A stretch of DNA of 64,000 nucleotides from Macrostomum lignano (GCA_002269645.1 NIVC01000867.1:62001-126000); one strand, 5' to 3'. Counted from the stretch's first letter, positions 1-64,000 are shown. Translations and numbers: made by a program. The notes: a model not told the origin generated them from the letters alone.

Positions 1-8
1 GAATTTGG

Positions 9-785
9 TTGACTGCATTCGATCAAAGGTGTGATCAGGAAGGAATAGATCAGGAGCACAGGAAAACTGAACTTCTAGCTAACCTAGATCTATCGACTGC
101 GTTTGCAGCAGTGCAGCGATTAAATTTACCCGAGGATTTGACGTATGAGGAATTTAAGGAGAGATTGGTGGAAAGATTTGGCCGGATTGGTAGCTCATCT
201 GAGTGCAGAGAAGAGTTTAGAGGTAGGATGCAGGGTAGAAACGAGGCAACCGACGTGTTCGCCGATGCTTTGATCGAACTAGCAGCTAGGGCGTTCCCAA
301 ATATGAACGCAGAACAGCGTGAAGAGGAAGTAATCGAGCAATTTATCAAGGGAGTAAGAATTTCCTCCGATACCCGGGAGAAACTCATTTTTGCTCAGCC
401 CACTAGCCTGCAGGAGGCCAGACGCATGCTTAGGAGAATAGAAGCAGCCTGGCATATGTCGCATAAGAACGGTGTCAGAGTCGTGAGAGACGAAGATGAT
501 GAGAAGAGCAAGTTAGAAAAGCTAATTAAGCAGCAGAAATCTGAGCTCGAAGAGCAGAAGAAGCTAATTCAGGAACTGCAAGCTGAAAAGCAGCAGCCGC
601 CAGTTACTCAGACTAGGCCGCAATACTATCAGCCAAGAGTTCAGGCGTTCCAGCCACAGCTTCGCCCGCTGATGCAGCAGCAGATAAGGAGGCAGATCCC
701 GTGGAAGCCAACACAGAATGTAGTGCGACCTGGCTTTAACAACCAGAGTCGATTCCCTGCCCGCAACCCCAATCAGGGAAACTAG
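9..785 (+). CDS. gag: Retrotransposon Gag, C-terminal part (frame open to the window edge)
   Basis: Retrotransposon capsid-like motif (FRGRMQGRNEATDVFADALIELAARAFP...EQFIKG), coiled coil, Q/P/R-rich tail; directly upstream of pol. Confidence 0.85.
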   Translation: MTAFDQRCDQEGIDQEHRKTELLANLDLSTAFAAVQRLNLPEDLTYEEFKERLVERFGRIGSSSECREEFRGRMQGRNEATDVFADALIELAARAFPNMNAEQREEEVIEQFIKGVRISSDTREKLIFAQPTSLQEARRMLRRIEAAWHMSHKNGVRVVRDEDDEKSKLEKLIKQQKSELEEQKKLIQELQAEKQQPPVTQTRPQYYQPRVQAFQPQLRPLMQQQIRRQIPWKPTQNVVRPGFNNQSRFPARNPNQGN

Positions 786-822
786 GATTCGAGGGTCGAT
801 ATTCGAGGCCACGTCCCTCTAG
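776..822 (+). promoter_or_regulatory. -1 programmed ribosomal frameshift site, G GGA AAC plus downstream stem
   Basis: X XXY YYZ heptamer at 776-782 in gag frame, immediately before the gag TAG (783-785); the -1 frame is open from 782 into the pol ORF; GAGGG(791-795)/CCCTC(815-819) can pair. Confidence 0.8.
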
Positions 823-3800
823 GAAACCCCAAAGCGAAGCTCAGGCCTCTCATTTCTCCCGCAAACCCGTTTTCAACCCACTCCCTGGAGGATGGCGACA
901 AGTCCCATTTTCCAGGAATTCAATGCGTAATGCACCAATGCGTAATGCACCAACGCGTAATGCACCCATGTATAGAGCACCAATGCGTAATGCACCTGTA
1001 AACAGCGCGTCTCCCATCGCGCTATCTCCTAATATGTTTGAGTTATTGGCGTCAGAGCCCAGTGAGTCAGATGCAAAAGCATCAGCATCCGAGTTGACAA
1101 AGTCCCCAGTGACTAAGCCAGCAAATGCAAAGCAGAAGGCGAGAAAATCTCGCAAAGCGAAATATCGAGAAGCTAAGAAAGCAGCTGAGAAAGCAAAAGT
1201 TGAATTGATAAGCGAGAAAAGTAGCGAAGCAATTGTCTTTGGAGACGTTGAAGGTCAAGAAATTGACTTCTTGCTTGACACCGGAGCCGGAAACTGCTTC
1301 CTGAGCAAGTCAGTATGGTCCAAGGTGATCAAGACAGAGCAAATCAGAGAAACCAATAAGAGAGTTACCACATTTGATGGTTCCTCAGTGCAGCTAGAAG
1401 GAGAAGCTAGTGTGTCTGTAACCTTTGGAGATATTCAAATTAATATTAGCTTTTTGCTGTGCAGCTATGAATGTGATAACATTCTTGGCATGGACTTCTT
1501 CCTTTCTCACTGCAAAAGCATTGATTTAGATAATGGCATGCTTGTACTAAAGAGAGGCCTCTGTGTGCCTATGCAGTACACCCGCCAAGCAGTTAGAATT
1601 TGCCGAGTTTATACTCGAGAAAAGGCAGTAGTACCTGCTAATAGTGCATTGAGAGTTCCCATTAGGCTAGCGAAAGACCATGAGCTCAATCATGGCACTC
1701 CTATGACAGTAGAAGTGATCGGAGAAGGCGTGAGAGCCAAGGAATTGACAGTAGAGATGGTTCCGACATTGGTCACCATGAGAGACGGCAGTGCCATCGT
1801 GGAGATCGTGAATCGACACTCTGTCGACGTGAGACTGCCGAAGTCGACATTGATTGGTCTGGCCAAGCCCATGAGAGCCAAGGACCTCGTCTACTGGTCA
1901 GCATCGCCTTCCGCCGCCGAATCAGCTTCGCCGACAATTGCCGAAGATGCCGCACAACCCGCCGGACGTGTCTATCAAGCTCAGGCAACTGAAGATGCTT
2001 GGGTGAGCGAAATTAGTATTGGTGCCAATTTATCTGAAAGTCAGCGAAAAGCAGTAATTGATCTCGTGAGAGAGAATAGAGAAGCATTTTCCCAGCATGA
2101 TTTAGACATGGGATTGACTCATCTAGTCACTCATGAAATTTCCCTGAAGGACGAGACCCCTGTTAGAATCCCTACCCGCCGCATCCCCCCTCATCTCCAA
2201 AAGCAAGTCGACGCCCAGCTAGACGACATGCTAGCCAAGAATCTCATTCGCCCCTGCTATTCTACCTATTCTACCCCATTAGTCATTGTGCCAAAGAAGG
2301 ATGGCACCATCCGAATAGTGAGTGATTTCCGAGTGCTCAACTCTAGAGTTAACTATTTTCCCTATCCCCTCCCCAATATTCAAGAAACTTTTTCTAATCT
2401 TACTGGCAGTAGGTACTTTAGTAGTTTAGATCTTAACTCAGGTTATTGGCAAGTGCCTATAAAGGAAGAGCATAAGTTCATGACCGCGTTCTCTACTCTG
2501 ACGCGAGGACAGTTTGAGTACCAGGTTATGGCGCAAGGGTTATCCAACGCGCCCGGTACATTTCAAAGACTGATGAACTTAGTGCTAGCCGGAATCCAGC
2601 ATAAGTTTGCAATGTCGTATATTGACGATATAGTTACTTACTCGAAGCAATTTGAGGAGCATTTATCCCATCTAAGAGAGGTGTTTCAGAGATTGATCAC
2701 CGCAGGTTTAAAGTTGAGAGCGAAAAAGTGCAACTTATTTCACTCTGAACTCAAGTATCTAGGCCATGTGATAGGCAGAGATGGCATTCGCACAGACGAA
2801 GCCAAGATTGAAGCCATTAGGACCTGGCCAAAGCCAAAGGAAGTAAAGGAATTAAGAAGCTTTTTAGGATTGTGCAACTACTACAGCAGATTTGTCAAAA
2901 ATTATGCTGAAGTAGCGCATCCTCTTTTCCAGTTGACTCGTAAGGGAGTTCAAAACTTCCAAGCAAAATGGACAGCAAAGCATGATGAAGCGTTTGAGCT
3001 ATTGAAAACCCGTATGATGAGTACTGACGTGTTAGCATACCCTGAGTTCATAGATGATGAGAAGGTGAAGATGGTTCTCGATGTAGACGCCAGTGATGGA
3101 CGCATAGGTGCCTGTTTGGGACAAATCCAATCAGACGGTGTCGAGAGACCAATCGCCTACTTTAGTCGCGCTATGAAGGAGTCAGAAAAACGCTATCCCA
3201 TAACTCGCAAGGAGTTGCTAGCTCTAGTAGATGCCATGAGGCATTTCCGCTTCTATCTAATAGGAAAGAAATTTCTAGCTAGGACCGACCATAAGGCTAT
3301 ACTTTGGTTATTAAGGCAGACAGAAGCCCAGGGCATTTTAGGCAGATGGATTGAGCGCCTCAACGAGTTTCAATTTGAAATCGAGCATAGGAGTGGCGCG
3401 AAACATTCAAATGCCGATAGCTTGTCCCGAAGGCCAGCCGAGGCTGCCCAGCCAGATTGTAAAGCCAATGAGAAGGCGGAAGCCGAGAAGAAGAGTCGAG
3501 AGATAAGCAAAATCACCAGCAAAGGCGTAAGAGCCGAAGTGAACCAAGAGATAAGAACTGATAAAGAGGAGTTTATCCCCAGCGAACGCGTGTGTGCAAA
3601 GCAGAACCAGAATGGGAAGGCTAAGGACAGCATGAGCGATCTGACCCAGCCCCCCACTGAGCTGAGAGGAGAGACCAACCCCCCTGAGCCACAGAGGAAT
3701 AAAATAGTCTCTGGTGAGAAGAGTGTAAGGATTGACAGTGTGAAAACACAGAGCTCCTGCATTATGCAATCGAGCAGAGTCACCCCACAATCTGAGCACA

Positions 3801-4183
3801 GTGAGGAGTATGGCACGCTGAAGGTTGGAGCATTATTAGTTGACTTCCTACCCAACCCCCTGCGGAGAGAGCAGATCGTTAATGCCCAGCGAGAAGACCC
3901 CAATATTCGCACTTTGCTAAATTGCAAACTCGAAGAAAAGGAACCCCCCGCCGAGCAGAAGAGCATTAGCTCAGAATTAAGGCAGTTGAGCAAATTTTAC
4001 GAGAAAATGAAAATCGAAAGCGATATGCTTGTTATTGAAGAAGAAGGAGTAAGCAAAATTGTGTTGCCAGTGTCGCTGGACAAATTAGTGCTGGCTGATC
4101 TACACGATAGCCCACTAGCAGGACACTTGGGTCGTGACAAGACAGTGCAAAGAGTTAGGGAGAGTTTTGGAGACCTGGCTTAG
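782..4183 (+). CDS. pol: Pol: aspartic protease, reverse transcriptase, RNase H, start of integrase Zn finger
   Basis: FLLDTGA; TPLVIVPKKDG; DLNSGYWQ; YIDD; LDVDAS; ELLALV; RTDHKA; HSNADSLSR; LHDSPLAGHLG. The frame is open upstream of the listed ATG at 923. Confidence 0.95.
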   Translation, partial: LGFEGRYSRPRPSRKPQSEAQASHFSRKPVFNPLPGGWRQVPFSRNSMRNAPMRNAPTRNAPMYRAPMRNAPVNSASPIALSPNMFELLASEPSESDAKASASELTKSPVTKPANAKQKARKSRKAKYREAKKAAEKAKVELISEKSSEAIVFGDVEGQEIDFLLDTGAGNCFLSKSVWSKVIKTEQIRETNKRVTTFDGSSVQLEGEASVSVTFGDIQINISFLLCSYECDNILGMDFFLSHCKSIDLDNGMLVLKRGLCVPMQYTRQAVRICRVYTREKAVVPANSALRVPIRLAKDHELNHGTPMTVEVIGEGVRAKELTVEMVPTLVTMRDGSAIVEIVNRHSVDVRLPKSTLIGLAKPMRAKDLVYWSASPSAAESASPTIAEDAAQPAGRVYQAQATEDAWVSEISIGANLSESQRKAVIDLVRENREAFSQHDLDMGLTHLVTHEISLKDETPVRIPTRRIPPHLQKQVDAQLDDMLAKNLIRPCYSTYSTPLVIVPKKDGTIRIVSDFRVLNSRVNYFPYPLPNIQETFSNLTGSRYFSSLDLNSGYWQVPIKEEHKFMTAFSTLTRGQFEYQVMAQGLSNAPGTFQRLMNLVLAGIQHKFAMSYIDDIVTYSKQFEEHLSHLREVFQRLITAGLKLRAKKCNLFHSELKYLGHVIGRDGIRTDEAKIEAIRTWPKPKEVKELRSFLGLCNYYSRFVKNYAEVAHPLFQLTRKGVQNFQAKWTAKHDEAFELLKTRMMSTDVLAYPEFIDDEKVKMVLDVDASDGRIGACLGQIQSDGVERPIAYFSRAMKESEKRYPITRKELLALVDAMRHFRFYLIGKKFLARTDHKAILWLLRQTEAQGILGRWIERLNEFQFEIEHRSGAKHSNADSLSRRPAEAAQPDCKANEKAEAEKKSREISKITSKGVRAEVNQEIRTDKEEFIPSERVCAKQNQNGKAKDSMSDLTQPPTELRGETNPPEPQRNKIVSGEKSVRIDSVKTQSSCIMQSSRVTPQSEHSEEYGTLKVGALLVDFLPNPLRREQIVNAQREDPNIRTLLNCKLEEKEPPAEQKSISSELRQLSKFYEKMKIESDMLVIEEEGVSKIVLPVSLDKLVLADLHDSPLAGHLGRDKTVQRVRESFGDLA

Positions 4184-5574
4184 TGACAGCCATTGAGAAG
4201 TACATATCTGAGTGTATTCCGTGTTTGGAAAGCAAAAGAGGATGCCCTGTTCAGGCTCCAGTGCAGTCATTCCCAGTCAACGAGGCATTCCACCGCCTGC
4301 ATATTGATATCATAGGCCCCATTTCGAAAGAAAGCAAGAGAGGCCATAGATATGTGCTGACTGTAGTTGATAGCACTACCCGCTACCCATTCGCGTTCCC
4401 GATCCGTAATCAGAAGTCTGATACCGTGATCAAGATCTTACAGGAGCGAATTTTCAGCGAATATGGTCAATGCCATTGGATACATACTGACAATGGGAAA
4501 ACCTTCACAAGCAGACAGTTTAAAGCGTTTTGCGATTTGTACAATGTTAAACACACTTGTACCACCCCGTACCATGCCCAAAGTAATGGCTTGGTAGAGA
4601 GGTTTAACAAGCAAGTGAAATCCATCATTACCTGTTTAATTAAGAAGGACCATAGCAATTGGGATTTAATGATCCCAGCAGCGCTTGTTGCAGTGCGCAC
4701 TAGTGTGAATCAAACCACAGGCTATTCACCCCATTTCCTGTTATTCGGAAGGGAGCCAGTTTTGCCACTAGACAGTCAAATTCGCCAGCCAAAACAGTAC
4801 TCAGGCTATCCAGCCTATGTCGCAGATCATGCCGAAAGGCTAGAAATTGCCAGAAAAATCGTGAGAGATAAGCTCGAGAAAGTTGCTGATAATAGAAAGA
4901 ATATTGCTGAAACAGCCAAGCAGCCTAAGGAAGTACCAGTAGGGAGTTTAGCGCTAATAAATAACCCGCAGTTAGACAATGAGGAGTCTAACAAATTTCA
5001 CAGAAAGAAGAGAGCCGCCTATAGAGTGATTGAACAGATCTCAGATGTAGTGTTTAGAGTACAGAGAGAGGAAGATGGTGAGCTTGTAGGGAATAAATTA
5101 TTAGTGCATAGGGACAATTTAACACTAGTTCCTAATTCGACCGCGGAATTGCCAATTAAGGGAAGCCAGCAGGAGAGCCACCGGAAGAAAAATCAGTCAA
5201 GGAGGGAACCTAAAGCTAAGGGAAGCCACCCGCCGAGGAAGCATAAGGAGGTAGTGATTAGTGAAGAGTCTGAGTCTGACACTGAATCTGAAGATGAACG
5301 AGTGCAATGGCAATGCCAACTGAGAGAATCCGAAACGGAACCAGCAACTGAGAGCGAAGATGAGAGCCAAGAGTCAGAGAGTGCAGTAGAAGAAGAAGGA
5401 ATAATGAGCAATGCAGAAGACGCCAGAGAGAACAATGAGATTGAGCATGAGCACGAGGAAGCTAATTCAGAGAGGAGATACAATACACGCAGGCAGGTCA
5501 GGCCCCCCAAGTGCTATTGTTGCTTGAAGCGGCTGGCCACTGTGCTGTCTTTGTTGAACAATCTCAGTTTCTGA
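4183..5574 (+). CDS. Integrase (CC half of Zn finger, DDE core, acidic tail); continuation of pol across a 1-nt frameshift
   Basis: ECIPC, LHIDIIGP, HTDNG, NGLVERFN; adding one T to TTTT at 4165-4168 restores RVRESFWRPGLVTAIEKYISECIPC. Confidence 0.93.
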   Translation: MTAIEKYISECIPCLESKRGCPVQAPVQSFPVNEAFHRLHIDIIGPISKESKRGHRYVLTVVDSTTRYPFAFPIRNQKSDTVIKILQERIFSEYGQCHWIHTDNGKTFTSRQFKAFCDLYNVKHTCTTPYHAQSNGLVERFNKQVKSIITCLIKKDHSNWDLMIPAALVAVRTSVNQTTGYSPHFLLFGREPVLPLDSQIRQPKQYSGYPAYVADHAERLEIARKIVRDKLEKVADNRKNIAETAKQPKEVPVGSLALINNPQLDNEESNKFHRKKRAAYRVIEQISDVVFRVQREEDGELVGNKLLVHRDNLTLVPNSTAELPIKGSQQESHRKKNQSRREPKAKGSHPPRKHKEVVISEESESDTESEDERVQWQCQLRESETEPATESEDESQESESAVEEEGIMSNAEDARENNEIEHEHEEANSERRYNTRRQVRPPKCYCCLKRLATVLSLLNNLSF

Positions 5575-5612
5575 GTGGAGGAGAAGGAAGGAAGGAGAAG
5601 GAGGAGTGAGAG

Positions 5613-5844
5613 CCAATGAGAGGAGGCGTAGAAGTGAAGGGATTTCGAGGCCGTGGATAGGGGAGAGAGGCGAAGAGACCGACAGCCAATAAGGAAGAAT
5701 CATCAGCCAATGAGAGAAGACCTGCCATTTAAACAAATAATTGTTTGTTTGAATAAGCTTGAAACATGATACCCCCCAAAGTGGAATGTTTGTAAACCTA
5801 TATAAGCGAGATCCCTGACGCAATCAGTTCCTCATCCTCAACAG
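5613..5844 (+). promoter_or_regulatory. Candidate internal Pol II promoter and/or splice acceptor for ORF3
   Basis: CCAAT at 5613, 5686, 5707; TATATAA at 5799; Inr-like TCAGTT at 5824; pyrimidine tract plus CAG ending at 5844; ATG at 5900. Confidence 0.5.
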
Positions 5845-5899
5845 AGCAATAAGGCAGCAATTAAGTAGCAATAAAGAAGCAGTCAAGAGCAAATCCGTT

Positions 5900-7264
5900 A
5901 TGGATAAAGAAAACGAAGAGTTAAATATTTTAGCAGACGGTAGTGAATTTGACGATCTATTAAAAGAGCTTGAAGGGCCTTGGCCCATGCAGCAAGATGA
6001 GCAAACTGAGCAACCACAGCCAGAGCGTTCAGCGCAGCAAAACGAGCAAGAACAGCTAGCTGAGGCCCCGTCGCAGCCGCCTGCTACGCAGCAGCCTGCC
6101 CCGACGCTGGCACCGCCGTCAGAGCCATTACGGGAGCGTCAGCCAGCTGACCTGCCCGGGCCCTCGCAGCCACCGGAGCCCTCCACCAAGCCAAAGCGAC
6201 CTGCTGCGGAAACGGATCAGGGTACACAAGCAAAGAGGCCGGCCCCGTCAGGGCTGCCAGTGTCCCAGGATCCGGCAGCACGACAGGAGCTCGTTAGAGT
6301 AAAGTCGGTGCAGTCCGTGGTGGTAAAACCGACGGTTATGCAGAGGCACCCGGCTGGCGCGCGGCCCACACTGATGTTAGCTGCCCCGCCTCAGCAGCAG
6401 CGGCCGGCTCAGCGGTCGCAGCCTCGGCGTGTGGCGTCGCGAGCAGAAGTCCGACAGCAGCTGCCAGTGCACCGCAGGCTGGCTCCGCGGCCGCCGTCGC
6501 AGCAGCGCCAGCAGTCGCCGCCGCAGCGCCGCCACCAGTCTCCGCCGCGGCACCGTCAGCAGCCACCGCCGTCTCAGCACCGTCAGCAGCCACCGCCGTC
6601 TCAGCATCATCAGCAGCCACCGCCGTCTCAGCATCATCAGCAGCCACCGCCGTCTCAGCATCATCAGCAGCCACCGCCGTCTCAGCATCATCAGCAGCCA
6701 CCGCCGTCTCAGCATTATCAGCAGCCACCGCCGTCTCAGCATCATCAGCAGCCACCGCCGTCTCAGCATCATCAGCAGCCACCGCCGTCGCATCAGCAGC
6801 CGCCACCGCAGACTGCAGTGCCACCACAGGCGTCAACCTGCCGTGCAGCTGCAAGTTATTTGTTTGCCCCCGGCAACCAAGACATCCAAAGGCTTGCTGC
6901 GATGGGCGCCGACTTCAGCGCCATCATGGACGGTTTGTCGCCAGAACAGCAGGCAAGAATGAAGCGACTGATTGCTGCCCTGAAGGAATATCTAATGCGA
7001 ATCGGCCACTTGCGGTTGGACCGGCCGCTGCCACAGCGGGCCCAGGTCCGGCCAGCCTGCATTGTGCTTCGCCAAGAATTCACGCCTGAGCAAGCTGTCG
7101 CGGCTTGGCGCCGCGCCGTGAATTACGTACTTCATGACCTGAATGCGGCTGGCCAGCCGTACTTTCGCACGCTGCTTATCATCGAGATTAAGTGGCTCGC
7201 CGAGCAAGTCGGATGGCCTCTACGCGACCTTTTGCCGGACGAATTTAATCTGAATGATAATTAG
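5900..7264 (+). CDS. Accessory ORF3 of the Gypsy element, 454 aa: acidic N-terminus, P/Q-rich repeat, helical C-terminal domain; not env-like
   Basis: Intact ATG-TAG ORF, GC-rich against AT-rich flanks; frame-preserving 27-nt repeats (QHHQQPPPS); no signal peptide or TM segment visible. Confidence 0.8.
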   Translation: MDKENEELNILADGSEFDDLLKELEGPWPMQQDEQTEQPQPERSAQQNEQEQLAEAPSQPPATQQPAPTLAPPSEPLRERQPADLPGPSQPPEPSTKPKRPAAETDQGTQAKRPAPSGLPVSQDPAARQELVRVKSVQSVVVKPTVMQRHPAGARPTLMLAAPPQQQRPAQRSQPRRVASRAEVRQQLPVHRRLAPRPPSQQRQQSPPQRRHQSPPRHRQQPPPSQHRQQPPPSQHHQQPPPSQHHQQPPPSQHHQQPPPSQHHQQPPPSQHYQQPPPSQHHQQPPPSQHHQQPPPSHQQPPPQTAVPPQASTCRAAASYLFAPGNQDIQRLAAMGADFSAIMDGLSPEQQARMKRLIAALKEYLMRIGHLRLDRPLPQRAQVRPACIVLRQEFTPEQAVAAWRRAVNYVLHDLNAAGQPYFRTLLIIEIKWLAEQVGWPLRDLLPDEFNLNDN

Positions 7265-7617
7265 GTGACTATAATTGAACTGTCATGTACTGTTATTTTT
7301 TTCGCATTGCATGCATACCTATTTAGCCTTCACTAATTTTGCATGGATACCTATTTAGCCAAAATTTTTGTGTGCTCAACTTTGTGCAACTTTATATTTA
7401 GCCAAACATCTTTTTGTACGCTCAACTTCGTGCCATTTTAATAATAGCCAACCTTGCTCAATTCTTCCACTAACTATATTACTAATATTACCATGTTGTG
7501 TGCTGTTTTAATGTTTTAGTGTCAACCAATTTTATTTAGTGCCTACGTTTTGTGATTAAAAGCCCCCATTTGCACTTTAACTACACATTTATTCACTCAC
7601 TAGTTTATTCATAAATA

Positions 7618-8140
7618 TGTAGAAGGGAAGCCAGTTGAGGCAGGCCCAATATTTTTATACGTATACCATTTCGAATTTACGCCAAATTTCTTGGTTACGG
7701 AATTATTTTGTTATAGCGAAAAATAATTATTTTGTTTAAATTGATATTTTGTTTAACCACGTCCCGCGCACCCGTCCTCCCCCTCAGTAAACCTATAAAT
7801 ACAAGCGTTTTCGGGCTTTAAAAACTTCGCCCGCCGTTTCCTCGATTCGGTCAAGAAAAGCAAAACGTGTTGTCTTAGTCACTGGAAAGCAAGACAGGAG
7901 AAAAAGCTGTAAGAGGCCAGAAAAGCCGTAAGAGGCCAAGAAAGCTGTGAGAAGCCAGAAAAGCCGTAAGAGGCCAAGAAAAACTGTAAGAAGCCAGAAA
8001 AAGCCGTAAGAGGCCAGGAAAGCTGTGAGAAGCCAGAAATAGACGGTTGACGAGTCGGGCAACTCCTTCCCAGGGAGCCCGCAACTAAATATAAGGAATT
8101 AATAGTAGTAATAATAATAGTAGTGAGATTCATAATTACA
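7618..8140 (+). repeat. Candidate 3' LTR of the Gypsy element (limits uncertain)
   Basis: TGTA...TACA ends, TATAAA at 7794, short internal ~20-bp repeats (7900-8040), (TAA/TAG)-rich 3' end like the LTR at 11160-12346; no clean PPT precedes 7618. Confidence 0.45.
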
Positions 8141-8295
8141 TGTAGACCAGTGTTTGCCGCTCGACACTGCTACCAGGGCGCCTTGCATAGATTCAAGGAG
8201 TCCTTAGATTAGAATTCTAGACTTGATATTTTCTAAGAAGCAGCAATTGACTAAGCAATTTTATGGAGTAATAACTATCTTAATTTACAACAACT

Positions 8296-8363
8296 TGGTA
8301 ACAGCAGTGGGATTTTAGCAGACAGAAATATCCCCTGCGACAACTTGGTGACATCGGTAGGAT
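8296..8363 (+). other. Two tandem tRNA-Leu-type primer-binding-site-like sequences
   Basis: TGGTAACAGCAGTGGGAT (8296-8313) and TGGTGACATCGGTAGGAT (8346-8363), each preceded by ACAACT and resembling the tRNA-Leu PBS TGGTGGCAGCGGTGGGAT. Confidence 0.55.
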
Positions 8364-9350
8364 AGTCTACAATTTAGTTAAACACCCCCTGGTACATTAT
8401 TAAGTAGGAGCATCAATAAACAATTTTATTAGTAGTTGTTATCTACACTTTCTTTAGTCTGTGTAGGAACCATATAAAAAGCAATAGTCAAAAGGTAAAA
8501 AGGGCAATAGTCAAAAAGGTGATAGTCATAATAATTACAAGTTCATTACTTCAAATATATTATGCTTAGTTATAATTTGTGTTTGTCAAAATGTACATTT
8601 GTAAAAATGATTTTGGTAAAATATACAAGTTGTTATTGTCACAATGTTTATTTAAGATTTAAATAAGCATTTTAATACAAGTACTATTAATGCACTTAGT
8701 CTTAAGTATCAAAAATTAGAAAACCTTGATTTCCTTTTTAAAAAAAATTATGAGGCAGGTTTTTCCAAAAATATATTATGAAGATATCAAGTTTTTATTT
8801 GTATTGCAGCACAAAAATTGTTATTACTTTTGATATAAAACAAAGATTCAATGTTTATCTTTTGTTATATTCTGCTTTTCTTTTAGCTCTATTGATATTT
8901 ATAAAGCTTTTCAACAATATTCAGTTAAGAATCAAAATTCAAATATTCTTTATTGCTAGGGCCTACTTGTATATTTAAAAAAAATAATGAATTTACTCAT
9001 AAGTCTAGGTCTAGGTTTAACATATATATTTTAATTTGCTAGCAAACTTGTAATTCTAATAAATATATTGTGATTGTTAGTTTGTTGCTCTTTTGACTAT
9101 CACCATTTTGACTAAATTGCCATTTTAATCAATTGCCTTTTTGACCTATAGCTACCTATGCTATGGTCTATGTTTTGTCTTTAGTTCTATTGAAAATTAG
9201 AAATTCAACTATGAAAAGTTTTTTTATTTTCAACTGATAGCTAAGTCTAGTTCTTATTATTTAATATTAATACAAATTTTTAATCTTTATTCTTGATTAT
9301 AGGCCGAGTTTTATTTTGAGTTTTTTATTTTATAGATGTATTTCAAAGTA

Positions 9351-10960
9351 CGAGGGGTATTGCAAAAGTTTCCAGACTAGTGTTCGCTAAAGCACAATTC
9401 TTATCAGATTTGGATGAGCTTTCATCCATAAACTATTTGGTTATTTATAAGTGCCAGGCTAAAATTTTGCATGACTAGGACAAACACAGCCTACATTAGA
9501 GCCAAGTTAAGCCTGAGGGTCTATGTTATTTCACACAATTTCACTCGGAGAATGAGCTGACCAAAAAACCACTCAGATTTTGGTTTGAAAAAAAGTCAAT
9601 ATCATTTCATTAGCTTGTATGGCATGTCAACACATGGGTAAGACACCAATGCAGACTTTTAACAAAGTTTGTACTGCTTTTGGTGATCATGCAATGGGTT
9701 GCACACAAGTGTTTGCCCACCACCAACTTGCTGCTGATGGTCAAACAAGCATCGCTGATGCTGCTTGCTCTGGCCATCCACGTTCCAGCACAGATGACAA
9801 CAATGTGGCTGCTGTGCTCCAATATTTGGAGGTAAACCCATCTGCATATGTGTGTAAAGTGGAGAATGTGTGGTATTTACTACTCGTCTGTGAGTTGCAT
9901 TCTCCAACGCCACGGCTGGTCAAAGATTTGTACTAAGTAGGTGCCACGAGAGCTGACAGAAGAACACAAAAAGCACGGGTGCGATATTCGGCAGACAACT
10001 AGGCTGTATGGAATGAGCTTGGTGATGAGAAGTTCAAGCTAGGAGCTTGTAATAACAATGGACAAGATGCCGCTGCCAATGTTTAATCCACTGACAGTCA
10101 ATGCAGTAGTCAATGCAGTGGGGGCCAAAGGGACGGCACCCAGACACAAAGGTCATGAAGTTGGCCTGGACCCAGAACATCATGTGCACAGTATGGTTCA
10201 ATGCGCGAGGCGTGCTACTCGTTGACTACCCGCCACAGGGCCAGACAATCAATGCCAACTATGTGATTAACCAGCTAAAGCAAATGCATGCTGCCATTCT
10301 ATCCAAGCACCAAATCATGCGTCAGAAGCCATTCATCCTTTGGGACAATGTGCATCAGCATGCTGCTGCTCACACTTGCACCAAGGTGTAAGAGCTGGGC
10401 TTTTGTCAGCTAAGTCACCCAGCCTACAGCCCCAACCTTGCAATTGCCAACTTCCATCTCTTCGGTCCAATGAAGTTGCCAATGCGTTGGCAAGTTTTTA
10501 TGACACATCAGGTCATTGATGCCACTAATGCATTGCTGCACCAGCTGGACTCCAGCTTCTGGAAGGCTGGGTTTGACAATCTGATCGAATGCTATCAGAA
10601 GTATATAGTATTTAATGGTGAATATGTGTAGCACAATAGTGCTGGGCCAGACAGAAAGAATGACATCAGCTTTTACTGTGCCACATTTGACTATAAAACA
10701 ACTCATGCATGCAAAAAAATCGATAGCTATTGAGCAGAATGATAATTTTAACAATTAAGCTCATTTGATTTTCTTTAAGTCTATAACTGATCTCTCTCTA
10801 CTTAAATGCACATATCTTTTAAAATACAAATCTAAATCAATCACAGTTTAAGTCATTTTAAAGAAGAGACTTGCCATTTTCAAATGATAACAAATTTATA
10901 TCAATGCAGCTAATCAAATGTCTACAAGTAAAAGTAACACTACTTTCCAAACACCCCTCA
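9351..10960 (+). mobile_element. Decayed mariner (Tc1/mariner) DNA transposon
   Basis: TA|CGAGGGGTATTGCAAAAGT ... ACTTTCCAAACACCCCTCA|TA imperfect TIRs with TA flanks; transposase remnants (HTH, NIMCTVWFNARGVLLVDY, LWDNV, HPAYSPNLA) broken by stops and frameshifts. Confidence 0.9.
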
Positions 10961-11159
10961 TATTTCTGTTTTTATCAGTGTCTAACCTATATATTAAATA
11001 GGTCATTCTATATACTAAACTAAGGCTAAGCATAGTTGTATAATATATAACAAAAGAGGATTTACTAAGTGTATAATCTCATTTTTTCATTTTTCATCTT
11101 AGGGAGTACTCAGTATCCTTAACAGCAAGAAATAGATTAGATATTAATGGTGGTATTAA

Positions 11160-12346
11160 TGTTAATAATTATTAGTTACTATTATTATTAGTAATATTAT
11201 TACTATTATTGTTATTAATATTATTATTATTGGAGTATAGGTGTCTTGCCTGTTGTCTAGAGGCCTTCTATAGGAGCGCTGCCACCAATGAAGTGTTGTT
11301 ATTTCCTCGATAGCTTCTAGAGGTGTCCTAGCAGATCTTCTGGCTCCTGGTCGGTGACCTCGAGTTGGCGGTTTCTTAGAAAGTAGTTCTCGTAGCATAG
11401 GTAATGTTGCCACCAGCTTCGTAGAGTCGCAGCCTTCGGTGAGGTGCTGAGCTCGTAGAAGCAAATAACTAAGACGAGAGAAAGAGACTCGCACTTCGTG
11501 CAGATTTAGCAGTTCTCGCGCAGAGGTGCCCACTGTCAGCAGTCCCTGCCGGGCTGGTGCGGGGTGAGAGCAAAAGTGCTAGCTCCGGGCGATCCGAGCT
11601 GGCCTGCTAATTGATAGCAGGAACAATCAGAGGCAGTCACGCGCAAAGTCGGGAGTCTTGGAGTTTAAACTTTAGCACACGCGCTGATCGAAACGGCGGA
11701 GAGGTGAAATGAATACGGAAAAACGCGGAAACGCAGAAACGGAAGGCTGAAACGCGGAAAAGCTGAAACGCTTGTCTGAGCCAAGCCATGAGAGGGGCCG
11801 CATTTATAGGGAGAATCGATTGCACCATAGCACGAAAGACCCCCGCTGAGAGTCATGGGTGACTCTGTTGCTATTTTTAGCAACAAACAAGCGGGCCCTG
11901 CCTCAGAGGAGGCAAGGGGGTCCGGGCGCACGTGATCTCCCCATAAACACGAGCCCAGCGTACAATGATGAAATCATTGCACTTTGGACTAAAGAAGGAA
12001 GAAGGCCTTATCATGTGACTGGCTCACATGACAAGGGGAAAAGGCCCACAAGTGAAGGCACTCGTGACCGTGGGACCGGAAAACAGAATGGCACTCCAAA
12101 TTTGGAGATGCCAGAGAACGAAACAGAGGCAGGCCAGACCAAGCTGTCTTGGCACTGCAAAAAGGGAAAACGAAGCAAAAGGGGGCAAACGAGGACAAAC
12201 AGACAGACAGGCAAGCGGGCAGAGGACAGGCCAGAGGACAGGCGGGAAGGGACAGGCAACTGCCCAGCGGCAGACAGAAGCCCAGGGCGGGGGCGAGGGC
12301 AACAGCTGACTAGTGCGGCGCCTAACTAAACTAGCGACTCACTACA
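11160..12346 (-). mobile_element. LTR (~1.19 kb) of a second, inverted retroelement fragment
   Basis: On the minus strand PPT GGGGAGAG (12354-12347) abuts TGTAGT...; ends ...TTAACA at 11160; TATAAA at 11808-11803. Confidence 0.75.
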
Positions 12347-12696
12347 CTCTCCCCGTTCAAATAAAGAGGCGGAGTGAAGCGGCGCGCGCTTTATTTAAAA
12401 GAGAACAAATGCAAGTTTTAATGAAAATTAATGCGATGCAAAATGCTGCGGCTAGAGGATGACGGCGAAGGATGCATAATGCTGGCTGGGCGAAGGCCAT
12501 AAAAGATGAAGCCCGTACCGCGGGGGCGTTGGCCCGCTATTAAACGCCTAAATGTTGATGTGGGGCGCCAGTCCACTACAAAAGGGCGCTCAAGCACGCG
12601 TGGAGGCACCTGCATCCCTAACTGGGAGTGAGCTTTGGGTTGGCGAGAACACCTTAACCTGAATAAACCATGGTTAAAATGCAGCTTTTCCTCGTT

Positions 12697-13272
12697 TCAC
12701 AAATACCGCGTCGACGGCCGGGCCAGGGCCGCCGGCAGCTCTGCCTCGCTGCCGCCGAGATGCCGGGCGATCTCAGTCGCCGCCAGGTGTACAGCGAACG
12801 GGCGGTTCGGTTGCTGCAAGTCTGGACCGCCCAGACGAACGGCCTCTTCGAGTAGGGCCGAGCGTTCTTCCATTGTCGTCCAGCGCAGGCTGCTCCATAC
12901 CGGACCAGCGAACACCTGGGGCCAGTGGCCGTGTCGAGCCGCGTCGACCAGGAGGTTGCGCGCTAGGCAAGCGGCGGCGGTCAGCAGCGCCGCACGTCCC
13001 TCGTCGGCGGGTAGAGCTGGCCCTGGGGTGCTCGTCTGGGTGCCGACGTCAGCCCGTTGCGGTGGCTCCTCCGGCGTGGGCGGCGGAGCGCGAGGTAACT
13101 CGCCGCGCAGCGCTTCCGCCAGGCCTTCCCAGAGGCCTGCTGGCTCGGACGCCTCCTCGTGGCCGGCTCGCGGCGACGGGATGCCTTCGACCAGCGACAT
13201 CGGCGACCCTGGCTGGTCATAGTGGGACCCGGGCTGCGGGAAGTCCCTTGGGCCTATGTCTTGAGTTTTCAC
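12697..13272 (-). CDS. Accessory ORF of the second LTR element; putative homologue of ORF3 (true start uncertain)
   Basis: GC-rich ORF just upstream of PPT+LTR; Pro-rich N-terminus; C-terminal 36-aa block aligns ungapped with ORF3 (11 identities). Confidence 0.65.
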   Translation of the reverse strand: MKTQDIGPRDFPQPGSHYDQPGSPMSLVEGIPSPRAGHEEASEPAGLWEGLAEALRGELPRAPPPTPEEPPQRADVGTQTSTPGPALPADEGRAALLTAAACLARNLLVDAARHGHWPQVFAGPVWSSLRWTTMEERSALLEEAVRLGGPDLQQPNRPFAVHLAATEIARHLGGSEAELPAALARPSTRYL

Positions 13273-14371
13273 AACTTCATATTTCCTTTACCTCTTTCTC
13301 CTCTACTATAAGTATTTTTTTATAAACACTTCTCATGGGTAGATTATTTCACATCTAATTCTTTCCTTGTTTGTATGCTTCATATACTTAATTTTTGGTT
13401 TGGCCTTTGCATCATAATTTTGCTTAATGTTTTATTAAATGGCAAATACTATAAAAGTCCTCAGAGAACTTCAAAGGTTCTTAATGCACATGGAAGCTTT
13501 TAGAAAAAGTTTTGAATTTTAGGAGGGCTTTTGAAAAATTTATTTTTACATCCTTTAGGTAGCAGATTTAGGGATTTTGTATGCAAAAAATTAGAGGAAA
13601 CTAACTAAGTAAACTATTTTTGCTTATATAGCTACTTTTGTTTTTGAAAAGAAAAGTTTACAACCAAAGTATAAATTTAGAATGTGCAGTTTAAATATAA
13701 ATATAAAAGTCTTAATTAATTTTCAGTCTTAGAAATCAAACACTTAGTGACGTTTATAATTGCCTAAGTCTTTTAGGTACCAAGCAAATTATTACTTGCA
13801 TGGTTAGAAGGTTTTTATACAATAATTTTCATTAGTCTTCAAAGTAAAGGATTATCAAAAAGGCTTTTTTATTAATAAATGCATGGTGCAAATCTCAAAA
13901 GGTATAGCAAAATGCTCCAGTTTTGTAATAAATCATTTTTTTAAATAATTACATTTCTTTTACAGGTTAGTGCTGCTAACACTGAAATGCTTATAAATTT
14001 GTAATAATATGCAAAGAAAATTTCTCCATTGTTTTAATCAACTTGCCTGTCAGAATTTATTATCTCTGGTGGTTAGACAAAGACCAGGCTTGTCATTTAA
14101 ATTAAAAAGACAAGTCTTTGTTGGCCCTGTTGACACAGCCATGGCTGCTATTGGTTCGCCAATCATTTCTACCATATTCCTCTCAAGTGGAAGTGTTCTG
14201 TCGCCACAGAAGAGTCTGGTTGTTGTCACAGCTCATAATAGGTGAGGCTGAAGTAGATCATTTGTCAATTTTGTCTTGTAGTACTCGTAGCTACATTTGC
14301 TCACTTACTCATATCTGTCTAGTTGTTTCTGTCAGTATAATTTATCAATGTCTGGTTATCTGTTGTCCTTA

Positions 14372-14760
14372 TCTGTTTGTCTGTCTGTCTGTCTGTCTCT
14401 GTCTGTCTGTCTGACTGTCTGTCTGTGGGTCTGTCTGTGTGTCTGTCTCTGTGTCTGTGTGTCTGTCAGTCTGACTGTCTGTCTGTCTGTATCTGCCTGC
14501 CTGTCTGTCTGTCTGTCTTAGTGTCTGTCTGTCTGCCTGTCTTAGTGTCTGTCTGTCTGCCTGTCTTAGTGTCCGTCTGTCTGCCTGTCTTAGTGTCTGT
14601 CTGTCTGCCTGTCTTAGTGTCTGTCTGTCTGCCTGTCTTAGTGTCCGTCTGTCTGCCTGTCTTAGTGTCCGTCTGTCTATATGTCTGTCTGCCTTCCTGC
14701 CTGTCTATCTATCTCCATCTATCTATCTTTCTATCCATCTGCCTATCCATTTATCATCTA
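14372..14760. repeat. (CTGT)n / (CTAT)n microsatellite with 24-bp higher-order unit
   Basis: Direct inspection. Confidence 0.9.
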
Positions 14761-15151
14761 ATTGAATATTTATCGACTGAAGGAAAACTGCGTTTAGCAG
14801 CTTCAATTGTACAACAATATGTTTGCACTTTTTTGTCTTGCATAATAATCATATTTATACACTTCAGCTACCTAATTAATGCGCCTGAGGGCATCTCACG
14901 GGTGCTGCAAGAGTCCGGGTATGCGCCTATAAGTTATGTTTAATAAGTCTTATCACCTGTTCTTGAACTAATAATTGGTGTTATTAAATTTTCTAGAACC
15001 AAATTTTCGAAGATATCGCACATATTTATTACTGGAAATCAATGGGATCTGTGCGCAGGAATCATTGGTGAGCACAAATTGCAATGGCAATAAATCATTT
15101 GCATTATCGCAGTGCTAGTTAAGATATAATAGATTATTGTTATATTTTTAG

Positions 15152-18100
15152 GCACCTGTTTGAACATTAGCGGAGCTGGTCTGCAGTCGGCCGTGAACTT
15201 GCACGGCCCGCCCATTGTTGTAAGCTGGTTGTATTTAATGTATGTATTAATTTAATAATATGTGTGCAGAAGGATTGTGATCGGATAGGATCTCTTGTTT
15301 GATGGACTTCAAAGTTCCCCTCACAAAAGCTTGGAAACTGGATAAACTCGTTCTTTTCCACTGCTGTACCCCCCTCACATCCATTGAATTAAAGGCTCAA
15401 GTAATGTTTTAGGTCTTTCAAGTCTCAGTTATTGAACAACCTTTAATATTACTAGATATTTAAATTGGGAAATATGAATTTCGTAACCATAATAGTATTA
15501 ATTAATTACACCTGCCCTAATGGGCAGATGTGCAACCGACAGCTCAGCCGCAGCTATTTGCGCGGCGCATCTGAAGGCTGCGTACGGCTGTTCAGTCCAA
15601 GGACTGGGGGGTCGCCACACACAGCCTCAATTACCCCAGCTAATGCTGGCACCCATTTTTACAGCTGGGTGAACTGAAGCAATGCAGAGTTAAGTGTCTT
15701 GCTCAAGGACACAAATTGTTCCAGTTGGAATCGGGAATCGAACCCCCGACCTTTTCAGTCATGAGTGCGACCGTCTTACCACTAGGCTGCAACCCCCACT
15801 GTAGCGTGACCATACCTATGTCTGTGTCTTATGTCTAAAAACCACCGTATCTTGTGTCAGACACAGCGTGTACAGCAACCCTGACTTTCTAATCGTTAGG
15901 CATGTGATGGATTATATCTATACACAGTTTTACCAATATCGATTGCAGAAAGAAGTCAATAATTTGATGTCGAAGTTTGCTGATTCGCCCGGTGGGATGA
16001 AGATCGGTAAGCGATGACTTAGTAGCTCTTCAGGACTGATTTATATTGTCTTAATGTCTCTCTTTGTACTTTCTTTTCTTTTAAGAGTACAACGCGTCCT
16101 CGGACTTTGCCGATCCTGTATTTCAAGTCGCCAGCTTGAGCGCCAGGTGCACCGCTTGTGAGTGTTTTTGCTTTGATGGAGAAATTCTTTGTGAAATTAA
16201 AAAAAAAGTTTTTTATATTCACTTATCATACTACTTGATTTCAGCTACTGCTCAATCTTATTGCTATCTGTTTAAGGTAATTGTTTTTTTATATAATAAT
16301 TTTGTTCAACTTTGCTATATGATATAACTATTTTAATTTTTGTTAATCTAAATATTTTAGCCAAATCCTTTGCCTGCTAAGCTGGACATGCTCAAGGCAG
16401 TTCAGATGAACTTTCCTGTGTGAGTTAGGTTTAAAATTGTTTTAATATACTTTCTTTCTCAGTAGATGTGTAGGTCCCCAGTTGCTGGGCCAGCCTCCCA
16501 GAGTGTCAGTTGCTGGGCCAGCCTCTCAGGTCCTCAGTTGCTGGGCCAGCCTCCCAGATCCTCAGTTGCTGGGCCAGCCTCCCAGAGCCTCAGTTGCTGG
16601 GCCAGCCTCCCAGAGTGTCAGTTGCTGGGCCAGCCTCTCAGGTCCTCAGTTGCTGAGCCAGCCTCCCAGAGTGTCAGTTGCTGGGCCAGCCTCTCAGGTC
16701 CTCAGTTGCTGAGCCAGCCTCCCAGAGTGTCAGTTGCTGGGCCAGCCTCCCAGAGCCTCAGTTGCTGGGCCAGCCTCCCAGATCCTCAGTTGCTGGGCCA
16801 GCCTCCCAGATCCTCAGTTGCTGGGCCAGCCTCCCAGAGTGTCAGTTGCTGGGCCAGCCTCCCAGATCCTCAGTTGCTGGGCCAGCCTCCCAGATCTTCA
16901 GTTGCTGGGCCAGCCTCCCAGATCCTCAGTTGCTAAGCCAGCCTCTCAGATCCTCAGTTGCTGGGCCAGCCTCCCAGATCCTCAGTTGCTGGGCCAGCCT
17001 CCCAGAGTGTCAGTTGCTGGGCCAGCCTCTCAGATCCTCAGTTGCTGGGTCAGCCTCCCAGATCCTCAGTTGCTGGGCCAGCCTCTTAGATCCTCAGTTG
17101 CTGGGCCAGCCTCCCAGATCCTCAGTTGCTGAGCCAGCCTCCCAGAGTGTCAGTTGCTGGGCCAGCCTCCCAGAGTGTCAGTTGCTAAGCCAGCCTCTCA
17201 GATCCTAAGTTGCTGGGCCAGCCTCCCAGATCCTCAGTTGCTGGGCCAGCCTCCCAGATCTTCAGTTGCTGGGCCAGCCTCCCAGATCCTCAGTTGCTGG
17301 GCCAGCCTCTCAGATCCTCAGTTGCTGGGCCAGCCTCTTAGATCCTCAGTTGCTGGGCCAGCCTCTCAGATCCTCAGTTGCTGGGTCAGCCTCTCAGATC
17401 CTCAGTTGCTGGGCCAGCCTCTTAGATCCCCAGTTGCTGGGCCAGCCTCCCAGATCCTCAGTTGCTGAGCCAGCCTCCCAGAGTGTCAGTTGCTGGGCCA
17501 GCCTCCCAGATCCTCAGTTGCTGGGCCAGCCTCCCAGATCCTCAGTTGCTGAGCCAGCCTCCCAGAGTGTCAGTTGCTGGGCCAGCCTCCCAGATCCTCA
17601 GTTGCTGGGCCAGCCTCCCAGATCCTCAGTTGCTGGGCCAGCCTCCCAGATCTTCAGTTGCTGGGCCAGCCTCCCAGATCCTCAGTTGCTGGGCCAGCCT
17701 CTCAGATCCTCAGTTGCTGGGCCAGCCTCTCAGGTCCTCAGTTGCTAAGCCAGCCTCTCAGATCCTCAGTTGCTGGGCCAGCCTCTTAGATCCTCAGTTG
17801 CTGGGCCAGCCTCCCAGATCCTCAGTTGCTGGGTCAGCCTCCCAGATCCTCAGTTGCTGGGCCAGCCTCCCAGATCCTCAGTTGCTGGGCCAGCCTCTCA
17901 GATCCTCAGTTGCTGGGTCAGCCTCCCAGATCCTCAGTTGCTGGGCCAGCCTCTTACTAGTAGATCCTCAGTTGCTGGGCCAGCCTCCCAGATCCTCAGT
18001 TGCTGAGCCAGCCTCCCAGAGTGTCAGTTGCTGGGCCAGCCTCCCAGATCCCCAGTTGCTGGGCCAGCCTCCCAGATCCTCAGTTGCTGGGCCAGCCTCT

Positions 18101-21100
18101 CAGATCCTCAGTTGCTGGGTCAGCCTCTTAGATCCTCAGTTGCTGGGCCAGCCTCCCAGATCCTCAGTTGCTGAGCCAGCCTCCCAGAGTGTCAGTTGCT
18201 GGGCCAGCCTCCCAGATCCCCAGTTGCTGGGCCAGCCTCCCAGATCCTCAGTTGCTGGGCCAGCCTCTCAGATCCTCAGTTGCTGGGTCAGCCTCTTAGA
18301 TCCTCAGTTGCTGGGCCAGCCTCCCAGATCCTCAGTTGCTGGGCCAGCCTCCCAGAGTGTCAGTTGCTGGGCCAGCCTCCCAGTTTCTCAGTTGCTGGGC
18401 CAGCCTCTTAGATCCTCAGTTGCTGGGCCAGCCTCCCAGATCCTCAGTTGCTGAGCCAGCCTCCCAGAGTGTCAGTTGCTGGGCCAGCCTCCCAGATCCT
18501 CAGTTGCGTTGCCAGCCTCCCAGATCCTCAGTTGCTGGACCAGCCTCCCAGATCCTCAGTCGCTGGGCCAGCCTCCCAGATCCTTAAATTTCGTTTACTT
18601 AACCTGTATATTTTAGCTCCATGCTCAAAGATGGCGTAACGGCTAAAAAACTTAAAGCTGGAGAGTCTGTTGAACTGCCCGATGGGAGAGTGGTGAGTTT
18701 TATTTATTTTTATTGTTTGGATTCTATCTATTGCGTCAAAACCATCAAATTTATTCTTTCAAGTCCTTTAGTAGTCGGGAAACAAGAAAAAATGGACAAA
18801 ATAATTTATAGCTCGTAAACTATGTCCTTAAACTTGGATACTATAATCCTGAAACTCGGACACGTGTCCCAAAATTTGGACAGTATATCCTAAACTCGGA
18901 CACTATCCCCTAACTCGGTCTCAGACACTATAATTCCTTAAACTTCTACACAGTAGCCCGTAAACTCGGACACATCCCTTTAACTCGAACACTATATCAC
19001 CTAAACTCGGACACAATGTCACCTAAACTCGGACACTATATCACCTAAACTCGGACACTATGTCACATAAACTCGGACACTATATCACCTAAACTCGGAC
19101 ACAATGTCACCTAAACTCGGACACTATATCACCTAAACTCGGACACTATGTCACATAAACTCGGACACTATATCACCTAAACTCGGACACAATGTCACCT
19201 AAACTCGGACACTATATCACCTAAACTCGGACACTATGTCACCTAAACTCGGACACTATATCACCTAAACTCGGACACAATGTCACCTAAACTCGGACAC
19301 TATATCACCTAAACTCGGACACTATGTCACCTAAACTCGGACACTATAGTCCTCTAAACTCAGACACTATAATCCCTTTAACTCGGACACTATAATCCCT
19401 TAAACTCGGACACAATATCCCCTAAACTCAGACACAATATCCCCTAAAATCATACTATAAATATCCGAAACTCGAATATTTTACATCTCATACTTCCAAC
19501 TCGGACACTCTCGGACACACTATCAGATTGACGGAAACGAACTGCTAATTCATCCGGCTCAGTCAAAATCAATTCTAATCCTGGACTGCGCCACCGCTGA
19601 AATCGCGGCCCAGCTGGCCTTAAACGACCGGTTGAAGTCTTGGATTTGCGGAGCTGGCAGTTCCGATGCTAATTGCAGTGCTGCCGAAATCGACCTAGTT
19701 GTACACTTGGCCGAGCCTTCGGTGCTGCGGTCCAATCAGTATCGAGCTGTCATCGATCTGTGAGTTTGGTTTGGCATTTTTTACTGTTTTGGGTGCCTAA
19801 ATGAGACCATATATAGTTTTTAATGGCGTCATGAGATGTATGATGGCGGTCTGAGGTGTCTGATGGCGGTCTGAGGTGTCTGATGGCGGTCTGAGGTGTC
19901 TGATGGCGGTCTGAGGTGTCTGATAGCGGTCTGAGGTGTCTGATGGCGGTCTGAGGTGTCTGATAGCGGTCTGAGGTGTCTGATAGCGGTCTGAGGTGTC
20001 TGATGGCGGTCTGAAGTGTCTGATGGCGGTCTGAGGTGTCTGATAGCAGTCTGAGGTGTCTGATGGCGGTCTGAGGTGTCTGATAGCGGTCTGAGGTGTC
20101 TGATAGCGGTCTGAGGTGTCTGATAGCGGTCTGAGGTGTCTGATGGTGGTCTGAGGTGTCTGATGGCGGTCTGAGGTGTCTGATGGCGGTCTGAGGTGTC
20201 TGATGGCGGTCTGAGGTGTCTGATGGCGGTCTGAGGTGTCTGATGGCGGTCTGAGGTGTCTGATGGCGGTCTGAGGTGTCTGATGGTGGTCTGAGGTGTC
20301 TGATGGCGGTCTGAAGTGTCTGATAGCGGTCTGAGGTGTCTGATGGCGGTCTGAGGTGTCTGATGGCGGTCTGAGGTGTCTGATGGCGGTCTGAAGTGTC
20401 TGATAGCGGTCTGAGGTGTCTGATGGCGGTCTGAGGTGTCTGATGGCGGTCTGAGGTGTCTGATAGCGGTCTGAGGTGTCTGATAGCGGTCTGAGGTGTC
20501 TGATGGCGGTCTGAAGTGTCTGATAGCGGTCTGAGGTGTCTGATGGCGGTCTGAGGTGTATGATAGCGGTCTGAGGTGTCTGATGGCGGTCTGAGGTGTC
20601 TGATGGCGGTCTGAAGTGTCTGATGGCGGTCTGAGGTGTCTGATGGCGGTCTGAGGTGTCTGATGGCGGTCTGAAGTGTCTGATGGCGGTCTGAGCTGTC
20701 TGATGACGGTCTGAGGTGTCTGATGGCGGTCTGAAGTGTCTGATGGCGGTCTGAGGTGTCTGATGGCGGTCTGAGGTGTCTGATGGCGGTCTGAGGTGTC
20801 TGATGGCGGTCTGAGGTGTCTAATGTGGCTAAAAATGTCTAATTAGTCATAGTAAATCTAGAGGTGCCATTTTGAAGAGTCTTAGGCAGCGCCAACAACG
20901 CTATATACGGCTTCTTGAAAGCATATTTGTGGCAGTAGTACATGATCTTGAATTAATGCTTTTTTATTTTTCCCTTCCAGCTTTCGCAAGTCGCCGCTTA
21001 ACTCGAATGCGAAGCACATCGTCTTGGACGGTCAAAGCCGCATCCCTGCGCTCTATGCGGCTCATCAGAGTCAGCTGATGCTTAATTCGCTTGATAACAG

Positions 21101-24100
21101 CATATTTCCCTTGTTGTATGGGCACCGCTTCATGGAGAGGCAGGTGAGTATATTATTATAGCTATAGCTGGTTTCGTTACAAAATGTGTCAGGAGTCATA
21201 GACATTAGTGTCAGGTGTAGATTAACAATGTGTCAGGAGTCATAGACATTAGTGTCAGGTGTAGATTAACAATGTGTCAGGAGTCATAGACATTAGTGTC
21301 AGGTGTAGATTAACAATGTGTCAGGAGTCATAGACATTAGTGTCAGGTGTAGATTAACAATGTGTCAGGAGTCATAGACATTAGTGTCAGGTGTAGATTA
21401 ACAATGTGTCAGGAGTCATAGACATTAGTGTCAGGTGTAGATTAACAATGTGTCAGGGGTCATAGACATTAGTGTCAGGTGTAGATTAACAATGTGTCAG
21501 GAGTCATAGACATTAGTGTCAGGTGTAGATTAACAATGTGTCAGGGGTCATAGACATTAGTGTCAGGTGTAGATTAACAATGTGTCAGGAGTCATAGACA
21601 TTAGTGTCAGGTGTAGATTAACAATGTGTCAGGAGTCATAGACATTAGTGTCAGGTGTAGATTAACAATGTGTCAGGGGTCATAGACATTAGTGTCAGGT
21701 GTAGATTAACAATGTGTCAGGAGTCATAGACATTAGTGTCAGGTGTAGATTAACAATGTGTCAGGAGTCATAGACATTAGTGTCAGGTGTAGATTAACAA
21801 TGTGTCAGGAGTCATTGACTGTAGTGTCGTGTAGTTAATCTGCTATTTAATTATCTTAATCTTACAGGGTGACGAATCAAAAACTCCAAATAATTCGGGC
21901 TCGGCTACTTTGTCTTCCTCCTCCAGCGCTTCCGCCGCTGCGTCGACCAACACTGAAAGCTTGGCGGATTTTCCCAGCTCGGCCACCAGTTGCGCCATAT
22001 TTCAGGTTGGGATACGCTATATTTATTGCTCTATTAGTGAATTTGAAGTTTGGAATATGTAGAAATTTTCTTTGTGAAGATTCGAACCTGTAAAAATTCG
22101 AATTTCTGAAGATTCGAGCTTTTAAAGATTCGAATTTGTGAAGATTCGAATTTGTCAAGATTCGAGTTTGTAAAGATTCAAACCTGTGAAATGTCGAATC
22201 TGTGAGGACTCAAACCTGTGAAATGTCGAATCTGTGAGGACTCAAACCTGTGAAATGTCGAATCTGTGAAGATTCAAACCTGTGAAAAAAGTCGAGTTTG
22301 TGAAGATTCGAACCTGTGAAAAAGTCGAGTTTGTGAAGATTCACACTTGTGAAAAAAGTCGAGTTTGTGAAGATTCGAACCTGTGAAAAAGTCGAGTTTG
22401 TGAAGATTCACACTTGTGAAAAAAGTCGAGTTTGTGAAGATTCGAACCTGTGAAAAAGTCGAGTTTGTGAAGATTCAAACCTGTGAAAAAAGTCGAGTTT
22501 GTGAAGATTCACACTTGTGAAGATTCGAACTTGTAAAGATTCAAACATATGAATATTCAAATTTGTGGAGATTCTAACCTGTGAAGATTTGAGCTTGTGA
22601 ATATTCGAACCTGGGAATATTCTAAACTGTGAAGATTCAAATCTGTAAAGATTCGAACTTATAAAGAAACACTTGATTTTTAGACAATATTATCAAATTT
22701 TGATGGTATCGAGATTTAAGCTTGGATCCCCATCTGACAGACGTGAATTCCCAACTCCGCCCTCAGGAATACCTGATTCGGCCGCCAATCGGCTTCAATT
22801 ACCAATCTACCAGCGTCGATCGCAACATAGCCACCGCAGTTGCCATAGCAACCGCAAACAGTTCGGCAAAATGCTTGGCATTCACCGAAGCGGCAATGCG
22901 AGAGAAGATATTCGAGGATAACGAAATTCACATCACTAGGCAGGAGTTTAACGAGAAATTGTTAGAGTTCAAGGCGGATTACGGAGTCAGGGATGACAGT
23001 AACGCTACCACCAGATGCTATCCTTGGCTGCAGTTCATCGGCACAGCTTCTTCTAATCCGTCCAAGTATAGGAATGTTTCGGCCATTTTGCTGCACGTCA
23101 GGTAGGGTTAAAATAGTTTGATTGTTTATTGAAGTGTTAACGGGTAGATAAACAGATAGAGCCAGATTAGTAGATAAATTGCTAGGTGGGCAGATTAGTA
23201 GATATACAGGTAGGTAGGCAGATTGGTAGATAAACAGGTAGGTAGACAGATTGGTAGATAAACAGGCAGGTAGGCAGATTGGTAGATAAACAGGTAGGTA
23301 GGCAGATTGGTAGATAAACAGGTAGGTAGGCAGATTGGTAGATAAACAGTTAGGTAGGCAGATTGGTAGATAAACAGGTAGGTAGGCAGATTGGTAGATA
23401 AACAGGTAGGTAGGCAGATTGGTAGATAAACAGGTAGGTAGGCAGATTGGTAGATAAGCAGGTAGGTAGGCAGATTGGTAGATAAACAGGCAGGTAGGCA
23501 GATTGGTAGATAAACAGGTAGGTAGGCAGATTGGTAGATAAACAGGTAGGTAGGCAGATTGGTAGATAAGCAGGTAGGTATCAAATTGGTGAATAGACAG
23601 GTAGGTAGGCGGATTGGTAGATAAATGGGTTTGCTAACTGGCGCACAGGATGTATAGTACAGGTCGTGACTTCCTCGTCTGCCATGCACACGATGCATCG
23701 GATATCTATGCTCATATTTCAGCGAGACCACCAAGATTCTATTAGACTGCGGCGAGGGCACCCTTCTGCAACTGATGAACTTTTACGGCGAAGCCGACTG
23801 CCAGAGGGTGCTGAAATCTATCAAAGCTATCTGTGTGTCTCATATGCATTTGGATCATCAGAGTGTAAGAATTATTATTTGTGTGGCTTTTTAATATAGC
23901 ATACCTCTTGGTCTCCGTCTTTTCGACTCCGGTCTACCTACGAATATCTGCCCTTTCAATCTGCCCCCCCCCTCCGCGTCAAAGTCGTCACGAAATTTCT
24001 TATATCTCCGTTAAAAAATTGGCTCCTCAAATCCGCTCTCCCCCATAATCCGCCCCTCTAATCCGCCCTCCATGATCCACCCTCCCTCCATAATCCGCCC

Positions 24101-27100
24101 CTCAAATCCGCCCTCCATGATCTACCCTCCCCCCATAATCCGCCCCTCAAATCCACCCTCCATGATCTACCCTCCCCCCATAATCCGCCCCTCAAATCCA
24201 CCCTCCATGATCTACCCTCCCCCCATAATCCGCCCCTCAAATCCGCCCTCCATGATCTACCCTCCCCCCATAATCCGCCCCTCAAATCCGCCCTCCATGA
24301 TCTACCCTCCCCCCATAATCCGCCCCTCAAATCCGCCCTCCATGATCTACCCTCCCCCCATAATCCGCCCCTCAAATCCGCCCTCCATGATCTACCCTCC
24401 CCCATAATCCGCCCCTCAAATCCGCTCTCCATAATCGGCCCCTCTAATCCGCCCTCCCTCATAATCCACCCTCAATTATCCGCCCTTCCTCTAAAATCCG
24501 CTCCTCAACTCCGGCCTCTCCCATCATCCGCTCTCCCCCATTATAATCGGCCCCTCTAATCCGCCCTCCCTTATAATCCGCTCCTCAAATCTCATACCTG
24601 CAAAAATGGCATTTACCTGATATGTACCTCTCTCATCCTCTCCACAGGGCATATTCTGCCTATTGAAAGCTCGACATCGAGCTTTTGCCGAATCTGGCCA
24701 ATCGCCGTCGCCCTGCGCTTTTATTGGTCCGCGCGGATTCAATCGCTGGTTAGAATTCTTTTCGCAGCACAGCGGTGAAGATGGAATGAGCGACGTAGCT
24801 GAGGCGAAGGATCTCCAGTGAGTCCACGTATTAGGCATTGTTTTTTTCGCAAAAAACATCCGATATGTATCGAAATTAAGTTTTTAAGGATTTAAACAAA
24901 CCTTTATTATATTCCCAAATTTGATTTCCAGTCGTTTAAAATCGACTTTGTTTGCCGATATGTATCGAAAATTAATAATCTGCATCTGTTTAAGATATAA
25001 TCTGTTTATTAATGTTTCTTTGCAACGATCTGTATCGGAATTTAACATAATTTCTCTAACTTTCTAGATTATTCTGGCTAGAAACATTTTGGGGCGTCAC
25101 TCTGCACGCAGAAGTCGCTGCGCAGACTCGGGCTCGTTTCGAGAAATTCGTCAAAAACGTGCTGGGATTAAACAAGGTTTGTTGATAAACGATCCAGCTA
25201 CTACTATGAGAATCGTGAGTTAATCCACTCTCTAAGAATCGTGAGTTAATCCACTCCAAGAATCGTGAGTTAATCCACTCCAAGAATCGTGAGTTAATCC
25301 ACTCCAAGAATCGTGAGTTGATCCACTCTCTAAGAATCGTGAGTTAATCCACTCTCTAAGAATCGTGAGTTAATCCACTCTCTAAGAATCGTGAGTTAAT
25401 CCACTCTCTAAGAATCGTGAGTTAATCCACTCTAAGAATCGTGAGTTAATCCACTCTAAGAATAGTGAGTTAATCCACTCTAAGAATCGTGAGTTAATCC
25501 ACTCTAAGAATCGTGAGTTAATCCACTCTAAGAATCGTGAGTTAATCCACTCCAAGAATCGTGAGTTAATCCACTCTCTAAGAATCGTGAGTTAATCCAC
25601 TCTCTAAGAATCGTGAGTTAATCCACTCTAAGAATCGTGAGTTAATCCACTCTAAGAATCGTGAGTTAATCCACTCTAAGAATCGTGAGTTAATCCACTC
25701 TAAGAATCGTGAGTTAATCCACTCCAAGAATCGTGAGTTAATCCACTCCAAGAATCGTGAGTTGATCCACTCTCTAAGAATCGTGAGTTAATCCACTCCA
25801 AGAATCGTGAGTTAATCCACTCTCTAAGAATCGTGAGTTAATCCACTCTCTAAGAATCGTGAGTTAATCCACTCTAAGAATCGTGAGTTAATCCACTCCA
25901 AGAATCGTGGGTTAATCCACTCTAAGAATCGTGAGTTAATCCACTCCAAGAATCGTGAGTTAATCCACACTCTAAGAATCGTGAGTTAATCCACTCCAAG
26001 AATCGTGAGTTAATCCACTCCAAGAATCGTGAATTAATCCACTCCAAGAATCGTGAGTTAATCCACTCTAAGAATCGTGAGTTAATCCACTCCAAGTATC
26101 GTGAGTTAATCCACTCTAAGAATCGTGAGTTAATCCACTCCAAGAATCGTGAGTTAATCCACTCTCTAAGAATCGTGAGTTAATCCACTCTAAGAATCGT
26201 GAGTTAATCCACTCTAAGAATCGTGAGTTAATCCACTCCAAGAATCGTGAGTTGATCCACTCTCTAAGAATCGTGAGTTAATCCACTCTAAGAATCGTGA
26301 GTTAATCCACTCTCTAAGAATCGTGAGTTAATCCACTCCAAGAATCGTGAGTTAATCCACTCTAAGAATCGTGAGTTAATCCACTCCAAGTATCGTGAGT
26401 TAATCCACTCCAAGAATCGTGAGTTAATCCACTCTAAGAATCGTGAGTTAATCCACTCTAAGAATCGTGAGTTAATCCACTCTAAGAATCGTGAGTTAAT
26501 CCACTCCAAGAATCGTGAGTTAATCCTCTCTCTAAGAATCCTGAGTAAACTCTAATCGAAGCGTTGCCCTGCCCCCATATCTCACCGCAGCTGGCGGCAA
26601 TTCGAGTCGAGCATTCCACAAAAGTAGCGGCCGGATTTGCAATTCGCGGCGGTGGCAAGTCCGACCACAAAGACTGGAAAATCGTTTACAGCGGGGACAC
26701 CGTGCCCTGCGCTAATCTGGTTGAGGGCGGCATGGACTGCGACTTGCTTATACACGAGGCTACCTTCCAGGTGAGCAGATGCAGAGAAACAGAATAGCGG
26801 TAGGTTAGAGATATAGAAAATTGGAGAATGATTAGATATGCAGAGATACCATTTGTAGTGAGATTAGATGTGCTGTGAGATTAGATATGCGGTGAGATAA
26901 GAATTGCAAAGACATCAGATTTTCTGTTAGATAAGATTTGCACTAAGATTAGATATGCAGTAAGATTGGGTTGCAGTGAGATTGGACATGCAGTGAGATT
27001 AGATATGCTGTGAGATTAGACATGCAGTGAGATTAGCTATGCAGTGAGATTAGATATGCAGTGAGATTAGATATGCTGTGAGATAAGCTATGCATTAAGA

Positions 27101-27713
27101 TTAGATATGCTGTGAGATTATATTTGTAGTGAGATTAGATTTCATAGAGAAGAGATCTTGGCTATTAGACAAATAGAGATTGAAGATGCAGAGAGACAGA
27201 TATTTTATAATCCCTCTTGCTGAGGCAGATCAAACGAAGATGCTAACCTCCAATCCCCATTCCAATATCCAGGACGGGCTGGAGTCGGAGGCCCGAGCCA
27301 AGAAGCACAGCACAGTTGGTCAGGCCCTGAGCCAGGCGGCCGCGATGCGAGCCGGTCTGACTATTCTGACGCATTTCAGCACTCGGTACACCTGCTCTGT
27401 GCCCGTGCTCAAACTGATCGACGGCAAGGCAACCAGCGGCTGCGGATTCGCCTACGATCACATGTGCGTGTCTCTGGCTAACGGCGATCTAGACCGGCTG
27501 CCGCGTCTAGCCAGAATGTTGCCGTACGTATTTCCTAAGCATTTCGCCGAGCTGGGCCGCCGGTCCTATCGGATTCACGAGCGACTGGGCGGCGGCGACC
27601 AGCTGCTGACTGATGGCGGCGATGGTGGAGAAGCGGCTGGCAGCTCGGGAGCTGCTCGGGCCGTCAATCGGCGTGCTAGCAAGAGGCGGCACTCGCAGCA
27701 GCGGGGAGACTGA
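15152..27713 (+). CDS. ELAC2: Long-form tRNase Z (zinc phosphodiesterase ELAC2), multi-exon; 5'-most exons not located
   Basis: Phase-consistent GT-AG exons: 15152-15219, 15949-16006, 16245-16276, 16361-16419, 18617-18692, 19527-19759, 20981-21143, 21868-22005, 22767-23101, 23723-23864, 24648-24817, 25068-25176, 26591-26770, 27273-27713. Motifs PSKYRN, LLDCGEG, HMHLDH, YSGDT, HEAT, HST, THFSTRY, AYDH. Confidence 0.93.
15505..15798 (-). mobile_element. tRNA-derived SINE, family A, copy 1
   Basis: Minus strand head with A box (GCAGCCTAGTGG) and B box (GGTTCGATTCC), then GTGTCCTTGAGCAAGACACTTAAC; near-identical copy at 47535-47825. Confidence 0.85.
16466..18585. repeat. 28-bp intronic minisatellite (CAGTTGCTGGGCCAGCCTCCCAGATCCT)
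   Basis: About 75 copies filling an ELAC2 intron. Confidence 0.97.
18850..19525. repeat. 22-bp intronic minisatellite (AAACTCGGACACTATATCACCT)
   Basis: Direct inspection; runs up to the splice acceptor. Confidence 0.95.
19840..20822. repeat. 20-bp intronic minisatellite (CTGAGGTGTCTGATGGCGGT)
   Basis: About 49 copies. Confidence 0.97.
21183..21815. repeat. 44-bp intronic minisatellite made of two GTGTCAGG-containing halves
   Basis: About 14 nearly identical copies. Confidence 0.97.
22060..22660. repeat. Degenerate ~18-21-bp intronic minisatellite (GAAGATTCGAACCTGT-like)
   Basis: Direct inspection. Confidence 0.85.
23150..23625. repeat. 28-bp intronic minisatellite (GGTAGGTAGGCAGATTGGTAGATAAACA)
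   Basis: Direct inspection. Confidence 0.95.
24020..24590. repeat. 45-bp C-rich intronic minisatellite
   Basis: CCCTCCATGATCTACCCTCCCCCCATAATCCGCCCCTCAAATCCG units. Confidence 0.93.
25210..26545. repeat. 24/26-bp intronic minisatellite (AAGAATCGTGAGTTAATCCACTCT)
   Basis: About 50 copies. Confidence 0.97.
26830..27140. repeat. 17-bp intronic minisatellite (GTGAGATTAGATATGCA)
   Basis: Direct inspection. Confidence 0.9.
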
Positions 27714-27754
27714 CTGGGTGGGACCGGGAGACGGATAGGCGCTTGAACAGGTCT

Positions 27755-28650
27755 ACCAGATGGACAGGTAGACAGACAGACAGACAGACAGACAGACAAT
27801 TAGATAAACAGGTAGAAAAACTAGTAGAAAAGTAGATGGACAGGTAGACAGACTAGTAGACAAGTAGATAGATAGGTAGACCGAGTAGTATACAAGTAGA
27901 TGGACAGGTAGACAGACTAGTAGACAAGTAGATAGATAGGTAGACAGACTAGTAGACAAGTAGATAGATAGGTAGACCGAGTAGTATACAAGTAGATGGA
28001 CAGGTAGACAGACTAGTAGACAAGTAGATAGATAGGTAGACCGAGTAGTATACAAGTAGATAGATAGGTAGACAGACTAGTAGACAAGTAGATAGATAGG
28101 TAGACAGACTAGTAGACAAGTAAATGGACAGGTAGACAGACTAGTAGACAAGTAGATGGACAGGTAGACAGACTAGTAGACAAGTAGATAGATAGGTAGA
28201 CAGACTAGTAGACAAGTAGATAGATAGGTAGACAGACTAGTAGACAAGTAAATGGACAGGTAGACAGACTAGTAGACAAGTAGATGGACAGGTAGACAGA
28301 CTAGTAGACAAGTAGATAGATAGGTAGACAGACTAGTAGACAAGTAGATAGATAGGTAGACAGACTAGTAGACAAGTAAATGGACAGGTAGACAGACTAG
28401 TAGACAAGTAGATGGACAGGTAGACAGACTAGTAGACAAGTAGATAGATAGGTAGACAGACTAGTAGACAAGTAGATAGATAGGTAGACAGACTAGTAGA
28501 CAAGTAAATGGACAGGCAGACAAACTAGTAGACAAGTAGATGGACAGGTAGACAGACTAGTAGACAAGTAGATGGACAGGTAGACCGAGTAGTAGACAAG
28601 TAGATGGACAGGTAGACCGAGTAGTAGACAAGTAGATGGACAGGTAGAGA
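27755..28650. repeat. 32-bp TAGA/CAGA-derived minisatellite downstream of the ELAC2 stop
   Basis: Direct inspection. Confidence 0.93.
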
Positions 28651-29273
28651 TAGAAAATAAGACAGACAGAAAATAAAACAGACAGACTCCGTAAACTCCG
28701 CACACTATTAACCTGATTGCTGAAAACCTGTTCTAATGTTTTTATTGTGACACTGCTGTCTACACAACTTTTATTTAACCTTATACATCATCATGTGTTA
28801 TCTAAAATTGTTTCCTCCAACAGATTGTTAAATGCGCACGAGTCAGCAGCATAATGGTGTCTGTTGTTAAGAGTCTATTTTCTAATCAATCAGACCATCA
28901 TCTATTTGCCTTTTCATCTGTTTGGCAAAACTGATTGCTTGCAAAATAATAAATGTCAACCGACTTGAAACACATTGCCTTTCTAAGGAAATTTGTTACT
29001 TGCATTTTGAAACTTTTAGAAATTGAAAGTATTAAAAAAGTCAATAATTAAGATTGGCTAATTGATTGTTTTGTTTAATTTAAGAAGATGCAAATCAATG
29101 ACGCAATCAAACAATTAAAAAAATTGTATAGCATAATTACTATTGGTAATGAAAAAAATTTATGATTCATTATTATTAAAATGATTGAATGAAACAGTCG
29201 TAAAAAGGTATCAAAGATATTTTATAAATTGCTTTTTATGTGTCTAGAGGGATATTTTCGTGTGGCTAGAGGG

Positions 29274-29843
29274 CAGTGGTGTGATTCAGGCGCGAATTCG
29301 CGCCAGGCGCGAAAATGGCGCGAATGCGCGAATCCTGGGGGTCTGGCGCGAAATTTTGTGGAACCATGGGCGCGAAAATTGCATTCCTATTCTGATTTTT
29401 ATACTTATTCTATTGTCAGACAGTATGAAATACAAGAATGTCATAGCTTAGGAGATTAATCTCGAGAATTTCGAGATTCGTGGAGAATTTCGTGGTCGCA
29501 AAGAAGCAAAGTGACACTGAAGATGTGGCTGCTACGTCTGCAAGGGCGGCAGAGATCAGATGTGTTGTCAGGATTGCACTAAGAATCGCAGCTTCGAGTC
29601 AGAAGAGGACCTTGCCGAGGATCTGATGGCCATTTGCCCAGATTCAAAGATTCCACCCAACATCGCCAACAAGAAGTTCAGGCGGGACACGGCTGGGACT
29701 TGAGAGACATGCTAATTGGTAGCCAGACGCATCTTCAAAAGTGTCATCAATTGACTTATTTGGCTGTCAGTAGAATATTATTGGCATGGCGCGAAAATTT
29801 TCAGTCGGCGCGAAATTTGGCAAACTTTCCAATCACACCACTG
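29274..29843. mobile_element. hAT-type MITE (570 bp)
   Basis: Perfect 13-bp TIRs CAGTGGTGTGATT; perfect 8-bp TSD CTAGAGGG (29266-29273, 29844-29851); subterminal GGCGCGAAA motifs. Confidence 0.9.
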
Positions 29844-29989
29844 CTAGAGGGGTTTTATAGTGTGTCTAGCTGGGTATTGTAGTGTCTAGAAGGGTATTGT
29901 AGTGTCCAGAAGGGTACTGTAGTGTATCTAGAGGGTCGTTCCAGTTTCTATCCTATATAGTACGCACTATACACCAGGATACCCCTCCA

Positions 29990-30988
29990 TATCCCTCTAG
30001 ACACAATACCCCTCTAGACACACGACAATACCCCTCTAGACACACGACAATATCCCTCTAGACACACGACAATACCCCTCTAGACACACGACAATATCCC
30101 TCTAGACACACGACAATATCCCTCTAGACACACGACAATATCCCTCTAGACACACGACAATACCCCTCTAGACACACGACAATACCCCTCTAGACACACG
30201 ACAATACCCCTCTAGACACACGACAATACCCCTCTAGACACACGACAATACCCCTCTAGACACATGACAATATCCCTCTAGACACACGACAATACCCCTC
30301 TAGAAACACGACAATATCCCTCTAGACACACGACAATACCCCTCTAGACACACGACAATACCCCTCTAGACACACGACAATACCCCTCTAGACACACGAC
30401 AATACCCCTCTAGACACACGACAATACCCCTCTAGACACACGACAATACCCCTCTAGACACACGACAATATCCCTCTAGACACACGACAATACCCCTCTA
30501 GACACACGACAATACCCCTCTAGACACACGACAATATCCCTCTAGACACACGACAATACCCCTCTAGACACACGACAATATCCCTCTAGACACACGACAA
30601 TACCCCTCTAGACACACGACAATATCCCTCTAGACACACGACAATACCCCTCTAGACACACGACAATACCCCTCTAGACACACGACAATACCCCTCTAGA
30701 CACACGACAATACCCCTCTAGACACATGACAATATCCCTCTAGACACACGACAATACCCCTCTAGAAACACTACAATACCCCTCTAGACACACGACAATA
30801 CCCCTCTAGACACACGACAATACCCCTCTAGACACACGACAATACCCCTCTAGACACACGACAATACCCCTCTAGACACACGACAATACCCCTCTAGAAA
30901 CACGACAATATCCCTCTAGACACACGACAATACCCCTCTAGACACACGACAATACCCCTCTAGACACACGACAATACCCTCTAGACAC
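29990..30988. repeat. 22-bp minisatellite (CACGACAATACCCCTCTAGACA), with inverted degenerate copies at 29238-29273 and 29844-29936
   Basis: Direct inspection. Confidence 0.95.
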
Positions 30989-30999
30989 CAGTTCAGTCG

Positions 31000-33900
31000 T
31001 CAAAGTTTAGGCGACCCCGCAGAGGCCGCATCGAAGTATGCAAACGCCAGGTACTGCGCCCTGTCCAGTACCAGCGTCTGCGCATTAAAAGCGGCCCCGC
31101 CGCCGTCCCGCCGGCACAGCAAGTTGACAACAATGTCGGCCACCTCCGACTTGGTGACCACATAGCGTCGATCCAGCGTAGCGCCGCCCAGCTTGTCAAA
31201 GCCGAGCGTGTCGGCAACCGGTCCGGGAGCCACCGCCACCACCCGCACGGGCCGGTCCCGACAGGACCACTCCACTCCCAGGTGTCGGGTGAGGGCGTCG
31301 ATTGCAGCTTTAGCGGCGCCAGCGTGCGCCTGACCCGGTACGGCGGCGAGGTGCAGCGTCGCCGTGATGTTCACGATGACGCCGCCGTGGTCCCGCATCC
31401 AGGCGTCGAAGGCGGCTCTGATGGAGTTGAAGGTGCCGATCAGGTCGATCTCGATCACAGTTCGGAACCCGTTGGGTGTCAGGTTGGCGGCGGGGCACAT
31501 AAAGTTTCCGGCGGCGCCTGCGGATGCGTGAAAGGCGAAGGCAAATGAGAGTAAAGTGCTTAGCGCCTGTTTAGCTTTTGACACCCAAATCTGACACGAT
31601 ATTTAGCGTCATATTTTTCTGACACCTGTTTTTATCATGAGCTCCTGGGTGTCAGTTGGGACCATCCGAGACTTTATTTGACGCCACCTGACAACATGTT
31701 AGACGCCACCTGACACCCTATCTTAGACGCCATCTGACACCCTATCTTAGACGCCATCTGACACCCTATGTTAGACGCCATCTGACACCCTATCTTAGAC
31801 GCCATCTGACATCCTATGTTAGACGCCATCTGACACCCTATCTTAGACGCCATCTGACACCCTATGTTAGACGCCATCTGACACCCTATCTTAGACGCCA
31901 TCTAACATCCTATGTTAGACGCCATCTGACACCCTATCTTAGACGCCATCTGACACCCTATCTTATACGCCACCTGACACCCTATCTTAGACGCCACCTG
32001 ACACCCTATCTTAGACGCCACCTGACATCCTATGTTAGACGCCATCTGACACCCTAATCTTAGACGCCATCTGACACCCTATCTTTAATCGCCATCTGAC
32101 ACCCTATGTTAGACGCCACCTGACATCCTATGTTAGGCGCCATCTGACACCCTATCTTCGGCGCCATCTGACACCCTATCTTCGACGCCATCTGACACCC
32201 TATCTTCGGCGCCATCTGACACCCTATCTTCGGCGCCATCTGACACCCTATCTTAGCCGCTACCTGACACCTGGCTTAGGCGCCACCATACATAATACAT
32301 GCATTTCGGTTACCTCCAGGACCTCTATTTTAGAGTCACCTGATATCGTACTAAGCGCATGCCCAGTTTGCGTCGTACATGTAGATATGGTACTTTTCGA
32401 TAACCATGTTTATAGCACAGGTACGCCTCCCAAGCACAGGCACTACAGCCAGCACAACTCACTATTCACCAGGTAGTCCAATCGTTTAAATTTATCCAGG
32501 CACAACTGCACGGCTGAGGAAATTTCAGGAAACTACAAAACAATGCGCGAGCTAATGTGAGAAGATACATGCACATTCATGTACAGTACATAGCTTATGC
32601 AGGTTAATATGTACCTTTCGAACATCTACGCTAGCAGTGCCAAACCGCGATTCCTCAAATCCCAGCGATTTTAAGCGCTCCGCGGCTGCTCGAAGGTTTT
32701 CGGGTTTTCGACTGACAATGAAAACTTTTGAGCCGGATCTGAAGGTTGAAATCGGGGCGGATACCCGGTGGGTGTCAGGGATGGAGAGGGGCGGATACCC
32801 GGTGGGTGTCAGGGATGGAGAGGGGCGGATACCCGGTGGGTGTCAGGGATGGAGAGGGGCGGATACCCGGTGGGTGTCAGGGATGGAGAGGGGCGGATAC
32901 CCGGTGGGTGTCAGGGATGGAGAGGGGCGGATTCCCGGTGGGTGTCAGGGATGGAGAGGGGCGGATTCCCGGTGGGTGTCAGGGATGGAGAGGGGCGGAT
33001 ACCCGGTGGGTGTCAGGGATGGAGAGGGGCGGATTCCCGGTGGGTGTCAGGGATGGAGAGGGGCGGATTCCCGGTGGGTGTCAGGGATGGAGAGGGGCGG
33101 ATACCCGGTGGGTGTCAGGGATGGAGAGGGGCGGATTCCCGGTGGGTGTCAGGGATGGAGAGGGGCGGATTCCCGGTGGGTGTCAGGGATGGAGAGGGGC
33201 GGATTCCCGGTGGGTGTCAGGGATGGAGAGGGGCGGATACCCGGTGGGTGTCAGGGATGGAGAGGGGCGGATACCCGGTGGGTGTCAGGGATGGAGAGGG
33301 GCGGATTCCCGGTGGGTGTCAGGGATGGAGAGGGGCGGATACCCGGTGGGTGTCAGGGATGGAGAGGGGCGGATTCCCGGTGGGTGTCAGGGATGGAGAG
33401 GGGCGGATACCCGGTGGGTGTCAGGGATGAAGAGGGGCGGATTCCCGGTGGGTGATAGGGATGGAGAGGGGCGGATTCCTGGTGGGTGATAGGGATGGAG
33501 GGGCGGATACCCGGTGGGTGTCAGGGATGGAGAGGGGCGGATTCCCGGTGGGTGTCAGGGATGGAGAGGGGCGGATACCCGGTGGGTGTCAGGGATGGAG
33601 AGGGGCGGATTCCCGGTGGGTGTCAGGGATGGAGAGGGGCGGATTCCCGTGGGTGTCAGGGATGGAGAGGGGCGGATACCCGGTGGGTGTCAGGGATGGA
33701 GAGGGGCGGATTCCCGGTGGGTGTCAGGGATGGAGAGGGGCGGATACCCGGTGGGTGTCAGGGATGAAGAGGGGCGGATTCCCGGTGGGTGATAGGGATG
33801 GAGAGGGGCGGATTCCTGGTGGGTGATAGGGATGGAGGGGCGGATACCCGGTGGGTGTCAGGGATGGAGAGGGGCGGATTCCCGGTGGGTGTCAGGGATG

Positions 33901-34319
33901 GAGAGGGGCGGATACCCGGTGGGTGTCAGGGATGGAGAGGGGCGGATTCCCGGTGGGTGTCAGGGATGGAGAGGGGCGGATACCCGGTGGGTGTCAGGGA
34001 TGAAGAGGGGCGGATTCCCGGTGGGTGATAGGGATGGAGAGGGGCGGATTCCTGGTGGGTGATAGGGATGGAGAAGGGCGGATTCCCGGTGGGTGTCAGG
34101 GATGGAGAGGGGCGGATACCTAGTGGGTGTCAGGGATGGAGAGATCCGGATACCCGGTTGGTGTCAGAATGGATAGAGAGCGAATACCTGATCAATTATC
34201 AACATCCATCATCTAATAAAGCAATTTCATTCGACTAACCTTAGAAAATTTTCGGCAATTCGCAGGCCAATGCCTGTGCTACCGCCAGTAATGAACGCTA
34301 CAGAGTCTGCGGAAGCCAT
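31000..34319 (-). CDS. DECR2: Peroxisomal 2,4-dienoyl-CoA reductase-like SDR, 263 aa
   Basis: Exons 34319-34240, 32738-32615, 32532-32463, 31517-31000, phase-consistent; VAFITGGSTGIG, VNSAAGNF, QAHAGAAKAAIDALTRHLGVEW; C-terminal PKL is PTS1-like. Confidence 0.9.
31680..32280. repeat. 24-bp intronic minisatellite (TGACACCCTATCTTAGACGCCATC)
   Basis: Direct inspection. Confidence 0.95.
32757..34165. repeat. 34-bp G-rich intronic minisatellite (GGATACCCGGTGGGTGTCAGGGATGGAGAGGGGC)
   Basis: About 41 copies; same family at 35985-36490. Confidence 0.97.
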
Positions 34320-34384
34320 CGTGTTATCGTTGCTGGCACAGCAACCAAGGCTGAAATTGACAACAGAAGTATTCAGATGGGGAA

Positions 34385-35228
34385 TCAACTAGGAATCAAA
34401 TATGGGGAATCAGAGATGGGGAATCAGAGATGTGGATTCACGAATTGGGAATTAGAGATGGGGATTTATATGGGGAATCAGATGGGGAATTAGATGGGGA
34501 ATCAGGAATGGGGGATCAGAGATGGGGAATCAGATGTGGAATCGGATGGGGAATTAGATGGGGAATCAGATGGGGAATTAGATGGGGAATCAGGAATGGG
34601 GGATCAGAGATGGGGAATCAGATGGGGAATCGGATGGGGAATCAGATGGGGAATCAGAGATGGGGAATCAGATGGGGAATTAGATGGGGAATCAGGAATG
34701 GGGGATCAGAGATGGGGAATCAGATGGGGAATCGGATGGGGAATCAGATGGGGAATCAGAGATGGGGAATCAGATGGGGAATCGGATGGGGAATCAGATG
34801 GGGAATCAGAGATGTGGATTCACGAATCGGGAATTAGAGATGGGGATTTAGATGGGGAATCTGATGGGGATTCAGATGGGGAATCAGAGATGTGGAATCA
34901 GATAGGGAATCAGAGATGGGGATACAGATGGAGAATCAGATGTGGAATCAGATGGGGAATCAGAGATGGGGAATCAGAGATGTGGATACGCGAATGGGGA
35001 ATCAGAGATGGGGAATCAGATGGGGAATCAGATGGGGAATCGGATGGAGAATCAGAGATGGGGATTGTATGGGGAATCAAGAATGGGGATTCAGATGAGG
35101 AATCAGATGGGTAATCAGGCGGGGAATCAGAAATGAATTGATTCGGATGGGGAATCGGGAATGTGGAATCAGATGGGGAATCAGAGATGGGGAATCAGAT
35201 GGCGAATCAGGAATGGGGAATCAGATGG
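34385..35228. repeat. Degenerate 12-bp minisatellite (ATGGGGAATCAG)
   Basis: Direct inspection. Confidence 0.93.
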
Positions 35229-35643
35229 AAACGGCAGATTAATTTAGAAGTGATAGTATGAAAATATTTTGATGCACCAAAAAAAGGAAATAAAGAAACA
35301 TTAACAAAAAAAAATTTTATTTAAAAAATAATACAAAAATATCATAAATAGACCCATTACTCATAAGTTATATTTAAAAGTACACCAATAAAAAGTTACA
35401 ACAAGAAATTATAAAGTTCAGCTGTAAAATTTCTACAAAAAAATCCAGTTCATCATCAAATAAAAAATACACTTTTTTAACTTCTGTCAGTTGAATAAAA
35501 TCCATAAAAAATCAATATAAGTCAGGTGAGGCATCAATTCGCTAGCAACCTTGATTAATCAACAACAGACTTAATTGAGTCTGTTCAAGAAAATGAAACT
35601 TTCTCAGTACTCAAATACTACTGTTAATAAAAAGTAATCATTT

Positions 35644-38600
35644 TTAAGTAGAATTTTTTAATTTAGTTTTGCTTACTGCGCCGCTATTTTTATTACTATT
35701 AGTAGTAGCAGTAGCATTGTTGGCGTGATCGTTGCTGCGACTTGCTGAGCCTGTCTTCTTATTGGTTGAAGCTGTGGAAGATGCCGCTGAGGATGCTGAG
35801 GTCTTTGGCCGTCTGTCCGGCTTTGTTGCCTGCGCAGATTTTCCTGCGGCAGATTTTGAATCAGCGCCACGTTTTGCGCCGTGACTGCCGAGCACAATGC
35901 CGCTTTTAGAGTCCACCTGCGGTTTCCACGGTTGGAGACAGGGTTTCCATGCAGTTACTCCCTCATTCTATGAAAAGCGGAAAGGGCAGATTCCCGGTGG
36001 GTGTCGGAGATAGAGGGGCGGATTCCCGGTGGGTGTCGGAGATAGAGGGGCGGATTCCCGGTGGGTGTCAGGGATGTAGAGGGGCGGATTTCCGGAGGGT
36101 GTCAGAGATAGAGGGGCGGATTCCCGGTGGGTGTCAGGGATGGAGAGGGGCGGATTTCCGGTGGGTGTCAGAGATAGAGGGGCGGATTCCCGGTGGGTTT
36201 CAGGGATGGAGAGGGGCGGATTTCCGGTGGGTGTCAGAGATAGAGAAGCGGATACCCGGTGGGTGTCAGGGATGGAGAGGGGCAGATTTCCGGTGGGTGT
36301 CAGGGATGGAGAGGGGCGGATTCCCGGTGGGTGTCAGGGATGGAGAGGGGCGGATTCCGGTGGGTGTCAGGGACGGAGAGGGGCGGATTCCCGGTGGGTG
36401 TCAGGGATGGAGAGGGGCGGATTCCCGGTGGGTGTCAGGGATGGAGAGGGGCGGATTCCCGGTGGGTGTCAGGATAGAGGGGCGGATTCCCAACGCTGCC
36501 GAGGCACGAACCATTCTCCATCTGAGATCCTCGCACAGAACTTCCATCTCGTGATTTTTCTTAATCCAACCCTGCGCGGCGCCTTCCAGTGCTTTCTCCT
36601 GGCGCCGGTTCAATCGTTCGAGTTCGGCCAGCTTCTTCTCGAGGTCGTGGTGCTCTTTTTCGCTGGCTTCGAGTAGTCGCTGGAATGACAACGAAGTTGG
36701 GGTGTCAGATGGTCGTCGATTTGGGGTGTCAGTTGGTCATCAATTTGGGGTGTCAGATGGTCTTCAATTTGGGGTTTCAGATGGTCGTCGATTTGGGGTG
36801 TCAGTTGGTCATCAATTTGGGGTGTCAGATGGTTGTCAATTTGGAGTGTCAGATGGTCGTCAATTTGGGGTGCTGCAGTTGGTCATCAATTTTGGGTGTC
36901 AGATGGTCTTCAATTTGGGGTTTCAGATGGTCGTCGATTTGGGGTGTCAGATGGTCGCTAACTTGGGTTGTCAGGGCTAGTCAGCTAAAGGTTTCAGTTG
37001 GTCATCAATTTGGGTTGTCAGATGGTCTTCAATTTGGGTTGTCAGATGGTCTTCAATTTGGGGTGTCAGATGGTCGTCAATTTGGGTTGTCAGATGGTCT
37101 TCAATTTTGGGTGTCAGATGGTCTTCAATTTGGGTTGTCAGATGGTCTTCAATTTGGGATGTCAGATGATCGTTATTTTTTGTGTCAGATGGTTGCTAAC
37201 CTTGGATGTCAGGGGTAGTCAGATAAAGGTATCAGACAGTCTTTCATTTGGCGTGTCAGATGGGCGTCAATTTGGGGTGTTAGATGAAAATCGGCCACCA
37301 CAAAAACTAATTTAAGGTCACTACGTGCAGGGTACATGTAATTTATTGATTTATGACCTCACCTGAGCGATGCACTTTTCCTCCTGAGCTTTCCTAATCG
37401 CCGCTCTCTGCTGCGTGCTCTCGTAATTGCCATTCTTCATCTCCTCTTTACCCTGGGCGATGTCGGACTCCAGCTGCTGGATCTGGGCTTCGATTCGTTT
37501 TCGATCATCTTGAGCCTCCTTGGTGGCCGCCCATTCGAGCATTTCATTCTCCTGAGCCTCCTGCAGCTCTTGGTAGTGTTTTACAACGTCACGTGATCGG
37601 GCCAGTTCGACGGACAGTTCTTGGATTCGCTTTTCGGCTGAAAATGAGAAATAAAGTACACAAAGTCCCGGGTTCGATTCCTCGATGCCAGCGACAAACA
37701 GTAGATGCGAGTCATGCAAAGTCACACTAAACTACTCATAAAACCTATGAGTCATGCCAATGCCAAATCATTTATTGTTGTGAGACTCACCAGCCTTAGC
37801 GGCAGCGTCCAGCTTCTTCAACCTCTGCATCCCTTGAGACCTCTCCAGCTCCAAGTCCTCCCTCAGTCTGCGGTTCAGCTTCTGCAGCAGCACAATGTCA
37901 TCCGCCTGCTGTTTGATTCGAATCTCAAGCATGATGTAGTCGGGTTCAGAGCCCGAACCGTACGTGCTGTACGTGTAGGACAGCGAGTCGCCATAGGAGG
38001 AGTGTCTGAACAAAAGTAAAAAAAATCGCATTTAATTAAATTCGCCTTTTAAGTTTAACTTCAGTAGTCAGACCTCTTAAAATATCTTACACTAATAAAA
38101 TAAATATAAATTTACAGTACTGCATAGTTCATGGATTCTTTTTAAAATTTTACAAAGAGACCATAGCGCTTAGTTTAATTTTCACCAGTGTAAGCTCACA
38201 GCAAAATAGACTGTAAGACAGTCAGTCGACCAAAAATATTCAATTTGAAATTTTGCTAAGCTTAAAAAATCTCAACTTTGCAACGAAATGATGATTCAGT
38301 AGACCTAAATAAATTTTTTATCAATGCATTTTCTACATGGATCAGAACACAGTTTAGTATTTTAGATCTTTAGATCTATGTAGCTACGTCTTGCTAAGAG
38401 CTTTTATACATGCAAGATGAGCCAAATGAGCCAAACTAAAATGAGCCAAATTCTAAAACGACCAAATATTAGTATAAAAGTTTTAAAATCGAGACTTCAG
38501 GCTGGTCCTACATATTAAAGTTTATATAACGAGCTCTGATATAAGCACTGCCATAGATTATTTTCTGCTGATGATACTGTCACACATGCCATAGGACTAA

Positions 38601-38701
38601 GACTAACAAAAACAATGACGAACAACAAAAGAAAAAACTTACTGAGATGACGAATCATACTCAGATTTAGAGCCTCTTGGACTTGCCTTGCCTTGTGACA
38701 T
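35644..38701 (-). CDS. Uncharacterised coiled-coil protein, ~329 aa, with S/Y-rich N-terminus and low-complexity S/T/K tail
   Basis: Phase-consistent exons 38701-38643, 38005-37791, 37637-37363, 36679-36512 (weak GTTCGT donor), 35916-35644; heptad-rich middle exons. Confidence 0.75.
35985..36490. repeat. Second array of the 34-bp G-rich minisatellite
   Basis: Same unit as 32757-34165, more diverged. Confidence 0.93.
36697..37280. repeat. 24-bp intronic minisatellite (GGGGTGTCAGATGGTCTTCAATTT)
   Basis: Direct inspection. Confidence 0.92.
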
Positions 38702-39313
38702 TGAATAATGCTTAAAGCAATCCTAATCAAAAGTTAAAAATAAAAAAATCAGGCTTACAACTGCATAATGTTATCGACAATTGACGAATGCCACATGCAA
38801 AACTGTGATTAAATTATTTATCGCCATGAAGTTAAAATGAGCATCAACTCATGTTACCTAAAATTAGTTACTCTATAAGAAACAAAAAAATATTATTACA
38901 CAACATTAAAAAACTCATTTACCTTAATTTTAGAGATTAACGTAGCAAGTGTGATTCATTTATTATACTTCGTTTAGTGAACTATCAAATTTAAATTTCA
39001 CAATCGACAAACTTAAAAAATTATCTATTTCCATAGTTACACCTCACAGAACAACCTTCCATCGTGTCCATGCTACTCTTGTTCCAGTTATATTCACCAC
39101 TTTAATTTTGTCATTGTATCTAATTTTTCCTGTTTCGACTAGTCAAATTTTAAGATTGTATTTTTTTATTTACGGTTAATCACTTAGTGCTAATGTTTAA
39201 GATAAAGTAGGCCTGTCTAGCTTCCTAGCTATAGAACAGACTGTCTACAGTCTACTGTCTAAACAGCTTCTATCTGGACGGTTGACAGAACGTGAAAAGA
39301 TAAGCGACTAATA

Positions 39314-42300
39314 ATGGCTCCACCGAAGTTAATTTTTTACTTAGCTTATGCTCTTTGCTTGTGTTTGTCTTGTTCAGCGAATTCAGTGGTCTCCAGCCTA
39401 GAATCAGATGGAAGATATGATCAGAAACAGGAATGCATGGTTTTACAGTCAAAAGTCTGCACTGATCTGCCTTACAATCGAACCAACTTTCCAAATATTC
39501 TGGGTCATCAAACTCAAGAAGATGCTGACAGAGAAATTGAAAGTTACAAAGCACTTATTAATGTAAAGTGCAGTTCAACACTGAAGCTATTTCTTTGTGT
39601 GCTTTATTTCCCTGTCTGCAATGTGCTTCGTGCTCATTTAAAGCCTTGTCGATCTCTTTGTGAAGAAAATAGAAGAAAATGTGAACCAGTAATGTTGAGA
39701 TTCAACTTTGGGGTAAGTTATTATATTATAATTTGTATTATAGTCATTTTTATTACTATATTAGAATTTAGTATAACTATTGAATTAAATACAATTGTTT
39801 ATTTCTATATAATAGAATATTTGTAAGGCAGTGCTTATCCCCACAGTAATGTAGAAGTAGGAATAATTTCTAGACCTATTTTATTCCAATGATACCATAG
39901 CATAGGAACAGTGGCGCAACCAGGGGGGTGGGCGGGGGGCGGTCGCCCCCCTTAGGCGGGGGACCAAAAAAAAAAATCAAAGGGGGGACCAAGCGAATTT
40001 TCGCCAAAAACAGAGCCACCCCTCCGCCGCCCCCCCTCCCGGGACTTTACCCTCAGAATCCGCCCCCCCCCTTGATAAATTTCTGGTTGCGCTACTGCAT
40101 AGGAATAATTTTCTATTTATTCGCATGGCACACTAATACAATAGCTGCTCCTATCTTATATCTTCTATTAGTGATAGAAGATAGTGATAGATGATGGTGA
40201 TAGACATACCAAAAGATCATCTGTAGTTGTTTTTATACTAGCCATTTCTATTTTTCTATCAATTCTTATACCAAGGCTAATGTTTGTCTAGAATTATGCC
40301 AGAGATTCTTAGTGTAACTATAACAAACTGGATTATGGAGCTAATGCTGCATAAATATTATTATAGGCCTATTCTAGAGTTTGGACAAGATCTTGATCTT
40401 GCAATTAATATTTAAGATTTTGACTTTTTTCTTGGTGGAATCTTGATTAAATCAATTTTTAAAAAGTGCCAAAAATCTAAGATATAAAATAAAATAAAAT
40501 AAAGACCCCTAGGTTACAAGTATAACTTTGGCCATAAACTTTGCTATGATCAAGTATTCTATCATTTTTTCTAAATAATACACTAAATAATACACTATAA
40601 AAAACACTTTTCAGTTTTCTCATAATAAATTTGGTATTGTTTTTAATCTACCCTAAAAGTTAGTGGCTTATTTTAGCTTTCATGCCACAAAAGTCTGATT
40701 TTTATAAGTGCTGTAAGTGCTATAAGTAGCATGCATTTGTTTGCATACCCTTAGCCATAGAAATACACACCGCATAGTGCTTCTATGCTCACTCAGAAGA
40801 AAGCCACAAGTAGAGCTGATCAAGCACAGAGTTGCAAGACAGCAGCTGCAATATTTGTTCCAGTCATGGACCCTAATATTCACTCTACAGAAGGGCGGAG
40901 ACACAAATTTTACACTTTAAAGTCTTGGTCAGAGATGCCCTGAAATTCACAAAAACTTGACCCGCATTCATGGTCCCAATGCCATCAGTCAACAAATGGT
41001 TTACAGGTGGATCGAACAGTTCTAGTCTGGCTTTAGGTATCAAAGGCCAACCACCTTTGGGTAAGTTGGCAAAACATACTGCTAGCCAGCCTCAAACTGT
41101 TGTCTTGCAACTCTGTGCTTGATCAGCTATACTTGTGGCTTTCTTCTGAGTGAGCATAAAAGCACTTTGCAGTGTGTATTTCTATGGCTAAGGGTATGTG
41201 AACAAATGCATGCTGCTTATAGCAAGAAGCACTTATAAAAATCAGACTTTTGTGGCATAAAAGCTAAAATAAGCCGCTAACTTTTAAGGCAGATGATTTT
41301 TTTAACACACATTAATGCTTATGGAAGCAAGCAAAAGTGACACTACTTCTAGGACACCCCTCGTAGTAGGCTGACCCAATCTTTCATCTTTTGATATGTT
41401 GTGCTTTATAGTTCTATATATATTTATATAGCCTTTTGTTGAAAAAGTTTTTTTATTAGAGGCAGGGGGGTTGTGTGCACCCTGGCGCACTTTAAGCGAC
41501 ATAGGCACACAACCGGCGAGAGGCATTACTGCCCATTCCGCCGACTCCCCTGAGCAGGCATACAAGCGCGCGGATACGTACGCAGGCACACACTCACACA
41601 GGAGTGCACAGCGGCCCTAACTTTATATTATCGTTAGGCATGTACACTTCACTGGGCCTTGGGGGGTTGGCTCTCAAGGCCGTTAATTGCACAAGCAGAG
41701 CCAAGCCGAGATTCCAATTCAGCCCCAAATTAATGTGACTGCACTTGGAATCGAGCCTGGGTCGCTGGCACACCAGAGCAGCTGCGCTACCGCTGGGCTA
41801 CGGCCCCCCTGTTGAAAAAGTTAGGATGTTATGATTATTTTTTATTCTACATACAATTATTGTTATCTGTGTCTAAAAAAATCTTTAAAATAACACAGCT
41901 TAACTCATTGGTTGTATATTTAGTCATTCTTAGCTAACTGTGTATCACTATTTGTATCAGATATAAAACAGATTCATAAAATCAAAGAGTTGAGCTATGT
42001 CGTGCATTTTTATGATTTTTATGTACAGGAAAAAATGTGAACATAAATTAAAATGAAAAGTTGACAAAAAAAACTCTAATTTTCTGCAATCAGAAGGTTG
42101 TGATTCTTAACAAAAGGGCATGAATTTAAACCTTCAAGATATTATTTGTGCCAGAATTTTCATAGTATAGTGATATGGCGTATTAAAATTGTATCCTATG
42201 CCCCATTGCCCACATAGGGCATAGAGCCAGCTAGACCCTGAAAGGTTACATATAAGTCAGAAATTTCTTGCTTACAAATGACCTCTTTATGTTAATGTGT

Positions 42301-45300
42301 CACCACTCAGAATCGCATTGAATGCACTTTATAACAACCCCATTATAAACACAATTCTCACATCTAGTGGGCCGAGAATCTCCGCTGCGACCAATTCCAA
42401 TACCACAGCGAGAACAAACTGTGCATCAATGATAACTCGACTGATAATCAGCGAGACAGCCAGCCTGCGGAAAAGTCATTGCTAACCTTCAAGTGTCCCG
42501 ACGTCCTGCTGCCTGGCAGGTTGAAATCAAATCCTATTAAAATTGGCAGAAGCGAAGTTAGCTGCAGCCTGCCTTGCAATACTACATTTTTTGCCAGTCA
42601 GGAGCAGAGGAGATTTGCGCGTCATTGGGTTCTGGTTTGGGCGGTTGTCTGCTTCCTCTTCACCTTGCTGTCCGTGATCACCTTCCTGTTAGACCAGACC
42701 AGATTCCAGTATCCCGAGCGACCGTTTGTGTACATAATCATGTGCTACTGTATGATGTCAGCTGTGTACATTACTGGCTATGGCCTTGGTGATAGCGTCA
42801 GCTGCGCAACCAATCCCAATAATCCCAATGCTACTCGTGTACTGGTTCGCGGAACCAATCAGAACACGCCGTGCGCTATACTGTTTATGGTCGAGTATTT
42901 CTTTATGATGGCCAGTTCGCTTTGGTGGCTAATACTCACATTTACCTGGTTGCTAGCCAGCTCATTTCAGTGGGCCCAGGAGTCAATCTCTAATTTGGCT
43001 CACTATTTTCACTTTCTGGCCTGGGCTGTGCCGGCCGCAATGACTATTACTCTGCTCATTTTGGGCGAAGTTGAGGCCGACAGTCTCACTGGTGAGAGAG
43101 GGCTGCAATTCAATAAATTGTTTTACGACTTTACGTATTACGTTTCAATGGCTGTAGTTTCCTTTACTTATGTCGCTCTCAGTTATCTAGAATCCACTTG
43201 TAGAATCGCCCCTAGAATCTACCCATAGTTTCGCCCCTAGAATCCACCTGTAGAATCGCCCCTAGAATCCACCTGTAGAATCACCCCTAGAATCCACCTG
43301 TAGAATCGCCCCTAGAATCCACCTGTAGAATCGCCCCTAGAATCCACCTGTAGAATCGCCCCTAGCATCCGTTGTAGAATCGCCCCTAGAATCCCCCTGT
43401 AGAATCGCCCCTAGAATCCACCTGTAGAATCGCCCCTAGAATCCACCTGTAGAATCGCCCCTAGCATCCGTTGTAGAATCGCCCCTAGAATCCCCCTGTA
43501 GAATCGCCCCTAGAAACCACCTGTAGAATCGCCCCTAGAATCCACCTGTAGAATCGCCCCTAGAATCCACCTGTAGAATCGCCCCTAGAATCCACCTGTA
43601 GAATCGCCCCTAGAATCCACCTGTAGAATCGCCTCTAGAATCGCCCCTAGAATCCACCTGTAGAATCGCCCCTAGCATCCCTTGTAGAATCGCCCCTAGA
43701 ATCCACCTGTAGAATCGCCCCTAGAAGTCACCTGTAGAATCGCCCCTAGAATCCACCTGTAGAATCGCCCCTAGCATCCCTTGTAGAATCGCCCCTAGAA
43801 TCCACCTGTAGAATCGCCCCTAGAAGTCACCTGTAGAATCGCCCCTAGAATCCCCTGTAGTATCGCCCCTAGCATCCCTTGTAGAATCACCCCTAGAATC
43901 CCCTGTAGAATCGCCCCTAGAAGTCACCTGTAGAATCGCCCCTAGCATCCCTTGTAGAATCACCCCTAGAATCCCCTGTAGTATCGCCCCTAGAATCCAC
44001 CCGTAGTTTCGCCCCTAGAATCCACCTGTAAAATCGCCCCTTAGCATCCCTTGCAGAATCACCCCTAGAATCCACCTGTAGAATCGCCTCTAGAATCCCC
44101 TGTAGTATCGCCCCTAGAATCCACCTGTAGAATCGCCCCTAGAATCCACCTGTAGAATCGCCCCTAGAATCCCCTGTAGAATCGCCCCTAGAATCCCCTG
44201 TAGAATCGCCCCTAGAATCCTGTAGGATCGCCTCAGAATCCACCTGTAGAATCGCCCCTAGAATCCAACTGTAGAATCGCCCCTAGAAACCACCTGTAGA
44301 ATCGCCCCTAGAATCCCCTGTAGAATCGCCCCTAGAATCCTGTAGGATCGCCTCAGAATCCACCTGTAGAATCGCCCCTAGAATCCACCTGTAGAATCGC
44401 CCCTAGAAACCACCTGTAGAATCGCCCCTAGAATCCACCTGTAGAATCGCCCCTAGAAACCACCTGTAGAATCGCCCCTAGAATCCCCTGTAGAATCGCC
44501 TCAGAATCCACCTGTAGAATCGCCCCTAGAATCCACCTGTAGAATCGCCCCTAGAAACCACCTGTAGAATCGCCCCTAGAATCCACCTGTAGAATCGCCC
44601 CTAGAATCCCCTGTAGAATCGCCCCTAGAATCCTGTAGGATCGCCTCAGAATCCACCTGTAGAATCGCCCCTAGAATCCACCTGTAGAATCGCCCCTAGA
44701 AACCACCTGTAGAATCGCCCCTAGAATCCCCCTGTAGAATCGCCCCTAGAAGACAATTGACGTCAGCGCACTTTGTCACCCCCAATGCAGGCATCTGTTT
44801 CACTGGCATCACCAACCGGGACATCCTGCTCGGCTTTGTAATTATACCGAACTCGATCTTCCTTCTACTGGGAGTCGTCTTCCTTCTAATTGGTTTTGCG
44901 TCGCTAATCAAAATTCGCCGATTCGTGAAAAGTCAAAGCGGCGGTCGAACTGAGAAATTTGAGAAGTTGATCATGCGAATTGGATTCTTAGGCGCGCTCT
45001 ACATTGTGCCGGCGTTCGTCACTCTGGGCATTTGGACATACGAAGCCGCCGAGATGCCTTACTGGATGATTGGCTGGTGGCAGAGAATCTGCACAGAATA
45101 TGGCATCACATGCCCGGCCGAGGCGGCGGCGAAGGTCGCCAAAGCAGCTGCCGCCATGGCCGCTGGGGGCAGCGCCAGGGACTATGTAGCCTTAGCTAAC
45201 CAACAGCGCGAAGTGGCCGAAAAGCTTGCTGTGGAACAGCTTGCCTCAGATCCAGCCTCTGTTGAACTGGCTAGCCAACTTGCTGCAGCTTCTAATAGCG

Positions 45301-45644
45301 AGCCTAGGTTCGAGTTTATCATGCTGAAATATCTGACCTCCCAGATTATTGGCATATCATTCTCTCTGTGGGTGTGGAGTAATAAGACTATGAAGGCTTG
45401 GTACCGCCTGCTGCAGTGCCGCTTGTCGCCGCCAAGGCAGACAGCTAATAGTAACAATGGCGCGACTGTTGCTAACGGAGTCAGTCAGCCTGTTGTAGAT
45501 CCAGTTCCGGATTTCCGGCATCCTATGCTGGCTCCTCAGGCTCAGAGTCTGCTTCAGCAGCAGCAACAGCAATTGCAACAGCATCCGAATAATGCTTCCC
45601 GGCTAGCTTATTTCAGCAATGAAGAGCAGAGGATCATTATTTGA
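39314..45644 (+). CDS. FZD: Frizzled-family Wnt receptor (subfamily not assigned)
   Basis: Exons 39314-39712, 42368-43091, 44791-45644, phase-consistent; signal peptide, Cys-rich CRD (CTDLPYNRTNFPNILGH...PCRSLC...FGWAENLRC), 7TM with YPERP and YFHFLAW, KTxxxW motif (KTMKAW). Confidence 0.96.
39909..40097. mobile_element. hAT-type MITE (189 bp)
   Basis: TIRs CAGTGGCGCAACCAG / CTGGTTGCGCTACTG; perfect 8-bp TSD CATAGGAA. Confidence 0.92.
40651..41289. mobile_element. Foldback-like mariner-derived non-autonomous element
   Basis: ~195-bp imperfect inverted arms (40651-40845 / 41097-41289), TA on the left; core encodes a mariner HTH remnant (EIHKNLTRIHGPNAISQQMVYRWIEQF). Confidence 0.8.
41450..41809 (-). 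mobile_element. tRNA-derived SINE, family B
   Basis: Minus-strand head GGGGCCGTAGCCCAGCGG (A box) and GGCTCGATTCC (B box), A-rich tail, 13-bp TSD TGTTGAAAAAGTT (41437-41449, 41810-41822). Confidence 0.85.
43195..44750. repeat. 25-bp intronic minisatellite (GTAGAATCGCCCCTAGAATCCACCT)
   Basis: Fills Frizzled intron 2. Confidence 0.97.
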
Positions 45645-45794
45645 TAAATTGATTGATTGATCTGATTATTGTCCTAATCTAGTCTGTCAGTAAACTTTTG
45701 CTTCATTTTTACCGTCTATTTTACTTAGAAACTGAAGCTGAAATTCTGAGTTTCAGACCTTCGTGGTTATTATGCGTCATGTATGATATAGTCT

Positions 45795-46390
45795 ATCAGG
45801 TGTGACTAATCAGATCTATCAGGTGTGACTAATTAGATCTATCAGGTGTGACTAATTAGATCTATCAGGTGTGACTAATTAGATCTATCAGGTGTCACTT
45901 ATTAAATATATCAGGTGTGACTAATCAGATCTATCAGGTGTGACTAATTAGATCTATCAGGTGTGACTAATTAGATCTATCAGGTGTGACTAATTAGATC
46001 TATCAGGTGTCACTTATTAAATATATCAGGTGTGACAAATCAGATCTATCAGGTGTGACTAATTAGATCTATCAGGTGTGACTAATTAGATCTATCAGGT
46101 GTGACCAATTAGATCTATCAGGTGTGGCTAATTAGATCTATCAGGTGTGACTAATTAGATCTATCAGGTGTGACTAATCAGATCTATCAGGTGTGACTAA
46201 TTAGATCTATCAGGTGTGACTAATCAGATCTATCAGGTGTGACTAATTAGATCTATCAGGTGTGACTAATTAGATCTATCAGGTGTGACTAATCAGATCT
46301 ATCAGGTGTGGATAATTAGATCTATCATGTGTGACTAGTTAGATCTATCAGGTGTGACCAATTAGATCCATCAGTTGACTAATTAGATCA
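45795..46390. repeat. 23-bp minisatellite (ATCTATCAGGTGTGACTAATTAG) downstream of the Frizzled stop
   Basis: Direct inspection. Confidence 0.95.
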
Positions 46391-47534
46391 AACTGCTGTA
46401 CTCAATTAGACCAATCGCGTTTTGCATATTACACTGATTCTCAAAGCTTCTCATACATAACTGTGTGACCTGACCTCGTTTTTGACTAACGTTTATTGTT
46501 GAATTCAATTAATTCGAGTTTAAGTAGACTTTTACAGTAACTAACCAGTAAGATTAGCTATGAGCAGGCCTACATACTGCTTACGGTCGTGTCGAATGGC
46601 AAACTTCGAGCTTGTAAATTTTTTTATATTTCTCAAAAATGTTTTAATAACGTTTTCTATTATTTTGTTATTTTGTTCATTTTAAAAGTTGTGTATAAAA
46701 TTACAGTTTATAGATTTAGTTATACACAGTTAGTGTATGTCAGCTAAACAGTTTTTTGTATATTTTGTGTTTTTATAAATATTATTAACTGTAATTATGC
46801 TTTTTGTACATTGGTACAAGCGCTTTTTACGAATAATAACCCAGCACCCCATAGGAAACGCTAGCCTTTATTGTTTGTTTAACTTTGTTGTACTTTTATT
46901 CTATTACTGACTATGTTATATATTTGCTTCACCCCCTCGCCTTGGAAACTAATGGTATTTATTCACGCTACTCAAAATTGCGCGGCTTCCATAATTCGCA
47001 AGACTCAACTCTCTTTTAAGGAAATGACGAGGGAATTTTAACAAAACTAAAATCTCCAGTTCTGTTTAGTTTCAAACTGTTACTGCCAGTTATGATAAGA
47101 GTTTTACTTATAATATGTAGTATTTTGTACTTATTGTTTGTCATTGTATGGAATTGATGCCTGCTCATTCAGTTTAATGCTTCTCTGCTGTTGGTTACTT
47201 ATTAATAAACTATTATTTTGCTTTTGCTTTCATCTGTGCGTTGCTTTTGCGTTTTTTTGCTTGGAAAAAAACACTATAATAAAGCCTTAACCTCTTGTCT
47301 ACCATCACTGTGCCGCGTACTTTATCTGATTAGTAAAAAAAATTAAATATACTAATTTTATTGTATTCTTTCACAGTTTTATTTCAACCGCTTTGCTGCT
47401 GTTGCATTGAAATCATCTTTTCTCGTCTTTTTAGACAATTTTTAGTCCCCATTTTGGGTTATTTTTGCGGAAATTTTTATCATTGCACCGTGCGTCGTTC
47501 GATTCACATATTTATGAGACTAAATAATAACTGA

Positions 47535-47825
47535 TTACACCTGTCTACAATTGGGACAGATGTGCAACCGACAGCTCAGCCGCAGCTATTGCGTGGCGCA
47601 TCTGAAGGCTGCGTACGGCTGTTCAGTCCAAGGACTGGGGGGTCGCCACACACCCTCAATTACCCCAGCTAATGCTGGCACCCATTTTACAGCTGGGTGA
47701 ACTGAAGTAATGCAGACTTAACTGTAAAGTGCTCAAGAATACAAGTTACTCCGAATGGGTCGAGAATCGAACCCCCGACCTTTCAGTCGTGAGTCCGACG
47801 CTCATAGCCACACTAGGCTACAAGC
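47535..47825 (-). mobile_element. tRNA-derived SINE, family A, copy 2
   Basis: Closely matches 15505-15798. Confidence 0.85.
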
Positions 47826-48518
47826 TACCGAAGATTCTTAAGAAAGGAGATGTTCTGGGCGAGATTCCAGTTGTTCCAATCGCTAGTAACCTATTAATCC
47901 AGTAGTCGGCTCATGGCTGCGGACCAGATGAAAGGAAAGGAAGACTTTTTTAGTGTAGTCCCGATAAAACTCGTTGACTGGAATCTAGCTTCCATTCTCG
48001 GTAGGGGCGGAATCGGGGAATGTTGGTTAATATACTAATTAGCTCGCAGCCGCTTCCTACTAAAAAAGGGGCCGACTTTACTATATGCTAGCGCCGAAGC
48101 CTAGACCCCCATGTGACTTGATTGATTGCCTGTTATCCAGAGTGTATCAATCAATTTACTCATATATAATTATATAGCCTTAGTAGGCTTCCCCTCTCAA
48201 ATCCTTCCTATTCAGGCTCTTTCCCTCCTAACCAATCCCCATATATTTATACATAAATACAGTGGGTTATCTTTGTCTGGGTTTTGCCCTCCCCCCACGG
48301 CCCCTCCGCTTGACCGCTGGAGTGTAAAGCAGCCTACATATTGTAGCTAATGGTATTGTGTGTGTGTGTGTGTGTGTGTAGTACGCACTGCATTCTATAG
48401 ATAGAAAGTTGTTTGAAGTGTGCTTACTTCAATGGGCGCTATAGGCCTTATCTGGCGTGTGTATGATCTGTTAATTCACTTGTACTTTGCTTATTTAGAG
48501 TTCCTTTGTCCTTTCATC

Positions 48519-50074
48519 CAGGGGCGTCATCACCGAGGGGGGGGGCAGACAGGGGGTCATGTCCCCCCCCCCCCAGTAAAAGCTATGAGGGGACAATGGG
48601 ACTTTCTAATGCTTTGTCCTCCCAACCCCACCTTGTAACCCGTTATAGAAATAAAAAAAGTTCGCTTCAGGGCGACAAAACTCAGTGCCTGCGGTGCTAA
48701 AATGAGCGCCTGCGGAGCTAAAATGAGCGCCTGCGGAGCTAAAATGAGTGCCTGCGGTGCTAAAATGAGCGCCTGCGGAGCTAAAATGAGTGCCTGCGGT
48801 GCTAAAATGAGCGCCTGCGGAGCTAAAATGAGTGCCTGCGGTGCTAAAATGAGTGCCTGCGGCGCTAAAATGAGTGCCTGCGGTGCTAAAATGAGCGCCT
48901 GCGGAGCTAAAATGAGTGCCTGCGGTGCTAAAATGAGCGCCTGCGGAGCTAAAATGAGTGCCTGCGGTGCTAAAATGAGCGCCTGCGGCGCTAAAATGAG
49001 TGCCTGCGGTGCTAAAATGAGTGCCTGCGGCGCTAAAATGAGTGCCTGCGGTGCTAAAATGAGTGCCTGCGGCGCTAAAATGAGTGCCTGCGGCGCTAAA
49101 ATGAGTGCCTGCGGCGCTAAAATGAGTGCCTGTGGCGCTAAAATGAGTGCCTGCGGCGCTAAAATGAGTGCCTGTGGCGCTAAAATGAGTGCCTGCGGCG
49201 CTAAAATGAGTGCCTGCGGTGCTAAAATGAGTGCCTGCGGCGCTAAAATGAGTGCCTGCGGTGCTAAAATCAGTGCCTGCGGCGCTAAAATGAGTGCCTG
49301 CGGTGCTAAAATGAGTGCCTGCGGTGCTAAAATGAGTGCCTGCGGCGCTAAAATGAGTGCCTGCGGCGCTAAAATGAGTGCCTGTGGCGCTAAAATGAGT
49401 GCCTGCGGCGCTAAAATGAGTGCCTGCGGTGCTAAAATGAGTGCCTGCGGCGCTAAAATGAGTGCCTGCAACGCTAAAATGAGTGCCTGCGGCGCTAAAA
49501 TGAGTGCCTGCGGTGCTAAAATGAGTGCCTGCGGTGCTAAAATGAGTGCCTGCGGCGCTAAAATGAGTGCCTGCGGCGCTAAAATGAGTGCCTGCGGTGC
49601 TAAAATGAGTGCCTGCGGCGCTAAAATGAGTGCCTGCGGTGCCAAAATGAGTGCCTGCGGCGCTAAAATGAGTGCCTGCGGCGCTAAAATGAGTGCCTGC
49701 GGTGCCAAAATGAGTGCCTGCATGCGGCGCCAAAATGAGTGTTTGCGGCGCTAAAATGAGTGCCTGCGGTGCCAAAATGAGTGCCTGCATGCGGCGCCAA
49801 AATGAGTGTTTGCGGCGCTAAAATGAGTGCCTACGGCGCTAAAATGAGGGCCTGCGGCGCTAAAATGAGTTCCTGCGGCTCTAAAACGCCTGCCTGTGGC
49901 GCCAAAATGAGTGCCTGCAGCGCCAAAATGAGTGCCTGTGGCGCTAAAATGAGCGCTGACAACACCGATTCTCATAATAATGTGTATGTAGGAATTTAGT
50001 CATGTACATATAGAATTCTTGGCTTCGTGACCCCACCCCCACCCTCCACCATAAAATCCATGGCGACGCCACTG
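48519..50074. mobile_element. hAT-type MITE carrying an internal 21-bp tandem array
   Basis: TIRs CAGGGGCGTC / GACGCCACTG; 8-bp TSD CTTTCATC vs CTTTCCTC (7/8). Confidence 0.85.
48685..49950. repeat. 21-bp minisatellite (CTAAAATGAGTGCCTGCGGCG) inside the MITE
   Basis: About 60 copies; explains the MSACGAK/APQALIL ORFs. Confidence 0.97.
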
Positions 50075-50534
50075 CTTTCCTCGATATTCCACTGACTTCA
50101 TGCAGCTAAAATTATATCTTTATTTCCATTTTTATGCCATCCTAATACTCGTAGTCCTAGCTGGCCAATCTACTCAAAAACAGAATTAATTCAGTTAATG
50201 ACTGCAGTGCGCGATCTTACAGTCACTTCAGATACATATAATAAGTAAACTGATTCACATTAACTCAGATAAAATCAGACTTAGCTGCTTACTGTCTGCC
50301 TCTTTCTGCGGGATCCTTCTCTTCTCATCGTACTGGTATCAGTCAATCTCCCTTGATTGAATTTGTTTGCCCTCTCCGTCTGGGACTGGGAGATCTATCT
50401 TGAAGCTTAAGTATAGTGCAGTCTATTCTGCTTATAAGTGCAGCTCGCCTTTTTTATGGCCTTGGATTAGTCTGTCTGCATAAATTGAATTTATCTATTT
50501 TATTCTCTGCTCAGCTTTTGCTTTCCATTCTCAT

Positions 50535-51480
50535 GGCGGATTAGAAGCGATTCTAATGGTGGATTAGGAGTGATTCTCATGGCGGATTAGGAGCGATTCT
50601 AATGGTGGATTAGGAGTGATTCTTATGGTGGATTAGGAGTGATTCTTATGGTGGATTAGGAGTGATTCTCATGGCGGATTACCAGTGATTCTTATGGTGG
50701 ATTAGGAGTGATTCTCATGGCGGATTAGGAGCGATTCTAATGGTGGATTAGGAGTGATTCTCATGGCGGATTACGAGTGATTCTCATGGTGGATTAGGAG
50801 TGATTCTCATGGCGGATTAGGAGCGATTCTAATGGTGGATTAGGAGTGATTCTCATGGCGGGATTAGAAGTGATTCTCATGGCGGGATTAGAAGTGATTC
50901 TAATGGCGGATTAGGAGTGATTCTCATGGCGGATTACGAGTGATTCTCATGGTGGATTAGGAGTGATTCTCATGGTGGATTAGGAGTGATTCTCATGGCG
51001 GATTAGGAGTGATTCTCATGGTGGATTAGGATTGATTCTCATGGCGGATTAGGAGTGATTCTTATGGTGGATTACGAGTGATTTTCATGGTGGATTAGGA
51101 GTGATTCTCATGGTGGATTAGGAGCGATTCTCATGGTGGATTAGAAGTGATTCTCATGGCGGATTAGGAGTGATTCTCATGGCGGATTAGGAGCGATTCT
51201 TATGGTGGATTAGGAGTGATTCTCATGGCGGATTAGGAGCGATTCTCATGGCGGGATTAGAAGTGATTCTCATGGCGGGATTAGAAGTGATTCTAATGGC
51301 GGATTAGGAGTGATTCTCATGGCGGATTACGAGTGATTCTTATGGTGGATTAGGAGTGATTCTCATGGTGGATTAGGAGTGATTCTCGTGGCGTATCAGG
51401 AGTGATTCTCATGGTGGATCAGGAGTGATTCTTTGGTGGATTAAGGAGTGATTCTCATGGACGGATCAGGAGAGATTCTC
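50535..51480. repeat. 23-bp minisatellite (GGATTAGGAGTGATTCTCATGGC)
   Basis: Direct inspection. Confidence 0.95.
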
Positions 51481-52074
51481 AGATGTGGCATTAGTAGCCA
51501 CTCTTTAGGATACATGATGTAAATTCAACTCTGGGAGCAAAAAATCACATTTTCGTCCATCTTTACCAGGCCCAGCAAAAGTTGACGCTTCGCACTATAA
51601 ATTTATGCAATACCTAAATTTGATAATTGTGACGCTGAACATTAAAAGGTAGCTCGTAGAAAATTTTATAACTTCCTAATTTTATTTTCTTATAAACTGC
51701 CGCTAAACCTGGGTTTATAATCGCAAATTTGGTACACCCAGCAGATCCCATTGCCTCATTTATCAAGGATCCCGCTTCCCCTCTAGTGGCTTAACGATGC
51801 CAGTCTCGTTACCGGAGGTTTTATAAGCGATTCCTCAAGACTTTTAGGGCTGCGGAAGGGGTTCCGCAGTAAATGTAATTACAGGAAGGCAGGAACAATT
51901 GCTTGATGGCAGACTCGAGGCTAATAAACTGGATAAGCCTGCCAATTATTATTGATCTGCCAATGCTCGCCGAGCAATATAGGATAGCTGTTAGCAAATT
52001 TTACACCACCGTGGTTCGTTGGCTGGACATTTAGATTAACCTAACTTAGCCAGCTATTTCATGAGACTGCCTAG

Positions 52075-52102
52075 GGACAGACAGACAGGCAGACAGACAG
52101 AA

Positions 52103-52189
<87 letters not shown>

Positions 52190-52210
52190 AAGACAGACAG
52201 ACAGACAGAA

Positions 52211-52291
<81 letters not shown>

Positions 52292-52380
52292 CACAGACAG
52301 ACACACACACAGACAGACAGACAGACAGACAGAAAGACAGACAGAAAGACAGACAGACAGAAAGACAGACAGACAGAGAC
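52075..52380. repeat. (GACA)n microsatellite
   Basis: Direct inspection. Confidence 0.97.
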
Positions 52381-53084
52381 ACTAATTTGAAAAGTTCGAC
52401 GATTTTGTTAAATCGCACTAAATGCATTAAGAACTTCGTTAACTACTTTCTTACTTCAGGGAAATTCCTTTAAACTGTGCACTCCTGCACACAAAGTGTA
52501 TATCAACTTCATCCAGAGTCGTATATCTAGTGACTACATGTACATCTTCATGCTAGACGCAGGGAGCTACAATCTATCTCGTAACACACGGCACAGGACA
52601 GGCAGACAGGCCAGAAATAATTAGCTGACTGTTTTACCGTTTCGGGTTTTTCTTCACTTCTATGCGAGTGTACCAGGCCATTTCACTGGCAAAAATACTG
52701 AGACAGGCCGCATACAGAAATGCACAACGCAGCTGGAAACATATAGCATATACTGTAGGTCGCGTCCCAGCCTCCTATCCTGCCATGCAGCTTGCTTCTT
52801 TCGCTGTTGTTCTGGCACCCACAGGGCCATGCAGATGTGCTAGCCTTACATTATAGCTCGCATAGTTCGGAAATAAACAGATGGCGTGTGGCGTATAGGA
52901 CGCTATGGCGTGTTGCACATATGTGATAGCGAGCCTCATCTTGAATTATGTATAATGTATCTATAGTTTTGGTCGACAGCTGTAACTTTGGTAAACTTAA
53001 GAGGCAGATATTCTATATGGCTATGGGTACTGTATTTGTATTTACATGTTATTTGTCTATCGCCCTTGCATAGTGAGTAATTGC

Positions 53085-53855
53085 GGCGCCAAAATGAGTG
53101 TCTGGCGACACTAAAATGAGTGCCTGGCGACGCTAAAATGAGTGCCTGGCGACACTAAAATGAGTGCCTGGCGACGCTAAAATGAGTGTCTGGCGACACT
53201 AAACTGAGTGCCTGGCGACGCCAAAATGAGTGCCTGGCGACGCTAAAAAGAGTGCTTGGCGACGCCAAAATGAGTGCCTGCGACGCCAAAATGAGTGCCT
53301 GGCGACGCCAAAATGAGTGCCTGGCGACGCTAAAATGAGTGCCTGCGGGGCTAAAATGAGTGCTTGCGGGGCTAAAATGAGTGCCTGGCGACTCTAAAAT
53401 GAGTGCCTGGCAACGCTAAAATGAGTGCCTGGCGACGCTAAAATGAGTGCCTGGCAACGCTAAAATGAGTGCCTGCGGCGCTAAAATGAGTGCCTGCGGT
53501 GCTAAAATGAGTGCCTGCGGCGCCAAAATGAGTGCCTGCGGCGCCAAAATGAGTGCCTGCGGCGCCAAAATGAGTGCCTGGCGACGTCAAAATGAGTGCC
53601 TGCGGCGCCAAAATGAGTGCCTGCGGCGCCAAAATGAGTGCCTGCGGTGCCAAAATGAGTGCCTGCGGCGCCAAAATGAGTGCCTGCGGCGCCAAAATGA
53701 GTGCCTGCGGTGCCAAAATGAGTGCCTGGCGACGTCCAAATGAGTGCCTGCGGCGCCAAAATGAGTGCCTGCGGCGCCAAAATGAGTGCCTGCGGCGCCA
53801 AAATGAGTGCCTGCGGCGCCAAAATGAGTGCCTGCGGCGCCAAAATGAGTGCCTT
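53085..53855. repeat. Second array of the 21-bp AAAATGAGTGCCTG minisatellite (with TGGCGACG variants)
   Basis: Same unit as 48685-49950. Confidence 0.95.
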
Positions 53856-54361
53856 GCAAATGCCTTACAAAAGTTTGCAAGTTTTGGGAATTTGGGAAGT
53901 ACGAGAGCAGTTGGTGCAGCAATTAGTCCGTACATTTATGCAACCAAGTATACTGAAAACCCCCTCTGTGCCAGAAGCATCCCCAGGAAAGCAGATAGCC
54001 GTGGGTCTTTGGCGGTCCAGCTAAGAGAAGCTACGTAGGTAAAACTGTCAGTGAATGATCGAGTGCTTTGAACGCGGAACCTACTGCACGCCACTACAAA
54101 GCGTGCAGTCCTGCAGCCTCTCTACATTTGACAGGTGATGTCGTGTCTCTGCGAGCGAGGCGTATACTGATGCAGCGGAATATCTAGGAAAAATAATGCG
54201 GTTTAGTCAGTATAGGAAACACGGTGGGGTACATGTATGCAGAGGGAGGCCGGGCCGCCACCCCCCCCCCCCCGAGAATTTGCGGTAACCACAAGCTCGA
54301 AAAATGGCTGGACCAGAAAGTTTGCTATCTATTCAAACAATTCAAGCCTAGGAGATAGGGG

Positions 54362-54840
54362 GTAGGGGCGCCAACCAGGAGACAGGGGCGCCAACCAGGA
54401 GACAGGGGCGCCAACCAGGAGACAGGGGCGCCAACCAGGAGACAGGGGCGCCAACCATGAGACAGGGGCGCCAACCAGGAGACAGGGGCGCCAACCAGGA
54501 GACAGGGGCGCCAACCAGGAGACAGGGGCGCCAACCAGGAGACAGGGGCGCCAACCAGGAGACAGGGGCGCCAACCATGAGACAGGGGCGCCAACCAGGA
54601 GACAGGGGCGCCAACCAGGAGACAGGGGCGCCAACCAAGAGACAGGGGCGCCAACCAGGAGACAGGGGCGCCAACCAGGAGACAGAGGCGCCAACCAGGA
54701 GACAGGGGTGCCCACCAGGATACAGGGGCGCCAACCAGGAGACAGGGGCGCCAACCAGGAGACAGGGCCGCCAACCAGGAGACAGGGGCGCCAACCATGA
54801 GACAGGGGCGCCCACCAAGAGACAGGGGCGCCCACCAAGA
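54362..54840. repeat. 20-bp minisatellite (GACAGGGGCGCCAACCAGGA)
   Basis: About 24 copies. Confidence 0.97.
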
Positions 54841-56285
54841 ACCATGGGCACCCGCCAAGAACCACGAGTGCTTTTCAAGACACCGAATGTCGGTGCTCCT
54901 TTTGGTTGCGGCCCTTCCAATTAAAATGGTCACACACCTACTGACCCTAAGTAGGTCACGGCCGCGTCCGCGGAGAGGGTGGGGTGGGGGATCAAATGGC
55001 CACACACCCACAACCCCACCGCAAACCGCATTTACTTAAAAGTGCACAACAAAACTGTTATAGATTATAAAAACATTTATAAATTAGCATTGATATTTGG
55101 GATTATGGCTTATGTCCAATACGGGAACCCACTTAATGCACAAACCAATTATTTAAAGCAGGGGTCAGCAGGGTCGACCGGTGGGTCACTTACGGCCCGC
55201 TAAGCCTGTCTATTCGGTCCTCGGGTTCTTTCAAACTTCACTTAAAACTTTAAAATTCGAGTTAGTGGTCCCTTCTCAGCTCCCTTTTTCTCTTAATCTC
55301 CTCTCTTTCTCTTCTCTTTCCTCTTCCCCTTTTTATTTTCTTGCCTCTCCTTTCTCCCATATCTCATCTCTCTTCTTTATTATCTCTTCTCTCTCCCCGC
55401 AGTTATGCGCTAGATTCTCTACCTTGCAGGCCCTTGAGGTAAAATAATTTAGCTGGACCATGATTTAAAGGAAAACTTAGGGTCTTTTAATATGCAACTG
55501 TTGTAATATTTAAGTTGCACTGCAAGCATTCATACAGGCTGTTATATATTAGTGTCATTATAGCAAAATGTATTAGAGCTAAACCAAATACCATTACATG
55601 CATGCGTTCACAGAAAGTCAACGGAACTTTCTAAGCGCTTTAGATGCCCATACAGTATGTGTGGGTAGGTATGCATGCGTGCATATATGCTAGTCTGGTA
55701 TGGCGTTGCTGCTGCTGTGTGCGGCAAAGTCACGTACAAAAATACAGAAGCATCGCGTTCTTTGCAGACGAACCGTTCTTTTCACTACCCACCACTGCAA
55801 CCCACCCTCCCCCTTCAGCGATGACAGGCATGGGGCGCCTCTGCGGTATAAAGCCTATAGCCAAAAATAAGGAGCCAAAAGCAAAATTTCATTTCGAGGC
55901 TGGAGATGCAGCAGCGTCTGCCTGGATGCTTCGATCCCCCGAGGAGCTTTGTAATTGGCTATAATTTGCAGTTGCCCCCATGGTTCCATGCTTGTTGGCT
56001 TTTAGTTGTAGTTTCTTTTAGCTTGCTACAGACATATTCCCATAAACTGCGAACTTGCTAAAAATATGCTGCAAAAATATTTGATACAATTCTTGAAATA
56101 AAACTCTAACGCCGCTTTTCATACTACTGAAAGTAACAGTTTTAATGAATACATGTATACAACACAAAGCTTCATATATGTATGCACTGAACTGGATAAA
56201 CATAAAGAATTATCTACATTTATTAGTTATTGACATGTCTCTGAATTAGTCAATGACAACTGACAAATAGTAGTGACGTCTGTGC

Positions 56286-57470
56286 ATGCCTGACAGGGCC
56301 ATCGCTAAGTGCAAGCTCCTGCCTCACACTGACCTTTGCCTCAAAGACTTGAGAGACGGCGGCGGGCTCCAAGTCTTATCTGACGGTGAATCCCGCACTC
56401 TGAACCTCTTTCAGCGCTACAAGGTCACCATCCCCTCTAGGGATGCTGCCACTGACCACTGGAACTTCCAGGAGGTCCATTGCTGCACGGACGGATCCAT
56501 CAAAGACGGCCGCGCCGGCTTTGGGGTCTGCATCATCATCAACGGCCGCGCCATGCACACTGGCAGACTCTCCACAGTCTTCCAGAACGAATTCCTTGCC
56601 ATCAGCTCCTGCGCTGCAGAGCTGAACGTCAAGGGTACGAGAGGAGACTATTGTCATCCACTCCGACAGCCAAGCGGTTCTACAGGCCCTTTGCCACACC
56701 ACAACGAACTCCCGGACAGTCGCCGACTGCGCCGACTGCTCAACCTCCTGGCCAGTAGCAATACTGTTACTGACTAAAGTGGATCCCATGGCATACAGGC
56801 TTTCTGGGGAACGAGCTGGCAGACACCCCCACCAAGAGGGGCGGCTCTGGCTCTTTCTTTGGCCCTGCCCCCTTGATCCCTATGCCCTCGACGGTCATCA
56901 ATCGTCAGATCGATGACTGGGCTGACTCCCTCCACAGGGACAGATGGGCGGGCACCCAAAAACTGCCGACAATCTCGTGCCGCGGTTTCGTGCCCCTCTC
57001 GCAGGCTCAGAAACGTCCTTCTGAAGCAAAATCAGAAGGATATTTGAGCCCTTGTCATGACCCTCACCGGCCATGGCTACCTCGCCAGGCACTGCTTCCT
57101 CCGAGGCGACCTCGAGATTAAACTTTGCCCCTTTTGCGAGTACGACAATGAAGATGCTCAGCACTTTGTTTGTCACTGCCCTTTCTTTACCAGAGACCGG
57201 CTACGCTACCTCGGGCCGAACCCGTCCATTGACGAGGTCTGCCAGCCTGACAGCATCTCACGACTCATCCAGTTCCTTCGAGCGACAAGACGAGCCAGTT
57301 TCTTCCCCACGGAAGATCACGCTGCAGGACGGACCGGCGGACCCCCCTGACCGGCCCATACGCCTCTGCCTGTCTGCGGGCCTTCAGGGGCTACCGGAAT
57401 GGGCGACCCTCGCCTCCCCGCTGTGTCTACGGACCAATCTGCAGCTAGCTATATAAGCCAAGTAAGTCAG
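56286..57470 (+). pseudogene. 3' fragment of a non-LTR retrotransposon with RNase H and CCHC motif (I/R1/Loa-like group)
   Basis: CTDGS...GFG, TVFQNEFLAI, frameshifted SDSQA/KWIP/GNELAD, LTGHGYL...CPFCEYDNEDAQHFVCHCP; multiple frameshifts. Confidence 0.85.
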
Positions 57471-57479
57471 AGATCGGTG

Positions 57480-57660
57480 CAAGTGACGTCTGTGCAATTT
57501 AGCTATAGTGGCATCTGTCAAGTGACGTCTGTGCAATAGTTATAGTGACATCTGTGGAAGTGACGTTAGTGCAATATAGCTATAGTGACATCTGTGCAAG
57601 TGACGTCTGTTCATTTGTTATAGTGACGTCTCTGCATTAGTTAGTGACATCTCAGCAGTT
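57480..57660. repeat. Degenerate GTGACGTCTGTGCA minisatellite
   Basis: Direct inspection; one more unit at ~56273-56286, left of the LINE. Confidence 0.8.
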
Positions 57661-58755
57661 TGGGACGTATCTTCAAAAACTAGTGCTTCAATTTGTCTTA
57701 CGATTGTTAGTATAGATTCACGTGAAATTAATATTTATGTAGAATTGTAAGGACAAACGGAAAAATGACACGAGAAACTACTGGTTTTGTATGAGGAACT
57801 TAAAGCTGGTGGTAGTGACCGTAAAAGAGTTTAGTTGAAATGGTATTTTTGTATATTTGTACTTTTGCAAGGTAAGATTGTATCATTAAATTATTATTCT
57901 CAAGAGAGCTTACAGACGTTTATTTTAAAAGAAATGTTTTAGCTTTTTTATCTAATTGTTCATGTTTTTAGACGTCATTAGAATCAGTAAGAATGCATGT
58001 ACATGAACAATAAATTTACATAAAATCGAGAACGTAGCGGAAATATAAATATTAATATTGACATGCTAGGGTAGACCGTACATTATTGCATGAAGAAAAA
58101 GATATTTCATTTTAATGGATGATTAGCAAAACGAATATTCCTTAATGAACGTTTAATTGTTCAACTATTTTGAAGCGTGTCGTGTTAAAATGATTTTTTA
58201 TAGAATTAAACAAATGTATGGCCGTCAAATTGCTTTCCTTTTTAAGAAGATTGTAAAAGTCATTTTACAGCTTGATGTGTTACAATACGAATAAATAAAT
58301 AGGATTTTGTAAGTTGCGAATTAATTGAGATGCATTAATTGATTATGTCGATATTGTGTAAAGTCTAACGCCGACAAGCTCAAAAACTGATTATGACGAA
58401 AATTAGGTTAGTATGGTAAACATACTGGTAAAAAGATGATAGTTACTGACACTGGAAATTGGTGAAAAGAAATTAATAAGTGGATTAAATATTATTAAGA
58501 TCGGGGTCTCTAAATACTAGGTACATGTATTAACGACCTTCAGATTGGTAATAAAGGACTCTAAAGTTAATATTGGTTGCAAGCATTCCCCAGTCATACG
58601 GTGTTAAAAAGAGTACACTTCTGACTTTAAAATCTTAAAATGTTACGACTACTTCCGAAACTGTGTTATCTAGCTCGTAAGATGGTCTTTGTTTTGACTT
58701 TATTTTGATCGCTTTATCATTCAAGAGGATAGCTCCTCAGCGCAAGGATCCTATA

Positions 58756-59001
58756 CTACTCGTCAGTGAACACGAGGTGGCCGGAGAAGGCCGAATAAGA
58801 ATAGCCGTGCAGATACCAGACCGGTACGTAGGTCTTGTCCGAAGACCAATACTGACGGTACTGCACCCAGACAGTGTCGAGGCGCTGCAACCGCACCAGG
58901 ATCTGGTTGCTGGTGTCGCCCCAGTCTGGCACAGACTGGCACCACAGCGGGAACAGGAGCCGTTTCTGACTGCCGGAGCCAGTCATCACGTGAACTGCGG
59001 C
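58756..59001 (-). CDS. Terminal exon of a C1q-domain protein
   Basis: TTTCAG acceptor then ...TSNQILVRLQRLDTVWVQY...LHGYSYSAFSGHLVFTDE*, which matches the C-terminal strands of C1q domains. Confidence 0.72.
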   Translation of the reverse strand, partial: AAVHVMTGSGSQKRLLFPLWCQSVPDWGDTSNQILVRLQRLDTVWVQYRQYWSSDKTYVPVWYLHGYSYSAFSGHLVFTDE

Positions 59002-59359
59002 CTGAAAGAAAACAGTTTTTTGCAGAGAAAATCTTAATTTTAAGGAATTGATGATGTGTACATGTACGTGGTTAAAAAAATAAAAATGAACTGAATTCAT
59101 CTAAAAATGCATATGCAACCGTATAAATGACTGTTGCTGTTACTGATAACAAATCAACAGTAAATGAATACGCAGATTATTTTGAAATTTGTGCAAGCTA
59201 AATTTGTCTGGTACCAATTCGTAAAAATTAAGTGAGATCGTAAAACACTACTCTCGTACGTACTACACATGTACAGTACGTGTATCTATGTGTGCATGTA
59301 CATTTAAAAATTCCCACCATATGTATATATTACATCTCAATCGCACTCTATCACCTTCT

Positions 59360-59710
59360 AACCCATCCAGTCACTCTCACCCAGTCACTCTCACTCTCAC
59401 TCATGCAGTCACTCCCACTCTTACTCGTGCAGTCACTCTCACTCTCCCTCAGTCACTCTCACCCAGTCACTCTCTCTCTCACTCATCCAGTCACTCTCCC
59501 CCAGTCACTCTCTCCCAGTCGCTCTCACCTAGTCACTCTCACCTAGTCACTCTCACCTAGTCACTCTCCCCTATTCACTCTTTCCCAGTCACTCTCTCCC
59601 ACTCGCTCTCACCTAGTCACTCTCACCTAGTCACTCTAACCTAGTCACTCTCCCCCATTCACTCCTCCCCAGTCACTCTTTCTCAGTCACTCTCACCCAG
59701 TCTAACCAGT
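59360..59710. repeat. ~14-bp CT-rich minisatellite (AGTCACTCTCACCT)
   Basis: Direct inspection. Confidence 0.9.
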
Positions 59711-61389
59711 CACTCGCCTTAATTCAGTAAGGTACGTATCTTCTACAGATACATGTACGACATGATATGGTAAAGTGTGCCGTTAACACCAGAAACAGTG
59801 TCCTACAGTAAAACTAACTTGTGTTTGACTAGGATCTACTGCAGATCTTTATGCAAATCAGAAAATCATCTTTGGGAATGAAGTTCTTACAGCGCATGTT
59901 GAGATTATGTATGATTGCCTGCTTAATAAATGGAAATTACTAAATCCCAAAATGAACGAAAAAATATCATAAAGGGGTAGCTAAAGGCAGATTTTTACGA
60001 GCCGTATGCATTACTTACAGAGTTAGGGACTAACTTTGCCAAAATACATGTTTTTTTCATTTCATAATCCGCCTGAATCATGCTAGTTGTTCCAAAATCG
60101 ATTATTATAGCTAGCAATTCTAGATCGACGCCCATCTCTTTCATTTTGATCAATATCTTCTGGGGGGAAAGGAAAATCCTTTGGGAAATCAAAGTACACG
60201 TGCAGGCATTCGAATTTTTCGTTGAGTCGCCAGTAATAATGAACTCAGTGTGATTTCTGAATTTATGAATCTCTGAATCAGAGTTATAGCTAGTGTTCGT
60301 ACGTCAAACTCTGATCAAAATTTTAACAAAAAGACGCATTTATAAAATTGAGACCATTTATGCATGTTGCATTTTAAAATGTGAGTTAGGAAAATTAAAA
60401 ATAAAACTTCAATAATGGTTTCTCGTTTAAAACAGGTTCTATTTGGAGAGCTAAATGTTCATTTTAAGCTATTTCCTGGATTTATATATGAGCAGTACAT
60501 ACGTGTATATGGTTACTGGTTACTTACTGTGCTGTACTGAAAAGGCCAATATGGAATTAGTCTTATTAAATTTTCTTTATTTTTTAAAACAGCATAGCTG
60601 GTTAAAAATTGAATGAAAAAGCAAACATCTACACAATTTTTTACTGAATATGTAAGACACTGCAATCAAACGTAAGAAATCTAGCTACATTGCGTCGAAA
60701 GCGATCTAAATACTACTAGACCGAAATTGCAAGACAGACAGTAAAACAAATCATGCATAACGAAAATGTAACTACATGCAACTGTTGTATAATAAATAGT
60801 TTAATGAATTTACAACAAGGCACTGGGAGTTGAAGCATGCGAGCTCGTAGATGTTTTTCATTTATTCTCAAGTAATAAACACCTGATATTTATTTAATTC
60901 GTTTCTTTTCCTGGAATGAGCCGACGAAACGTGCGTCAACCCATTCATTTGTGAGTTATCTACAACTTTTTTTTGTTGATAAGAAACAACAATAAACAAC
61001 AATAAATTTAAATTTAGTCTTAACTTATTTTATGCTGTCAAAAATGCTTTTTCAAAATCCTAAGATTGTGAATTGGTAGCAATTCAAGGATGACATACAG
61101 TATATTGAATTTCGCTTACAATTGTTGAAAGCGGGAGGAGGCAAGAAATTGTCACAGAGAGTGGTTTGACGGAAGGGGCAAGCTAGAATAGAAATAGATG
61201 GAGCTCCCGGATACACCCACATTATTTAATACAAAACTATATAGAGTGCTCTCGCATTAAGTATGTTCTATTTCTTCAAAATAAATAACTTAAATCAGGA
61301 ACGTTGTGCTGAAAATTAAGGTAAAAGTCAGTGTAAGGCTTAATTTCATAGCCTAAATAGTAGATTTCGTAACACGTGCTGCATGAAAA

Positions 61390-63075
61390 CACCTGTTCAA
61401 CCCCTGGGCTCTGACGTTGAAAAGTACAGCCGCCAGGCCTCGTCTCCTAGGCTTTCAATTGCCGCGCCATCACACCGCTGGCTCTGCGGTCTGCGACCTT
61501 CGTCTTTGCGATCCGCTCTATCGTCTGCCGAAGCGGCAAGCGTGGAGGTGCCGAGTACGCGGAGGTGTGCGCTGCAGTTCAAGCCGCCGAGGAACAAGCA
61601 GTCCCGCTGATGCGACCGGCCCAGCGGGAGAAGCCGGTATGGCAAGACAATCGGGCCGCGATTCGGCAAGCGAGGGAAGAGCTGGAGAGACTCCGTTTCC
61701 GAGAGAGCGCCAGCAGGCTGCTGTTGATGACGCCACTGGGCCCGATGCCAGAGGCCGCGTTGGACTGGTCGGCTATCAATGCTCTGACGGGGCGAAAGTG
61801 GCGCACTCCACTAAACCTAGCAGGCTACTCTGCGGACGAGCGCAGTAACAAGCTGCGTGAGTTCTTCGCTGTCATTGTTAACGCGCCGCCACCCCTCTGC
61901 CAGACAGTCTGACACTGCCACCGGTGATGCAGTTGCTGGCAGAGGAGAGCTTCAGCCTAGCACCAGTCAGCACAGCCGACGTTGTGAGGCTCGCCCAACA
62001 GTCACCAGGCGGGAAAGCGCTGGGTCCGGACGAGCAGCCCCATCGAGACGCTGCACATTCACTGTGTGGCCGCTGAGGTCGCCAGAGTGATGAACTGCGT
62101 GCTTATCGGTGAGGAGGCACCCAACGAATGGACCAGGAGCACATTGTCACAATTCCTAAGAAGCCGAGCACCACGAGGCTTGAGGAGCATCGAGGCATCT
62201 GCCTTCAGTCCTGCGCTGCGAAGCTGTTGAACCGGATGCTGCTATCGCGGTTGCAGCCCGTGTTGGATCCGTACCTGCGTCCTGAGCAGAACGGCTTCCG
62301 GCCCCATCGTGACACAATGACGCAGATCCTGGCTCTTCGCCGAGTCGCCGAGTCATCGAGGACGCGCGGACACGCCAGTCGATCCTGATTGTTATCTTCA
62401 TAGATTTCAAGAAGGCATTCGACTCGGTCAGGTCTGTGCTCCCAAAGGTGCTCCGTGCGTACAACGTGCCAGAGCAGCTGATTTCCGCCATCATGGCGAT
62501 GTACCGTGATACAAAAGCTACTGTTTCAACACCGGACGGCCTATCGGACTTCTTTGAGACATCCTCCGGGGTGCTTCAAGGAGATACGCTTGCGCCGTTC
62601 CTGTTCGTTCTGGTGCTTAACTGGGTGCTGCGGACCGCTCTTCCTACCAAAGGACGACGGCTTTCTGTTGCGGCGACGCGTGAGTCCACGTCAACCGGAG
62701 ATCCAGAGACCTGGACGCTGACGGAATCGCTCGAGCAACAAGTTGACGCGGCGCACTCTGGCCTGCTGCGCAAAATCGGCTATGAGCGATTGACCAACGC
62801 AGCTTTGTTTCATCGCGCCGGCCGGGTCCGTGGCGACTCCAGCTGGCAGGCCACATCATCCGCACCGAGTCGTACTGCTCACAGCCGGTTCAGGAGGTGC
62901 TGCTGCTGACGCTGTAGGCACCCTACCGGCGGGGGCAGGCCCGCACTCGGCGTTTCGTCGACTGCCTGCTGGCTGACGCCGGCGCCCCGGATTCGGCTGG
63001 CGGCGTTGCGTTCATTCGCGACCTGACCCTGAGGCGCGCAATGTGACGCTGAAAGCGTATTCTGTTGTTGTTGCT
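61390..63075 (+). pseudogene. Decayed RTE-like non-LTR retrotransposon (reverse transcriptase remnant)
   Basis: VTIPKK...HRGICLQSCAAKLLNRMLLSRL...EQNGFRP, FIDFKKAFDSV, GVLQGDTLAPFLF; YADD region deleted; many frameshifts; (TGT)n tail near 63065. Confidence 0.88.
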
Positions 63076-63819
63076 AGACTTTGTCCACCTCTTGATGGTG
63101 CGGTAGCTGACCTTGCGGCCGAGATCCCATTATATAGACAGCGGGCCCGGGTTGTTTGAAAGTACACGCCAAAGGCATGGCCGCCACTAGTCACCTGTGC
63201 AGGAGTACAACCGGTAAAACTCCCACTAACGAGACGAATGTATACACCCGGTCTGTATAAAGACGAAGGTTCTTGACCCCAACTGTACTAGAAACTGCCG
63301 ATTAAGTCACTCTATGCGAGGCATAAAAAGGACAGTCAAGTCAGTGCTGCTATGATTGTTTGGTTGGATTCGTCTCATACTCGGTGATTTTGCACTCTCC
63401 ATCCTCAGCTTCTATTCCTTGCTCTGCGATAGGCACACTCTCTACTCACAACTCAAAAGGGCTCAAAACGGGCTCCTTATTTATAGCCCTGATGCATGTA
63501 TCGAAGGCCGTGACCTGTCTTTGGCCTCCGTTATAAAGCAGCCCTGATGATGTCACAAGTCAGCTGCGCTGTGATTGGACGAGAAATTGGGGTGGCGCGC
63601 AAAGGAGAAAATGATTTATGATGGAGGATTACGTAACAGGCGGTAAAAAGCTTGATAAGATAGGGGGTCATAAAACTGTCACACGCATTGATGATTTCGA
63701 ACAATAGAAGGGAGGTGAGGAGGTGGGGTTGGTGCGCGGGAGAGTGGGATGGGTAATAATCATGAGTCATCGTGATGAATAATCCCAATGCAGAGTCGTG
63801 ATGGGGGCGCACGGATCAC

Positions 63820-64000
63820 AAGAGAAGGGGAGAAGGGGAAGGTGTGCAAAAATTAGTGGAGAGGCCCAGGACGTGCCTACGGACGAAATCAAGCACTAAA
63901 ACTCCTCTATTAATAAGCAACGGAAGATGCACACTAATTGCAACGGTTAGGAAGCGACTAAAGTTCTAGCTAAGGTCTACTGGCCTCAAACACAAATTAC
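63820..64000 (+). mobile_element. Probable polypurine tract plus start of an LTR running off the window
   Basis: 23-nt pure-purine tract AAGAGAAGGGGAGAAGGGGAAGG (63820-63842) abutting TGTG at 63843. Confidence 0.45.

What the first reader, a model, noticed from the sequence alone, without database searches (positions are those of the whole stretch)
7082..12876. Two different LTR retroelements share an apparently undescribed non-env accessory protein domain
ORF3 of the Gypsy element (codons 7082-7189, +) and the lone ORF of the inverted LTR fragment (codons 12876-12769, -) align without gaps over 36 aa: TPEQAVAAWRRAVNYVLHDLNAAGQPYFRTLLIIEI vs TMEERSALLEEAVRLGGPDLQQPNRPFAVHLAATEI. There are 11 identities, giving T-x-E-x3-A-x4-AV-x5-DL-x5-P[YF]-x3-L-x3-EI. 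Both ORFs are GC-rich, lie in the 3' part of their element just before the LTR-like end, and pair a disordered Pro-rich N-terminus with a ~100-aa helical C-terminus. Their LTR sequences are otherwise dissimilar, so protein-level conservation would imply selection. I recognise no env, chromodomain or known 3' ORF family here. A role such as anti-silencing factor, condensate scaffold or integration tether is pure inference.
Basis: partly seen in the sequence, partly recalled or inferred. Interest (0 to 1): 0.85.

Follow-up and report, generated by a model that had tools for sequence, protein, structure and literature searches.

The report
Two unrelated extra genes in flatworm retrotransposons
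Both reading frames are real, conserved, non-envelope genes lying just upstream of the end-repeats of two flatworm (Macrostomum) retrotransposons, but the 36-residue resemblance said to link them is no better than chance, so a shared domain is not shown.

Summary
The 36-aa alignment exists as written (11 identities), but it is not significant. BLASTP does not report it, and 49% of shuffles reach 11/36. Profile tests give p of about 0.05 to 0.35. No identity falls on a column conserved in both families.

Both ORFs are nevertheless real genes. The window is Macrostomum DNA, from M. lignano or a close relative.

ORF3 (5900-7264) belongs to a small family. The other members are four M. lignano "hypothetical proteins" and one protein from Logan contigs. 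A relative with 83% identical RT-RNase H and 69% identical integrase carries its homologue at the same place: after integrase, behind a conserved TATA box, and before the PPT and LTR. Very young M. lignano elements without pol also keep it. Its C-terminal ~115 aa form a confidently predicted helical bundle with no Pfam, PDB or BFVD match.

The minus ORF (12697-13272) has a 54% identical M. lignano counterpart with coding-type substitutions (dN/dS about 0.2). It lies about 660 bp upstream of a different LTR-like repeat.

Verdict: two lineage-specific accessory ORFs of a known kind, and homology between them is unproven. ORF3 diverges much faster than pol (33% against 83%), so remote homology cannot be excluded.

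The parts
1..785 (+). gag of the Ty3/Gypsy element. Its 5' end and the 5' LTR lie outside the window.
   Evidence: The ORF runs off the left edge. Weak Retrotrans_gag hit. 80% aa identity to the gag that follows LTR and PBS in Logan contig L006.
923..5574 (+). pol (protease, RT, RNase H, integrase). Broken once by one frameshift, with no internal stops.
   Evidence: Pfam hits RVP/Asp_protease, RVT_1, RT_RNaseH, Integrase_H2C2 and rve. The relative L003 reads RT through integrase in one frame. RT-RNase H is 83% and integrase 69% aa identical to L003.
5575..5899 (+). Spacer between integrase and ORF3. It holds a purine-rich tract, three CCAAT motifs and a TATA box (TATATAA, 5799-5805) 101 nt before the ORF3 ATG. 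Putative internal promoter.
   Evidence: Read from the sequence. The same TATATAA(A)GCGA box lies 94 nt before the ATG of the homologue in L006, although the spacers are otherwise unalignable.
5900..7264 (+). ORF3, 454 aa, intact. It has an N-terminal acidic/hydrophobic motif, KRP basic motifs, a Pro/Gln-rich repeat region and a conserved C-terminal domain.
   Evidence: 423 open codons are reached by only 0.4% of dinucleotide shuffles. Homologues P0040-P0043, P0045 and P0046. N-terminal motif and KRP are conserved. No Pfam hit.
6556..6809 (+). 27-bp tandem repeat, 9.5 copies, encoding the PPPSQHHQQ repeats inside ORF3.
   Evidence: TRF. Other family members have different low-complexity repeats at this place.
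6917..7261 (+). Conserved C-terminal domain of ORF3 (residues ~340-454), a predicted helical bundle.
   Evidence: 14 invariant columns across the family. AlphaFold2 mean pLDDT 76 and pTM 0.68, with four main helices. No PDB or BFVD fold match: best E 0.7, TM about 0.3. No PDB sequence match.
7082..7189 (+). They span a helix, a loop and the start of the next helix.
7621..7635 (+). Polypurine tract and junction (AGAAGGGAAGCCAGT) directly before the 3' LTR.
   Evidence: Conserved with L006 and with the 3' LTR junction of the complete M. lignano element in L002.
7636..8342 (+). 3' LTR of the Gypsy element (TG...ACA). It has a TATA box at 7794-7800 and 38-bp repeats at 7903-8039.
   Evidence: Both boundaries were fixed by conserved blocks shared with L006 and L002. 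TRF.
8346..8357 (+). PBS-like sequence TGGTGACATCGG just after the 3' LTR. This is unexpected behind a 3' LTR.
   Evidence: It matches the PBS TGGTGGCAGCG that follows the LTR in L002, L001, L005 and L006.
12697..13272 (-). Minus-strand ORF, 191 aa from GTG and 167 aa from the first ATG at 13200. A TATA-like box lies 124 nt before that ATG.
   Evidence: No Pfam or PDB hit. No protein-database hit.
12745..12906 (-). Part of the minus ORF (residues 123-176) conserved with M. lignano locus L002:14-175.
   Evidence: tblastn gives 54% aa identity with E = 1e-14. Differences by codon position are 21/13/31. dN/dS is about 0.22 in this frame, against 0.74 and 1.8 in the other two frames.
12034..12696 (-). 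Spacer between the minus ORF and the LTR-like repeat. Block 12113-12405 is 93% identical to M. lignano L002.
11254..12033 (-). LTR-like repeat of the second element (TGTCATG...CTAGACA). It has a TATA box at 11808-11802 and the 11-mer TGGTGGCAGCG at 11287-11277 near its end.
   Evidence: 88% identical to L005:16523-17277, and parts are 93-97% identical to L002. No second copy and no pol or gag elsewhere in the window.

Best explanation
The window is Macrostomum DNA, from M. lignano or a close relative.

The plus-strand element is a Ty3/Gypsy LTR retrotransposon. Its third gene, ORF3, is a genuine lineage-specific accessory gene. It sits between integrase and the polypurine tract and 3' LTR. It has its own conserved TATA box about 100 nt upstream. 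It encodes a short N-terminal acidic/hydrophobic motif, KRP basic motifs, a fast-changing Pro/Gln-rich disordered repeat region, and a conserved C-terminal helical bundle of about 115 aa with no known relatives.

The minus-strand ORF is a different conserved coding sequence. It lies upstream of the LTR-like repeat of a second, fragmentary element.

The two proteins have the same position and the same general build, but no demonstrable sequence homology. The 36-aa match is a chance alignment of two Ala/Leu/Arg/Glu-rich helical segments.

Shown: the existence, conservation and position of both ORFs, and the predicted fold of the ORF3 domain.

Inferred:
- ORF3 is made from a subgenomic transcript. 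This starts either at the internal TATA promoter or, alternatively, at a splice acceptor just upstream of the ATG.
- ORF3 acts in trans as a nuclear or RNA-handling or host-interaction factor for the element, in the way CERV acts for Cer1. This would also explain why pol-less derivative elements keep it.
For: Organism. Window repeats are 88-97% identical to M. lignano assembly GCA_002269645.1.

ORF3 family.
- An exhaustive phmmer search of 1.84 billion representatives found P0040-P0043 at E = 8e-10 to 1.5e-7, each matching at its C-terminus.
- These are M. lignano hypothetical proteins and Logan contig proteins.

Position.
- L003 carries pol (83% identical RT-RNase H, 69% identical integrase) followed by the ORF3 homologue.
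- L006 reads integrase end, TATA, ORF3 homologue, PPT, LTR, PBS, gag.
- In L001 and L002 the homologue lies inside a complete element of about 5.9 kb without pol, whose LTRs are 99.9-100% identical.
- The TATA box is conserved at -101 and -94.

Structure. pLDDT 76 and pTM 0.68, with no fold match.

Minus ORF. 54% aa identity to L002, with dN/dS about 0.22 only in the ORF's own frame.

No homology between the two..

Non-env. No TM segment: maximum Kyte-Doolittle 19-mer 0.68 and 1.47. No Pfam hit.
Against:
- 4 of 14 ORF3-family invariant columns are matched in that ungapped register, where about 1.2 are expected.
- Both ORFs share position, a TATA box at about -100 to -125, overall architecture, and an LTR carrying the same 11-mer PBS motif.
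- ORF3 diverges so fast (33% identity where RT-RNase H is 83%) that true homologues from a more distant element would be undetectable.
- The minus family has only two sequences, one of them cut by the locus end. Its structure model is unusable (pLDDT 48).
- No full-length copy shows the minus ORF next to pol, so its membership of a retroelement is inferred from the adjacent LTR-like repeat only.
- Expression of either ORF was not tested.
Confidence: 0.65

Rival explanations
1. The two ORFs are true but very remote homologues. On this view they are positional orthologues of one fast-evolving accessory-gene superfamily carried by different Macrostomum Ty3/Gypsy lineages, and the 36-aa match is its last visible trace.
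For: - Both lie in the same place relative to the LTR.
- Both have a TATA box about 100-125 nt upstream.
- Both have a Pro-rich N-terminal part and a helical C-terminal part.
- The PBS 11-mer TGGTGGCAGCG is associated with both LTR types.
- hhalign on the C-terminal domains finds the same register at P = 0.068.
- Helix-loop-helix boundaries roughly coincide in the two models.
- ORF3 C-terminal identity is already down to 33% between elements whose RT-RNase H is 83% identical.
Against: - No test reaches significance.
- The strongest motifs of each family have no counterpart in the other. These are Y-L-x-R-I, LPQR, LL-x2-E-x2-W and the GWP tail in ORF3, and QPNRP[FY]A and EEA[VI] in the minus family.
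- Zero of the 11 identities fall on columns conserved in both families.
- The secondary-structure match rests on a pLDDT-48 model.
Confidence: 0.2
2. The minus ORF is not a retroelement gene. It would be a host gene or exon, or a gene of another repeat type, that merely lies next to an LTR-like repeat.
For: - No pol, gag or second LTR copy occurs nearby in the window.
- L005 has the LTR-like repeat without the ORF.
- Divergence against L002 is mosaic: the ORF is about 65% identical in nucleotides while downstream blocks are 93-97% identical. This suggests the parts have separate histories.
- The island has CpG o/e of 1.07, like a promoter island.
Against: - In L002 the ORF homologue and the same downstream repeat are again adjacent, in the same order and orientation.
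- The arrangement (ORF, spacer, then a TG...CA repeat with TATA and a PBS motif) copies that of ORF3 and of P0040.
- No host-type domain was found.
Confidence: 0.2
3. One or both ORFs are non-coding open frames produced by GC-rich, stop-poor sequence.
For: Three frames are open for at least 193 codons in the minus island, and 7% of shuffles match the ORF length. Several overlapping ORFs on both strands cover the ORF3 repeat region.
Against: - ORF3 has homologues with 14 invariant residues and a confident fold model.
- The full ORF3 length is reached by only 0.4% of shuffles.
- The minus ORF shows a frame-specific excess of third-position changes and dN/dS of about 0.22.
Confidence: 0.04

Closest known systems
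M. lignano hypothetical proteins BOX15_Mlig016073g1/008906g2 (PAA77797.1, PAA83213.1), Mlig026206g1/g2 (PAA60020.1, PAA76031.1) and Mlig008543g1 (PAA73844.1), plus the Logan proteins P0041/P0045
   Same: They are true homologues of ORF3. They share the C-terminal domain at 33-40% identity with 14 invariant residues. The longer members (P0040, P0045) also share the N-terminal motif and the KRP motif with ORF3. Where the context is visible, they occupy the same position in front of an LTR.
   Different: They are annotated only as hypothetical, and nothing in the held papers links them to retroelements. Their central low-complexity regions differ in length and repeat type. Some lie in elements without pol.
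CERV of Cer1, a C. elegans Ty3/Gypsy element (PMC10309623)
   Same: [quoted passage not shown] It is restricted to one genus and diverges rapidly. It has helical domains and a candidate NLS. It acts in trans on the element's own RNA, being required for nuclear export of genomic RNA. It is the best functional model for ORF3.
   Different: CERV is 517 aa and is made from a spliced five-exon mRNA that shares exons with gag. ORF3 is a single ORF behind its own TATA box. The exhaustive search with the ORF3 domain returned only Macrostomum and Logan relatives plus two spurious repeat-protein hits (P0039, P0044), and no CERV-like protein. The function of ORF3 is untested.
Additional ORF3s of bdelloid rotifer LTR retrotransposons (PMC5408684)
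   Same: They are extra ORFs downstream of pol in animal LTR elements.
   Different: The rotifer ORF3s have recognisable domains (env-like fusion protein, GDSL esterase, DEDDy exonuclease) and clear homology between elements. Here there is no known domain, and sharing between the two elements is not demonstrable.
Additional ORFs of plant Ty3/Gypsy elements such as the Retand lineage (PMC11963269)
   Same: [quoted passage not shown]
   Different: They belong to plant lineages, and no sequence relationship was found. The Macrostomum ORF3 is compact and has a conserved folded domain.
Envelope genes of errantiviruses and other env-carrying Ty3/Gypsy elements (PMC13524379)
   Same: They occupy the same position in the element, after integrase and before the 3' LTR.
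   Different: Neither ORF has a signal peptide or TM-like hydrophobic segment. Neither has an env or fusion-protein Pfam hit. The ORF3 domain has no BFVD or PDB fold match.

Membership tests
Ty3/Gypsy (Metaviridae) LTR retrotransposon: plus-strand element | pol domain order protease, RT, RNase H, integrase | tested here: met
   Pfam hits in that order along 923-5574.
Ty3/Gypsy (Metaviridae) LTR retrotransposon: plus-strand element | Two LTRs (TG...CA), with a PBS after the 5' LTR and a PPT before the 3' LTR | tested here: inconclusive
   The PPT and the 3' LTR (7621-8342) were identified by conserved blocks shared with L006 and L002. The 5' LTR and PBS lie outside the window.
Macrostomum ORF3 family (defined here): ORF3 | C-terminal domain carrying the 14 invariant residues (Y-L-x-R-I, R, LPQR, L, LL-x2-E-x2-W) | tested here: met
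   phmmer E = 8e-10 to 1.5e-7 to four family members. Alignments A2 and A4.
Macrostomum ORF3 family (defined here): minus-strand ORF | A significant match to the family profile, with the invariant residues present | tested here: not met
   HMM score -0.9 bits, matched by 8% of shuffles. hhalign probability 0.55-0.8%. 4 of 14 invariant columns matched in the claimed register. 0 of 11 identities lie on columns conserved in both families.
Retroviral / errantiviral env | Signal peptide, transmembrane anchor, and a fusion-glycoprotein domain | tested here: not met
   Maximum 19-aa hydropathy is 0.68 for ORF3 and 1.47 for the minus ORF, both below the TM range. No Pfam hit. No viral fold match for the ORF3 domain.
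Chromodomain (chromovirus integrase tail) or another known 3' domain | A Pfam chromo hit or another known domain hit | tested here: not met
   No Pfam family at E <= 0.1 for either ORF.
CERV (Cer1) family | Sequence similarity to CERV, and a spliced mRNA sharing gag exons | tested here: inconclusive
   The exhaustive phmmer search with the ORF3 domain found no nematode protein. No direct comparison was run and the transcript structure is unknown. The resemblance is functional and positional only.
LTR retroelement: minus-strand fragment | The ORF physically linked to gag/pol and flanked by two copies of the same LTR | tested here: not met
   No pol or gag, and no second LTR copy, in the window. 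Only an LTR-like repeat (TG...CA, TATA, PBS 11-mer) lies downstream, and it recurs in L002 and L005. Full-length copies could not be fetched with these tools.

The most novel reading that the evidence does not exclude
ORF3 and the minus ORF are diverged members of one rapidly evolving accessory-gene superfamily that Macrostomum Ty3/Gypsy lineages carry in front of the 3' LTR. On this reading the gene is expressed from its own internal promoter and is kept even by pol-less non-autonomous derivatives. That makes it a Rev/CERV-like trans-acting factor, or a counter-silencing factor, in an arms race with the host.
Probability: 0.2. Interest if true: 0.55.

Novelty: new member of a known kind. Interest (0 to 1): 0.3.

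Why it matters
[quoted passage not shown] CERV of Cer1 is the rare worked example.

The finding as stated, a domain shared by two elements, does not hold. The follow-up nevertheless defines a small, previously unlabelled protein family in a laboratory model flatworm.
- Its C-terminal domain has a confidently predicted helical fold with no known relative.
- It has its own conserved promoter element.
- It evolves much faster than gag or pol.
- Very young non-autonomous elements retain it.

This gives TE biologists working on M. lignano a concrete candidate accessory factor. It also explains several 'hypothetical proteins' in that genome's annotation as retroelement genes. The interest is that of a useful annotation, not of a new kind of system.

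Tried and rejected
1. Word-indexed protein searches with the ORF3 C-terminus and with the minus ORF found nothing. Only the exhaustive search found the ORF3 family.
2. Exact look-ups of both ORFs in the contig index were not on record.
3. The integrase search gave only distant relatives, at most 43% identity, in fish and molluscs, so no close family copy was found by that route.
4. A search for other copies of either ORF, of pol, or of the LTRs inside the window found none.
5. I first read the purine-rich tract directly after the integrase stop, with the CCAAT/TATA/AATAAA signals that follow, as the PPT and a short 3' LTR. That would have put ORF3 outside the element. I rejected it because L003 and L006 place the ORF3 homologue inside the element, and the real PPT/LTR junction is conserved at 7621-7636.
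6. I considered that the minus ORF lies inside a 2-kb LTR starting at a purine tract near 13300. This is neither supported nor excluded. The L005 copy begins at about 12040.
7. AlphaFold2 on the minus ORF alone gave pLDDT 48, so no fold comparison was possible.
8. Scans of metagenome contigs (minus family) and viral contigs (ORF3 family) gave no relatives.
9. tRNA and Rfam scans found nothing, so the primer tRNA for the PBS could not be named.
10. The held papers on Macrostomum LTR elements do not mention an ORF3. The SRA runs behind the Logan contigs could not be identified.
11. The Gypsy clade (Mag, Gmr1/Osvaldo and so on) was not assigned, because no reference sequences were available from the tools.

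Full report
**1. The observation**

The two quoted peptides are in the sequence at the stated codons. They align without gaps with 11 identities and a BLOSUM62 sum of 28. They lie in ORF 5900-7264 (+), 454 aa, and ORF 12697-13272 (-), 191 aa.

The match is not more than chance.
- BLASTP of the two proteins does not list it. The best hit has E = 0.6 and lies in Pro-rich sequence.
- Some 36-aa window with 11 identities is found in 49% of shuffles. If only the C-terminal parts are compared, the window score has p about 0.03 and the best HSP p about 0.27.

**2. Where the window comes from**

Several repeats in the window are 88-97% identical to loci of the Macrostomum lignano assembly GCA_002269645.1. 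All database homologues of ORF3 are M. lignano proteins or come from Logan contigs of one SRA series. The window is therefore Macrostomum DNA, from M. lignano or a close relative.

It also holds a Frizzled gene, a short-chain dehydrogenase exon, a mariner fragment, and more than twenty different minisatellite arrays.

**3. The plus-strand element**

Pfam shows protease, RT, RNase H and integrase along 923-5574, with a weak gag hit in 9-785. The 5' LTR is off the window. pol is broken once by a frameshift. The related Logan contig L003 reads RT through integrase in one frame.

ORF3 follows integrase after a 325-bp spacer.

**4. ORF3 is a real, conserved gene of this lineage**

The word-indexed search found nothing. 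The exhaustive phmmer search with the C-terminal 154 aa found four true homologues (P0040-P0043, E = 8e-10 to 1.5e-7), each matching at its own C-terminus. It also returned two spurious repeat proteins.

Alignment shows 14 invariant residues. ORF3, P0040 and P0045 also share an N-terminal acidic/hydrophobic motif and KRP motifs. The central region is low-complexity and differs between members. In the window it is a 27-bp repeat present in 9.5 copies.

Context settles the position of the gene.
- L003 carries pol (83% aa identity in RT-RNase H, 69% in integrase) followed by the homologue.
- L006 reads integrase end, TATA, ORF3 homologue, PPT, LTR, PBS, then gag, which is 80% identical to the window's gag.
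- In M. lignano loci L001 and L002 the homologue P0040 lies in a complete element of about 5.9 kb. The order is LTR, PBS, a gag-like ORF, the ORF3-like gene, PPT, LTR, with no pol. The LTRs are 99.9-100% identical, so the insertions are very young.

Conserved blocks fix the window's PPT at 7621-7635 and its 3' LTR at 7636-8342.

A TATATAA(A)GCGA box lies 101 nt before the ATG in the window and 94 nt before it in L006, although the spacers are otherwise unalignable. This suggests an internal promoter. A pyrimidine-rich tract ending in AG just upstream of the ATG leaves a spliced mRNA as an alternative.

**5. What ORF3 looks like**

With the family alignment, AlphaFold2 gives the C-terminal 134 aa a mean pLDDT of 76 and pTM of 0.68. 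The model is a bundle of four main helices.
- Foldseek finds nothing significant in the PDB (best E 0.74, TM 0.29) or in BFVD (best E 0.72).
- The PDB sequence search finds nothing.
- Pfam finds nothing.
- There is no TM-like segment.

So ORF3 is not env, not a chromodomain, and not any described domain.

ORF3 evolves much faster than the rest of the element. Between the window and the Logan relative, RT-RNase H is 83% identical, gag 80% and integrase 69%. The ORF3 C-terminal domain is 33% identical, and the N-terminal two thirds cannot be aligned.

**6. The minus-strand ORF**

Its length alone proves nothing. The 66% GC island has three frames open for at least 193 codons, and 7% of dinucleotide shuffles reach that length.

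However, tblastn found a 54% identical stretch (residues 123-176, E = 1e-14) at the edge of M. lignano locus L002, ending at a stop in nearly the same place. Differences by codon position are 21/13/31. dN/dS is about 0.22 in the ORF's frame, against 0.74 and 1.8 in the other two frames. It is therefore coding sequence under constraint.

Downstream lies an LTR-like repeat at 12033-11254. It runs TG...CA, has a TATA box at 11808-11802, and carries the 11-mer TGGTGGCAGCG that serves as the PBS in the other Macrostomum elements. It is 88% identical to L005, and parts are 93-97% identical to L002.

There is no pol, gag or second LTR copy in the window. L005 has the repeat without the ORF. The reading 'ORF of an LTR-element fragment' is therefore plausible but rests on adjacency seen twice (window and L002).

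Divergence against L002 is mosaic. The ORF is about 65% identical in nucleotides, while the downstream blocks are 93-97% identical. I cannot explain this beyond recombination between subfamilies.

**7. Are the two ORFs homologous?**

With real relatives in hand, the test is sharper.
- hhalign of the two family alignments gives 0.55% probability, and aligns only Pro-rich segments.
- An HMM of the ORF3 domain scores the minus ORF at -0.9 bits, and 8% of shuffles do as well.
P is 0.068, and 5% of column shuffles reach the score.
- My own profile-profile Smith-Waterman is matched by 35% of shuffles and picks another register.
- Column by column, none of the 11 identities lies where both families are conserved. 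The two identities on invariant ORF3 columns (L, E) are W and R in the M. lignano member of the minus family. The minus family's conserved QPNRP[FY]A and EEA[VI] motifs face variable ORF3 columns.
- In the ungapped register, 4 of 14 invariant ORF3 columns are matched, where about 1.2 are expected. Two of those four were part of the selected alignment.

No test survives correction for the several tests run, so homology is not shown. It is not excluded either, given the speed at which ORF3 diverges, the shared position and promoter spacing, and the shared architecture. I put it at about 0.2.

**8. Mechanism**

Shown:
- ORF3 is an intact, conserved, non-membrane protein gene inside the element.
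- It has a conserved TATA box.
- Young pol-less derivative elements retain it.

Inferred:
- It is expressed as a subgenomic mRNA.
- It works in trans for the element. Possible roles are nuclear or RNA-handling (the KRP motifs could be an NLS and the N-terminal Leu-rich acidic motif an export or interaction motif) or host interaction, which would fit its fast evolution.

The closest worked example is CERV of Cer1. [quoted passage not shown] There is no sequence link, and CERV is made from a spliced mRNA.

In that case the domains are recognisable and the homology is clear (PMC5408684).

The held papers on M. lignano LTR elements do not describe an ORF3 (PMC12801592).

**9. Verdict**

The alignment exists but is a chance match. 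The 'shared domain' is not supported.

What is really there is two lineage-specific accessory ORFs. One of them, ORF3, defines a small undescribed protein family of Macrostomum Ty3/Gypsy elements with a new-looking helical domain.

This is a new member of a known kind, namely extra ORFs of LTR retrotransposons. Interest is 0.3.

Noticed in passing
window 8346-8357; also L001 ~12425: The 3' LTR of the Gypsy element is followed directly by a PBS-like sequence, TGGTGACATCGG, as if a second element began there. No gag follows. The 3' LTR in M. lignano locus L001 is likewise followed by the PBS. This may reflect tandem elements sharing an LTR with later truncation, but it remains unexplained.
   Followed up: partly
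L001 6393-12436 and L002 6477-12390 (M. lignano): A complete non-autonomous LTR element of about 5.9 kb: LTR, PBS, a gag-like ORF with a partial zinc knuckle, the ORF3-like gene P0040, PPT, LTR, and no pol. Its LTRs are 99.9-100% identical and its internal regions are about 100% identical between the two loci, so the insertions are very recent.
   Followed up: partly
window 5900-7264 compared with L003/L006: ORF3 diverges far faster than the rest of the element. RT-RNase H is 83% identical, gag 80% and integrase 69%, but the ORF3 C-terminal domain is 33% identical and its N-terminal two thirds cannot be aligned.
   Followed up: partly
window 11228-12906 (-) compared with L002 1-1283: Similarity to the M. 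lignano copy is mosaic. The ORF and the 300 bp after it are about 65-70% identical, and then blocks of 93-97% identity follow. L002 lacks the stretch 11522-12112, which contains the TATA box, and about 100 bp around the PBS 11-mer.
   Followed up: partly
window 14372-59702: More than twenty different minisatellite arrays with periods of 12-99 bp, many 0.5-2 kb long. Examples are a 28-bp array at 16475-18584 and 21-bp arrays at 48684-49953 and 53082-53854. The 21-bp arrays also occur in M. lignano locus L004, inside a called gene with a weak cystatin hit.
   Followed up: no
window 39314-45644 (+): Exons of a Frizzled receptor gene: the Fz cysteine-rich domain at 39314-39826 and 7TM parts at 42479-43228 and 44757-45644. 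The gap between the last two exons is filled by a 25-bp tandem array at 43187-44751.
   Followed up: no
window 31000-31584 (-): An ORF with a short-chain dehydrogenase/reductase domain (adh_short), probably a host gene exon lying between two tandem arrays.
   Followed up: no
window 9619-10754: A degraded mariner-type transposase fragment (Pfam Transposase_1 at 10113-10391) between the two LTR-element pieces.
   Followed up: no
window 15489-15795 and 47523-47823: Two copies of a repeat of about 300 bp that are 88-90% identical to M. lignano L001:16279-16582. The repeat type is unknown.
   Followed up: no
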